A DNA stretch of 45,843 bases from an uncultured Coriobacteriaceae bacterium (GTDB taxonomy: Bacteria > Actinomycetota > Coriobacteriia > Coriobacteriales > CADBOM01). Below the pieces are notes generated by a model, which worked only from the letters and a program-made list of their open reading frames with translations, did not search any database and was not told the DNA's origin. The stretch lies in assembly GCA_964581165.1 (NCBI GenBank), contig CAZOMM010000002.1, positions 1-45,843 on the forward strand, in the 5' to 3' direction. Within the stretch, counting starts at the first letter, position 1. Each line of letters starts with the position of its first letter. Made by a program: the position numbers and the translations under genes. This document shows, one piece after another, positions 1-45,843 of the stretch.

Positions 1-1104
1 TTTACAGAGTATCTTTCTCTTGTTGGCAGCGATTACAAAGAACTTTATTCCGATGCATACGATATTACTCAGCCTTACGAATATCTCGATTACTATTACG
101 CGACAACAGATATTTCATTTATGGATATAGGTGGAACAGGGAGTTTTTTCTTTTATCATACAGAGGATGAGGAAACTCTGTCATCGCTTGCAGAGTCAGG
201 GATAGAAACTGATACCGTGCTGAGTTTTTCTTGGTCTTGCGATGCTTCTGTATATAGCTTAGACGATGTATGCGCTGCTTTTGAGTCTATTTACGGTGAT
301 TCTCCTATGCACGGTACTTATTCTTATCTTTTCGACAGCAAAGATACATGGGCTTATGTAGAGAGCTATTGTTGGGAAAATGCAGAAGGCGGTTACGATC
401 TAGAACTGTATCTCTTCTCGGAGAGCGATCGAATATCTGCGACCTGGTATGCTCATCCAGATGTCGAGGGAAGTTATGAAGATCTTGTAGCAATATTGGA
501 AAAGGCTCTTGAGGATAGAGATGTTTCTGCCTATGAGAACTTACTGTATGGGGGCGATAACCTGTCAGTCTCGGACTCACTTACGGACACGATAACAGAC
601 TTTCTCTCAAGTGAGGAAATCGATCAAATAGACTACTCAATTGGGGAGACAATTAAAGTAACTACTTTTACTCATGTGTATCTGCTAAACAATTATTATC
701 TATCAATGATGGAACTGGAACGAGTCGAGAGTCTGTATATTGTGAATATGGATCTTACTCTTTACCAGGGTGAAAGTATCATCTTTGGAGCAAGCTGCAA
801 AATAGATATTGCTTACATAAATGACGAATGGAGAATAATCGGGATTTTCCTGGAAGAGCGCTTTTCTGACGAGCTTTTGGTAGAACTTGCAAAGCAATAT
901 TATGAATATGTACATGGCACTGTCCCACCCATTGTTGAGATCGATCACTATGAGGGAGATGACGTTGTGATTCATCTCTATGAGACGAATGGCGGCTCGA
1001 CTGCAACATGGGATTGGTACACGATTGACCCCTATACTTGTGAGGGGACGGATTTTCTAGGAAATGAAATCCGGCTGTATGATTTTTTTGCCGATGTAGA
1101 GTAG
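1..1104 (+). CDS. hypothetical acidic protein, 5'-partial (frame open to window edge)
   Basis: Frame 1 has no stop from nt 1 to the TAG at 1102-1104, so the ORF-track Met at 121 is probably internal. Asp/Glu/Tyr-rich with no motif I recognise. A strong terminator follows. Confidence 0.5.
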   Translation, partial: FTEYLSLVGSDYKELYSDAYDITQPYEYLDYYYATTDISFMDIGGTGSFFFYHTEDEETLSSLAESGIETDTVLSFSWSCDASVYSLDDVCAAFESIYGDSPMHGTYSYLFDSKDTWAYVESYCWENAEGGYDLELYLFSESDRISATWYAHPDVEGSYEDLVAILEKALEDRDVSAYENLLYGGDNLSVSDSLTDTITDFLSSEEIDQIDYSIGETIKVTTFTHVYLLNNYYLSMMELERVESLYIVNMDLTLYQGESIIFGASCKIDIAYINDEWRIIGIFLEERFSDELLVELAKQYYEYVHGTVPPIVEIDHYEGDDVVIHLYETNGGSTATWDWYTIDPYTCEGTDFLGNEIRLYDFFADVE

Positions 1105-1140
1105 TCAAGGAAAACGTAAATACGTAAATATACGGGTAAC

Positions 1141-1173
1141 AAAAATCGGGTGGGATTCTCCTGCCCGATTTTT
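1141..1173 (+). terminator. rho-independent terminator
   Basis: AAAAATCGGG ... CCCGATTTTT stem. It can be extended with G-U pairs (TGGG/CCTG) around the loop ATTCT and ends in a T-run. It lies 37 nt after the stop at 1104. Confidence 0.7.
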
Positions 1174-1178
1174 GCGTT

Positions 1179-1225
1179 GTGTGCCGAGAATGGGACGTTT
1201 TCTAATGAGGGATGAGTTTGAGAAG
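1179..1225 (+). mobile_element. decayed 5'-end fragment of a class C group II intron
   Basis: GTGTGCCGAGAATGGGACGTTTTCTAATG matches 45795-45823 (GTGTGCCGAGCATGGCACGTTTTCTAATG) with 2 mismatches. It sits 5 nt after a terminator, as the other copy does. Similarity decays after about 30 nt, and no RT ORF or domain V is seen before the next gene. Confidence 0.45.
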
Positions 1226-1402
1226 TTGCTAATAATGATAGCTTGGCTTGGTAGAAATGATAGGTTCAACTATCAATAATGATAGGTTTGGCTGTCATTT
1301 CAGACATTTCAGGTATCAGCGTGAGCGAGTCAGCGCATCAATGCATCAATCAACGACGCATCATTTGTCTGCTTAAGCACGGCTAAAACTTTATGTCTGG
1401 CC

Positions 1403-1465
1403 TGTACATGTTATGCAGTGATTTCATGTACAATCTGTACATATTTTTTAGTAGAAAAGTGTACA
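1403..1465. promoter_or_regulatory. four TGTACA palindromes upstream of the ATPase gene (candidate operator/promoter)
   Basis: TGTACA occurs at 1403, 1427, 1436 and 1460, giving symmetric 24-9-24 spacing. The last copy ends 16 nt before the ATG at 1481. A TACAAT -10-like hexamer is at 1429-1434. Confidence 0.3.
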
Positions 1466-1480
1466 AACTAGGGAATTGCA

Positions 1481-2848
1481 ATGCAAAACTCCAATTTGGT
1501 TCTAAAGCGAAAAATGTACGACACCGTTCAAAAATGGTACGCGTCTGAAGATTCTAGACCGCTGTTAATAGGGGGAGCCAGACGAACAGGAAAGACCTTT
1601 CTGGCCAATCAAGTTGGGTTTGATCTGGCTGGCCCTAGTTTTGTCAGACTTGATTTTCAAGCCGATCTTGATTCAATTAACCGCATATTCGATCTACCAA
1701 CAAACAATATCGAGGGTATAGTCTCTCGAATTGAGGAATACAGCAAGACAAAACTTTATCCTGAAAACTCACTTCTGTTTTTTGATGAGGTTCAACTCAA
1801 TGAGCGCGCTTTAAATTCACTTCGTTTCTTCGCAGAGTCTCACTGGCGCGTCATGGCAAGCGGTAGCCTTTTGGGAATTAGCACCAAACGAAGAACCTTG
1901 CCATTTCCATCAGGGGTGCTTCAGGTAGAAATGCATCCACTAGACTTTGAAGAGTTTCTTTGGGCTATCGGCGAAGATCACGTAGCTGAGACAATCCGCG
2001 AGCACTATCAAACGCTTGAGCCGTATATCCTTCATGAAGAAGCACTCGAGCTTTACCGCAGATATCTCGTAGTAGGTGGCATGCCTCTACCTGTGCGGCT
2101 TTGGGTGGAAACCAGCGATATGGAGCAGGTAAGAACTGCGCAACGGGAAATCGATGACACCTACACAGCAGACATGACGGATCCAGCTAATGGGATCAGC
2201 GGTATTTCTGCCAAGAGAATCTGGGAGAGCCTTCCCAGTCAGCTTCTTCGTGCATCTACAAAGAAGTTCAAATACGCCGATGTTGTACGGGGAGGGCGTC
2301 GAAGTAGGCTTTTGGAGCCGCTCGAATGGCTAAACGCCGCAGGCATTATCACCATCAACAATCTTACTCGCGATACCCAGGCTCCACTTGCCGCATACAA
2401 CGACTTAGAAGGAAGTTTCTTTAAAGTTTATGTAGCAGACACCGGGATTATGTTCAATAAGTTCAACGTAGACCCTCAGCTGATCCTCGATCGTTCTAGG
2501 AGCCTAGTGCTTTCCTCCGATTTTCGCGGAGCTCTCGCGGAAAACTATGTAATGCAATCCCTTAAGGCAAACGATCTGAAGACGTTTTACTGGATGCCAG
2601 AAGAAAACGCCGGTCGTGGAGAGATAGATTTTGTGTTTCAGACACAAGATGCTCAAGTTGTTCCTATTGAGGTAAAGTCATCGCGCAATGTGGGTGTCAA
2701 AAGTCTTCGAAAGCTCATGGCAGAAGGCAGTTCGCCCTATGCTATTCGTATATCTGAAAACGAGTTCGGCCACACGGCAAGCAACACTGGGATTGAGCTT
2801 AGGAGCATTCCGCTGTATGCATGTTTTTGCATAGATGGCAACTTATAG
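1481..2848 (+). CDS. AAA-family ATPase with C-terminal PD-(D/E)xK-like domain (COG1373 / AAA_14 + DUF4143 type)
   Basis: Walker A is GARRTGKTF and Walker B is LLFFDEVQ. The C-terminal GEIDFVF...PIEVKSS resembles a restriction-endonuclease-fold motif. Size is 455 aa. Confidence 0.8.
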   Translation: MQNSNLVLKRKMYDTVQKWYASEDSRPLLIGGARRTGKTFLANQVGFDLAGPSFVRLDFQADLDSINRIFDLPTNNIEGIVSRIEEYSKTKLYPENSLLFFDEVQLNERALNSLRFFAESHWRVMASGSLLGISTKRRTLPFPSGVLQVEMHPLDFEEFLWAIGEDHVAETIREHYQTLEPYILHEEALELYRRYLVVGGMPLPVRLWVETSDMEQVRTAQREIDDTYTADMTDPANGISGISAKRIWESLPSQLLRASTKKFKYADVVRGGRRSRLLEPLEWLNAAGIITINNLTRDTQAPLAAYNDLEGSFFKVYVADTGIMFNKFNVDPQLILDRSRSLVLSSDFRGALAENYVMQSLKANDLKTFYWMPEENAGRGEIDFVFQTQDAQVVPIEVKSSRNVGVKSLRKLMAEGSSPYAIRISENEFGHTASNTGIELRSIPLYACFCIDGNL

Positions 2849-2962
2849 GACAACCAGCGATTAGGGTTTCTCGGTCAGCCACTATACGCAGGTGCGGAAG
2901 AACTCGCGGCGCGATGTCGATGACATCGCGCTCGCCCCGTCGGCCTGTTCGGCACGACCATG

Positions 2963-3646
2963 CTAGTATTTCGAAAGAATAAAGTCGATACTCTCGACAG
3001 CATCAGTTTCCATATCAACAGACAAGGTGATCTCGAGTTCATTACTGGATGGATCAGCAAACCCCCACTCCACCGAAGCAGTAGCGACATCACTGTCCGT
3101 CCCAGAGTTGCGACTTTTCGCTACATTGTTAGTAACTGGCTCTCCAAGTATCGCAATCGCGCTGTCTAGACTGTGGCCAATTTCGACTCCGCCTGCAACC
3201 CCCATTGCTGAAGTGTCGCCCAGATCACCAAGGCGCACTCTGACACCAGCCACCTCCGCCTCATCTAGGCTGGTGACAGTGTAATCAGCCTGGTTTCTCA
3301 ATGCAAACGTTGCATAAAGATCACTGGCTTCGTTGTAGCAGGCGACGTAAGCTACGGTCCAAAACATACTGTTATCCCCGTCAGACTCCATTTCTATGGA
3401 ATCGACCGCCTCCCATCCAGCGCTGGTCAGATCCGCTCCGGAAAAGGGAAGGGTGTAGTCAACTCCTTCAATTGTCAGAGTCTTCAGCCCATTGAAGGTT
3501 GCGATGCTCACCTGAGCATCGGATCCAGTTCCTTCACTGCTAGCGGCCTCAGTGGATTCATCAGTTGAGTATGTGCTACATCCACCGAGAAGCGACATAG
3601 CTAGGCAAATTCCAAAAGCGATTGCAACGCAGTTTTTTGCTTTCAT
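2963..3646 (-). CDS. hypothetical lipoprotein
   Basis: MKAKNCVAIAFGICLAMSLLGGC is a signal peptide plus lipobox (LLGGC). I prefer the in-frame ATG at 3646, with GGGTGG upstream, over the ORF-track start at 3691. Confidence 0.65.
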   Translation of the reverse strand: MKAKNCVAIAFGICLAMSLLGGCSTYSTDESTEAASSEGTGSDAQVSIATFNGLKTLTIEGVDYTLPFSGADLTSAGWEAVDSIEMESDGDNSMFWTVAYVACYNEASDLYATFALRNQADYTVTSLDEAEVAGVRVRLGDLGDTSAMGVAGGVEIGHSLDSAIAILGEPVTNNVAKSRNSGTDSDVATASVEWGFADPSSNELEITLSVDMETDAVESIDFILSKY

Positions 3647-3915
3647 TTTGACCACCCATCTTTTTCGATACCTGTGTCGCATCCCGATCACTGATATCTG
3701 ATAATGCTTATCATGTCAAGCATTACGAACCGGCCTATGGTGCAAAAAATGTTGGTTGTGTGACGATTTTTCATTTAACTCGCATACGTGCGATAATACG
3801 CCAGTACTATGAGCGTTATAAATCTAGACACTGGCGCGTTGTTGCAATATTGTTGCCCAGTATATTCTTGCGTCAGTTGATTTGATTGTGGTAGGCAAAT
3901 TCGAATCGAGGTTTG

Positions 3916-4311
3916 ATGGGGTTCTTGGCGGCTCTTGGGTCAATATTTCTGGCCGTAATTGTTTTTGGTGTGATTGTCATCCTGGGCATCATCTTTTGTA
4001 TTGTTTCTGGGTTTAAGAGAATTCAAAGTGGGTCGAATCGTGGTTCGGGGGGAAGTTGGAATTCCAACTCCGCTTCGAATGGAAATTACAGAGGCAATTC
4101 TTACTCCACAGCTTCATTTTCTAGGCGTTATGCAGCCTATCAACAGCAGGCTAGGCCCTCATCGTCTACAGCAGGGTATCGTAGCAATGCTGGCCGTCAA
4201 ACCACAGTTGGATCTAGTGCTTCGGGTGCTCGAAATGCAGCTGCCCGAAACGTAGTAGAAGTTGAAATCCTTGAAGTCACAGATGTTGTTGACGAAAAAG
4301 CGGTGAGCTGA
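3916..4311 (+). CDS. small membrane-anchored low-complexity protein
   Basis: One N-terminal TM segment ([28 protein letters not shown]) is followed by a Ser/Gly/Asn/Arg-rich tail. The ATG at 3916 lies one codon inside the TTG at 3913. Confidence 0.45.
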
Positions 4312-4327
4312 TTTAGTTATCTCCATT

Positions 4328-6127
4328 ATGGATTTAAAGCTAATCAGAAATTTTTCAATCATCGCCCATATAGATCACGGTAAGTCCACCATCGCCGATC
4401 GCATCTTGCAGGCAACAGGCACAATCTCCGATAGAGATATGGTTGATCAGGTGCTCGACTCAATGGACATTGAGCGCGAGCGCGGCATTACCATCAAATC
4501 TCAGCCAGTTCACATTCTTTATGATGCTGACGATGGACAAACTTACCATCTCAATCTAATCGACACCCCTGGTCATGTGGATTTTGCCTATGAGGTCTCG
4601 CGCTCGCTTGCTGCCTGCGAAGGTGCTGTTCTTGTTGTGGATGCAGCCCAGGGCGTGCAAGCACAAACGGTAGCCAATGCTTCTTTGGCAATGAACTCAA
4701 ATCTCGAGATAATCCCTCTCATAAACAAGATTGATCTTCCTGCTGCCGATCCAGATAAGGCAAAGGAAGAAATCGAGGAAGGTCTGGCGATTCCTGCTGA
4801 CGAGGCTGTACTTGCCTCGGGTAAAACAGGGGAGGGAATTCACGAACTTTTAGAGGCCATAGTCAATACAATCCCAGCTCCTACAGGCAATGCAGATGCT
4901 CCACTTAAAGCTCTTATCTTTGACTCTTATTTCGATGCATATCGAGGTGTAGTTGCACTGGTTCGCATAATGGATGGATCGGTTTGTAAGGGCAATAAGA
5001 TATTGTGTATGGCCAACAACACAAAGGCAGAGGTCGAAGAGGTGGGGGTTAGACGTCCCGATAACACACCAGTAGATTCGCTTGGCCCCGGTGAGGTTGG
5101 ATACCTAGTTACTGGTCTTAAGGACCCCTCGCTTATTAAGGTTGGCGATACGATCACTCTGCAAAAAGGTGGTGCCGAAGAGCCGCTTGAGGGCTATCGC
5201 GAGGTAAAGCCCATGGTTTTTGCGGGAATCTTTCCAATAGAAGGCGATCAGTATTCAACACTTCGTGATGCACTGGATAAGCTTTCTCTAAACGATGCAG
5301 CTTTGGTTTATGAGCCAGAAAATTCCCATGCTCTTGGCTTTGGTTTTAGGGTGGGTTTTTTGGGGCTTTTGCATATGGAGGTTATCAAGGAGCGACTGGA
5401 GCGCGAGTTTGGCTTGGATCTTATCGCCACGGCTCCTAGCGTCGAATACCGTGTATATATGAAGTCTGGCGAGCTTATTACGATGCACTCGCCGCAAGAC
5501 TATCCCGATCCAGCTGCTATCGAGCACATAGAAGAACCCTACATCAAAGCTTCTATATTGGTGCCACCAGATTTTGTTGGTGCCGTTATGGAGGTCTCGG
5601 TTGAGCATCGCGGCGTTTTTGACAACATGCAATACCTGTCGATGAACACAGTTGAGATGAAGTGGTCGATGCCGCTATCGGAGCTAATCCTCGACTTTTT
5701 TGACAAACTCAAGAGCCGCACTAAGGGTTATGCGACTCTAGATTATGAGCTGTCGGGTTATAGGCCCTCTGATCTGGTTAAGCTCGAGATTCTGATATCT
5801 GGCAAGCCCGTGGATGCACTGAGTTTTATCATTCATACAGACAAGGCTTACGATCGTGGAAATTCGCTAACTCGCAAACTCAAAGATGTTATCCCCAGAC
5901 AGCTTTTTGAGGTGCCAATTCAGGCTGCTATTGGCGGCAGGGTGATTTCGCGAACCAATGTTAAAGCCAAGCGCAAGGATGTGCTGGCCAAGTGCTATGG
6001 TGGTGATATTTCGCGCAAACGAAAGCTGCTAGAAAAGCAAAAGGCTGGCAAAAAACGCATGAAAGCCATCGGCAATGTGGAGGTTCCGCAGGAAGCCTTT
6101 ATGGCGATCTTAGAGGTTGACGAGTGA
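4328..6127 (+). CDS. lepA: translation elongation factor 4 (LepA)
   Basis: GTPase motifs [17 protein letters not shown] and NKID, plus the LepA-specific C-terminal domain. 599 aa. Confidence 0.97.
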
Positions 6128-7380
6128 GGGACATCCAAGTCTTTGAGTCGACCGGATCGCCTTCTAATGCAGATCGCATGCGTGCGATGTTTAAAGACAA
6201 TCCCTTGTTGTTAGGTCCAATGGCAGGTTGGACGGATGCGATCTTTAGGGGCATTTGCAAGAGCTTTGGTGCTGGCCTTACCTGCACCGAGATGATCTCG
6301 GCAATGGGGATTCATTACCGCGACAAAAAGACTCTTGAATATCTGGAGCTGGCCGACTCAGAAGATATTGCGGCAGTACAGCTTTTTGGAAACAATCCGG
6401 ACATCATGGCGCAAGCTGCTGTTTTTGTTGCAGAACGCTTGGGGGATCGACTTGCTGCAGTGGATATCAATATGGGATGTCCTGCAAGAAAGGTTGTTCG
6501 TAAGGGCGAGGGCTCGGCTCTTATGGAGACTCCAGAACTTGCCTCGCGCATTATTTCTCGTGTGGTAGATGCGGTAGATCTGCCGGTAACTGTTAAGTTT
6601 AGGCGGGGTTTTAAGCGGGGTCGGGAAAACGCGGTTGAGTTTGCAAAAATGACTGAGGCCTCGGGAGCTTCGGCGATTTGTGTTCATGGGCGCTATGCAG
6701 AAGATTTGTATCACGGCAAGGCCGATTGGGATCTTATTGCTAGGGTTGTGGATGCTGTTTCTATCCCAGTTGTTGCAAGCGGGGACATGATGGATCCTGT
6801 TTCTGTAAAGCGCTGTCTGGATGTAACAGATGCTAGTGCTGCAATGATCGCTCGTGGTGCGCAGGGTAATCCTTGGATTTTTGCCAGAACTAAGAAGTAT
6901 TTGGATACTTGCAGGGGTATTTTGGGGAGTGAGTCGGTTTTAGAGAGCGTGTCGGGGTCTGGTTTGCGGGTACCTGCGCAGGTGACTTCGCGGGTGTCCG
7001 CACAGGTATCTGATGACACTTTGCAGGCACTTTCGCAGGTGCCTTTGCAAGAGTCTTCGCGGCTGTCCGCACAGGTGCCCGATAACACTTCGCAGCTGCC
7101 TTCGCAGGTGCTCGCACAAGTGCCTGATGAGCCCGATGCTACTGAAAGACTCAGAGTAGCCCGCATTCATATGAGGCTTTTAGCTGATCGTGGAGGCAGA
7201 CATCTCGTTAAGTTGCGCACCTGCCTACCAGCTTATCTAAAAGCTTTGCCTGGAGCATCGGCTGCACGCAGGCAAATAATGCTGTGCAAGAGCAAGCAGG
7301 ATTACGAGGAATTATTTGATCTACTGGCTTTGCGCTTAAGCAGCTTTGAGCCTGAGCAGCTTGCCATCCACAAGGGCTAG
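6124..7380 (+). CDS. dus: tRNA-dihydrouridine synthase with a repeat-rich insertion
   Basis: PMAGWTD and DINMGCP (catalytic Cys) motifs. The GTG start overlaps the lepA stop (GTGA); an internal ATG (MRAMFKDN) is an alternative. A low-complexity block of about 60 aa (AQV/SQV) lies before the C-terminal helical domain. Confidence 0.85.
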
Positions 7381-7388
7381 GGCCTAAA

Positions 7389-8663
7389 ATGTTCAATCCT
7401 TTTAGTTCCCTGTATCTTCATATTCCTTTTTGTGTTAAGCGCTGTAATTACTGTGATTTTTATACTCAAGCCATACCTTTAAGCGATTCATATATCGATG
7501 AATATGTCGCTAGTTTGGAGCACTCAATCTCTTTGGCCTCTAGGACTGGTCTGCTTGCTGGACTTAGTACTATCTACATAGGGGGCGGAACCCCAAGTTT
7601 TATTGGCAAGCAGCGGCTTTGCCATTTAATAGATGCGCTTGTTTCGGCAGTAGATCTCTCTCGGATTGCTGAGTTTACAGTTGAGTGCAACCCTGATTCG
7701 CTCGATGCCAGCCTTGTCAAAAGCTTGGCTCAAATGGGGGTAAATCGTTTATCTATAGGAGTACAGAGTTTGGATGACTCTGTACTAGCAATTCTTGGTC
7801 GAGTACATAGCGCCGATGCTGCTAGGGCTGCAATCTCAGCAGCTGCAGAACACCTAGACAATGTTAGTGCCGATCTTATCTGTGGGATTATGGGCCAGGA
7901 CGTATCCACATTTGTAAACAGCCTAGAAGAGCTGACATATATGGGTCTAAGTCACATTAGTGTTTATCCCCTTATGGTGGAGAAAGAAACTCCCCTCTGT
8001 CGGGCTGTAGAAAGCGGATCTGTTCCAGATGTGGATGAGGATGTTCAGGCCGATCACATGCTCATTGCTAGAGAAATCCTTCTTGATGCGGGCTTTGATC
8101 ACTACGAAGTAGCTAGCTATGCCAAGCCTGGATTTGAGAGTAAGCATAATCTTTCTTGTTGGAATGGATCTGCTTATCTTGGCTTGGGAGATGGGGCTGC
8201 AAGCATGCTTAGCCTGTCGGATGCTCCTGAGCTTTTGCAAAGTTCTGCTTTGTCAAAGTGGGCAGGAGATGGGATAGCAGTAAATGAGGTAGCAGTAAAT
8301 GAGACAGCAGGGGACAAGACAGCAGGGGACAAGTTATATAAGCAGCTTTTGGAGCCACAAAATCAACAGGATCAATCGCGTTTGCGCCTCAAAACCATCT
8401 CGGGTCAAGCAGAGATAGAAATTCTTGATCATAGGCAAGCTTTATGCGAGGATGCGATGCTTGCACTTAGAACTTCTGCAGGGATTAGTTCAGACTTTTT
8501 CCAAAAATGCCTCGATGAAGTTCCCCAAATTCAATATGCAATTGAACAGGCCTTGAATCTTGGATTGGTTCAAATTAGCTCGGCTGGTTCAGTTGTTCCT
8601 ACTATCAAAGGCTGGCTTATCGGAAACGAGCTTTACGAACTTATCTGGAATTGTGCGTTATAG
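7389..8663 (+). CDS. hemW: radical SAM heme chaperone HemW (HemN-like, oxygen-independent coproporphyrinogen oxidase family)
   Basis: CVKRCNYCDF (CxxxCxxC) and GGGTPS motifs. It occupies the lepA-downstream position typical of Gram-positives. Confidence 0.9.
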   Translation: MFNPFSSLYLHIPFCVKRCNYCDFYTQAIPLSDSYIDEYVASLEHSISLASRTGLLAGLSTIYIGGGTPSFIGKQRLCHLIDALVSAVDLSRIAEFTVECNPDSLDASLVKSLAQMGVNRLSIGVQSLDDSVLAILGRVHSADAARAAISAAAEHLDNVSADLICGIMGQDVSTFVNSLEELTYMGLSHISVYPLMVEKETPLCRAVESGSVPDVDEDVQADHMLIAREILLDAGFDHYEVASYAKPGFESKHNLSCWNGSAYLGLGDGAASMLSLSDAPELLQSSALSKWAGDGIAVNEVAVNETAGDKTAGDKLYKQLLEPQNQQDQSRLRLKTISGQAEIEILDHRQALCEDAMLALRTSAGISSDFFQKCLDEVPQIQYAIEQALNLGLVQISSAGSVVPTIKGWLIGNELYELIWNCAL

Positions 8664-8721
8664 GCGCACTATAAATTACGGCTATAAACTTGATACCGTT
8701 TGCAAACCTTAAGCGGCTCTT

Positions 8722-8748
8722 TTAGCACTCTCCAACCCAAGCTGCTAA
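8722..8748. promoter_or_regulatory. degenerate CIRCE-like inverted repeat (candidate HrcA operator)
   Basis: TTAGCACTC-N9-AGCTGCTAA versus consensus TTAGCACTC-N9-GAGTGCTAA. The left arm matches 9/9 and the right arm 6/9. It lies about 80 nt upstream of hrcA. Confidence 0.45.
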
Positions 8749-8828
8749 ACTTGCTTGCAAGTGACGGGAGTTTCTGAAGTACTTATAACTTGGAACTCAT
8801 GTTTAGTTTTTATGGGAAGGGGGATGAG

Positions 8829-10181
8829 ATGCTCAGCAATCGTAGAAGGCGGGTTCTAAACGCATTGATAGAGGAGTACATCTCCACAGCTACCCCCGTC
8901 AGCTCCCGTGCGATCGTGGGCAAGCACAAGATTGGTGTTAGCTCGGCGACGGTGCGAAATGAGTTATATGTTTTAGAGGAGGATGGATATGTTATATCTC
9001 CGCATGTCTCCTCTGGAAGAATCCCTACCGACTCTGGTTATCGAACATTTGTAGATGAACTACTTGCCAAGATGTATCAGGGTCAAAATCAGACTCACAA
9101 CTCGGATCAAGCTCAAGTTCAAACTCAGGATCCTAGCTCTGCAGATGCAGTGAATTCAGCTGCAGCCGTTAGTAGATCCGGCAAATCCAGCAAATCCAGC
9201 AAGTCCAGCAAGTCCAGCTCTGTAAAAAGCGCTAGCTCGGCTAATCGTAGACATCCAGAAGATTTAGCAGATTCAGATCTGGCAGTCTCGGCTTTGGCTA
9301 ATACTTACGCAAGTGACAGCAGTTTAGATTCGCAGTCTATGCAAGGCAGAAGTGCTAGTGATAGCAGCAAAGGCATCTCGGCTCCCATCCCGACTCCAAA
9401 CGAGGATGACGAGATGACTCGCGAACTAAAAGAAAGTGCTAGCGAGCTTGATAATCTGCTTAAACTTACCAGCCGAGCACTCAATCGGTTTACCGATTGT
9501 CTATCGGTGGTTCTGGCTCCAAGTCTTTCTAATGTGGCAATCAAACGCATAGCCTTGGTTCCGATGGACGACAAGTATGTGATTCTTGTGATTGCTGTTT
9601 ATGACGGTAGGGTACTAAATCGCACTGTCGAACTTTCAAAACCACACAGCTCCGAAGAGATTAGTGTCTTGGAGTCGCTTCTTAATCAGCGTTTTGATAT
9701 CAAGGGTGGCTTTGATCCAGCAAAGGCAGAGGTTTCCAGCGTAAATGTGGAGGTAAGTGATCCTTGTGTTGGCAAAGAGTTGGATTTGCTGACTACTCAT
9801 GTGGAGGAGTGTCTTTTAGAAGAAGAGCACGACAGAGTGCATCTAAATGGACTTGATGATCTATTTGCACAGCCCGAGATGCAGTCGATGTCGGCACTCA
9901 CCTTGGGTTTTGCCAGGCTGCTCGAGGATGATCTGCTTATTTTTAGGCTGCTTGGCGATTTGCTGGCAAGTAAAGGGATGGCTGTGCGTATTGGTCACGA
10001 GAACACGGATGAGACCTTTTCGAATATCTCTGTTGTAGCTTCGAGCTATGGTTGCGATGGTAGTGAGGGTATGGTGGCTATTATTGGTCCAACGAGGATG
10101 GATTATCAAAGAGTCATAGATGCCGTAAGGCGAGCCTCGGGTTTTTTGGATGAAGCAATGAAGGATAAAAATCGCGGCTAA
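8829..10181 (+). CDS. hrcA: heat-inducible transcription repressor HrcA with a large low-complexity insertion
   Basis: N-terminal wHTH (RRRRVLNALIEEYISTATPVSSRAIV) and C-terminal HrcA domain (IIGPTRMDY). I prefer the ATG at 8829 (MLSNRRRR, GAAGGGGGA upstream) to the TTG at 8790. Confidence 0.85.
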   Translation: MLSNRRRRVLNALIEEYISTATPVSSRAIVGKHKIGVSSATVRNELYVLEEDGYVISPHVSSGRIPTDSGYRTFVDELLAKMYQGQNQTHNSDQAQVQTQDPSSADAVNSAAAVSRSGKSSKSSKSSKSSSVKSASSANRRHPEDLADSDLAVSALANTYASDSSLDSQSMQGRSASDSSKGISAPIPTPNEDDEMTRELKESASELDNLLKLTSRALNRFTDCLSVVLAPSLSNVAIKRIALVPMDDKYVILVIAVYDGRVLNRTVELSKPHSSEEISVLESLLNQRFDIKGGFDPAKAEVSSVNVEVSDPCVGKELDLLTTHVEECLLEEEHDRVHLNGLDDLFAQPEMQSMSALTLGFARLLEDDLLIFRLLGDLLASKGMAVRIGHENTDETFSNISVVASSYGCDGSEGMVAIIGPTRMDYQRVIDAVRRASGFLDEAMKDKNRG

Positions 10182-10320
10182 ACGGGCCTGATGGGCTAGA
10201 CAGGCTAAACGGGCTGGGTGGGCCAAGTAAGCCGAATAGGCTATGCAGGCTAGGCGGGCTAAACAAGTCTGACAGACTAAACTGCCCAAACTGGTCAAGC
10301 AAGCTGGACAGCCCAAACAA
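10176..10320 (+). repeat. 16 degenerate tandem 9-mers (RGGCTAAAC-like), in frame with and including the hrcA stop
   Basis: Read directly: ggctaaacg ggcctgatg ggctagaca ggctaaacg ggctgggtg ggccaagta ... gcccaaaca. Confidence 0.85.
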
Positions 10321-10400
10321 GGATTTCCTTGTGTTTTTGCTGCGTATAAGACATTTAGGGGCGCGGTAGCGTCGTTGGGATAAAAGCAGGAGTAAAGCAG

Positions 10401-11537
10401 GTGGCAGTAGATTACTACGAAACGATAGGGGTGCCTAAAAGCGCCTCGCAGGACGAAATCAAGAAAGCTTTTTATAAAAAAGCTCGCAAAATCCATCCTG
10501 ATGTTAGTAAGGATCCGGATGCCGAAGCCAAGTTCAAGGAACTTAACGAGGCTTATGCGGTTCTTTCTGATGAGCAAAAGCGGGCTCAATACGATAGATA
10601 CGGCACAGTAGATGGTGTTGGTGGCTTTGGTGGCGGGTATACAGACTTCTCTGACATCTTTAGCGGCTTTGGGGGGATGGCGGATATTTTTGACACCTTT
10701 TTTGGAGGTGGACAGGGCTCGGGTTCTGGCACTAGAGTAAGGACAGCCGGGCGAAATATGGCCATGAGTCTCACTCTTACTTTGGAGGAGATTGCCCAAG
10801 GTGTTAGCAAGGATATCTCTTATGAAAGACTTGCTCCTTGCAAATCCTGTAATGCTACAGGTGCGGCTAAGGGTGGCAACACAATAACTTGTCCCAACTG
10901 CGGTGGTAGAGGTGTGGTAACTAGCAACCAACGCACAATTCTTGGAACTGTTCAGACTCAGACTACCTGTCCTGAGTGTGCTGGTGAGGGTAGCAAGATT
11001 GACAAACCCTGCCCAGACTGCGATGGGGAGGGGCGTACTCCTCAGCGCGAGAAGGTTACCATTCAGGTTCCTAAGGGAATACGCGAGGCTCAGCAAATTA
11101 AGGTTGAGGCCATGGGCGAGGCTGGTCTTCGCGGAGATGTCTGTGGTGATCTGCTGGTAAAGATTCGTGTAAGCGAGCATGAGTTTTTTCAGCGAGAAAA
11201 TGACAACCTGCATACACGCTTAGATATTTCGATGCTTCAGGCTGCTCTTGGAGCAAACTTGATGCTCGAAGGAATACTGCCCGACGAAGAGCTTGTGGTT
11301 AAAATTCCAGAGGGTACTCAAAACGAAGATGTTATTCGAGTTAAGGGCAAGGGAATGCCTAGGTTCAAGAGTGAAAACCGAGGCGATCTATTCGTGCATG
11401 TTTGGATAGAAATCCCACGCAAGCTCAACAAGGAACAACGTCATGCCCTAGAAAAGGCAGCTGCGGCTTTGGGGGATGATGTTGCCGAGGAGCATCGCAA
11501 GAGTGCATTTAGAAAGCTCAGAGAAGCTCTGTTCTAG
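10401..11537 (+). CDS. dnaJ: molecular chaperone DnaJ
   Basis: J domain with HPD (KIHPDV), a G/F-rich linker and four CxxCxGxG zinc motifs. GTG start with GGAG upstream. Confidence 0.95.
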
Positions 11538-11549
11538 GAGCAATCGCTG

Positions 11550-12524
11550 ATGTCTCTTCCACTTTTCTTTTGCGAAGATATATCTGAATCTTTAGTTTCT
11601 GAATCCTTGGAAACAGATACCTTGGGTTCAGAAGCCCTAGGTTCAGATGTTTTTGATTCTGGGGCTTTGGATACTTCGGATACCTTAAATTCTGGGGCTT
11701 TGGATACTTTGGAAGCCCTGGATTCTGGAGTTCCAGATACTCTCAAGCGCATCGAAATTTCTCTTTCGTACGATGAGGCCCGCCATATGGGGGTTTTGCG
11801 CATAAAGCCAGGCGAACATATTCGCCTCTCAGATGGTCGAGGCATGGCAGTAGAGGCCGTAGTGATTCGTCCCCCAGTTCGTTCCTCGGCTACTAAGGAT
11901 CCTAGCTGTGAGGTCGAACTTGTTTCTGTTTTGGAATTACCTTATCGACCCAATGTGACTTTGGTTCAAGGGGTTTCTAAGGGCGAGCGCATGGATTTGC
12001 TGGTGCGCCAAGCTGTAGAACTTGGGGTAAGAAGGATCATCCCAGCTATGACTGCGCGCTGCATAGTGTCGCTAGATTCTTCCAAAAGAGAGTCGAGAGT
12101 GCGGCGTTGGAGAGCTGTAGCCTTATCCGCTGCTAAGCAGTCTGGGCAACCGGTGCTTCCAACGATTGATGTGCCAATGGATTTAAGCCAAGCAATAACC
12201 GAGGCTTCGTCTGCTGATGTGCTGATAGTGCCTTGGGAGGAGTGCAATTTTGGTTCAATTGCAGATTGCCTTAGAGACATCGATCGCAACTCAAAGGTCT
12301 TTTTGTTTGTAGGCCCAGAAGGCGGCTTTGAAGCCTCTGAGATAGAACAACTTTGCAAAGCTGGGGCCAAAACAGTAACTTTGGGAGATCTGATCCTTCG
12401 CACCGAGACTGCAGGTGTGATAGCCAGTGCTTTGGCAATCTATGAACTGGGTGGTCTAGGAAACAGTTTAGGCACTAGGCGCTCATCAACTGCTGCTCCA
12501 GCTTGGGGAACTATCGATGTGTAG
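11550..12524 (+). CDS. rsmE: 16S rRNA (uracil1498-N3)-methyltransferase RsmE with an N-terminal repeat insertion
   Basis: C-terminal FVGPEGGFEASE motif and the position after dnaJ (as Bacillus yqeU). Residues of about 12-65 are acidic S/L/D/T repeats. Confidence 0.85.
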   Translation: MSLPLFFCEDISESLVSESLETDTLGSEALGSDVFDSGALDTSDTLNSGALDTLEALDSGVPDTLKRIEISLSYDEARHMGVLRIKPGEHIRLSDGRGMAVEAVVIRPPVRSSATKDPSCEVELVSVLELPYRPNVTLVQGVSKGERMDLLVRQAVELGVRRIIPAMTARCIVSLDSSKRESRVRRWRAVALSAAKQSGQPVLPTIDVPMDLSQAITEASSADVLIVPWEECNFGSIADCLRDIDRNSKVFLFVGPEGGFEASEIEQLCKAGAKTVTLGDLILRTETAGVIASALAIYELGGLGNSLGTRRSSTAAPAWGTIDV

Positions 12525-13884
12525 CTTGAGTTTTGATTCTGCCTTGGCTACTGGCTCTGACTCCGCCCTGACTACAGATCTTCCTGATGATTCTACACAG
12601 CAGTCTCCTAGGCAGGTGCAGACTCCACGTTTTGCTGTGGTGAATCTGGGATGTAAGGTCAACCGAGTCGAGGCAGATACAATAGCGGCTGCCTGTATGC
12701 AGTGCGGGGCAAAACGTTCTAAGCTAAGCGATGCCGATCTTGTTGTTATCAACACCTGCACAGTTACGGCCGAGGCCGATTCCAAAACTCGTAAAGCTAT
12801 TCGCCATGCTCGAAAGAATGCAAGCTGTCCAATTGTAGTTACTGGCTGTGCGGCTGCGATGGATCCAGTTGGACTTGCAGGCCTTGCTGAGGGGGTGGAG
12901 GTTATTCCATCTCATGTTCAGGCTCAGGCTAGAGCAATCTCCATTCTTAGCGAGGGCAAGCAAAACCCAGAGTTGCTTTCCAGTGTTTCTGCAGATGCCG
13001 TGGCTTTGAGAAGCACTGTTGAATTTAAGACACGGGTAGATATAAAGATTCAGGATGGCTGCGACAACGAATGCACATACTGCATTGTATGTAGGGCCAG
13101 AGGCAAGGCTAGGTCTCTAGATCACCAGAAGGCCTTGGCTCAAATTGAAGAAGCGGCCAATTCGGGTGTAGGCGAGATCATCTTGGCTGGCATTAATGTT
13201 GGCTGCTATAACGATGGCGAGATGAGTCTGGCAAAGCTAGTTAGAACTGCGCTAGAAACCACGGATATTGGCAGGATTCGCCTCTCGTCGATTGAACCGC
13301 AGAGCGTAGATACAGATTTGCTGGAGCTTTTGCAAGATCATCCGGCTAGGCTTTGCGCCCACTTTCATATGCCACTGCAATCGGGCTGCGATCGCACTCT
13401 TAGGGCAATGGGTCGTAAGTGTTTGACTCAAGATTTTGCTCAGAGGGTGGCATGGCTTAGAGAAATCAGACCCGATGTGGCAATCAGCACGGATTTGATA
13501 GTGGGCTTTCCGGGCGAGACCGACGAGGATTTTGAAGAGACCTATGCATTTTGTAAAGCCATGAGATTTTCGAGAATGCATGTTTTTCGCTTTTCTAAAC
13601 GCCCTGGAACTCCGGCAGCAGACATGCCAAACCAGATAGATCCCAAAATTAGTGCTCAAAGGTCTGCAAAAATGCGTGATCTTGCCAAGTCTATGGAACA
13701 AGCCGATGCGCTTTCTAGGCTTGGAACTTGGGAGCAGGTACTAATGCTTAGCCCACACGAAGGTATGTCCGAAAGTTACCACGAGGTTTGGGTTGAACAG
13801 GAGTTATCAACAGGAAAATTAATCAGTCTTCAATTAAGTGAGCTTCTTTCTAATGGAAGGCTCTTGGCACAAAGAGCCGGATAG
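12517..13884 (+). CDS. mtaB: tRNA methylthiotransferase MtaB (radical SAM, MiaB family)
   Basis: N-terminal LGCKVN and INTCTVT motifs and radical SAM CDNECTYC. Its position corresponds to Bacillus yqeV. Confidence 0.85.
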   Translation: MCSLSFDSALATGSDSALTTDLPDDSTQQSPRQVQTPRFAVVNLGCKVNRVEADTIAAACMQCGAKRSKLSDADLVVINTCTVTAEADSKTRKAIRHARKNASCPIVVTGCAAAMDPVGLAGLAEGVEVIPSHVQAQARAISILSEGKQNPELLSSVSADAVALRSTVEFKTRVDIKIQDGCDNECTYCIVCRARGKARSLDHQKALAQIEEAANSGVGEIILAGINVGCYNDGEMSLAKLVRTALETTDIGRIRLSSIEPQSVDTDLLELLQDHPARLCAHFHMPLQSGCDRTLRAMGRKCLTQDFAQRVAWLREIRPDVAISTDLIVGFPGETDEDFEETYAFCKAMRFSRMHVFRFSKRPGTPAADMPNQIDPKISAQRSAKMRDLAKSMEQADALSRLGTWEQVLMLSPHEGMSESYHEVWVEQELSTGKLISLQLSELLSNGRLLAQRAG

Positions 13885-13916
13885 GGGCTTAGAATAGCTA
13901 CGAGATTCCTCCAACA

Positions 13917-15011
13917 ATGGGGACATGCCAATGGCACTTGGTAAAACTAGACAAAGTCGAAAGGGGAAGGGTGCAAGCAGCTAGCGTCACAACAACGATA
14001 AAAATTCCGCAGGGCTTTGACATGCGAAAGTTGGTAGGCACTCAAGACAGCTTTTTGAGGGCAATAGAGTCGAGATTTGATGCAAGGATCACTCTTAGGG
14101 GAGACTCAGTTACGATAGTTGGTGATCCTGCAGAAACAAGGGCTGCTTCTGCTTTGCTGACTGATTGCATTAAGGCAATCGAAGAAGGAGACGAGCTGAG
14201 CGAGTCCTTTATAGATCAAAGTGCCGATTTGCTGCGCAGTGGGCAGTTTGGCCCAAGCGAGCTTAGAGACGATATTCTGCTCACCTACAGAGGCAAGGCA
14301 ATCCGTCCTAAAACTGCCGGTCAAAAGAGATATGCCGACTCCATACGCTCCAATACGATTACCTTTGCGATAGGCCCTGCAGGAACGGGCAAGACATACC
14401 TAGCTATGGCCATGGCGATAGCAGCACTTAATCGTCGAGAAATCGGCAGGATCATCCTTGCCCGCCCGGTTGTGGAGGCTGGAGAATCGCTCGGTTACCT
14501 TCCTGGCACACTTTCCGAAAAGGTCGATCCCTATGTGCGCCCACTTTATGATGCCCTTTACGACATGGTGGATAATGCTCGGGCGACTGAGCTTCTTGAG
14601 CAGGGCATCGTTGAGGTGGCTCCACTGGCTTATATGCGTGGGCGTACTTTAAACGAGAGTTTTGTGATTCTGGATGAGGCGCAAAATGCGACCTCACAGC
14701 AAATGAAGATGTTTCTAACTAGGCTTGGCTTTGGTTCCAAGATCATTGTTACTGGTGATGTCACTCAAATAGATTTACCTAGGCGATCCTCTGGACTTTT
14801 GTCTGTGCGTAGCATTCTTAAAGACATAGAGGGAATTGCTTTTTGCGATCTTAGTGACAAAGACGTGGTTAGGCATTCGCTGGTACAAAAGATAGTTGCA
14901 GCCTACGAGCGTGTTGAAGGGGCTGGTTCTACGACCGACCCTGTACACTCTGCGACTGACCCTGTATATCAACAAGCTTTGAATGATGATGCAAGCGAAA
15001 AGAGGCACTAG
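13917..15011 (+). CDS. phoH: PhoH-like ATPase (YbeZ)
   Basis: GPAGTGKTYLA Walker A and ILDEAQN Walker B. It lies immediately upstream of ybeY. Confidence 0.9.
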   Translation: MGTCQWHLVKLDKVERGRVQAASVTTTIKIPQGFDMRKLVGTQDSFLRAIESRFDARITLRGDSVTIVGDPAETRAASALLTDCIKAIEEGDELSESFIDQSADLLRSGQFGPSELRDDILLTYRGKAIRPKTAGQKRYADSIRSNTITFAIGPAGTGKTYLAMAMAIAALNRREIGRIILARPVVEAGESLGYLPGTLSEKVDPYVRPLYDALYDMVDNARATELLEQGIVEVAPLAYMRGRTLNESFVILDEAQNATSQQMKMFLTRLGFGSKIIVTGDVTQIDLPRRSSGLLSVRSILKDIEGIAFCDLSDKDVVRHSLVQKIVAAYERVEGAGSTTDPVHSATDPVYQQALNDDASEKRH

Positions 15012-15012
15012 C

Positions 15013-15555
15013 ATGTCGTTTTGGGATGGAACATCCGATGAATCCTATGTTGTGGATGTGTCGATTGATCCTTGTTATTTGGAGCTTGCAAAAGATTGTC
15101 TATCAACTCAAAATGAGTGGCTTGTCAATGAAGAGCAGCTCGCAAAATATCTGCGCAGTTTAATTTGCTTTTTGCTAGAAAGCCAGCAGGTTCGTCAAGG
15201 GGCCGAGGTTTCAATAAGTCTTGCAACAGATGAGCAGATCCATCAGCTTAATCGTGAATATAGGGGCATTGATTCAACAACAGATGTGCTGTCGTTTCCC
15301 TGTGATTATCCAGACGCTAGGGAGACAGATGAGTTTTCAGATGAAGAGATGCTTCTTGGGGATATCTTGATTTCTCCAAATGTTGCCTATCGTCAGTCGT
15401 GTGAGTACGGCAATACCTTTGTGGAGGAACTTAATCTGCTTACAACTCATGGGCTTTTGCACTTGCTTGGCTACGATCACATTCAAGATGATGAGGCAGA
15501 GATTATGGAGGCCTTGGAGCGTAAACTACTGTCTCAGTGGTCTCAGCGGTCTTAG
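15013..15555 (+). CDS. ybeY: rRNA maturation endoribonuclease YbeY
   Basis: HGLLHLLGYDH metal-binding motif. I prefer the ATG at 15013, with AAGAGG 8 nt upstream, over the ORF-track start at 14983. Confidence 0.9.
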   Translation: MSFWDGTSDESYVVDVSIDPCYLELAKDCLSTQNEWLVNEEQLAKYLRSLICFLLESQQVRQGAEVSISLATDEQIHQLNREYRGIDSTTDVLSFPCDYPDARETDEFSDEEMLLGDILISPNVAYRQSCEYGNTFVEELNLLTTHGLLHLLGYDHIQDDEAEIMEALERKLLSQWSQRS

Positions 15556-15690
15556 TGGTTTTAGTGGTTTTAGCGGATCTCAGTGGTGAGCCTCAGTGGT
15601 TTCAGTAGTGGTTCTTGGTAGCGGCCCTTGGTAGCCTCGGCGGTATCGGTGGCCTCGGCAGTGGTTTTAGTGGTTTTGGTAGTGGTCTAA
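15532..15690 (+). repeat. degenerate tandem 9-13-mers (TCTCAGTGG / TTTTAGTGG family) spanning the ybeY stop and running up to the dgkA ATG
   Basis: tctcagtgg tctcagcgg tcttagtgg ttttagtgg ttttagcgg ... tggttttag tggttttgg tagtggtctaa ATG. Confidence 0.8.
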
Positions 15691-16062
15691 ATGGATCAGG
15701 GTGGTCAGAAGCTAACAGATGCCTTTAGATGTGCTCTTGGTGGCATCGTAGAGGCCTTTCGAACTCAACGAAACATGCGGATACACTCTGTTTTTGCTGT
15801 TCTTGCCCTGCTTTTATGTGCAATCCTTAGGTGCACTGCAGTTGAGTGGGGGCTAGTAATTGCTTTTATCGTTTTGGTGATAGCTGCAGAGATCATTAAC
15901 TCCGCCATCGAAAATATAGTCGATCTGATAAGTCCTAAATATCATGAGCTGGCAGGTCGTGCCAAGGATATGGCGGCAGGTGCTGTGTTATTGATATCTG
16001 TTGGCTCTGTGGTAGCAGGCCTCATCATATATATATGTGCATTTTTGCGTCTGATAGATTGA
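15691..16062 (+). CDS. dgkA: diacylglycerol/undecaprenol kinase family protein
   Basis: 123 aa with three TM segments, the AAEIINSAIENIVD motif, and a ybeY-dgkA-era context. Confidence 0.85.
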   Translation: MDQGGQKLTDAFRCALGGIVEAFRTQRNMRIHSVFAVLALLLCAILRCTAVEWGLVIAFIVLVIAAEIINSAIENIVDLISPKYHELAGRAKDMAAGAVLLISVGSVVAGLIIYICAFLRLID

Positions 16063-16086
16063 TTTTGATTGGAGACTAGATAGAAG

Positions 16087-16986
16087 ATGTCTCAGTTTAA
16101 AAGCGGCTTTGTTACATTGATAGGTCGGCCTAACGCGGGCAAATCCACGCTGCTAAATGCTGTAATGGGCGAAAAAATTGCGATTACATCTAATGTTCCT
16201 CAAACAACTAGGCATAGGTTTAAGGCCGTTTATGACACCGACTACATGCAGATGATCTTGGTGGATACTCCGGGAATTCACAAACCTCATGATCCTTTGG
16301 GAGAAGAGCTTAACCGATCTGCAATTCAAGGCATACACGATGTGGATATTGTTGCCTTTTTGCTCGATGCTTCCAAAGATGTTGGCAAGGGCGATCTTTT
16401 TGTGCTCAAAGAACTTGAGCAGGTAGATGCCGCAAAGCTGCTCGTGGTTAACAAGGCTGATTTGGTTGATCAGCAACAAAGCGAGCTGCAGATTACAAGG
16501 GCAAGTCGCAGCTTTAAATTTGATGATGTGATCGTTTGCTCGGCTCTAACTGGCTTTAACGTTGATGGATTTATTCAGGCTGTTTATTCGCTTTTACCAG
16601 AAGGCCCCAGATGGTTCCCAGAAGGCATGGAAACCGACCAGCCCATAGAAGTAATTATTGCTGAGTTTATTCGCGAGAAGGTCCTCTATATGACTTACGA
16701 CGAGGTACCTCATGCGGTTGGAGTGATAGTAGACGAACTCGAATACGATGAAGATCGCGACATGTATCGCATCTTTGTTTCGATTTTTGTGGAGCGCGAC
16801 TCTCAAAAGGGCATCATAATTGGGCACAGAGGCGAGGGAATCAAAAGGGTTGGAAGTCAGGCTCGCGTAGATCTCGAGCATTTTTTGGGTTCACACTGCC
16901 ATCTAGATCTTAAGGTCAAGGTAAAGAAGCGCTGGAGAAATGATGCGACACAAATCAGGCGCTTTGGATATGGAGAGGGGTTGTAA
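16087..16986 (+). CDS. era: GTPase Era
   Basis: GRPNAGKST, DTPG and NKAD motifs plus a C-terminal KH domain. Confidence 0.95.
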   Translation: MSQFKSGFVTLIGRPNAGKSTLLNAVMGEKIAITSNVPQTTRHRFKAVYDTDYMQMILVDTPGIHKPHDPLGEELNRSAIQGIHDVDIVAFLLDASKDVGKGDLFVLKELEQVDAAKLLVVNKADLVDQQQSELQITRASRSFKFDDVIVCSALTGFNVDGFIQAVYSLLPEGPRWFPEGMETDQPIEVIIAEFIREKVLYMTYDEVPHAVGVIVDELEYDEDRDMYRIFVSIFVERDSQKGIIIGHRGEGIKRVGSQARVDLEHFLGSHCHLDLKVKVKKRWRNDATQIRRFGYGEGL

Positions 16987-16991
16987 AACAG

Positions 16992-17849
16992 ATGGCGGCT
17001 TATAAGACAAGGGCCATCGTACTCAAAAAAACCAAGCTCAAAGAAACTGACCTTATTCTTACGATGCTGGCAGAAAATGGATCACAAATTCGATGTGTTG
17101 CAAAGGGAGCCCGAAAGCCTGGTAACAGCTTTTCTGCCCGTCTTGAGCTTTTTAGCGAGGTTGATATTTTGCTCTACGAGGGTAAAAATCTCGACACCGT
17201 AACCGAAGCTCGCATTGTTGAATCCAACGAGGCATGCCGCAGCGATATTGAACATCTCTCGTATGGTGCTGTTGTTGCTGAGTTTGTAGAAAAGACAGCT
17301 TTGGAGGGACAGGAAAATCCGATCATGTTCCCCCTCACTCAAACCGTGCTTAGCTCTATCGGCCAGTCTCGGCCAGACATGCTCTCCTATATGGCGGCAG
17401 CCTATCTGCTTAAGGCTATTGCATATCTTGGGTATCGTCCTTCTTTTGATGAGTGCACAATTTGCGGTGAGTCGGTCTCCGCATTTTCAAATGCTCAAGG
17501 AACATCTAGTCAGGGAACATTTAACCAAGGGGCACTTAGCCAAGGGGCATCTAATCAGGGAGTATCTAAACAGGGAACATTTTTGATTACATCTGGAGGA
17601 TGGGTTTGTCCTGACTGCACAGCTGCAGGAGAGCTAGAATCTGCAGATCTTGTGGATCCTGAAATTGTCGGCTGGGTAAAGGCTCTTTTGAGGCTTAAGT
17701 TCACTGAGATTTTGGATTTACTAAACTCCAGCGACAAGGGCTATGCAGCTCTAGCCGGAGAGTTGTTGACTTTTTGTGAACATTGGCTTGCAGAGCATCT
17801 AGGTCTGCACCTTAAATCTCTGGGATATCTCTCGCGCATCAGTGCTTAA
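16992..17849 (+). CDS. recO: DNA repair protein RecO with an internal 15-nt coding repeat
   Basis: N-terminal OB fold (KTRAIVLKKTKLKETDLIL), zinc-finger cysteines CTICG...CPDC, and era-recO synteny. A QG-rich insertion lies at 17496-17582. Confidence 0.85.
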   Translation: MAAYKTRAIVLKKTKLKETDLILTMLAENGSQIRCVAKGARKPGNSFSARLELFSEVDILLYEGKNLDTVTEARIVESNEACRSDIEHLSYGAVVAEFVEKTALEGQENPIMFPLTQTVLSSIGQSRPDMLSYMAAAYLLKAIAYLGYRPSFDECTICGESVSAFSNAQGTSSQGTFNQGALSQGASNQGVSKQGTFLITSGGWVCPDCTAAGELESADLVDPEIVGWVKALLRLKFTEILDLLNSSDKGYAALAGELLTFCEHWLAEHLGLHLKSLGYLSRISA

Positions 17850-17878
17850 AGCCAGTGCCTAAAGCCAGTGCTTAAAGC
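17840..17878 (+). repeat. three tandem 13-mers (CAGTGCYTAAAGC) containing the recO stop
   Basis: cagtgcttaaagc cagtgcctaaagc cagtgcttaaagc, read directly. Confidence 0.85.
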
Positions 17879-18187
17879 AGTATCTATTAAGTACTAAACA
17901 CACTTACATAGTGAACATATCTCTCGTGCATCAGTACCCGAAGTAGCACTTACTAAATGTTAAGCACGGTTGCATTTTGCACATCCTTGAGCACGAAGCT
18001 TTGCATGTTTTCCAATTTTGTTTGTGTTCAAATTTGACTTCTCAAGTATGCGTGATACTGAGTCCATTAAGGATAACTTGCCTTGATTTGCTCTTTAACA
18101 ACAACGAACGCAATCCCGTATTTGTGCTTGAGTTGCAGTAAACAAGGTGAGCTTAGGCCTGCTATTTTTATTTAGAGGGAGGTTAAC

Positions 18188-20644
18188 GTGTACCAATTTC
18201 GAGAAATCTCGCCGCGTATAGCCCACATGCGCGATCTGGTGCGTGATAGATGCATCAGAGTCGATGCCGAGCGCGGCAAGATAGTTACTGAAAGTTGGAA
18301 GAAGTATGGGAGCAATCCTCCGCTGATTAGAAGGGCACTGATGCTTCGCGACATTTGTGAGCAGATGACAGTGCGGGTTGAGGATTTTGAGATCATCTTT
18401 GGCAACAAGGGTGTTGAGTTTTGCGGCAATGGCGTTTATCCCGAGTGGGGCACATCTTGGTCGTGGATTACCGGAGCTGTAAAAGCAGGAGAGTGGAAGC
18501 TCGAAGACGACGGCTTTTACCACAGCCCCAAGGATGCCAAGGTTCCTACAAGGGTTTCTCCCAAAGATTATGAAGAGTTACTTGAGCTAGAGGAGTGGTG
18601 GACTCCCGATAAGTGGGCTGGAGCTATGACATCGTCATGGCAGCCTGATTACTACGAAGAGCTTAAGTCGCTGTGTGCAACTCCTTATACCGATCACAAC
18701 ATTGGAATTCTAACTTTGCCCCTGGGTCACGATATTGCTGGTTACGAAAAGATCATTCGCCAGGGATATAAGTTGATCCACGATCAGGCTGTTGCTTGGA
18801 TAGAAGAACATCGCGGCAATTTGCTTGGACACGATGTCGAACGATATCTCTTCTACAAGGCTGTTGAGATTGTTACCGAGGGTGCAATGACTTTGGTTAA
18901 GCGCTATGCAGCCAAGGTAGCAGAAAAGGCCGCCGAGTGCACAGATGCAGATCGCAAGGCTGAGCTAGAGAGAATGTCTGCCAGCCTAGAGTGGATTTCT
19001 GAAAACCCAGCCCGTGACTTCTGGGAGGCTGTGCAGGGAATTATGATGTATCAGGTCTTCATTTGTCAGGAGACCAATATTCCATCGCCTGCACTTGGAC
19101 GTTTTGATCAGTATGTCTGGCCATATCTAGAGAAGGATCTCGCTGAGGGTAAGCTCACTATGGATCAGGCCCAGGAGATAGTGGATGCCTTCTTCCTTAA
19201 GTGCAATTGCTACTATTCGGCTGCCCCTGATGCCGTAACTACTATTACGGGAGTTGGAAACACCTATCAGCACACAACAATTGGTGGTGTCGATCGAGAA
19301 ACCGGCGAGGATGCCACTAATCCTGTTACTTTTATGGTGCTCGAGACTGTTGGTCGTTTAAAGCTGCATGATCCGACTATATCGCTGCGAATCAACAAGG
19401 ACACCCCAGAGGAGCTTTGGGAGTGTGCACTTACCACCTCTAAGCTGGTTGGCGGACTACCTTTGTTCCAAAACGACGAAGTTATTATCCCCACGCTCAT
19501 GAAGCAGCGCCACTTTACTCTGCGCGATGCCCGCGATTATGGACTCATCGGATGCCAGGAAGTTGTCGGATGCGGAAACGACTGGCCGGCAGGAAATGGA
19601 ATGCATCCACCAAATGCAACAATCTATTGGTCTGTAATCTTGGACATGGCCCTGAACAATGGTCAAAATCCAATGAACAAAGCGCAGGCAAGCCTGAAAA
19701 CTGGCTATCTCTACGAGATGACCAATATCGAGCAGGTACACAATGCCTTTGAGAAGATGCTTCGCTACATCTTTAGAATGTTCATCTCAACGCAAAATTA
19801 CTCCGAGTATGTTTCTCGTTGGGAGTGCCCACAGCCTGGTTTCTCGATGTCTATCGAGGGCTGTATGGAGTCGGGATACGATGTTGTAAATGGTGGGGCC
19901 AAGTACAACGCCTTTGGTGGAACTGCTACTGGTCTAGCCACTGTTGCAGACTCCTTTACTACTATCAAATACATGTGCTTTGACAACAACTTCTGCACAA
20001 CCCGCGAACTCTACGATGCCTTTATGGCTAATTGGGAGGGCTATGAGGAGCTTCGTGCTCGCATTCTTAACGAGGTGCCTCACTATGGCAATGCCGATCC
20101 TTATGCAGATGTTGAGCTTAAGTGGTGTGTGGATCTGTGGGTGCAGCTATGCTCCGAGGTCTATGGCATGAGAACCGATGTGTACACCGCTGGTATGTAT
20201 GGTGCTGCCGATCATGTGGCGCAAGGTTATGAGACATGGGCTACTCCGGATGGTCGCCTTGCTGGAACTCCCATCGCCGATGCGATGAGTCCGGCACAGG
20301 CTCGTGACAAGAATGGTCCTACGGCTATCTTCCAGTCGACTTGCTGCTTTGATCACCATCGATTCTTGGGCGGAATGGCGCTCAACATCAGGATGCATCC
20401 CACGGTGTTTTCCAATGATAGCGGTGTTCAGAAGTTGGCAGATATGACTCAGGCTTACTTCGAGAACGGAGGAATGGAAGTTCAGTACAACGTAGTCGAT
20501 ACCGACACTCTGCGCGATGCACAAGAAAATCCAGAGAAGTATCACAATCTAGTGGTTCGCATTGCCGGTTACTCGGCCTACTTTGTAGAGCTGGATCGTG
20601 ATCTGCAAAACGACATCATTGCTCGCAACGAGAACATAATCTAG
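18188..20644 (+). CDS. glycyl radical enzyme, PFL2/dehydratase-lyase-like, substrate unknown (paralog 1)
   Basis: 818 aa. C-terminal glycine radical motif VVRIAGYSAYFVEL (Gly794, nt 20567-20569). Thiyl loop LIGCQE (Cys456 at 19553-19555, Glu458). GTG start with AGAGGGAGG upstream. Confidence 0.9.
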   Translation: MYQFREISPRIAHMRDLVRDRCIRVDAERGKIVTESWKKYGSNPPLIRRALMLRDICEQMTVRVEDFEIIFGNKGVEFCGNGVYPEWGTSWSWITGAVKAGEWKLEDDGFYHSPKDAKVPTRVSPKDYEELLELEEWWTPDKWAGAMTSSWQPDYYEELKSLCATPYTDHNIGILTLPLGHDIAGYEKIIRQGYKLIHDQAVAWIEEHRGNLLGHDVERYLFYKAVEIVTEGAMTLVKRYAAKVAEKAAECTDADRKAELERMSASLEWISENPARDFWEAVQGIMMYQVFICQETNIPSPALGRFDQYVWPYLEKDLAEGKLTMDQAQEIVDAFFLKCNCYYSAAPDAVTTITGVGNTYQHTTIGGVDRETGEDATNPVTFMVLETVGRLKLHDPTISLRINKDTPEELWECALTTSKLVGGLPLFQNDEVIIPTLMKQRHFTLRDARDYGLIGCQEVVGCGNDWPAGNGMHPPNATIYWSVILDMALNNGQNPMNKAQASLKTGYLYEMTNIEQVHNAFEKMLRYIFRMFISTQNYSEYVSRWECPQPGFSMSIEGCMESGYDVVNGGAKYNAFGGTATGLATVADSFTTIKYMCFDNNFCTTRELYDAFMANWEGYEELRARILNEVPHYGNADPYADVELKWCVDLWVQLCSEVYGMRTDVYTAGMYGAADHVAQGYETWATPDGRLAGTPIADAMSPAQARDKNGPTAIFQSTCCFDHHRFLGGMALNIRMHPTVFSNDSGVQKLADMTQAYFENGGMEVQYNVVDTDTLRDAQENPEKYHNLVVRIAGYSAYFVELDRDLQNDIIARNENII

Positions 20645-20815
20645 CTGCGAGTTTTGGATGCGAGCGTTTGGGTAGGAGTACTAGGCGCGAGTGTCTAGGT
20701 GGTTTTAGTTGGCGGTTCTGCTTGTTAGTTGGCGGTTCTGTTTGGTAATTGCTAACTAGTTAGAACTGATAGGCGGTTCTGCTTGCTGGTAGTTACTTAG
20801 AGTTGGTAGTTAGTA
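20645..20815 (+). repeat. degenerate local tandem duplications downstream of GRE1
   Basis: tagttggcggttctgcttgt / tagttggcggttctgtttgg / ataggcggttctgcttgctgg, and gcgagttttgg / gcgagcgtttgg / gcgagtgtctagg. Confidence 0.6.
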
Positions 20816-20889
20816 ATTTCTCAAGGCAAATAAGATATGGGAGCTGTTTGTCAATCAATTAAACATGCAGCGATCCGTAAAGAAGAAGG

Positions 20890-20919
20890 CTGGGTCGTAT
20901 CCATTGAGATACGGCCCAG
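20890..20919 (+). terminator. possible terminator hairpin between the two GRE genes
   Basis: CTGGGTCGTAT / ATACGGCCCAG is an 11-bp stem with one G-U pair and an 8-nt loop. The tail (TCTTTAG) is only weakly T-rich. Confidence 0.35.
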
Positions 20920-21187
20920 TCTTTAGTATGGGCTTGGTCTTTGGTCTTTAACATGGTTTCGATCTTTTATCATGTGCAATTTAGACAATCTAAAGTGCAT
21001 CAAAGTGCCAATACGTAAAACTTAATCTTGAGTGCTTTTTAAATTTCATAAGTTTGAATGCTTGTCTGCTCATAAGAACTACAATTGCCGGGTATCTCGA
21101 AATATCTTTTTCGAAACCAAGTACAGCCTTTGTTAAGGACTATGAGTCAGGTTTAACTCGTTTTAAAACTGCAAGGAAGGGAAGACT

Positions 21188-23635
21188 ATGTACGAGATGT
21201 TGCCGGTTTCTGATCGCATGTGGCAAATGCGCGAGGCTGTTAGAGATCGTGTAATTAATTTTGACTCCGAAGTAGCTGTCATTGCCACAGAAGCCGATAA
21301 AGAATGCGGGCCGATGCTGCCATTTCTTAAGCATGCAAAGCTCATGAAGGCAATTCTTTCTAAGAAGAGCTGTCGCGTTGAGGACTTTGAGATGCTTGTT
21401 TGCAACAAGGCCCGTGATTTTTGCGGTAACTCCGAGAATCCTTTTTGGGGTGCCGGATTTAGCGTAATGGCTGGAGTGCAGTCTGGTCGCTGGACTCTGC
21501 GTGACGATGGCTACTATCACAACCCCGATGATGCTGAGTGCCATATGTCTTGCAAGAAGGAAGACTACGAGATCTTTTTAGAGCTTGCTGACTATTGGAA
21601 GGACAAGACCCCCAACGCAGTCATTATGCAGTCGATTCCCGAGGGGTACAAAGAGATCTGTCGCGTTGGTGGCTCGCCTTGCGGAGATGCAATGCCTACC
21701 ATCATGATGCCGGCAGGACACCTGACTCCCGGATACCAGAATCTTGTGAGGCTGGGTTATGGCAGCATTCGCAAGCAGGCACAGGATTGGCTCGATGCTC
21801 ACTACAACGATCTGATGGGCGAGGACACTGATAAGTGGATGTTCTACACCGCTATGATCGACTATATCGATGGCATGATTGCTCTTACCAATAATTATGC
21901 CGATGCTGTTGAGGCAAAGATTGCAGAGACCACTGATGAGGCTCGCAAACAAGAGCTCATTGAGATGGCAGATGGTCTGCGCTGGATTGCCACTCGTCCT
22001 CCACGTAATTTCCGTGAGGCTTGCCAGATGCAACTCATCTACATGCAAAGCATCTTCCACGAGGGCATTGGTGATATCGGTTCTTCGGGTCGTTTCGATC
22101 AAAACATGTGGCCATTCCTTAAAAGCGACCTTGAGACCGGTGCTTTGACAATGGAGCAGGCGCAGGAGATAGTTGACTGCTTCTTCCTAAAAATCAATGG
22201 CTTCTATGGCGGTGGCGAGGGTGCACTGGCTCAGATTGTAGGAATTGGTAATACCTATCTACACACCACTGTTGGTGGCGTTGATCCTGATACTGGCGAG
22301 GATGCCACCAATCCTTTGACCTACATGGTTTTAGCTGCTGTTGGTCGTATGAAGCTACATGATCCTACAATCTCTTTGCGTGTTAACAAGGACACCCCAG
22401 ATGACCTTTGGGATCTTGCAATTCGCGTAAACAAGATGGTAGGCGGGCTTCCTCTGTTCCAAAACGATGATGTAATCATTCCTGGAATTATGCGTGAGCT
22501 TGGATTTAGTCTTCGTGATGCTCGCGATTATGCGATCATCGGTTGCCAGGAGATCACAGGCCAAGGAACCGACTATGCATGCTGCAATGGAGTAATTCCT
22601 CCAAACACCAATTTGCATTATTCGGCATTGCTAACCATGGCTCTTAATGATGGTACTAATCCCACCACAAAAGAGCAGTCGTCGGTGCACACCGGATTTT
22701 TGTATGAGATGGAAAACATCGATCAGGTAAAGGATGCTTGGTACAAGATCGCAGAGTATACGCTGCGAGCTGTTATGTCGATGAACAATCTCTGTGAGCA
22801 CATCATCCAGCATTACACCCCGTATCTGTCGCTGTCTGCATTTATGGATAGCTGCATGGAGCGCGGAATGGACTGCACTTGGGGTGGCTGCAAGTACAAC
22901 GAGTATGGTGGAACTGCAACTGGTCTTGCCACCGTTGCCGACTCCTTGTCTGCCATTAAATATATGTGCTTTGACAATGATTACTGCACAACCCGTGAGC
23001 TATACGATGCTGTTATGGCTAATTGGGAGGGTTACGAGGAGCTTCAGGCCAAGATTATCAAGGAAGCTCCGCACTTTGGAAATGGCGATGCCGATGCCGA
23101 TGCAATGATGGATTGGGTCACCAATGCCTACTATGAGATGTCAAACCGTATCTACTCCAAGCGTGCTAAGAAGTTCCGCTCTGGTCTTTACGGCGCATCC
23201 GACCATGTAGCACAGGGTTATGTGACCTGGGCAACTCCTGATGGACGTGTTTTGGGCGAGCCCATCGCAGACGGTGCATCCCCTGTACAGGGTCGCGACT
23301 CTAATGGGCCAACTGCCGTCTTGTCTTCGGCCAATTGCTATGATCACACCAAGTTTATGGATGGAATGGCACTAAACATTCGCATTCATCCGTCTGCCCT
23401 TTCTCGCCAAGATGGAATTGATAAGCTACGCGATATGACAAAGGCTTATCTGGACGATGGTGGTATGGAAGTTCAGTACAACGTGGTGTCTACTGAGGAT
23501 ATGAAGGCAGCGCAGGAAGATCCTCAGAAGTACCGCGACATGGTAGTTCGTATTGCTGGTTACTCGGCCTACTTTGTTGAGCTTTCTACAGATCAGCAAA
23601 ACGACCTTATTTCTCGTACTGAGAATGGTCTGTAG
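21188..23635 (+). CDS. glycyl radical enzyme, PFL2/dehydratase-lyase-like, substrate unknown (paralog 2)
   Basis: 815 aa. VVRIAGYSAYFVEL (Gly791, nt 23558-23560). IIGCQE (Cys453 at 22544-22546, Glu455). Collinear with paralog 1 at roughly 55-65% identity by eye. Confidence 0.9.
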   Translation: MYEMLPVSDRMWQMREAVRDRVINFDSEVAVIATEADKECGPMLPFLKHAKLMKAILSKKSCRVEDFEMLVCNKARDFCGNSENPFWGAGFSVMAGVQSGRWTLRDDGYYHNPDDAECHMSCKKEDYEIFLELADYWKDKTPNAVIMQSIPEGYKEICRVGGSPCGDAMPTIMMPAGHLTPGYQNLVRLGYGSIRKQAQDWLDAHYNDLMGEDTDKWMFYTAMIDYIDGMIALTNNYADAVEAKIAETTDEARKQELIEMADGLRWIATRPPRNFREACQMQLIYMQSIFHEGIGDIGSSGRFDQNMWPFLKSDLETGALTMEQAQEIVDCFFLKINGFYGGGEGALAQIVGIGNTYLHTTVGGVDPDTGEDATNPLTYMVLAAVGRMKLHDPTISLRVNKDTPDDLWDLAIRVNKMVGGLPLFQNDDVIIPGIMRELGFSLRDARDYAIIGCQEITGQGTDYACCNGVIPPNTNLHYSALLTMALNDGTNPTTKEQSSVHTGFLYEMENIDQVKDAWYKIAEYTLRAVMSMNNLCEHIIQHYTPYLSLSAFMDSCMERGMDCTWGGCKYNEYGGTATGLATVADSLSAIKYMCFDNDYCTTRELYDAVMANWEGYEELQAKIIKEAPHFGNGDADADAMMDWVTNAYYEMSNRIYSKRAKKFRSGLYGASDHVAQGYVTWATPDGRVLGEPIADGASPVQGRDSNGPTAVLSSANCYDHTKFMDGMALNIRIHPSALSRQDGIDKLRDMTKAYLDDGGMEVQYNVVSTEDMKAAQEDPQKYRDMVVRIAGYSAYFVELSTDQQNDLISRTENGL

Positions 23636-23751
23636 GTTTTGGGTGATTCTGGACAAACAGACCATGGTTGTCTAAGTGAGAATGGTTGCAGGTTTGGATA
23701 AGTTCTAGAGACAACTAGATATCAACAAGCCATTTAAGCAAAAAATTAACA

Positions 23752-23785
23752 GGGGAGAGATCGCAGGGTCTCTCCCCATTCTTTA
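23752..23785 (+). terminator. rho-independent terminator after GRE2
   Basis: GGGGAGAGATC-GCAG-GGTCTCTCCCC (11-bp stem with one G-U pair) followed by ATTCTTTATGTTTT. Confidence 0.7.
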
Positions 23786-24155
23786 TGTTTTCTCACAGGG
23801 TTTTTTCACAGGCCTTAGCTGCCGTGGGGCAAGTGAATGAGTGCTTGATCTTGTGGGGGCATGCGCTAGCAAACTTTATTTTTTCTTGCTAACTCTTTTA
23901 AGTCTTTCATTTGGTTTAAAAGCTCTAGAGGTCTTGGCAAACTACAGAGGTATTTGTAATGCTACTTTATAAATTTGTTTACTCAATATTGTTTAACGAA
24001 GAAAGAAAATGCTAGATTGATAGCTGAGAAATCTGAAAAGCGCCAAGGCTAGCGCTGCAAAAGTACCAAAGCTAGCTTTGTAAAAATTGAATACTGCTTG
24101 CATTTTGTTTACAAAAAACTGAATAACAGTCTGACAAATAATATAGAAAGCATTG

Positions 24156-25697
24156 ATGGAAACAAAAGAATCTATAACTGGTGGATTACTTAATTTTAGA
24201 CATTTCGACATTTCTAATTTTGGAATGGGAATGTCTAGGACGTGGTTTATAACACTACTTTGCTGTCCCGTCTTGGTGCCTCCGTCTTTGCTTGAAAATA
24301 TGCAAGATTTTCAAATGCATAATCTGCGTTTGACAATGTTTATAGTTGCAAGTTTCGTATATTTTACGGTTCAGTTTTTTCCTAGATTAATACTGAGCAG
24401 ACAAATCAAGATTTCGATTGCAATAATAGCCGCTTTAATAATTCCACTTCCAATAATCGATTGTCTAATTCCTCAAGTAAGTGCTTTTTTGGATGCAACT
24501 CCTGCTCTCAGATACATTATTTGGGCTTTACTTGGCTTTGTTACTGCTGTTAATTCGATGCTCAGCTACGACTTTAATGTGGATTTTTTGCAAGAAAAAC
24601 GAGAAGCTGGAGCCATTTTAAGTTCAATATTCGCTGGCATACTATTCATACTTTTTCAGTTGCTTGATTACGAGGTTTCACTGATTTTGATTGGTCTTAC
24701 ACCTATTACTGTTATAGGGATATCTCTGTATAAGAACCTGAGCAAGTCAATTAATTCAGATGATAATAATGAGGAATTAGAAGGGCTTGATTTGGCTCTT
24801 ACTACATATGTTCACAGAACCCTGGGTAGTCGATCGAACTATTTTGTATTCAGTTCTGCCCTCTTTTTTGGCATAAGCGCTGCTATAGGATCATCTTTTG
24901 AATACATGCAATATTCAATGTTTTTTGTAGGTATACCTCATATTGCAGCTGGACTTATTCTTTACCTAATTCTTAAATTTCATTCAGTTGGAACGGGGAG
25001 AATTTCGTTGCTACTTGATCTTATGTTTACAAAGATGGGATATGCCCTGATTCTTCCCTGTGCAACAACATGTTTCTTATTTCTGTCATTTCTATCTGGC
25101 AAAGGAGCCATGATAGTTTTATCACTGATGTTTTTTGTAGCTGCTCTTTATAACATCCTAAATATCTCTTATAAGGACAAGGATGATAGTTCGACCAAAG
25201 ATTTTAAGGGCTTTGATTTTTTGTGCACAGAAGATAGAGCGTTTTACATGGCAGGCACGGCGCTTGGTTGGTTTGCCGGAACAACCGTTGTATATATAGT
25301 GAGTCCAAGTTATACGCCTATATCATATTTCTCATTTGCAGTGATATACATGATATTGTCTTTGATCTTTATCGTTCAATTTAATGAGAATGAATTAGAG
25401 AAAAAGAATCAAGCCAAAGAATCTGAGGAAGAATTATTGGATACCCCTCGCGAAAATGTTCTTTGTAAGTTCCAAGATGTGTGCGGTGATTTTTCGGGTC
25501 AATACAGTCTCTCCAAAAGAGAGAGTGAGGTTTTTGGATATTTAGCCAGAGGTCACAACAGAGAGTACATTAGCAAGAAACTTTGCGTATCATCGTCAAC
25601 AATCAGATATCACGCTTACAACATCTATAAAAAAATGGATATCAGCAATCAACAAGAGCTGATAGAAATGGTGAACGATAAGTTTTTTAAGCTGTAA
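24156..25697 (+). CDS. polytopic membrane LuxR/GerE-family transcriptional regulator
   Basis: About 10-12 predicted TM segments over about 430 aa. The C-terminus LSKRESEVFGYLARGHNREYISKKLCVSSSTIRYHAYNIYKKM is a LuxR-type HTH. The gene is AT-rich (32-37% GC in two sampled 60-nt lines). Confidence 0.8.
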   Translation: METKESITGGLLNFRHFDISNFGMGMSRTWFITLLCCPVLVPPSLLENMQDFQMHNLRLTMFIVASFVYFTVQFFPRLILSRQIKISIAIIAALIIPLPIIDCLIPQVSAFLDATPALRYIIWALLGFVTAVNSMLSYDFNVDFLQEKREAGAILSSIFAGILFILFQLLDYEVSLILIGLTPITVIGISLYKNLSKSINSDDNNEELEGLDLALTTYVHRTLGSRSNYFVFSSALFFGISAAIGSSFEYMQYSMFFVGIPHIAAGLILYLILKFHSVGTGRISLLLDLMFTKMGYALILPCATTCFLFLSFLSGKGAMIVLSLMFFVAALYNILNISYKDKDDSSTKDFKGFDFLCTEDRAFYMAGTALGWFAGTTVVYIVSPSYTPISYFSFAVIYMILSLIFIVQFNENELEKKNQAKESEEELLDTPRENVLCKFQDVCGDFSGQYSLSKRESEVFGYLARGHNREYISKKLCVSSSTIRYHAYNIYKKMDISNQQELIEMVNDKFFKL

Positions 25698-26047
25698 AAG
25701 GCCTTTCCAAAATCGTTGAGATGCATAAATACCCACTCATCATAAGGTCCTCTTCCCTTCATATTTATATGCCTTAAATATTAATAGCTTTTAATTTTCA
25801 ATATTAAAAATCGGCCCATAACGGGCATTTCCATACTTTTTTACAGTATTTGCCTTTAAGTCCAAAAACAACAATGAATCTTGTGCTGCACTGCAGTCTT
25901 TATGTATCCAACTTGAATGCAAGAGCCTGTACTGGTTTTGGCTTGTTGTACAGGAGGCTGCAGTAAGGGATGCGTGTTGACAAGGAGGGGTTAAGCATAT
26001 TCGGACAAGTTTGCAGCTAAGGGTTTGAAGTGAAAGGGGGTTCTTGA

Positions 26048-26078
26048 GATTTAAGTGTGGATTTAAGTGTGATCACAC
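26048..26078. promoter_or_regulatory. tandem 12-mer (GATTTAAGTGTG x2) overlapping a perfect 12-nt palindrome GTGTGATCACAC
   Basis: The 12-mers are at 26048-26059 and 26060-26071, and the palindrome is at 26067-26078. They lie 19-50 nt upstream of the transporter start. Confidence 0.3.
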
Positions 26079-26096
26079 GGTTTATGGTTAGGTATT

Positions 26097-27596
26097 GTGA
26101 GTAAGAGAGTGGGTGTATCTGTAATGGCAAGCGCTGAGGAAAAGGCAAGTGCAGAAAACAGTACGGTTAATAAGAAAAAAAGAGATGGCCTAAGTCGGCC
26201 CCTAAGGATGTTCTATGGTATAGGTGACTTAGGCTTTACGTTTATGTCGAACGTAGAAACTTACTTTTTTAATTTCTTCTTAACTAACTTGGCACAGTTT
26301 TCTCTTCCGATAGTCTCGGTGATAACAACTATTACGAGTACTGTTGATGCTGTTACATCGTGGATGTATGGTGCCATTCTAAACAGCATCAATCCAAAAA
26401 AATGGGGACGTTATCGTTCTTGGTTAATTTTACTTCCTTGGATTGTTCCATTTTTGTATGCGTTTCAGTTCATCAAACTAGGTGATAGCATTCTTTCGGT
26501 TGTTGTGATTGTTGTAGCAACTATTGTCAGTCATATTGCTTGGAATATCCCCTGGGTGGCCAATGCATCCATGATTGCAGTTGCAGGAAAAACACCAGAA
26601 GAAAGAGCGCATCTGTCTTCTATGCGAGCTTTTTGGACAAATCTGTCCAAGATATTCTTCTCTTATATAGCAACACCGATGGCTGCAGTATTTGCAGGAG
26701 TAATCGGCGAGACCAACCAATATGGAGCTGTGGCTTTTGTTTTTGGTTGTCTTATGGCGGTTTTATATTTTGCACATTTTAAGATGTTTGATGGCTATGA
26801 GGAGGTAGACGTAGAACTCCTCAAGCAGAAAAAAGGGGAAAGAAAGAAAAAGGAAGACAAGGGTAAGACATCTCCTAGCGATCTGCTTAGGGCATTGGCA
26901 CAAAATCCTCCACTCATATTCCTTTTGATCTCAGATCTTGCAAAATACATGTTTAATTTTGTCGTTGCTGGAACTGCCACTTATTACTTTGTGTACGTGG
27001 CCCAAGACGCAACTCTAACAGCAGCCTATATTATGATTGCCAACATTTTTGCTGTAATTGGCTCTTATCTGGCAAAAACTTTAATTAAGAAATTATCCGT
27101 AAGAACCACAACATTTTGCACATACATAGCGATGGGAATTCTACTGATTGCCGCATTCCTTGTATATACAAATGTTTGGCTCGTAATTGCGCTAATGTCG
27201 TTGACACAAGCTGGGTATGGTATCGTGTATGCCTGCGGGCCGGCTTTGTATTCGGACACAATTATTTATTCGGAGTGGAAAACCGGGAAAAACGCAACAG
27301 GCTGGATCAGCGGACTACAAACTGTTCCATTAAAAATAGGAGTTGTAACCAGAGGAATCATCATAACGGCGTGTCTGGCCTTGGGAGGTTTTGTATCAGA
27401 CATGGATCCCAGTTTGGCAACAACTGGATTGCAGCAAGCAGTTTGCCTAAGTTTCATGGTTGTCCCAGCTATCGCCTTGTTTATTGGTGGTCTATTAATG
27501 ATCTTTGGGTACAGACTTACACAAAATAAGGTTGTTATGTATCAGGAAGAAATAGCAGCACGATCCAACAAGACAGATAGCTCCGAGGAGAAATAA
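26097..27596 (+). CDS. GPH-family (glycoside-pentoside-hexuronide:cation symporter, MelB/YihO/UidB-like) transporter
   Basis: N-terminal FYGIGDLGF motif typical of GPH/MFS-2, and about 12 TM segments. The start is uncertain (GTG 26097 or ATG 26124). Confidence 0.8.
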   Translation: MSKRVGVSVMASAEEKASAENSTVNKKKRDGLSRPLRMFYGIGDLGFTFMSNVETYFFNFFLTNLAQFSLPIVSVITTITSTVDAVTSWMYGAILNSINPKKWGRYRSWLILLPWIVPFLYAFQFIKLGDSILSVVVIVVATIVSHIAWNIPWVANASMIAVAGKTPEERAHLSSMRAFWTNLSKIFFSYIATPMAAVFAGVIGETNQYGAVAFVFGCLMAVLYFAHFKMFDGYEEVDVELLKQKKGERKKKEDKGKTSPSDLLRALAQNPPLIFLLISDLAKYMFNFVVAGTATYYFVYVAQDATLTAAYIMIANIFAVIGSYLAKTLIKKLSVRTTTFCTYIAMGILLIAAFLVYTNVWLVIALMSLTQAGYGIVYACGPALYSDTIIYSEWKTGKNATGWISGLQTVPLKIGVVTRGIIITACLALGGFVSDMDPSLATTGLQQAVCLSFMVVPAIALFIGGLLMIFGYRLTQNKVVMYQEEIAARSNKTDSSEEK

Positions 27597-27599
27597 TCG

Positions 27600-27755
27600 A
27601 AGCTAGCGTTTTAGGAATTTTTGGGGAGTCTAGGTCGGGGAAGTCTAGATCCCGCAGGTTTGGAAGTATAGGTTTCGCAGACTAGGTTTCGCAGTCTGGG
27701 AAGTCGAAGTCCCATAGGCTAGGGAGCCTAGGTCGGAAGCCTAGATCCCGAAGAC
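27600..27755 (+). repeat. degenerate local tandem duplications downstream of the transporter
   Basis: gtctaggtcggggaagtctagatcccg ... gcctaggtcggaagcctagatcccg, and taggtttcgcagac / taggtttcgcagtc. Confidence 0.6.
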
Positions 27756-27778
27756 ATAAAATGCAGTAGCCCAAATAA

Positions 27779-27814
27779 AGAGACCCAGCTGGAATAAATT
27801 TCAGCTGGGTCTCT
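27779..27814. terminator. bidirectional terminator hairpin between the transporter and pknB
   Basis: AGAGACCCAGCTG-gaataaattt-CAGCTGGGTCTCT, a perfect 13-bp stem between convergent genes. Confidence 0.7.
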
Positions 27815-27965
27815 ATCCGTCTTATTTGCTGTTAGCGACGCTTGTTTTACGTTGAGTTTTTCCCAGATCCATTGGCCCTTGCTCACACCTGAGCTCACAC
27901 ATAAGACTCACACATAAGGCTCAGATCTAATACAGAACCCGCTTCAAAAGAAGCTCTAAGCAACA

Positions 27966-29900
27966 TTATTCTGTACTATCCGTTCCTTCGTCATCAGAGG
28001 AGGAGGAACTTCCAGATACTGTAATAGCTACTGTGTCGTCTAGAGATACCTCAGTGCCACTACTTGGGTTGGTTGATATGACATAACCCTCATCAACGCT
28101 GCTCGAGGTCTGATAAACCACGTAATACTTTAGTCCAGCAGATGTGATCCTGCTAATTGCTGTACTTTCGTCTAGTCCAACTACGTTTGGAACACTAACT
28201 GTAGATGAATCAGATGAATCATCATCAGGAGTAGTCGTAGTTGGAGCTGTTGCGACTGTAATTGTGATGCTGCTACCCGGATTTACAACTTCACCCGAGT
28301 TTATGCTCATAGCAATTACTGTACCGCTTGTCTCATCCGATTCTTGAGTCTGCACTGTAACACTGAGTCCTGCACTTCTAAGAGCCGAGACTGCTGCGCT
28401 TTCTGTCATTCCCATAACCGAAGGTACGGTGGTGCCAGAGGATGGATAAATCGTGATTGTAGTTCCCTCGTCTACTAGGGTTCCAGCGCTTGGATCCTGT
28501 GCAGCAACATAGCCGATAGAAACTTCTGTAGACTGCACAGCATTGCCTGTTACAACCTGCAAGTTAAGTGCCGAGAGCTCTTCTGTGGCCTCTTCTATTG
28601 ACATGTTCTTTAGATTTGGAACGCTAACCTGATTTGCTGGTGGTTCTCCCTGAGAAATTACAAGATCAACAGATGAATTTTCGGCAAGTTCGGTTCCGGC
28701 TTCGGGATTTTGTTTCATCACTTCGCCAGCTTCGTATTCGCTGCTGTAATCCTGAGTAACCGTACCGACTTTGTAGCCTGAATTTTCGAGAGCCTGCTCA
28801 GCCTCTTCTTGAGTCATTCCAAGTACATTTGGAACAGTTCCGCTGGCAGTTCCTCCTAAAAGTCCAAATCCAATAACGCAGCCAATAATAGCTATAGCAA
28901 CAACAACACAAACGCCAATGATGATATTTCGCTTGCGGTTTGACTTTTTGCCCTTACTCGATTTTGCGTCAGCTCCATTTTGGGCAGCAAACACCTGGGT
29001 TTTATTAGCGCCCTCTCCAAGAACTCTGGTGGCATCGGCTTCTGCAAGAACTTGGGTTTCATCGGCATTGCCAAGATTGATTGGAATGCCGTTTATATAA
29101 TCCATAAGCGTTGTGCGCATTTCGCTTGCAGTAGAAAAGCGATCTTTTGGATCTTTTTCCATAGCCTTGAGGATGATCTCCTCAAGATCCGAATCCATAG
29201 TGGGGCAGTAAACACTTGGGGGAACGGGAGTCTCGTTAACCTGTTTGAGTGCAACCGAGATAGCATCTGGCCCTTCAAAGGGGAGTCTTCCGGTAACGGC
29301 CTCATACATTAGGATGCCCAAGGAATAGATATCCGACTCTGCGGTGGGTGTTTTGCCCTGTGCCTGCTCGGGCGATACATAGTTGGCAGTTCCTAAAACA
29401 GAGCCAGTTTGAGTCATAGTAGAATTGCCGGCTTTGGCAACTCCAAAGTCCATGATTTTGATGTTTCCATCGGGCTGGATCATAATGTTTTGCGGTTTGA
29501 TATCGCGATGGATTACATCGTTATCATGCGCAACTGAAAGACCTGCACATATTTGGGAGGCAATATGAGCCACCTTGCGCTGTTCGATTGTTCCACGCTG
29601 CGCAATGGCGGTTTTAAGATCAACGCCCTTTACAAACTCCATGACTATGTAGTAGGTCTCTCCATCTAGACCCCAGTCATAAATGCTAACTATATATGGG
29701 CTAGAAAGATTTGCCGCTGCCTGAGCTTCTTGTCTAAAGCGCGCTGCAAATGTTGGATCCGATGCAAATTGCGGGAGTAGTACTTTAACAGCATCGGTGC
29801 GTCCCAAAACCTCGTCTTGAGCCTTGTAGACCTCGGCCATGCCGCCGATGCCAACTCTCTCGAGAATTTTGTACCGAGAGGCGATGACCTTATTTATCAA
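27966..29900 (-). CDS. pknB: Ser/Thr protein kinase PknB with four PASTA domains
   Basis: Hanks kinase motifs (GIGGMAEVYKA, HRDIKPQN, DFG), one TM segment, and four C-terminal PASTA-like repeats (VPNVLGMT.., VPNLKNMS.., VPSVMGMT.., VPNVVGLD..). Confidence 0.9.
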   Translation of the reverse strand: MINKVIASRYKILERVGIGGMAEVYKAQDEVLGRTDAVKVLLPQFASDPTFAARFRQEAQAAANLSSPYIVSIYDWGLDGETYYIVMEFVKGVDLKTAIAQRGTIEQRKVAHIASQICAGLSVAHDNDVIHRDIKPQNIMIQPDGNIKIMDFGVAKAGNSTMTQTGSVLGTANYVSPEQAQGKTPTAESDIYSLGILMYEAVTGRLPFEGPDAISVALKQVNETPVPPSVYCPTMDSDLEEIILKAMEKDPKDRFSTASEMRTTLMDYINGIPINLGNADETQVLAEADATRVLGEGANKTQVFAAQNGADAKSSKGKKSNRKRNIIIGVCVVVAIAIIGCVIGFGLLGGTASGTVPNVLGMTQEEAEQALENSGYKVGTVTQDYSSEYEAGEVMKQNPEAGTELAENSSVDLVISQGEPPANQVSVPNLKNMSIEEATEELSALNLQVVTGNAVQSTEVSIGYVAAQDPSAGTLVDEGTTITIYPSSGTTVPSVMGMTESAAVSALRSAGLSVTVQTQESDETSGTVIAMSINSGEVVNPGSSITITVATAPTTTTPDDDSSDSSTVSVPNVVGLDESTAISRITSAGLKYYVVYQTSSSVDEGYVISTNPSSGTEVSLDDTVAITVSGSSSSSDDEGTDSTE

Positions 29901-30030
29901 TTTTCATCCCGGCCTTCCATTCATGCATGAACCCGTTGAGTCTAGCACAAGGCAGAGTCCTGGAAATCAAGTTCCACAGATTTCTCGAGCTTTTAACAGT
30001 GCTGCTCATGAGGCCCTTTCTTTTAATTAT

Positions 30031-32769
30031 TTACAGAGCATCTAGTGCTACAAGTGCAGATTGTAAAATGCTTCCGACTGTTGAGCTTACCGAACTGGTC
30101 GAATCCTCAACAACTATGGCGATTGTTACGCTTTGCCCATTGGCGGTTGCTGTGCCAATAAACCAAGAGTTGTCATCTTCTACGCTAGTTTGTGCAGTTC
30201 CGGTTTTGCCTACAACTTCGGCTCCGCTAACTTGCGCAGCCGTTCCGGTTCCGCTAGAGACAACCTGGGCCATGGCTTGGCTTACCTGCTCAGCAGTTTC
30301 AGCGCTTACCACTTGAGCATAAACACTTGGGCTGGTGCTTGTAATAATGGCACCCTCTGGCGAGCTTATGTGATCCACTACGTAGGGGGTCATTATCTGT
30401 CCATCGTTGGCCATTGCAGCTGCAACCATGGCCATTTGAACGACCGTAGCTTGAGGTCCTGCTGGACTTTCGTGCTCGCCAACAGGCTGGCCCACAGCCG
30501 CCCAAGCAGTTTCCCATAAAGTCATCTCATCGGGATCGGGCATGAGCGATGTAGTTATCCCAAAATCGGTATCTATTGTTGAGTTAAAGCCAAAGGTTTC
30601 GGCTCCGCTAACTAGTGTCTCTGATCCAATCTCGGTTCCAATTTGGGCAAATACAGTATTGCTGGATACTGCAAATGCGCGAACCAAAGATATGGTTCCG
30701 TAATCAGTTTCATTGATTGTGGAGATCTGACCTCCACCGATATCGATAGTTCCTGGAGAGTCGTAAGTGGAATCGAGTGTGGCAATTCCATTTTCGATTG
30801 CAAGAGCTAAAGTGAGCGTTTTAAATGTAGAACCTGGAGCGTAAAGTCCATAAGTTGCCCTATTAAAGAGAGCATCTGAGCTGACTTCTCCAGAAAGATA
30901 GCTGGCAACATCGTTTACATCGTAGGTAGGTGAGGAAGCCATAGCCAAAACCGCGCCAGTTTCTGGATCAAGTAAGATTGCTGCTCCGACCTTGCCTTCG
31001 AGTGCATCTTCTACAGCCTGTTGGATCTCTGAGTTAATGGTTAATGTGACATTATTGCCCGGATTAGAAATACCAGCTAGAGAGTTTATGGCTGCTTGTA
31101 TGGTAGAGAAATCCTGTTCACCCGTTAGGGTTTCGTTTAAAGAAGACTCAAGACCGGTCGAGCCATACTGAGTAGAGTAATAACCCAGTAGATGAGCCGC
31201 CAAGTCGCCCTGTGGGTAGTTACGCTCATACGAACCATCTTCTTGCTCGATAGATTCTGCTAAAACCACTCCATCCGATGTAAAGATCGAACCTCTTTCT
31301 ACGCGTTGACTTTTAGCTATTGTGTGATTGTTGGTGCTAAGCGATTTAATCTCATCTGCGCGTACGACCATAATGTCTGTAAGGTTTGCAATCAAAAGTG
31401 CAAATAAAACAGCAAATATGGTAAGCATTCTTGTTATGCGCTTGCCTAGAGCCACACGGCCTAAAATTCCAACATCGTGTTTGTGTGAGGCAGAAGTAAG
31501 CTCAGCGCTTCTGCCCGGGGCATCGTCGCCAGTTCTTAACAGCAAGCCCACAATAATGAAGCTCGATATTAGCGAAGATCCACCTTGGCTCATAAACGGA
31601 AGGGTCACACCAGTAAGGGGGATCAATCCGGTTACGCCTCCAACGATTACAAAGGCCTGAAACGATATAGAGGCTGTAAGGCCCACAGCAGCAAAGGCAT
31701 CTACATCACGTCTGGCACGAGCGGCGGTAGCAAACCCTCTAATGCAGAAAAGCAAAAAGGCAATTAGCACACCGGCTGCTCCTAGAAGACCCATCTCCTC
31801 GGCAATGGCAGCAAAGATAAAGTCGCTTTCGACAACGGGAATGCTAGTGGGCAAACCCTCTCCAATGCCAACTCCTATCATGCCTCCGTCGGCCATTGAA
31901 TAGAGGGCTTGAACTAGCTGATACCCATCGTCTTGAGCATATGCAAAGGGATCGAGCCAAATAGCTATGCGTTCTTGAACGTGGCTAAAGCAAAAGTACA
32001 TCACCACAGCGGCTACTGCGAGCAAAAGTACACTTACAAACACGTATCCAAAGCGCCCAGTGCATACATAGATCATTACCAAGAACAGACCAAAAAATAA
32101 AAGGGCGCTACCTAAGTCTCGCTCAAATATTACGATTAGCAGCGAGAGCACCAGCATAAAGATCATCGGAAGCAGGGTTTTAAAGTCGGGAATTTGAATT
32201 CCTAACACCCTGCGCGACGAAACCGATAGCATCTCTCGATTCTCGGCTAGATACGAAGCCAAAAAAATGACAATGAGAATTTTGGCAATCTCGCTTGGTT
32301 GGAAAGAAAAGCCGCCTATGCTAAGCCAAATTTTTGATCCATAGTGCTCTGTACCTATCACTGCAGGCAAAAGTAGCAGGATGATACCCAAGAGCATGAT
32401 TGTGTATTTGTAACGCGAAAGCGCATTGATAGATCGCACCAAAATAAGAGTTACGACCATCATTGCCACACCAGTAAAAAGCCAAATGAGTTGGTTAGTA
32501 GCTAAATCGGGTGCGAGTCTAAACACAAAGATTATGCCTATACCCGAAAGCAGATATGTGAGTGGCAATAGGGCATTGTCGGCATTGGGTGCCAATGCAC
32601 AAATTGCAAAGTGCGAGGCAATAAAGGCTATAAAAAGACCAATTGGAACAGCTAGCGTTTCTGGCGTGATCTCTGTGCCAGAACTAATCATAAACATTGC
32701 AAACAGCAAGCCCAAAATGGGAGTTGCTGCCAATATTAAATAAAGCTCAGTAGATCTCCAGCTGCGCAT
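30031..32769 (-). CDS. fused SEDS glycosyltransferase (RodA/FtsW family) and class B penicillin-binding protein transpeptidase
   Basis: The N-terminal ~440 aa form a polytopic FtsW/RodA/SpoVE-like domain (..GVTLPFMSQGGSS..). A linker and TM segment (MLTIFAVLFALLIANL) follow, then a bPBP with STFK, SSN and KTGTA motifs. It is one uninterrupted frame. I prefer the ATG at 32769 (AGGTGA upstream); a GTG at 32778 is possible. Confidence 0.85.
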   Translation of the reverse strand: MRSWRSTELYLILAATPILGLLFAMFMISSGTEITPETLAVPIGLFIAFIASHFAICALAPNADNALLPLTYLLSGIGIIFVFRLAPDLATNQLIWLFTGVAMMVVTLILVRSINALSRYKYTIMLLGIILLLLPAVIGTEHYGSKIWLSIGGFSFQPSEIAKILIVIFLASYLAENREMLSVSSRRVLGIQIPDFKTLLPMIFMLVLSLLIVIFERDLGSALLFFGLFLVMIYVCTGRFGYVFVSVLLLAVAAVVMYFCFSHVQERIAIWLDPFAYAQDDGYQLVQALYSMADGGMIGVGIGEGLPTSIPVVESDFIFAAIAEEMGLLGAAGVLIAFLLFCIRGFATAARARRDVDAFAAVGLTASISFQAFVIVGGVTGLIPLTGVTLPFMSQGGSSLISSFIIVGLLLRTGDDAPGRSAELTSASHKHDVGILGRVALGKRITRMLTIFAVLFALLIANLTDIMVVRADEIKSLSTNNHTIAKSQRVERGSIFTSDGVVLAESIEQEDGSYERNYPQGDLAAHLLGYYSTQYGSTGLESSLNETLTGEQDFSTIQAAINSLAGISNPGNNVTLTINSEIQQAVEDALEGKVGAAILLDPETGAVLAMASSPTYDVNDVASYLSGEVSSDALFNRATYGLYAPGSTFKTLTLALAIENGIATLDSTYDSPGTIDIGGGQISTINETDYGTISLVRAFAVSSNTVFAQIGTEIGSETLVSGAETFGFNSTIDTDFGITTSLMPDPDEMTLWETAWAAVGQPVGEHESPAGPQATVVQMAMVAAAMANDGQIMTPYVVDHISSPEGAIITSTSPSVYAQVVSAETAEQVSQAMAQVVSSGTGTAAQVSGAEVVGKTGTAQTSVEDDNSWFIGTATANGQSVTIAIVVEDSTSSVSSTVGSILQSALVALDAL

Positions 32770-32783
32770 CAAGCTCACCTACT

Positions 32784-33974
32784 CTAGTCGCCGGAGCTCT
32801 CTGAAGCTGTACTGTCTTGGGAGCTGTCTTCGCTAGCAGATGTGGTTCCTTGGGAATTTGCTATTTGTTGGGCATAGCTGTTTAGGGCTGCTTGTGCATC
32901 TTCAAATGAGTCAAATTGCACACCCTCCTCAAGACTCTGCTGAAGGTATGCAGGAAGATACTCAACCTCAATATCACTTGAATACTGAAACTCCGAGTAG
33001 TTCATTCCCATAAAGTCTTCCATGCGTCCCGAATAAACAGCTATTTCTCCGTCTTCGAGAATTAGATATGCAGAGTTTCTTACATAGAAGCAAAAACCAA
33101 ATACTGCACCCGCAACAAGCAAAAAAGCAACAACAATAAAAGCAGCGATTCCAATTCGACGGCGACGCTTATGGCGCTTATCGATTTGGCTTGCTGATAA
33201 TGTTTTGGTTGTTGTTTTGTTTGTGCTTGCTGTAGAAGTAAGATCTGCCACTATAACTGTTACGTTATCGTGGCCTCCGGCTTGGTTTGCTGCATACACC
33301 AATCTATTTGCTGCCTGCTGAGGATCGGGGGAGTCGAGAAGGATCTCCTTGATGTCCTCTTCAAAAAGCGCCCCACACAAGCCATCGGTGCACAGAACAA
33401 TGCGATCGTTGGTTTCTAGATCAAACTCGTAGAGATCTGCAAACATCTCTGGATCGCTTCCAAGAGCGCGGGTGATTATCGATCTAGAAGGGTGAATAAG
33501 AGCTTCACTTTCGGTTAACTGACCGCTTTCGACCATTGCAGCAACTAAAGAGTGGTCGTGTGTGAGCTGTTCTAGCTGTCCCGCACGCATCAGATAGGCT
33601 CGAGAATCTCCCACCTGGGCAATTGCGATATGCTTACCATCGGTTACAGCAGCGGTAAGAGTAGTTCCCATGCCGGGCTTTCCCTCACCCGAAACAGCAG
33701 CGCTGATTATTGCATGATTTGCAGCTTCAACCGCCTCACCTAGTGCCTCTGCATCAGGCACCCTAGGAGCCAACTCCAACATCTTTTGAGTGGCGATACC
33801 GCTTGCCACTTCTCCTGCCTCACGACCGCCAACTCCGTCGGCCACCACCAAAAGCGGTAGCTCTACTAGCATGGAATCTTCGTTGTGAGTTCTAACAAGT
33901 CCTACATCGGTACGAAATCCCACCGAAAACATAGACTCGATCGCATTCTTCTTAGGCTTGGCCATTGCGATCAT
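32784..33974 (-). CDS. pstP: PP2C-family Ser/Thr phosphatase (PstP-like) with TM and extracytoplasmic tail
   Basis: RTDVGLVRTHNEDS, ADGVGG and GGHDNVTVIV motifs, then one TM segment (IGIAAFIVVAFLLVAGAVFGF). Its ATG overlaps the fhaB stop (ATGA). Confidence 0.85.
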   Translation of the reverse strand: MIAMAKPKKNAIESMFSVGFRTDVGLVRTHNEDSMLVELPLLVVADGVGGREAGEVASGIATQKMLELAPRVPDAEALGEAVEAANHAIISAAVSGEGKPGMGTTLTAAVTDGKHIAIAQVGDSRAYLMRAGQLEQLTHDHSLVAAMVESGQLTESEALIHPSRSIITRALGSDPEMFADLYEFDLETNDRIVLCTDGLCGALFEEDIKEILLDSPDPQQAANRLVYAANQAGGHDNVTVIVADLTSTASTNKTTTKTLSASQIDKRHKRRRRIGIAAFIVVAFLLVAGAVFGFCFYVRNSAYLILEDGEIAVYSGRMEDFMGMNYSEFQYSSDIEVEYLPAYLQQSLEEGVQFDSFEDAQAALNSYAQQIANSQGTTSASEDSSQDSTASESSGD

Positions 33975-34387
33975 CTAACCTTATCAACTTTGATTTCAAC
34001 GTCGCCAATCGCTACAACGTCGTTTTTGTGTAAAGAAGTGGGATGGTCGAGCTTGGCATTGTTAAGCAACGTCCCATTTGTCGACTGCAAATCTTCAACT
34101 ATCAAATCATTGCCCGAAAGCGAAAAGCGTGCGTGCTTTCCCGAGACAAAAGAGTCGCCAATAACAATATCAGCACCAGGTGATCTCCCTACTACTACAG
34201 GGCCAGAAACTCTGATTCTTACCCCCTTAAGCTCTCTTGGTCCCTTAACGACCTTAATAAACCAGCCATCGTCTTTGCGATTTTGACCCTTAACAAGGTT
34301 GATTCCTGTACGCATCACGACTAAGAGAAACAAAAAGAGAAAGGCTACTAAAAGGATTCGTCCTATCCACAGCGCAATATCTATCAT
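33971..34387 (-). CDS. fhaB: FHA-domain protein FhaB/FipA-like
   Basis: An N-terminal TM segment plus an FHA domain (VVVGRSPGADIVIGDSFVSGKHARF...STNGT). Confidence 0.8.
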   Translation of the reverse strand: MIDIALWIGRILLVAFLFLFLLVVMRTGINLVKGQNRKDDGWFIKVVKGPRELKGVRIRVSGPVVVGRSPGADIVIGDSFVSGKHARFSLSGNDLIVEDLQSTNGTLLNNAKLDHPTSLHKNDVVAIGDVEIKVDKVR

Positions 34388-34393
34388 CTGCGT

Positions 34394-35410
34394 TTAGCCT
34401 CTTTCAAAAAGCAGGATAGTGGTGCCTATAGTTATTTCGTCACCATAGTTAAGCGGAGACTCGCTAATGCGCCTATTGTTGAGTTTGGTGCCGTTTGTTG
34501 AGTTTAGGTCGGCGATATACCAAGATCCTAGGGCATTACGGGTGATTCTTGCATGAGTACGGGAGATACTTGCATCGCCGATCACAATATCACAGTCCGA
34601 TTCTCTTCCAATAGTCACGCTGTCGAGTCTGATTGGATAGCTTCTTCCGGTTCGAGGCTCAACTAGCATCCCAGAAGAGTGAGCATCTTTATGATGTTCG
34701 GCTCCTGCGCCGGCTACTTCTGTTAAGTCAGGCGATCCACCAGCAGCGCCTGCAGCCATGCCCGCAGCTCCAGCGGCCATACCCGCAGCTCCTCCTACGT
34801 CTACTAGATCAACATTTAAATCGTTGTTGAATCCGCTCCGCTCAAAGCGGTTTAGGCTTCGCCTTTGGGATTGCCTTGAGTTACCAGATTTTGTTCCGTA
34901 TGCGCTAACAGCGCCTCTTGCGGAGGTACCTCCAGTATTTCTCTCGGCACGATTTTTGGTTCGACGTACAGAATCACTCTTGGGAGATGTATCCAGTCCG
35001 TAGTATTCGGCCTCTTCTTCGCGCAGCTCCGAAATGATATTGGCGGTAACAACTTCGGCAATTACATCGAATTTGCCACTTTTAAGGCTGTCGTCGGCAA
35101 TAAATCTTACAAGTGGTCTGCACTCGAGTACCAAAGCTGCATCTTGTGCACTGCCTACAAGATAGGTTTCGATCTCGCCGGCAAGCGTAGGGTAAAAACC
35201 GAATAGTCTGCGATCGTCGTCCACGTTTACCATAACGGTATACAACGTGGGGGCATATTGGACTCCCTTGCCAACGAGTTTGCTGCGATGCATTCGTTTC
35301 TCGCACTTTTTAGCAATTTGTGATGGCTCAATTGGTGACTTAAACATAGAACCAGCTATCCCGTCGAAAACGTCGTCGACCTTTCCCTCAAATCTAGAGA
35401 AAATGCCCAA
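34394..35410 (-). CDS. fhaA: FHA-domain protein FhaA-like (DUF3662 N-terminus + C-terminal FHA)
   Basis: MGIFSRFEGKVDDVFDG N-terminus and C-terminal VTIGRESDCDIVIGDASISRTHARI...STNGT. TTG start with GGGAGG 12 nt upstream. An Ala/Gly/Met repeat linker is present. Confidence 0.8.
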   Translation of the reverse strand: MGIFSRFEGKVDDVFDGIAGSMFKSPIEPSQIAKKCEKRMHRSKLVGKGVQYAPTLYTVMVNVDDDRRLFGFYPTLAGEIETYLVGSAQDAALVLECRPLVRFIADDSLKSGKFDVIAEVVTANIISELREEEAEYYGLDTSPKSDSVRRTKNRAERNTGGTSARGAVSAYGTKSGNSRQSQRRSLNRFERSGFNNDLNVDLVDVGGAAGMAAGAAGMAAGAAGGSPDLTEVAGAGAEHHKDAHSSGMLVEPRTGRSYPIRLDSVTIGRESDCDIVIGDASISRTHARITRNALGSWYIADLNSTNGTKLNNRRISESPLNYGDEITIGTTILLFERG

Positions 35411-35451
35411 TTTGCGTTTCTACCTCCCACCCTAGATTCTAGCTACTAGGG

Positions 35452-35485
35452 TTAGCACCTTTGTTTTGCAGAACAAAGGTGCTAA
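35452..35485. other. perfect 14-bp inverted repeat between the upstream kinase and fhaA
   Basis: TTAGCACCTTTGTT-ttgcag-AACAAAGGTGCTAA, with no mismatch and no adjacent U-tract on the transcribed (minus) strand. Confidence 0.6.
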
Positions 35486-35551
35486 GAGCTGCAATTATCA
35501 ATCATGCATGCTAACGCACACTTACTCTCTTGCGGTGCTTGAGCTTGAACC

Positions 35552-37465
35552 TTAAGTCTTCTCTCGTACGGCTGAATCTACCACCCAAACTAGTACGATT
35601 CCAACAATCAAAGGCAGCGCTAAAGCAATTACCATTTCTAAATACAGTATGCTTTCGGTGCCGTCGATTATAAGCCCCAGCGTCCTCGAAGCCCCAATTA
35701 TAGCAATGCAAAGCGCAAGCCCTAGCATAGATAAGATTTTGCTTCTGCGGTTGGCTAACAACGACAAAACTAGCGATCCAAACACCCATCCAGCAGCTGT
35801 TAGCCAAGGATTTGCACTGAAATAGAACAGTATTAGGTTGTCATAATCGGCTGCTGCAGAAACCAATATTGCATTGTGGGTGAAGTAAAGTTCGCTGCCA
35901 CCTGTAATGGGAACTAGCACTAGCATTATGGCGGCGGAGTATAAGGAGCAGGCCAGTGCATTTACAGGACTGAGAAACAAACCGCAGGATATCGGCGAGA
36001 TCAGACCCATTCCAGCTAGGCTTGTCGAAGGAGCCAGCATTGCACAGTTGGTTTCTGTACTGCCACGTATTCCTGTAGTGATCCACCATATAGCCGTAAG
36101 CACCACCATAATGATTCCTTGAGGCAGCCAACCAGATGCAATCGCTCCAACTGCTAGGACTGCCATTGCCGCTAAGCTTCCAATTTTGGGAGCAACCGCA
36201 CCCAAGGCAGCAACAACGGCAATTAGAACCCACCACCATCCATTTAGCGAAAGCGAACTCACTGCAATCCAAGCTGTTCCTGCACAAGCTGCAGCTCCAA
36301 CAACGCGACTTGCAATAGCAGCTATTCTTTCTCCCACAATGTCTCGGAATGCTTGTCGATGCACCACAGGGCGCTCGTCATAGTCTTCACGAATTGCGGT
36401 TTGTCCCAGGGTTCCGTTACGTCTGCTCCGACTTTGACGTCTGCGACTGCTGCCGTAAGCCTCGTCTTCGTCTTCGTTGCCGTTGTCGTAGTTGTCAAAG
36501 TGAACAGTTTCGCCAAGGTAATCATCGTCTTCGTCTACATGGCTGTTTTGCATTTCTAAGATTGTGGCCAGTCGATCCTCGGGACTTCCGAGCACAACAT
36601 GCTTTGCCATCTTGCGAACCAGCCCTGCAAGTGAGGTTCTTCCTGTTTTTGGCACTCCTAAACATTCAAGCAGCTCTGATGCAAACTTTGAGACCGATGG
36701 ATATCTGGTGTCGGGATCGGGATCGAGTGCCCTAAATAACACATCGTCTATTTCTGGATTGAGATCTTCAACAATAGAGGAGGGCAAATAGATCTCAGAA
36801 CTTTCGATTAAATCGAGCGATTTTGCAAAAGTTTCGGTAACAAAGGGATTATCACCCACGAGCAGCTCATAGACCATTACTGCAAAGGCCCATTGATCGC
36901 TGCGTTCATCCACTAGGCCACCTCGCAGCTGCTCGGGTGACATATAGCCAATTGTCCCGGCAGTGGCCATTCCAAAGCCTGAACCCTTAGCTAGTCGTGC
37001 TATTCCAAAGTCGGTTACCTTGGATAGCCCAGAGGAGTCTATGAGTATGTTGTCGGGTTTTACATCTAGATGCAAAACTCCGTGCTTATGGGCATGCTGG
37101 AGCCCTTTTCCTACGTTTTGGACGATGGAGGCAATTTCGTCTATGCTCAGCATGCGTGGGATGTGATCCATTAAATCGCCCAAAGACATCCCGTCTACAA
37201 ACTCCATGATCACTAGGCCCTCGCCGCGATCTATCTCAAAGTCGTATACGTTTACTATCCGGGAGTCGTTGAGATGTGCGCTGGTTCGAGCTTCTTCGAG
37301 ACCAGGGATAGCAGCTCCAATGACATTGCGTGGAAGGCGAATTCGCTTGATGGCCACGTTACGGAGCATTTTAGTGTCCCAGGCAAGGTTAACTATGCCT
37401 CCACCACCGCCACCTAGGGTGTCTTGGATTATAAATCTGTCTAACAAGATCTCGGAATCCACCAA
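35552..37465 (-). CDS. Ser/Thr protein kinase with a polytopic membrane C-terminal domain
   Basis: N-terminal Hanks kinase (GGGGGGIVNLAWD, AIKRI, HLDVKPDN, DFGIA, GTIGYMSPE), an acidic/basic linker, then about 270 aa with about 8 hydrophobic segments. Confidence 0.85.
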   Translation of the reverse strand: MVDSEILLDRFIIQDTLGGGGGGIVNLAWDTKMLRNVAIKRIRLPRNVIGAAIPGLEEARTSAHLNDSRIVNVYDFEIDRGEGLVIMEFVDGMSLGDLMDHIPRMLSIDEIASIVQNVGKGLQHAHKHGVLHLDVKPDNILIDSSGLSKVTDFGIARLAKGSGFGMATAGTIGYMSPEQLRGGLVDERSDQWAFAVMVYELLVGDNPFVTETFAKSLDLIESSEIYLPSSIVEDLNPEIDDVLFRALDPDPDTRYPSVSKFASELLECLGVPKTGRTSLAGLVRKMAKHVVLGSPEDRLATILEMQNSHVDEDDDYLGETVHFDNYDNGNEDEDEAYGSSRRRQSRSRRNGTLGQTAIREDYDERPVVHRQAFRDIVGERIAAIASRVVGAAACAGTAWIAVSSLSLNGWWWVLIAVVAALGAVAPKIGSLAAMAVLAVGAIASGWLPQGIIMVVLTAIWWITTGIRGSTETNCAMLAPSTSLAGMGLISPISCGLFLSPVNALACSLYSAAIMLVLVPITGGSELYFTHNAILVSAAADYDNLILFYFSANPWLTAAGWVFGSLVLSLLANRRSKILSMLGLALCIAIIGASRTLGLIIDGTESILYLEMVIALALPLIVGIVLVWVVDSAVREKT

Positions 37466-37673
37466 TTAGCTCCTGATGCATCGAAATTATTTGTTTTTTG
37501 TCTTGCCCTGTTTTACTTGCCCTGTTTTAGTGTTGCCTTGTTTTTCTGTCTTTGTTGATCTTTTCTTTTATGTTGATCTTTTTATATGCAACAGTGATTG
37601 GCATGATTGTACATGTTTAAGACGGTTTTGATTTGACAGAGATGCCTTTGGTGTTAAGATAATCGCCTGCGAT

Positions 37674-37760
37674 GCGGGTGTGGCGGAATTGGCAGACGCG
37701 TACGGTTCAGGTCCGTATGGGGATTTCCCCATGAAGGTTCAAGTCCTTTCACCCGCACCA
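37674..37760 (+). tRNA. tRNA-Leu (anticodon CAG)
   Basis: Acceptor stem GCGGGTG/CACCCGC, anticodon stem TACGG/CCGTA with loop TTCAGGT, long variable arm, GGTTCAAGTCC T-arm, and encoded CCA. Confidence 0.9.
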
Positions 37761-37800
37761 AGTTTAATAGTTAGGTCTCGAGCTGATCTTTTGCCCGAGG

Positions 37801-37950
37801 CCTTTTGTTTTAAGAGGCTCGATTTAAGGGCTTGTTTAAATGAGTCGTTTTAAGTGGCTTGTTTTAAGTGGCTCGAGTTTGTATGGCGCGATTGAGTTTT
37901 GGATTTAAGTGCTTCGATTTATGTGGCTCAATTGAGTTTTGAGAGGTAAA
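37801..37950 (+). repeat. degenerate tandem duplications (GTTTTAAGTGGCT / GATTTAAGTGCTT family) upstream of serS
   Basis: cgttttaagtggcttgttttaagtggctcgag, and attgagttttggatttaagtgcttcgatttatgtggctcaattgagttttgag. Confidence 0.55.
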
Positions 37951-37972
37951 TAGCTAGACAGGAGGAGGAAAA

Positions 37973-39259
37973 ATGCTCGATCCCAAGTTTGTTAGAGACA
38001 ATCTAGATCAAGTAACAAAGGCGATGGAACGTCGTTGTTTTGTAGGATGGGATCCTGAGTCGTTTTCTTGTCTAGATACAAGGCGCAGAGAGCTGATCAC
38101 CAAGGTCGAGAGATTGCAGGCACAGCGAAACTCCTCTTCCAAAGAAATCGGCAAACTCATGGGAGAGGGTAAAAAGGAGGAGGCCGAGGCCAAAAAGGCG
38201 CAGGTTAAGGAAATTAACTCTCAGATTGAGGAGTTTAATTCCGAGCTTTCGGAGGTAGAAGACTCACTTCGCCAACTTTTAATGTCGGTTCCTAATATCG
38301 CCTCAGATGCTGTTCCAGATGGACTTGACGACAGCGAAAATGTGGAAGTTAGGCGCTGGGGGACTCCCCCTAGCTTTGAGTTTGAACCCAAGGCACATTG
38401 GGATTTGGGTGTGGATCTTGGGATCATCGATTTTGATCGTGCCGTTAAGCTGTCTGGGTCGCGCTTTGTTCTTCTGGGCGGCCTGGGGGCAATGCTTGAG
38501 CGTGCCCTTATAAATTTTATGATCGACACTCATCTAAGCAGGGGTTACAAGGAGTGGTGGACACCCGTAATTGCCAACGCCGAAACACTAACTGGCACAG
38601 GTCAGCTTCCAAAGTTTGAGGAGGATTTGTTTAAGACCACAGGCGGCATGTATCTAATTCCTACAGCAGAGGTAATGCTTACCAATATTCATGCTGCTGA
38701 GATTTTAGACGAGGATGAATTGCCACTTAGATACTGTGCCTTTACACCATGTTTTAGGGAAGAGGCCGGATCTGCTGGTCGTGACACCCGGGGACTTATT
38801 CGAGTTCACCAGTTTGACAAAGTTGAGATGGTTAAGTTTGCAACTCCAGATAATTCTTTTGAAGAGCTGGAGTTAATGGTGGCCGACGCAGAAAACATTC
38901 TGCAAACTCTGGGTCTTCCTTACAGGCTTGTTAATCTGTGTGCAGGCGATCTAGGTTTTTCTGCAGCTCAAACCTACGACTTGGAAGTTTGGCTGCCTTC
39001 TTATAACGACTACAAAGAGATTTCGTCTTGCTCTTGCTGTAGCGATTTTCAGGCTAGGAGGGCCAATATCAGGTTCCGCAGTGCACAAAATCGCAAGCAG
39101 ACTGCATTTGTGCACACACTTAATGGAAGCGGTCTTGCTATTGGACGCACGATGGCTGCAATTATTGAGAACTATCAGCTCGAAGATGGGAGCATCAAGA
39201 TACCTGATGCTCTAGTTTCGTACATGGGTGGTCGCGAAATCATTGCCCCGGCTAGTTAG
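37973..39259 (+). CDS. serS: seryl-tRNA synthetase
   Basis: N-terminal coiled-coil arm, class II motifs (FREE.., GLIRVHQF, TLNGSGLAIGR), 428 aa. Confidence 0.95.
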   Translation: MLDPKFVRDNLDQVTKAMERRCFVGWDPESFSCLDTRRRELITKVERLQAQRNSSSKEIGKLMGEGKKEEAEAKKAQVKEINSQIEEFNSELSEVEDSLRQLLMSVPNIASDAVPDGLDDSENVEVRRWGTPPSFEFEPKAHWDLGVDLGIIDFDRAVKLSGSRFVLLGGLGAMLERALINFMIDTHLSRGYKEWWTPVIANAETLTGTGQLPKFEEDLFKTTGGMYLIPTAEVMLTNIHAAEILDEDELPLRYCAFTPCFREEAGSAGRDTRGLIRVHQFDKVEMVKFATPDNSFEELELMVADAENILQTLGLPYRLVNLCAGDLGFSAAQTYDLEVWLPSYNDYKEISSCSCCSDFQARRANIRFRSAQNRKQTAFVHTLNGSGLAIGRTMAAIIENYQLEDGSIKIPDALVSYMGGREIIAPAS

Positions 39260-39475
39260 GTTTGTTTAGGCGCTGCGGCTATCTTTAGGCGCTGCGGCTA
39301 CCTGAGTCTGTTTAGGGGCGGCAGCTATTTAGGTTTGTTTAGGTGCCCGGATGCCTAAGTCTGCTTAGGTACTCCGGGTACCTGAGTTTTATTTCCACCT
39401 GAGCTTGTTTAGGTGTTGCGGCTATCTAAGACTGTTCAGGGACTATGGCTATCTAAGTCTGTTTAGGTGTTTGAA
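39257..39475. repeat. degenerate tandem duplications (GTTTAGGYG / GGCTATCTAAG family) between serS and the convergent membrane-protein gene
   Basis: tttaggcgctgcggctatc / tttaggcgctgcggctacc, and gctatctaagactg / gctatctaagtctg. The last unit supplies the C-terminus and stop of the minus-strand gene. Confidence 0.6.
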
Positions 39476-40243
39476 GAGTTTGTCGCGATTAAAGACCACA
39501 ATTGCGACAACTACTAGTATCACGGCAACAATAATTGCAAGTTTTATCCAGCTGTCCTCGGCAATCATGTGTCCTGCCATAGAAGACAGGATCACACCTG
39601 GGGCGCGTGCTACGGTGCTTAAAACAAAGAACTTGATAGGCCGTATTGCTGTAAGTGCTACAACGTAAGTGATTATGTCTTTAGGAAGTCCGGGTATTAA
39701 AAATAGGATAAAAACAACAAGGCTGAGTTTTGGAGAGTCTGTAACAAAGCCCAATTTTTGCTGCCATTTAGACGAGACCATTTTGGAGACTAGTGGTGCA
39801 CCAAGCTTTCTAACCATGTAATAAACAACAAGGGTTGAGCAAAAAGCACCGGCTAAAACAATTACTGAGCCCAAGAATGGACCGTATAGTATTCCGGCTG
39901 AAACTTGAACAACTTCTCCTGGAATAAAGGCCACTACTACCTGGAGCACTTGCATAGCAAAGAGGATAAGAACTCCGATTGGCCCAGACTCTCTAATAGC
40001 TTCAACTAGGCCATCTATGCCTCCATCGCCTGTTAGCTTCATAATTTTTGGCCAGAGAAGTACAGTAAGAACAATAAAAGCGGCTATGATTGCAACTAGA
40101 GCAGCAAATTTAAGGATATCTGTGCGCGTAAGACCTTTTTTCTTGGCACCTTGTTTGGCTTTTTCCTTAATGGTACTTTTGTCACTTTTGTGCTGATTGG
40201 ATATTTCTAGCTGTTCACTACCATCTAGTTGCTCGTTGCTCAA
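39449..40243 (-). CDS. TVP38/TMEM64 (DedA-superfamily) membrane protein
   Basis: Five to six TM segments. The segment FIPGEVVQVSAGILYGPFLGSVIVLAGAFCSTLVVYYMVRKLG resembles the family core. Confidence 0.7.
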   Translation of the reverse strand: MSNEQLDGSEQLEISNQHKSDKSTIKEKAKQGAKKKGLTRTDILKFAALVAIIAAFIVLTVLLWPKIMKLTGDGGIDGLVEAIRESGPIGVLILFAMQVLQVVVAFIPGEVVQVSAGILYGPFLGSVIVLAGAFCSTLVVYYMVRKLGAPLVSKMVSSKWQQKLGFVTDSPKLSLVVFILFLIPGLPKDIITYVVALTAIRPIKFFVLSTVARAPGVILSSMAGHMIAEDSWIKLAIIVAVILVVVAIVVFNRDKLFKHLNRLR

Positions 40244-40329
40244 TCTAGCCTCCTTGTCTCTTGTCAGCTCTAGTAAAACTTCTGAGCTTAGTAAAACTCA
40301 ACCTTAAAAGTCATTTCAAATAGCCATAG

Positions 40330-40465
40330 CAAGGACGTAGCGAGGACGCACGCTGTAAAGACGTATGCCCCAACCACTAAAAAAAGACGCATGCAATAAA
40401 AAGGCGCGTCCCAGCCGCTCAAAAAAGACGCGCGTAATAAAGACGCGCGCCCAATCACTTAAACC
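40330..40465. repeat. degenerate tandem duplications (AAAGACGCRYG... family)
   Basis: aaagacgtatgccccaaccactaaaaaa / agacgcatgcaataaaa / aggcgcgtcccagccgctcaaaaa / agacgcgcgtaataa / agacgcgcgcccaatcactt. Confidence 0.5.
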
Positions 40466-40668
40466 TTGTTTTCACTGGTTTTGTGATTCTATGACTCGAC
40501 ATATCCGTGATTCGGCACTCGAGTATATCCGTAGTTTGTTAAGTCTTTGTGTGCATTGAAATGTTAATCGCCGAATCCATGGATAATGCACGATGTATAC
40601 ATGTGGGCAAGATCTCTTCGTTTTGCTATCCTAAGCAACGCGCCTCGACCGGATGGGGTTGCTACCAC

Positions 40669-40760
40669 GGAGAGCTGACCGAGAGGCCGAAGGTGCTCGC
40701 CTGCTAAGCGAGTAAGGGCCACAAAGCCCTTCTGGGGTTCGAATCCCCAGCTCTCCGCCA
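40669..40760 (+). tRNA. tRNA-Ser (anticodon GCU)
   Basis: Acceptor stem GGAGAGC/GCTCTCC, anticodon stem CTCGC/GCGAG with loop CTGCTAA, long variable arm, GGTTCGAATCC T-arm, and encoded CCA. Confidence 0.9.
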
Positions 40761-40899
40761 TCTAAATTGACGAGCCTCTGCAAGTTGTAGGGGCTTTTTG
40801 TTTTTTGGGACTTCGGGTACTTTGGGTACACTGCCCACCGGTTGGCAGAACGTTATTTGACATGTGGCCTACGAATTGTAGAATCACTATCTGCGAGTT

Positions 40900-40976
40900 G
40901 CGCCGTTACCTCAGCTGGATAGAGGAGCTGACTACGAATCAGAACGTCAGGGGTTCGAATCCCTTACGGCGCGCCA
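40900..40976 (+). tRNA. tRNA-Arg (anticodon ACG)
   Basis: Acceptor stem GCGCCGT/ACGGCGC, D-arm CCTCAGCTGGATAGAGG, anticodon loop CTACGAA, GGTTCGAATCC T-arm, and encoded CCA. Confidence 0.9.
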
Positions 40977-40988
40977 GAGCAAACAATG

Positions 40989-41017
40989 CGCGAATCCAAA
41001 TTGGGTTCGCGTTTTTT
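40989..41017 (+). terminator. rho-independent terminator after tRNA-Arg
   Basis: CGCGAATCC-aaatt-GGGTTCGCG (9-bp stem with one G-U pair) followed by TTTTTT. Confidence 0.7.
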
Positions 41018-41025
41018 GTTTTCGG

Positions 41026-41100
41026 CCGGAGTGGTTGCGGCTGGGGTAATCGGGGCTGGAGTACTTGCGGCTGAGGTGATTGCGGGCGGGGTGAGTAGAA
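41026..41100 (+). repeat. about five degenerate 15-mers (GGAGTRSTTGCGGCT family)
   Basis: ggagtggttgcggct ggggtaatcggggct ggagtacttgcggct gaggtgattgcgggc ggggtgagtag. Confidence 0.5.
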
Positions 41101-41162
41101 TGCCGCCGCTGGAGAGTTCCGCAGCAAGTCGTAGCGAGTCGGAGCCAAGCTGGAGATAGTGC

Positions 41163-42677
41163 CTAGCGAGTATGTGCAGGCTTTTTTCCTATGTACCAAA
41201 TAAAGTGATACTTAAGACGATCGGCCAAAGCTTTTTCATCTAAGGGAGTAAATGCCAAGCGCAAGGTAGATTGAGCGATGTCTTTGGCAGCATTTGGTTT
41301 TCGAATCATATCTCCAGCAAAAACCAAAGATCTAAGCCCATTGTTTGATCGCGATGCATAGTTGAGGGTCTCATAAAGCTCGCGTGCTGTCTGAACATGC
41401 ATTGCAGCTCCCAAGGATGTGAGCATGCGAACATTAATCTTTTCTTGTCCGTAGGCCTTGCCAACCAAAATCATTGGGATCCTAGCGCACAAGCACTCTG
41501 TAACAATTAAGCCTCCTGCTTTACAGATTGCCATATCGCAGGCACTCATAAGCTCAGCCATATCTGTTACATAATTCAAAACTCGCACATTCTTAAGACC
41601 CTCAAGCTCTACTGCCTCGATTAGTTTGCTTGCATAGTCTGCGTCGGAACCTGCCACAATAACAAACTCCATTTTTTCGAGGCCATGCAGCATCGAAAGA
41701 AGCTGAAACAAGGTCTCCCTAAACCTTAAATATGGGCGAGGAAGTCTTGCTCCAGCTAAAACTAGGGCCACCTTTTTATCTTTGGGCAAGTTCCACTTGT
41801 CTCTTGCAACTTCCCTGTCGTATTCAAGACTGAACTTGGGACTCACTGGAATTCCCGTTATCTGTATGCGGTTTTCTGGAACCCTACGAGCACGAAGTGT
41901 TTCGGCCATGTATTCAGAGGCAGCGCAAAATAGGTCGGTGTAAAGATGTGGCCACTGGCCTTCGACTTCGTAATCGGTGGGAACGCAAATAATAGGGAAG
42001 TGCTGTTTTGTTACCATGCGAGCACCAACGGCTATATTCGCTGCCGTGATGTGAGTGCAAACTATAGCCGCCGGTTTGTTGATCTCAACCCATTTGGCAA
42101 ACTTGGGAAACATCACATGCAACCAAGCACTGCCACCGTTCCATAAAAGTCTGCCGGTAAAAAAGTATCGCCAGCTTACGTCGTAGATGGGGCGAGTTGG
42201 GCCAACAAAACCAGAGGCCGTTTTGTCGCCATCTATGTAGACTCTGGCAAAACGCAGACTGTCTAACACTTCTACGTAGACATCGTCTGGAAGCTCGGGG
42301 ACTATCTTATTGCTGCTTTGGAGTTCGATACGTAAAGCCTGGGCAATTGCATCGGCTGCAGCTTTGTGACCCGATCCAACTGATGCATGCATCACCAATA
42401 TTGTGGGTTTAGGGTCGGGCTTGGCAAGATCTCCGCCAATGTTTGGTCGGGCATTGCCTAGAGGAGCCTGTGGGGGAGCCTGCGGAGGGGCCTCCTGCAA
42501 GGGAGCCTGCGGAGGAGCCTCCTGCAAGGGAACCTGTGGGGGAGCCTGCAGAGGGGCCTCCTGCAAGGGAACCTGTGGGGGAGCCTGCAGAGGGGCCTCC
42601 TGCAAGGGAACCTGTGGAGGATCCTGTAAAGGAGGAACCGGTAGAGGAGCTTCTGTTTTTGAATTAGTGTTTTGCAT
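41163..42677 (-). CDS. GT28-family glycolipid glycosyltransferase (MGDG synthase / UgtP-like) with an N-terminal Pro-rich tandem repeat
   Basis: ILVMHASVGSGHKAAADAIAQAL is an MGDG-synthase-type N-domain motif, followed by a C-terminal GT-B domain (ICKAGGLIVTE). The first ~75 aa are PPQVPLQEAPLQA repeats. Confidence 0.8.
   Translation of the reverse strand: MQNTNSKTEAPLPVPPLQDPPQVPLQEAPLQAPPQVPLQEAPLQAPPQVPLQEAPPQAPLQEAPPQAPPQAPLGNARPNIGGDLAKPDPKPTILVMHASVGSGHKAAADAIAQALRIELQSSNKIVPELPDDVYVEVLDSLRFARVYIDGDKTASGFVGPTRPIYDVSWRYFFTGRLLWNGGSAWLHVMFPKFAKWVEINKPAAIVCTHITAANIAVGARMVTKQHFPIICVPTDYEVEGQWPHLYTDLFCAASEYMAETLRARRVPENRIQITGIPVSPKFSLEYDREVARDKWNLPKDKKVALVLAGARLPRPYLRFRETLFQLLSMLHGLEKMEFVIVAGSDADYASKLIEAVELEGLKNVRVLNYVTDMAELMSACDMAICKAGGLIVTECLCARIPMILVGKAYGQEKINVRMLTSLGAAMHVQTARELYETLNYASRSNNGLRSLVFAGDMIRKPNAAKDIAQSTLRLAFTPLDEKALADRLKYHFIWYIGKKPAHTR
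42462..42625 (-). repeat. in-frame coding tandem repeat, including two perfect 39-nt units
   Basis: 42518-42556 and 42557-42595 are identical (cctcctgcaagggaacctgtgggggagcctgcagagggg). Partial or variant units flank them. Confidence 0.85.
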
Positions 42678-42695
42678 GCGGCTATCATAGCATCC

Positions 42696-42830
42696 TTTTG
42701 TGGCGTGCTCGAGTCTAGCGTGTGCCCGAGTTTTTGTGGCGTGCCCGAGTCTAGCGTGTGCCCGAGTTTTTGTGGTGTGTCCGAGTCCAGGGCGTGCCCG
42801 AGTTCAGCGTGTGCCCGAGTCTAGCGCGGC
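42696..42830. repeat. about 3.5 degenerate 36-nt units (TTTTTGTGGCGTGCCCGAGTCTAGCGTGTGCCCGAG) in the divergent GT-ychF spacer
   Basis: Read directly. Each unit is itself a pair of about 18-nt GTGCCCGAGT-containing subunits. Confidence 0.75.
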
Positions 42831-42923
42831 ATCTGCGCACCCATCCAGTGGTCGCGCCAATTCTGGTTTAACATGTCTTGAAACAACTGAGGATTCTCTA
42901 TTAGGAGGGGAAGGAGCGGGCAG

Positions 42924-43988
42924 GTGTCGTTGTCCCTTGGTGTCATAGGTCTTCCAAATGTAGGAAAATCTACGTTGTTTACTGCTTTAACACGCAAAGG
43001 TGGCCTTGCAGCAAACTATCCATTTGCAACAATCGATCCAAATGTGGGTATTGTAGAGGTGTCAGACGAGCGTCTACAAAAACTTGCCGATATCGTGCAT
43101 CCTGGCAGGATAGTGCCGGCCACAGTGGAGTTTGTTGATATTGCTGGCTTAGTAAAGGGGGCCAGCGAGGGCGAGGGTCTGGGCAATCAGTTTTTGGCCA
43201 ACATTCGCGAGACAGATGCTGTGTGTGAGGTGGTTCGCTACTTTTCTGATCCAGATGTTGTACATGTGTCTGGGAAGATTGATCCTCAAGACGATGTAGA
43301 TGTTATCAAGACCGAGTTGGTGCTGGCCGATCTTGCTACGGTGGAGAAGGCTTTGGTAAGGCTGGAGAAGGAAGCCAAGCGTGACAAGATGGCTGCTCCT
43401 AAACTTGAGCTTGTGAGGCGCGTAAGCGAGCACTTAAACGAGGGCAATCGTGCGTCGACCATGGAAATGAGCGACGAGGAGCGGGCGTTGTTGTACGACC
43501 TGCATCTGCTCACAATGAAGCCCTTTATGTATCTGGCCAATATCGATGAGGATCAGATTGGCTTTGAGTTCGAGCCAATAGATGGAGTTGTTCCCATCCC
43601 CATCTGTGCAAAGACCGAGGCCGAGCTTGCCGAGCTGGAGCCAGATGAGGCTGCTGAGTATCTGGAAAGCTTGGGACTTAATGAGTCGGGTCTTGTTCGT
43701 TTGGTGCGTGAGGCTTACAAACTGCTTGGCTTACATTCGTTTTTTACAGCCGGTGAGATGGAGGTCAAGGCTTGGACCATACCTCAGGGGGCTAAGGCTC
43801 CGCAGGCCGCTGGTGTTATTCATTCTGATTTCGAACGCGGATTCATTAAGGCCGAGACCGCTAGTTATGAGGACTTTGTGGAATTTGGGGGCGAGACCGG
43901 ATGCCGCGCTGCTGGCAAGCTTCGCATGGAGGGCAAAGACTATGTTGTTAAAGACGGCGACGTGATGCATTTTAGGTTTAATGTGTAG
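42924..43988 (+). CDS. ychF: ribosome-binding ATPase YchF
   Basis: GLPNVGKSTLF P-loop, YchF-type coiled-coil insertion, and C-terminal TGS-like domain (DGDVMHFRFNV). GTG start. Confidence 0.93.
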   Translation: MSLSLGVIGLPNVGKSTLFTALTRKGGLAANYPFATIDPNVGIVEVSDERLQKLADIVHPGRIVPATVEFVDIAGLVKGASEGEGLGNQFLANIRETDAVCEVVRYFSDPDVVHVSGKIDPQDDVDVIKTELVLADLATVEKALVRLEKEAKRDKMAAPKLELVRRVSEHLNEGNRASTMEMSDEERALLYDLHLLTMKPFMYLANIDEDQIGFEFEPIDGVVPIPICAKTEAELAELEPDEAAEYLESLGLNESGLVRLVREAYKLLGLHSFFTAGEMEVKAWTIPQGAKAPQAAGVIHSDFERGFIKAETASYEDFVEFGGETGCRAAGKLRMEGKDYVVKDGDVMHFRFNV

Positions 43989-44064
43989 GGGCAAGAGGAA
44001 GGCAAATACAAGAAGAAGGCAAATGTTTCTGTATAGATTCTGTATAGAGGCAGGAGGAAGGTAA

Positions 44065-45720
44065 ATGTCTCAAGCTCAAACATCGGGTAGCGTGGGTCAA
44101 GTTGTTGTGGTTTTGGATTTTGGTGCGCAATATGGGCAGCTGATTGCTCGCAGAGTGCGCGATCTGCATGTGTACTCAGAAATCATAGCCTGCGACGCAC
44201 CGGCCAGCGAGATTGCAGCAATGAATCCTTCGGCCATCATTTTATCCGGAGGTCCCGCTAGCGTGTATGCCGATGATGCTCCCAAGGTTGATTCCGGTGT
44301 GTTTGAGCTGGGAGTGCCCGTGCTCGGCTTTTGCTATGGTCAGCAGATTATGGCCACAACGCTTGGCGGTGAGGTTAGCCACAACGATAAGGGCGAGTAT
44401 GGCCCGGCGACGATAGAACGTATCGATGGGGGAGAGTCGGTGCTGTTTGGAGACACCCCCGCTAGTCAAACCGTGTGGATGAGTCATCGTGATGCAGTGA
44501 CTAAGGTGCCCGATGGCTTTGTTGCAAGTTCTAGAACCGATATTTCTCCAGTGGCTTCGATGGAGTGCACTGAGCGTAAGTTGTACGCCACTCAGTTTCA
44601 TCCAGAGGTTAAGCATACGGAGTATGGCAACGAAATTCTTTCGAACTTCTTGTTTGGAATCTGTGGTTTGGAACCTTCATGGTCTGTTGAGAGTGTTATC
44701 GATTCTGCAGTAGAGTCAATTCGTGCTCAGGTGGGCGAGGATCGTGTGATCTTGGGTCTTTCTGGCGGTGTTGATTCTAGTGTTGTGGCAGCACTGTGCT
44801 CCAAGGCTATTGGCAAGCAGTTGGTTTGCGTATTTGTAAATCACGGTCTTTTGCGTAAAAACGAGCCCGAGGAGGTCGAGGAGGTTTTTACCAAGCAGTT
44901 TGATGTGGACTTTATCCACGTGCATGCCGAGGAACGATATGCCAAGCTGCTAGCTGGTGTGAGCGATCCTGAACAGAAACGCCGCATCATAGGTACGCAG
45001 TTTTGGGAGGAGTTTTTTGCGGTTGCGCAGGAGCTTCAGCAAGATGGTAAGCCGATTAACTTTTTGGCGCAGGGCACGATTTACCCTGACATTATCGAAA
45101 GCGGTGCTCGCAAAACCGGTGGCAAGGCAAGCACGATTAAGAGTCATCATAATTTGATTCCTTTTCCAGAGGGTGTGAGCTTTGAGCTTATCGAGCCGCT
45201 GGATCATTTCTTTAAAGATGAGGTTCGCGAGCTGGGGACGGCGCTTGGGCTTCCCGATCATATTGTGCATAGACAGCCTTTTCCGGGGCCAGGTTTGGCA
45301 ATTAGGATCATTGGCGAGGTAACGCCAGAAAAGCTGGAGATTTTGAAGAACGCTGATGCGATAGTTCGCGAGGAGCTGGATGCATACAATACGTGTCTGT
45401 TTGAACAGACTGGTGAGCGCAACGGCGAGTTTGAGCGTAAGTGTGCTGGTGGCCCTGAGGTGGAGCGTGCTGTTTGGCAGTACTTTGCCGTGCTTCCTGA
45501 CATTAAAAGCGTGGGAGTTATGGGCGACGAGCGCACCTATCAGCGCCCGGTGATTTTGCGCGCTGTTGAGTCGAGCGATGCGATGACGGCGGACTGGGCC
45601 AAGCTGCCTTATGAGGTGCTGGCGCGGATCTCGAGCCGCATCGTGGCTGAGGTTCCCGGTGTAAATCGCGTGGTTTACGACATCACCTCGAAGCCCCCAG
45701 CTACGATTGAGTGGGAATAG
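44065..45720 (+). CDS. guaA: GMP synthase (glutamine-hydrolysing)
   Basis: GATase domain (GFCYGQQ, HPE), ATP-PPase SGGVDSSV motif, and C-terminal dimerisation domain ending ..PPATIEWE. Confidence 0.95.
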   Translation: MSQAQTSGSVGQVVVVLDFGAQYGQLIARRVRDLHVYSEIIACDAPASEIAAMNPSAIILSGGPASVYADDAPKVDSGVFELGVPVLGFCYGQQIMATTLGGEVSHNDKGEYGPATIERIDGGESVLFGDTPASQTVWMSHRDAVTKVPDGFVASSRTDISPVASMECTERKLYATQFHPEVKHTEYGNEILSNFLFGICGLEPSWSVESVIDSAVESIRAQVGEDRVILGLSGGVDSSVVAALCSKAIGKQLVCVFVNHGLLRKNEPEEVEEVFTKQFDVDFIHVHAEERYAKLLAGVSDPEQKRRIIGTQFWEEFFAVAQELQQDGKPINFLAQGTIYPDIIESGARKTGGKASTIKSHHNLIPFPEGVSFELIEPLDHFFKDEVRELGTALGLPDHIVHRQPFPGPGLAIRIIGEVTPEKLEILKNADAIVREELDAYNTCLFEQTGERNGEFERKCAGGPEVERAVWQYFAVLPDIKSVGVMGDERTYQRPVILRAVESSDAMTADWAKLPYEVLARISSRIVAEVPGVNRVVYDITSKPPATIEWE

Positions 45721-45761
45721 TAGCTGATACATTTTCGTATCATTTTGTGACCCATCATACC

Positions 45762-45793
45762 ATCTGAGTATTACCTGCTCAGATTGTATTTTT
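45762..45793 (+). terminator. terminator-like hairpin after guaA
   Basis: ATCTGAGTA-ttacc-TGCTCAGAT (9-bp stem with one G-U pair) followed by TGTATTTTTA. Confidence 0.6.
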
Positions 45794-45794
45794 A

Positions 45795-45843
45795 GTGTGC
45801 CGAGCATGGCACGTTTTCTAATGGGTGAAAGTCCCTAGCGCGC
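45795..45843 (+). mobile_element. 5' end of a class C (IIC) group II intron, truncated by the window edge
   Basis: GTGTGCCGAGCATGGCACGTTTTCTAATGGGTGAAAGTCCCTAGC aligns by eye with the Oceanobacillus iheyensis IIC intron 5' end as I remember it (GUGUGCCCGGCAUGGGUGCAGUCUAUAGGGUGAGAGUCCCGAAC). It starts directly after a terminator hairpin, the known IIC target. Confidence 0.6.

Follow-up and report, generated by a model that had tools for sequence, protein, structure and literature searches.

A probable mosaic island downstream of recO with two 'GCQE'-clade glycyl radical enzymes in an uncultured Coriobacteriales genome

The four-gene block that follows recO in this uncultured Coriobacteriales genome, in the order GRE1, GRE2, polytopic LuxR regulator and MFS_2/GPH carrier (Table 1), is best explained as a mosaic accessory island; the whole interpretation, of moderate confidence, is that this island carries two functional glycyl radical enzymes (GREs) of the 'GCQE' clade, which would be activated in trans and would catalyze a radical elimination or ring-opening. 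The clade name was coined in this analysis after the invariant Cys-loop motif. The window, that is, the whole 45.8-kb stretch of DNA analysed, had been described in an earlier note, whose account of the layout was confirmed: two full-length GRE open reading frames with the expected Pfam domains, RIAGYS and GCQE motifs in both (VVRIAGYSAYF and IGCQE in each), leaders of 338 and 543 nt, counted for the first from the recO stop at 17849, a hairpin between the enzymes, and flanks identified by Pfam as recO and a PASTA Ser/Thr kinase. The nearest named relative of the genome is Atopobium fossor, with only 52% Era identity.

Table 1. Features of the block and its boundaries (positions in the window)
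Feature	Position	Strand	Description
recO	16992..17849	+	Left boundary; RecO_N and RecO_C domains
GRE1 leader	17850..18187	+	338 nt; opens with a 13-nt unit present three times in tandem (17840-17878)
GRE1	18188..20644	+	818 aa; PF02901 + PF01228; glycyl radical enzyme, GCQE clade
GRE1 hairpin	20885..20924	+	17-bp stem-loop followed by UUUAGUAU; likely GRE1 terminator
GRE2	21188..23635	+	815 aa; PF02901 + PF01228; second GCQE-clade glycyl radical enzyme
GRE2 hairpin	23752..23777	+	Terminator-like; 11-bp G+C-rich stem, then U-rich tail
LuxR-type regulator	24153..25697	+	514 aa; polytopic membrane protein; GerE domain
MFS_2 (GPH-like) secondary carrier	26097..27596	+	PF13347, 187 bits; ATG 26124 likelier start
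PASTA Ser/Thr kinase (PknB-like)	27966..29900	-	Right boundary; Pkinase domain and four PASTA domains

Both enzymes are intact and predicted to be functional. They score 488 and 461 bits against PF02901 (PFL-like), carry PF01228 (Gly_radical) and share 51% identity over their full length; the GTG start of GRE1 is preceded by a GGGAGG ribosome-binding site. Each retains the glycine loop for radical storage, a C-x-E motif containing the thiyl cysteine, and a histidine aligned with His164 of glycerol dehydratase, the His of radical dehydratases. In GRE1 the catalytic residues are Cys456 and Glu458 in GCQE, His181 and RIAGY; the 15 clade members aligned show no variation in Cys456, Glu458, His181 or the RIAGYSAYFVEL loop. 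Strong purifying selection acts on both genes, dN/dS against orthologs being 0.03-0.06 for GRE1 and 0.04 for GRE2. The AlphaFold model has pLDDT <50 at residues 422-477 and 763-818, around the active site.

Pfam and NCBIfam assign GRE1 and GRE2 to the PFL2-type GREs, although no curated NCBIfam cut-off is reached. Both fall within a large, widespread, uncharacterised clade, and neither exceeds 30% identity to any solved GRE, the closest structures being glycerol dehydratase, propanediol dehydratase and HypD (27-30%). Sequence and structure searches alike match best (403 bits; Foldseek E = 2e-42) to glycerol dehydratase of C. butyricum (PDB 1R8W/1R9D) and to the 1,2-propanediol dehydratases 5I2G (R. 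inulinivorans) and 9RCO. Fold and size are the same, and the Gly loop, the C-x-E Cys and the residues corresponding to His164 and, in GRE1, Ser282 are conserved. Nevertheless, identity to these dehydratases is 29-30%, their motif is GCVE instead of GCQE, Pro takes the place of glycerol dehydratase H281 and D447, the Cys-loop hairpin has a clade-specific 4-residue insertion after the Cys loop, and neither an activase nor microcompartment genes adjoin the enzymes here. The isomerases YbiW and PflD (1,5-anhydrohexitol-6-phosphate ring opening) and HplG are likewise PFL2-type with C-x-E, and their reaction begins with hydrogen abstraction adjoining a hydroxyl; their PDB scores are 307-352 bits at about 26-27% identity. 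Sugar-type carriers or PTS systems also accompany YbiW and PflD (PMC13450708). The present block has no aldolase or kinase genes, and the relatives of its carrier point away from sugars.

No activase gene or remnant was detected anywhere in the window, in agreement with the earlier note. Pfam analysis of all large open reading frames returned radical-SAM proteins only at 7389-8663 and 12517-13884, these two were the only long reading frames with CxxxCxxC in a six-frame scan, and tblastn of the window with 22 activases from related GRE loci gave a best E of 0.08. The two radical-SAM proteins had been named HemW and MtaB, and the count of two and the MtaB type of the second (UPF0004 + Radical_SAM) stand; the first looks HemW-like from its gene order after lepA-dus. 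The missing neighbouring activase had been taken for an anomaly, but it is a trait of the GCQE clade: an activase occurs in 23 of the 84 analysed loci carrying a GCQE-type GRE and, when the loci are well flanked, in 3 of 24 with GCQE-type GREs only (the other 21 have none within 7 kb or more) versus 7 of 8 that also carry a 'GCVE'-type GRE, so that activases are found mainly where this second type co-occurs. Those that do neighbour clade GREs exceed the TIGR02494 cut-off (332 vs 174 bits), and two MAGs each hold one activase-bearing and one activase-less locus (L037 vs L072; L060 vs L089). In E. coli an activase is known to be shared, PFL-AE acting on TdcE as well, and the service of PflA to several GREs at different loci (PflB, TdcE) is a precedent for activation in trans (PMC13450708). 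In that one-activase precedent the Gly loops of the clients match, and the GCQE clade likewise shows no variation in its Gly loop; the E. coli activase, however, adjoins one of its clients, whereas no client-activase pair is seen in the window.

The separate transcription of the two enzymes suggested earlier is supported by the terminator-like hairpins that follow them, and both are probably monocistronic. The first lies 240 nt past the GRE1 stop codon and folds at -32.3 kcal/mol (z = -5.9; none of 200 shuffles folds as well), and the second, recovered by terminator scan and folding, at -22.5 kcal/mol (z = -4.5). The leaders contain no shared operator and no riboswitch, that of GRE1 has no Rfam match, and the regions upstream of the GREs are not conserved in comparison with those of orthologs. 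GC3 is 0.52 in the GREs, 0.33 in the LuxR gene and 0.38 in the carrier gene; total GC is 0.36 in the LuxR gene, well below host genes, and 0.41 in the carrier gene. GRE1 orthologs share 85, 79 and 76% identity, and in the nearest MAG the 85% ortholog (L001) and the 84% ortholog of GRE2 (L076_2) reside on different contigs with different neighbours; the tandem pair, earlier taken for a duplicated one, does not reflect a local duplication, and GRE1 and GRE2 are separate orthogroups without recent duplication. Comparison of the recO-pknB interval, proposed in the earlier note, revealed colinearity up to recO and differing content 3' of it, several related Coriobacteriales having a variable gene island there: a GRE1 ortholog follows recO in L175/L010, L177 and L011, but not in L176, L178, L189 or Atopobium fossor. 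Together, the hairpins, the GC3 differences and the separate loci of the orthologs support separate transcription and mosaic origin.

The regulator has about 10-11 hydrophobic segments ahead of a C-terminal GerE/LuxR helix-turn-helix (residues 452-507). This architecture (about 500 aa, polytopic N-terminal part, C-terminal GerE) is that of the membrane-bound 10-12-TM LuxR regulators controlling catechol dehydroxylases in Eggerthellaceae (PMC11585353), from whose systems the block differs in having GREs and an MFS_2 carrier, and no molybdoenzyme, as neighbours. Only 8 full-length relatives at E<=1e-30 exist among 1.84 billion representative proteins, and no homolog is more than 34% identical; nearly all relatives belong to Eggerthellaceae and other Coriobacteriia, in agreement with the Coriobacteriia-type assignment made earlier. 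Full-length homologs are located upstream of AhtL-like, pyrogallol-hydroxytransferase-like molybdoenzymes with URO-D and OYE genes, and at locus L100 a distance of 1.7 kb separates such a LuxR from a GRE-activase-GRE block including a 57% GRE1 homolog. The carrier is closest to Lachnospiraceae proteins (62-68% identity), and homology to relatives starts at residue 22, hence the start preferred in Table 1. Its relatives adjoin URO-D-family genes, an arylsulfotransferase or arylamine N-acetyltransferases, and no glycosidase, kinase or aldolase occurs in their neighbourhoods. Neither LuxR nor carrier is a recurrent GRE partner across the 84 clade loci (one weak GPH-like neighbour, L018), and only adjacency links them to the two GREs.

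Clade neighbourhoods are heterogeneous. The recurrent neighbours are a BaiCD/OYE-like Fe-S flavoenzyme (16 loci), URO-D/MtaA-like proteins (11) and SDR (11), the enrichment of URO-D and OYE being judged against a rough estimate of background frequency; aldehyde dehydrogenase and, by sequence, aldehyde ferredoxin oxidoreductase-like and iron-type alcohol dehydrogenase-like proteins also occur. The URO-D methyltransferase-like genes, OYE reductases and molybdenum dehydroxylase-like enzymes near relatives suggest an aromatic context; UroD is related to the methyltransferase I enzymes that act on methoxylated aromatics (PMC13222342). The relatives of carrier and regulator, together with the clade neighbours, point to plant-phenolic metabolism rather than sugars, making a hydroxylated substrate derived from plant phenolics or other aromatics more likely than a plain sugar, the weakest step of the interpretation.

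Regarding the enzymes themselves, that one or both are ordinary members of a characterised family (glycerol/propanediol dehydratase, HypD, CutC, HpfG/HpsG, IslA) is very hard to sustain, even though these provide the best PDB and NCBIfam matches, since no equivalog cut-off is reached (350-445 bits vs 1000-1150), both, at 485 and 448, fall short even of the TIGR01774 subfamily threshold of 678, identity is 25-30%, and the active sites, whose comparison had been proposed, differ by the Pro replacements and the Cys-loop insertion; the chemistry is unassigned, as first described. Almost as improbable is that the GREs are relics in decay or reflect an assembly artefact, unable to be activated after loss or mis-assembly of an adjacent activase: the absence of an activase from 45.8 kb would agree with it, whereas the full-length frames with every catalytic motif, the low dN/dS, the lack of any activase fragment in tblastn, the colinearity with relatives up to recO and the recurrence of this orphan arrangement across many phyla (21 of 24 independent, well-flanked loci) all argue against it.

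For the block, a version of the earlier proposal appears unlikely in which the four genes make up a single substrate-inducible pathway, the imported compound derives from a sugar (glycoside, uronide, sulfosugar or anhydro-sugar) and the GREs handle related sugars. The carrier is indeed MFS_2 by Pfam, with GPH, MelB and YagG as best NCBIfam matches, GRE isomerases for anhydro-sugar phosphates exist (YbiW, PflD; PMC13450708), and some clade loci contain a split transketolase, SDR, Zn-dependent alcohol dehydrogenase or a sugar-isomerase-like AP_endonuc_2 TIM barrel, of which the first, third and last would fit polyol or sugar substrates. However, the GPH label, the sole basis for a sugar, does not hold at the TIGR00792 cut-off (152 vs 231 bits), the carrier scores much lower than the MelB, YagG and glucuronide-transporter models require, its relatives keep other company, no sugar kinase, aldolase or glycosidase adjoins the locus in the window, and a single inducible unit is unsupported given the hairpins, the GC3 range and the lack of a common operator. 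A less remote, though still doubtful, alternative is that there is no functional unit at all, GRE1, GRE2 and the LuxR-carrier pair having been acquired independently at a recombination-prone spot after recO and serving unrelated processes. The composition, hairpins, scattered orthologs, variable content after recO and Lachnospiraceae affinity of the carrier are compatible with it, as is the different transporter, a divergently transcribed MFS_1, that accompanies GRE1 orthologs elsewhere; against it, the usual targets of such membrane LuxR regulators are adjoining genes (PMC11585353), the homolog in L100 adjoins a GRE block, and carriers are common beside clade GREs.

Under the preferred reading of an accessory island, GRE1 and GRE2 most likely act as radical 1,2-eliminases activated in trans. 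The radical form of each would arise through a radical-SAM activase of the TIGR02494 type whose gene lies elsewhere in the genome; the activase of another GRE locus is a candidate. The C-x-E motif is also found in GRE decarboxylases, and by itself would not fix the reaction class. In all characterised eliminases and isomerases its glutamate binds the substrate hydroxyl (PMC13450708). The activated enzyme would abstract a hydrogen atom next to such a hydroxyl, the glutamate would deprotonate it and a neighbouring leaving group (OH, OR or similar) would be expelled, a 1,2-elimination or ring-opening yielding a carbonyl product. Because all substrate-facing loops differ between the two enzymes, they would act on different, possibly related, compounds, while the membrane LuxR probably responds to a small molecule by turning on genes nearby, and the MFS_2 carrier is a probable importer of a small molecule. 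With an absent neighbouring activase being usual in the clade, the locus is a good target for enzyme discovery rather than an anomaly.

By ORF and Pfam reading, the window carries housekeeping genes of a Coriobacteriales chromosome. Four plus-strand genes separate recO (stop at 17849) from the PASTA kinase gene and encode two glycyl radical enzymes (GRE1 and GRE2), a membrane LuxR-type regulator and an MFS_2 carrier. The ORFs, domains, motifs, gaps and hairpin that the earlier note reported for this block were checked and found accurate.

Genes, hairpins, repeats and further features of the window
Feature	Position	Strand	Description
lepA, dus, radical-SAM gene (HemW-like by position), hrcA, dnaJ, rsmE-type methyltransferase		+	In this order
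MtaB-type radical-SAM gene, phoH, ybeY, dgk, era, recO		+	Continuing the order after the rsmE-type gene
GRE1	18188-20644	+	818 aa
GRE2	21188-23635	+	815 aa
LuxR	24153-25697	+	514 aa; ~10-11 hydrophobic segments; C-terminal GerE/LuxR helix-turn-helix
MFS_2 carrier	26097-27596	+	ATG 26124 is the likelier start, since homology to relatives begins at residue 22
PASTA kinase, FtsW-PBP fusion, PP2C, FHA proteins, second kinase		-
Hairpin between GRE1 and GRE2	20885-20924		17 bp; -32.3 kcal/mol, z = -5.9
Hairpin 3' of GRE2	23752-23777		11 bp, G+C-rich, with U-rich tail
ORF, left end	121-1104	+	Without any Pfam match
AAA_14/DUF4143 ATPase, left end	1481-2848
ORF, left end	2963-3691	-	Without any Pfam match
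hrcA ORF	8790-10181		463 aa; Pfam HrcA C-terminal domain covers residues 221-443 only
ORF antisense in hrcA region	9861-11213		450 aa; without family match
Repeat inside recO	17500-17580		15-nt unit, 5.4 copies
Tandem repeat across recO stop codon	17840-17878		13-nt unit CAGTGCTTAAAGC, 3 copies
Repeat just past GRE1 stop, ahead of terminator hairpin	20705-20785		GGCGGTTCTGCTTG three times: two within a 20-nt tandem unit, the third 61 nt further on
Recurring 3' end of GRE2	23621-23700		Final ~20 nt including stop (GAGAATGGTCTGTAGGTTTTGG) reappear degenerate 56 nt downstream (GAGAATGGTTGCAGGTTTGG)
Carrier-PASTA kinase spacer	27597-27965		369 nt; many short direct and inverted repeats: ~30-nt units at 27624 and 27722, inverted 27777-27816, 13-nt tandem 27881-27923
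FtsW-PBP fusion	30031-32778	-	915-aa single ORF: FtsW/RodA/SpoVE, PBP dimerisation and transpeptidase domains

Both GREs combine a PFL-like barrel (PF02901; 488 bits for GRE1, 461 bits for GRE2) with a C-terminal glycine-radical domain (PF01228; 105 and 106 bits), and both carry the R-[VI]-x-G-[YF] loop of the superfamily, as VVRIAGYSAYF, and its Cys-loop cysteine, in IGCQE; they are 51% identical to each other over the full length. Neither reaches the PFL2/glycerol dehydratase subfamily model TIGR01774 (485 and 448 bits against a cut-off of 678 bits) or any NCBIfam GRE equivalog cut-off, these being set at 994-1150 bits for HpfG, HpsG, HypD, CutC, PflD-type enzymes, indoleacetate and 4-HPA decarboxylases, and PFL; the best equivalog is HpfG (444 and 424 against 1000 bits), followed by HypD (430 and 391 against 1100 bits) and CutC (404 and 349 against 1050 bits). 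The closest solved structure is that of glycerol dehydratase (403 bits; 30% identity in Foldseek), with propanediol dehydratase (29-30%), HypD (27%) and CutC (26-28%) as other solved relatives; the AlphaFold2 model of GRE1, built on a 15-sequence alignment and with a mean pLDDT of 66 and active-site loops below 50, was used for fold-level matching only. The earlier view of the pair as GREs without assigned function is borne out by these scores and identities, and GRE1 and GRE2 are new, unassigned members of a well-known enzyme superfamily, not surprising in kind. Tetrahydrodaidzein reductase, called 'glycyl radical' in a review (PMC11572103) on the strength of an RVxG motif that, by the review's own account, not all TDRs conserve, is probably unrelated.

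The GREs of the related loci fetched from other genomes are of two types, one with GCVE and an x-H-G loop, as in known dehydratases, and the other forming a PFL2-type clade that we name the GCQE clade after its invariant Cys-loop motif, and to which both GRE1 and GRE2 belong. In the protein database, 1,219 proteins match GRE1 with E ≤ 1e-50, and the best 120 of these are 58-85% identical over the full length, bear names that are no more than generic, and come from Oscillospiraceae, Clostridiales, Spirochaetes, Sporomusa, Sporobacter, Coriobacteriales, and others. When one genome was scanned for each species, at least 566 stretches matched, with Desulfatiglans, Acidobacteriota, Dehalococcoidales, Acetobacterium, Alkalibaculum, Blautia, Ellagibacter, and Paenibacillus among the matches listed; the clade ranges over several hundred species-level genomes of anaerobes from gut, rumen, termite, digester, sediment, and peat. 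No paper on it was found in the searchable literature.

Cys456-Gln-Glu458, His181, the Gly loop RIAGYSAYFVEL, and many barrel residues are invariant over 15 clade members. The GCQE Cys loop aligns with that of glycerol dehydratase and, in GRE1 and GRE2 alike, conforms to the C-x-E motif of GRE 1,2-eliminases and isomerases, a motif also present in GRE decarboxylases. According to a 2026 review, C-x-E is kept by every characterised GRE eliminase and isomerase, and its Glu hydrogen-bonds a substrate hydroxyl (PMC13450708). Since the motif typifies the characterised eliminases and isomerases, the conserved machinery would fit radical 1,2-elimination or ring opening beside a hydroxyl, although C-x-E alone is compatible with a decarboxylase too. 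The substrate-binding residues of glycerol dehydratase, which we take from the 1R9D structure to be His164, His281, Ser282, and Asp447, are not found as a set in GRE1, where those aligned to His164 and Ser282 are retained, whereas His281 and Asp447 are replaced by Pro299 and Pro475; the hairpin past the Cys loop of GRE1 also differs by a four-residue insertion (G-C-G-N-D-W-P-A-G-N-G), and GRE2 departs further from glycerol dehydratase in the 294-304 loop. Roles of the substrate-binding residues in glycerol dehydratase are also described in the review (PMC13450708).

The two genes had been taken for a local duplication, but they represent distinct orthogroups with orthologs at separate loci in one MAG. 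The closest relatives of GRE1 are protein L001_6 (85% identical) and those of loci L002 and L010 (79%), L003 (78%, running off the contig end), and L011 (76%); for GRE2, the closest is L076_2 (84%) and the next is about 60% identical. L001 and L076 are two contigs of a single MAG (uncultured Coriobacteriaceae, SRP141132_co1_281), the former with the GRE1 ortholog flanked by two MFS_1 carriers, and the latter with the GRE2 ortholog in tandem with a third GRE and adjoining rpsO-pnp. Every loop lining the glycerol dehydratase pocket differs between the orthogroups (YTDHNIG..PLGHD, ETxIPSPALG, and GCGNDWPAGNGMHPPNAT in the GRE1 group; CGxxMP..PAGHL, HEGxxxIGSxG, and GQGTDYACCNGVIPPNTN in the GRE2 group). 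The dN/dS values of 0.06 and 0.03 for GRE1 and 0.04 for GRE2, which are rough because dS is saturated, point to strong purifying selection on both, and the two appear to be working genes with distinct specificities.

The absence of an activase in or near the locus, remarked on in the earlier note, holds across the 45.8 kb, where no activase of the TIGR02494 or PflA type is encoded: Pfam scans of every large ORF found radical-SAM proteins only at 7389-8663 and 12517-13884, a six-frame scan of the window found CxxxCxxC among long ORFs only in these two genes, and tblastn of 22 activases from related GRE loci against the window gave a best E of 0.08, and therefore no activase pseudogene remnant. 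The accompanying premise, that PFL2-class GREs almost always adjoin their activase, fails for the GCQE clade. When ORFs were called and neighbours clustered in 88 related loci, a 319-aa protein, whose representative scores 332 bits on the TIGR02494 GRE-activase model (cut-off 174), was found to adjoin the GREs in 22; a tblastn re-count placed an activase in 23 of the 84 loci with a GCQE-type GRE, 37 of which contain more than one GRE. Where at least 7 kb is available on both sides of the GRE block (n = 34), an activase is present in 10 loci, including 3 of the 24 with GCQE-type GREs only and 7 of the 8 that also have a GCVE-type GRE, and two MAGs each contain one locus with an activase and one without (L037 vs L072, L060 vs L089). 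The orphan state is the norm for the clade, and the window is typical of it and not an assembly artefact. An assembly error, the explanation that the earlier note had allowed for, does not fit an activase-less layout seen in 21 of the 24 well-flanked GCQE-only loci; as for other assemblies of the locus, GRE1 was found on no contig longer than 3 kb, and the sequence look-up returned no record for the exact GRE2 and carrier sequences. Given the purifying selection and the invariant Gly loop, the simplest reading is that GRE1 and GRE2 would be activated in trans by an activase encoded elsewhere. A precedent is E. coli PFL-AE, which has two clients, PFL and TdcE, with the same Gly loop (PMC13450708). 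Judged from sequence, GRE1 and GRE2 would most likely each catalyse a radical 1,2-elimination or isomerisation on a substrate of its own, after activation in trans.

Many of the fetched loci combine one GCQE-type GRE, one GCVE-type GRE, and a single activase (L028, L033, L035, L037, L042, and L051 in Oscillospiraceae MAGs; also L018, L044, L049, L052, L065, L078, L087, and L100), an arrangement suggestive of a conserved pathway that uses two radical enzymes. The Oscillospiraceae set has fixed neighbours, as read from sequence, comprising a MocR-like regulator, a MaoC-like protein, and a 276-aa protein without family match, together with aldehyde ferredoxin oxidoreductase-like, iron alcohol dehydrogenase-like, and AMP-ligase/carrier-protein-like genes. 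Eight partner GREs (seven GCVE-type, one of another type) were under every NCBIfam cut-off.

Evidence for a single regulon of the four genes is thin. Strong hairpins follow both GREs, and these, with upstream gaps of 338 nt (GRE1) and 543 nt (GRE2), agree with the separate transcription units first proposed for them; the further proposal of one inducible unit finds little support in the hairpins, the differing GC3 (0.52 in both GREs, 0.33 in LuxR, and 0.38 in the carrier, with 0.40-0.47 in most flanking genes), the leaders, or the neighbourhoods of relatives. A search for a shared operator in five intergenic regions (14-mers, at most one mismatch, both strands) gave a single weak match, between the leader of GRE1 and that of GRE2, at about chance level, the GRE1 and GRE2 upstream regions aligned with those of their orthologs contained no conserved block, and no convincing small ORF was found in the gaps of 543 nt and 517 nt. 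Rfam returned only tRNAs and chance matches in the whole window (gathering thresholds) and in 17800-28000 (E ≤ 1), and therefore no riboswitch in the long leaders. Neither LuxR nor the carrier is a recurrent neighbour of clade GREs among the 88 loci, the sole match being a GPH-like gene of 20% identity that lies between two GREs of L018. The GREs of the window may or may not be served by the sensor-regulator and carrier next to them.

The region downstream of recO varies among relatives, of which the nearest by Era sequence (uncultured Coriobacteriales and Coriobacteriaceae MAGs) are 76-84% identical and Atopobium fossor 52%. In loci L175/L010, L177, and L011, recO is followed by a GRE1 ortholog whose partners are variously an MFS_1 carrier, a PucR regulator, a TIM-barrel protein, an OYE reductase or a second GRE; L176, L178, L189, and Atopobium fossor have no GRE at this position. 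The L178 contig (CAVFRF010000063.1), labelled 'Bacteroidaceae bacterium', has the order lepA-dus-...-era-recO with proteins 76-82% identical to those of the window, and its bin is probably mislabelled or contaminated. The repeat inside recO appears to correspond to a Q/G/S-rich insertion of RecO, and the RecO of L010 has a comparable low-complexity insert. The recurrence past the GRE2 stop may have been left by a small duplication or may mark a recombination joint, and the repeat-rich spacer before the PASTA kinase may be an island junction. The left end of the window (1-3700) has a lower GC, 0.40-0.43, and may be a further accessory patch; the start of hrcA may have been called too early, or the protein may have an N-terminal extension, its relative in L010 being 347 aa.

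The regulator is, as had been described, a Coriobacteriia-type membrane LuxR, with a GerE domain at residues 452-507 (Pfam), a polytopic N-terminus by hydropathy that matches the architecture of this group (10-12 TM plus C-terminal GerE), and full-length homologs in Eggerthellaceae. Only eight full-length relatives with E ≤ 1e-30 exist among 1.84 billion representative proteins, and the relatives found in genomes, weaker ones included, are almost all from Eggerthellaceae or other Coriobacteriia; the closest homolog, P0244, is on a 1.9-kb contig. Two loci of full-length homologs, L099 and L100, both Pfam-checked, contain, in this order, an MFS gene (minus strand), LuxR, a small protein, two ~870-aa molybdopterin oxidoreductases, one of them with a domain like that of the pyrogallol hydroxytransferase AhtL, a 4Fe-4S subunit, and a gene of URO-D-like type; an OYE reductase is additionally present in L099, L095 keeps the layout up to the Fe-S subunit, and the other full-length LuxR loci (L096-L098, L101, L102) have similar ORF sizes. 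Immediately upstream of the LuxR block, L100 carries a GCVE-type GRE, an activase (2871-3845), and a GCQE-type GRE 57% identical to GRE1. The conserved Eggerthellaceae cassette 3' of the LuxR homologs (L095-L102, e.g. L100 9626-17470) consists of a ~105-aa protein, two paralogous ~860-880-aa molybdopterin oxidoreductases (AhtL-like N-domain), a 4Fe-4S subunit with a CarboxypepD_reg domain, and the URO-D-like gene, and resembles catechol-dehydroxylase or transhydroxylase systems.

The carrier, previously called a GPH transporter, has the Pfam MFS_2 domain (187 bits), but falls short of the GPH model TIGR00792 (152 against 231 bits) and of the equivalogs MelB (112 against 456 bits), YagG (107 against 610 bits), and glucuronide transporter (88 against 528 bits). 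Its relatives, 62-68% identical, are from Lachnospiraceae (Ruminococcus sp. OA3, Blautia schinkii, Lachnoclostridium), and in three contexts one or two URO-D genes and an arylsulfotransferase or arylamine N-acetyltransferase adjoin them, one of the three also having a PucR regulator. Genes that recur beside the clade GREs encode a BaiCD/OYE-type Fe-S flavoenzyme (16 loci), URO-D/MtaA-like proteins (11) and an SDR (11), the URO-D and OYE figures being raw counts of loci, as well as LysR regulators, a 276-aa protein without NCBIfam match, and proteins that in sequence resemble an aldehyde:ferredoxin oxidoreductase and an iron-type alcohol dehydrogenase; in Ellagibacter and an Eggerthellaceae MAG, an aldehyde dehydrogenase is also found beside clade GREs. 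These aldehyde- and enone-processing enzymes fit a carbonyl product. UroD is related to the methyltransferase I enzymes that act on methoxylated aromatics (PMC13222342).

The sugar-derived substrate suggested in the earlier note is unsupported by these contexts. The three independent lines of clade neighbours, carrier relatives, and LuxR relatives point the same way, and because of them a plant-phenolic or other aromatic-derived hydroxylated substrate is favoured over a sugar, on circumstantial grounds. In some clade loci the neighbour is instead a split transketolase, a Zn-dependent alcohol dehydrogenase or a barrel protein like a sugar isomerase, so the GCQE clade is probably multi-substrate.

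A broader proposal, which we consider unlikely, is that the GCQE clade is a new functional GRE class that acts on the hydroxylated, non-aromatic portions of lignin fragments or plant phenolics and operates together with URO-D-type O-demethylases, OYE ene-reductases, and molybdenum dehydroxylases, its members usually relying on the activase of a different GRE, so that a paralog family shares one activase. If true, the chemistry would be, for example, radical dehydration or C-O (ether or ring) cleavage of lignan, flavonoid, phenylpropanoid, or quinate-type compounds, and GRE1 and GRE2 would represent two members, each specific to its substrate, from one uncultured member of the Coriobacteriales of gut or rumen. 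The clade can now be defined by its GCQE Cys loop with insertion and a GNTY[QL]H motif. In annotation, an absent activase should not be taken for assembly error or gene decay; for functional work, the activase is usually not adjacent, mixed loci, such as L100, L078, or L028, are the best source of one, and the candidate substrates indicated by context are aromatic or plant-derived compounds, not sugars. New GRE functions have repeatedly revealed important anaerobic chemistry, such as the conversion of choline to TMA, hydroxyproline dehydration, and sulfonate cleavage, and GRE1 and GRE2 are a worthwhile target for discovery.
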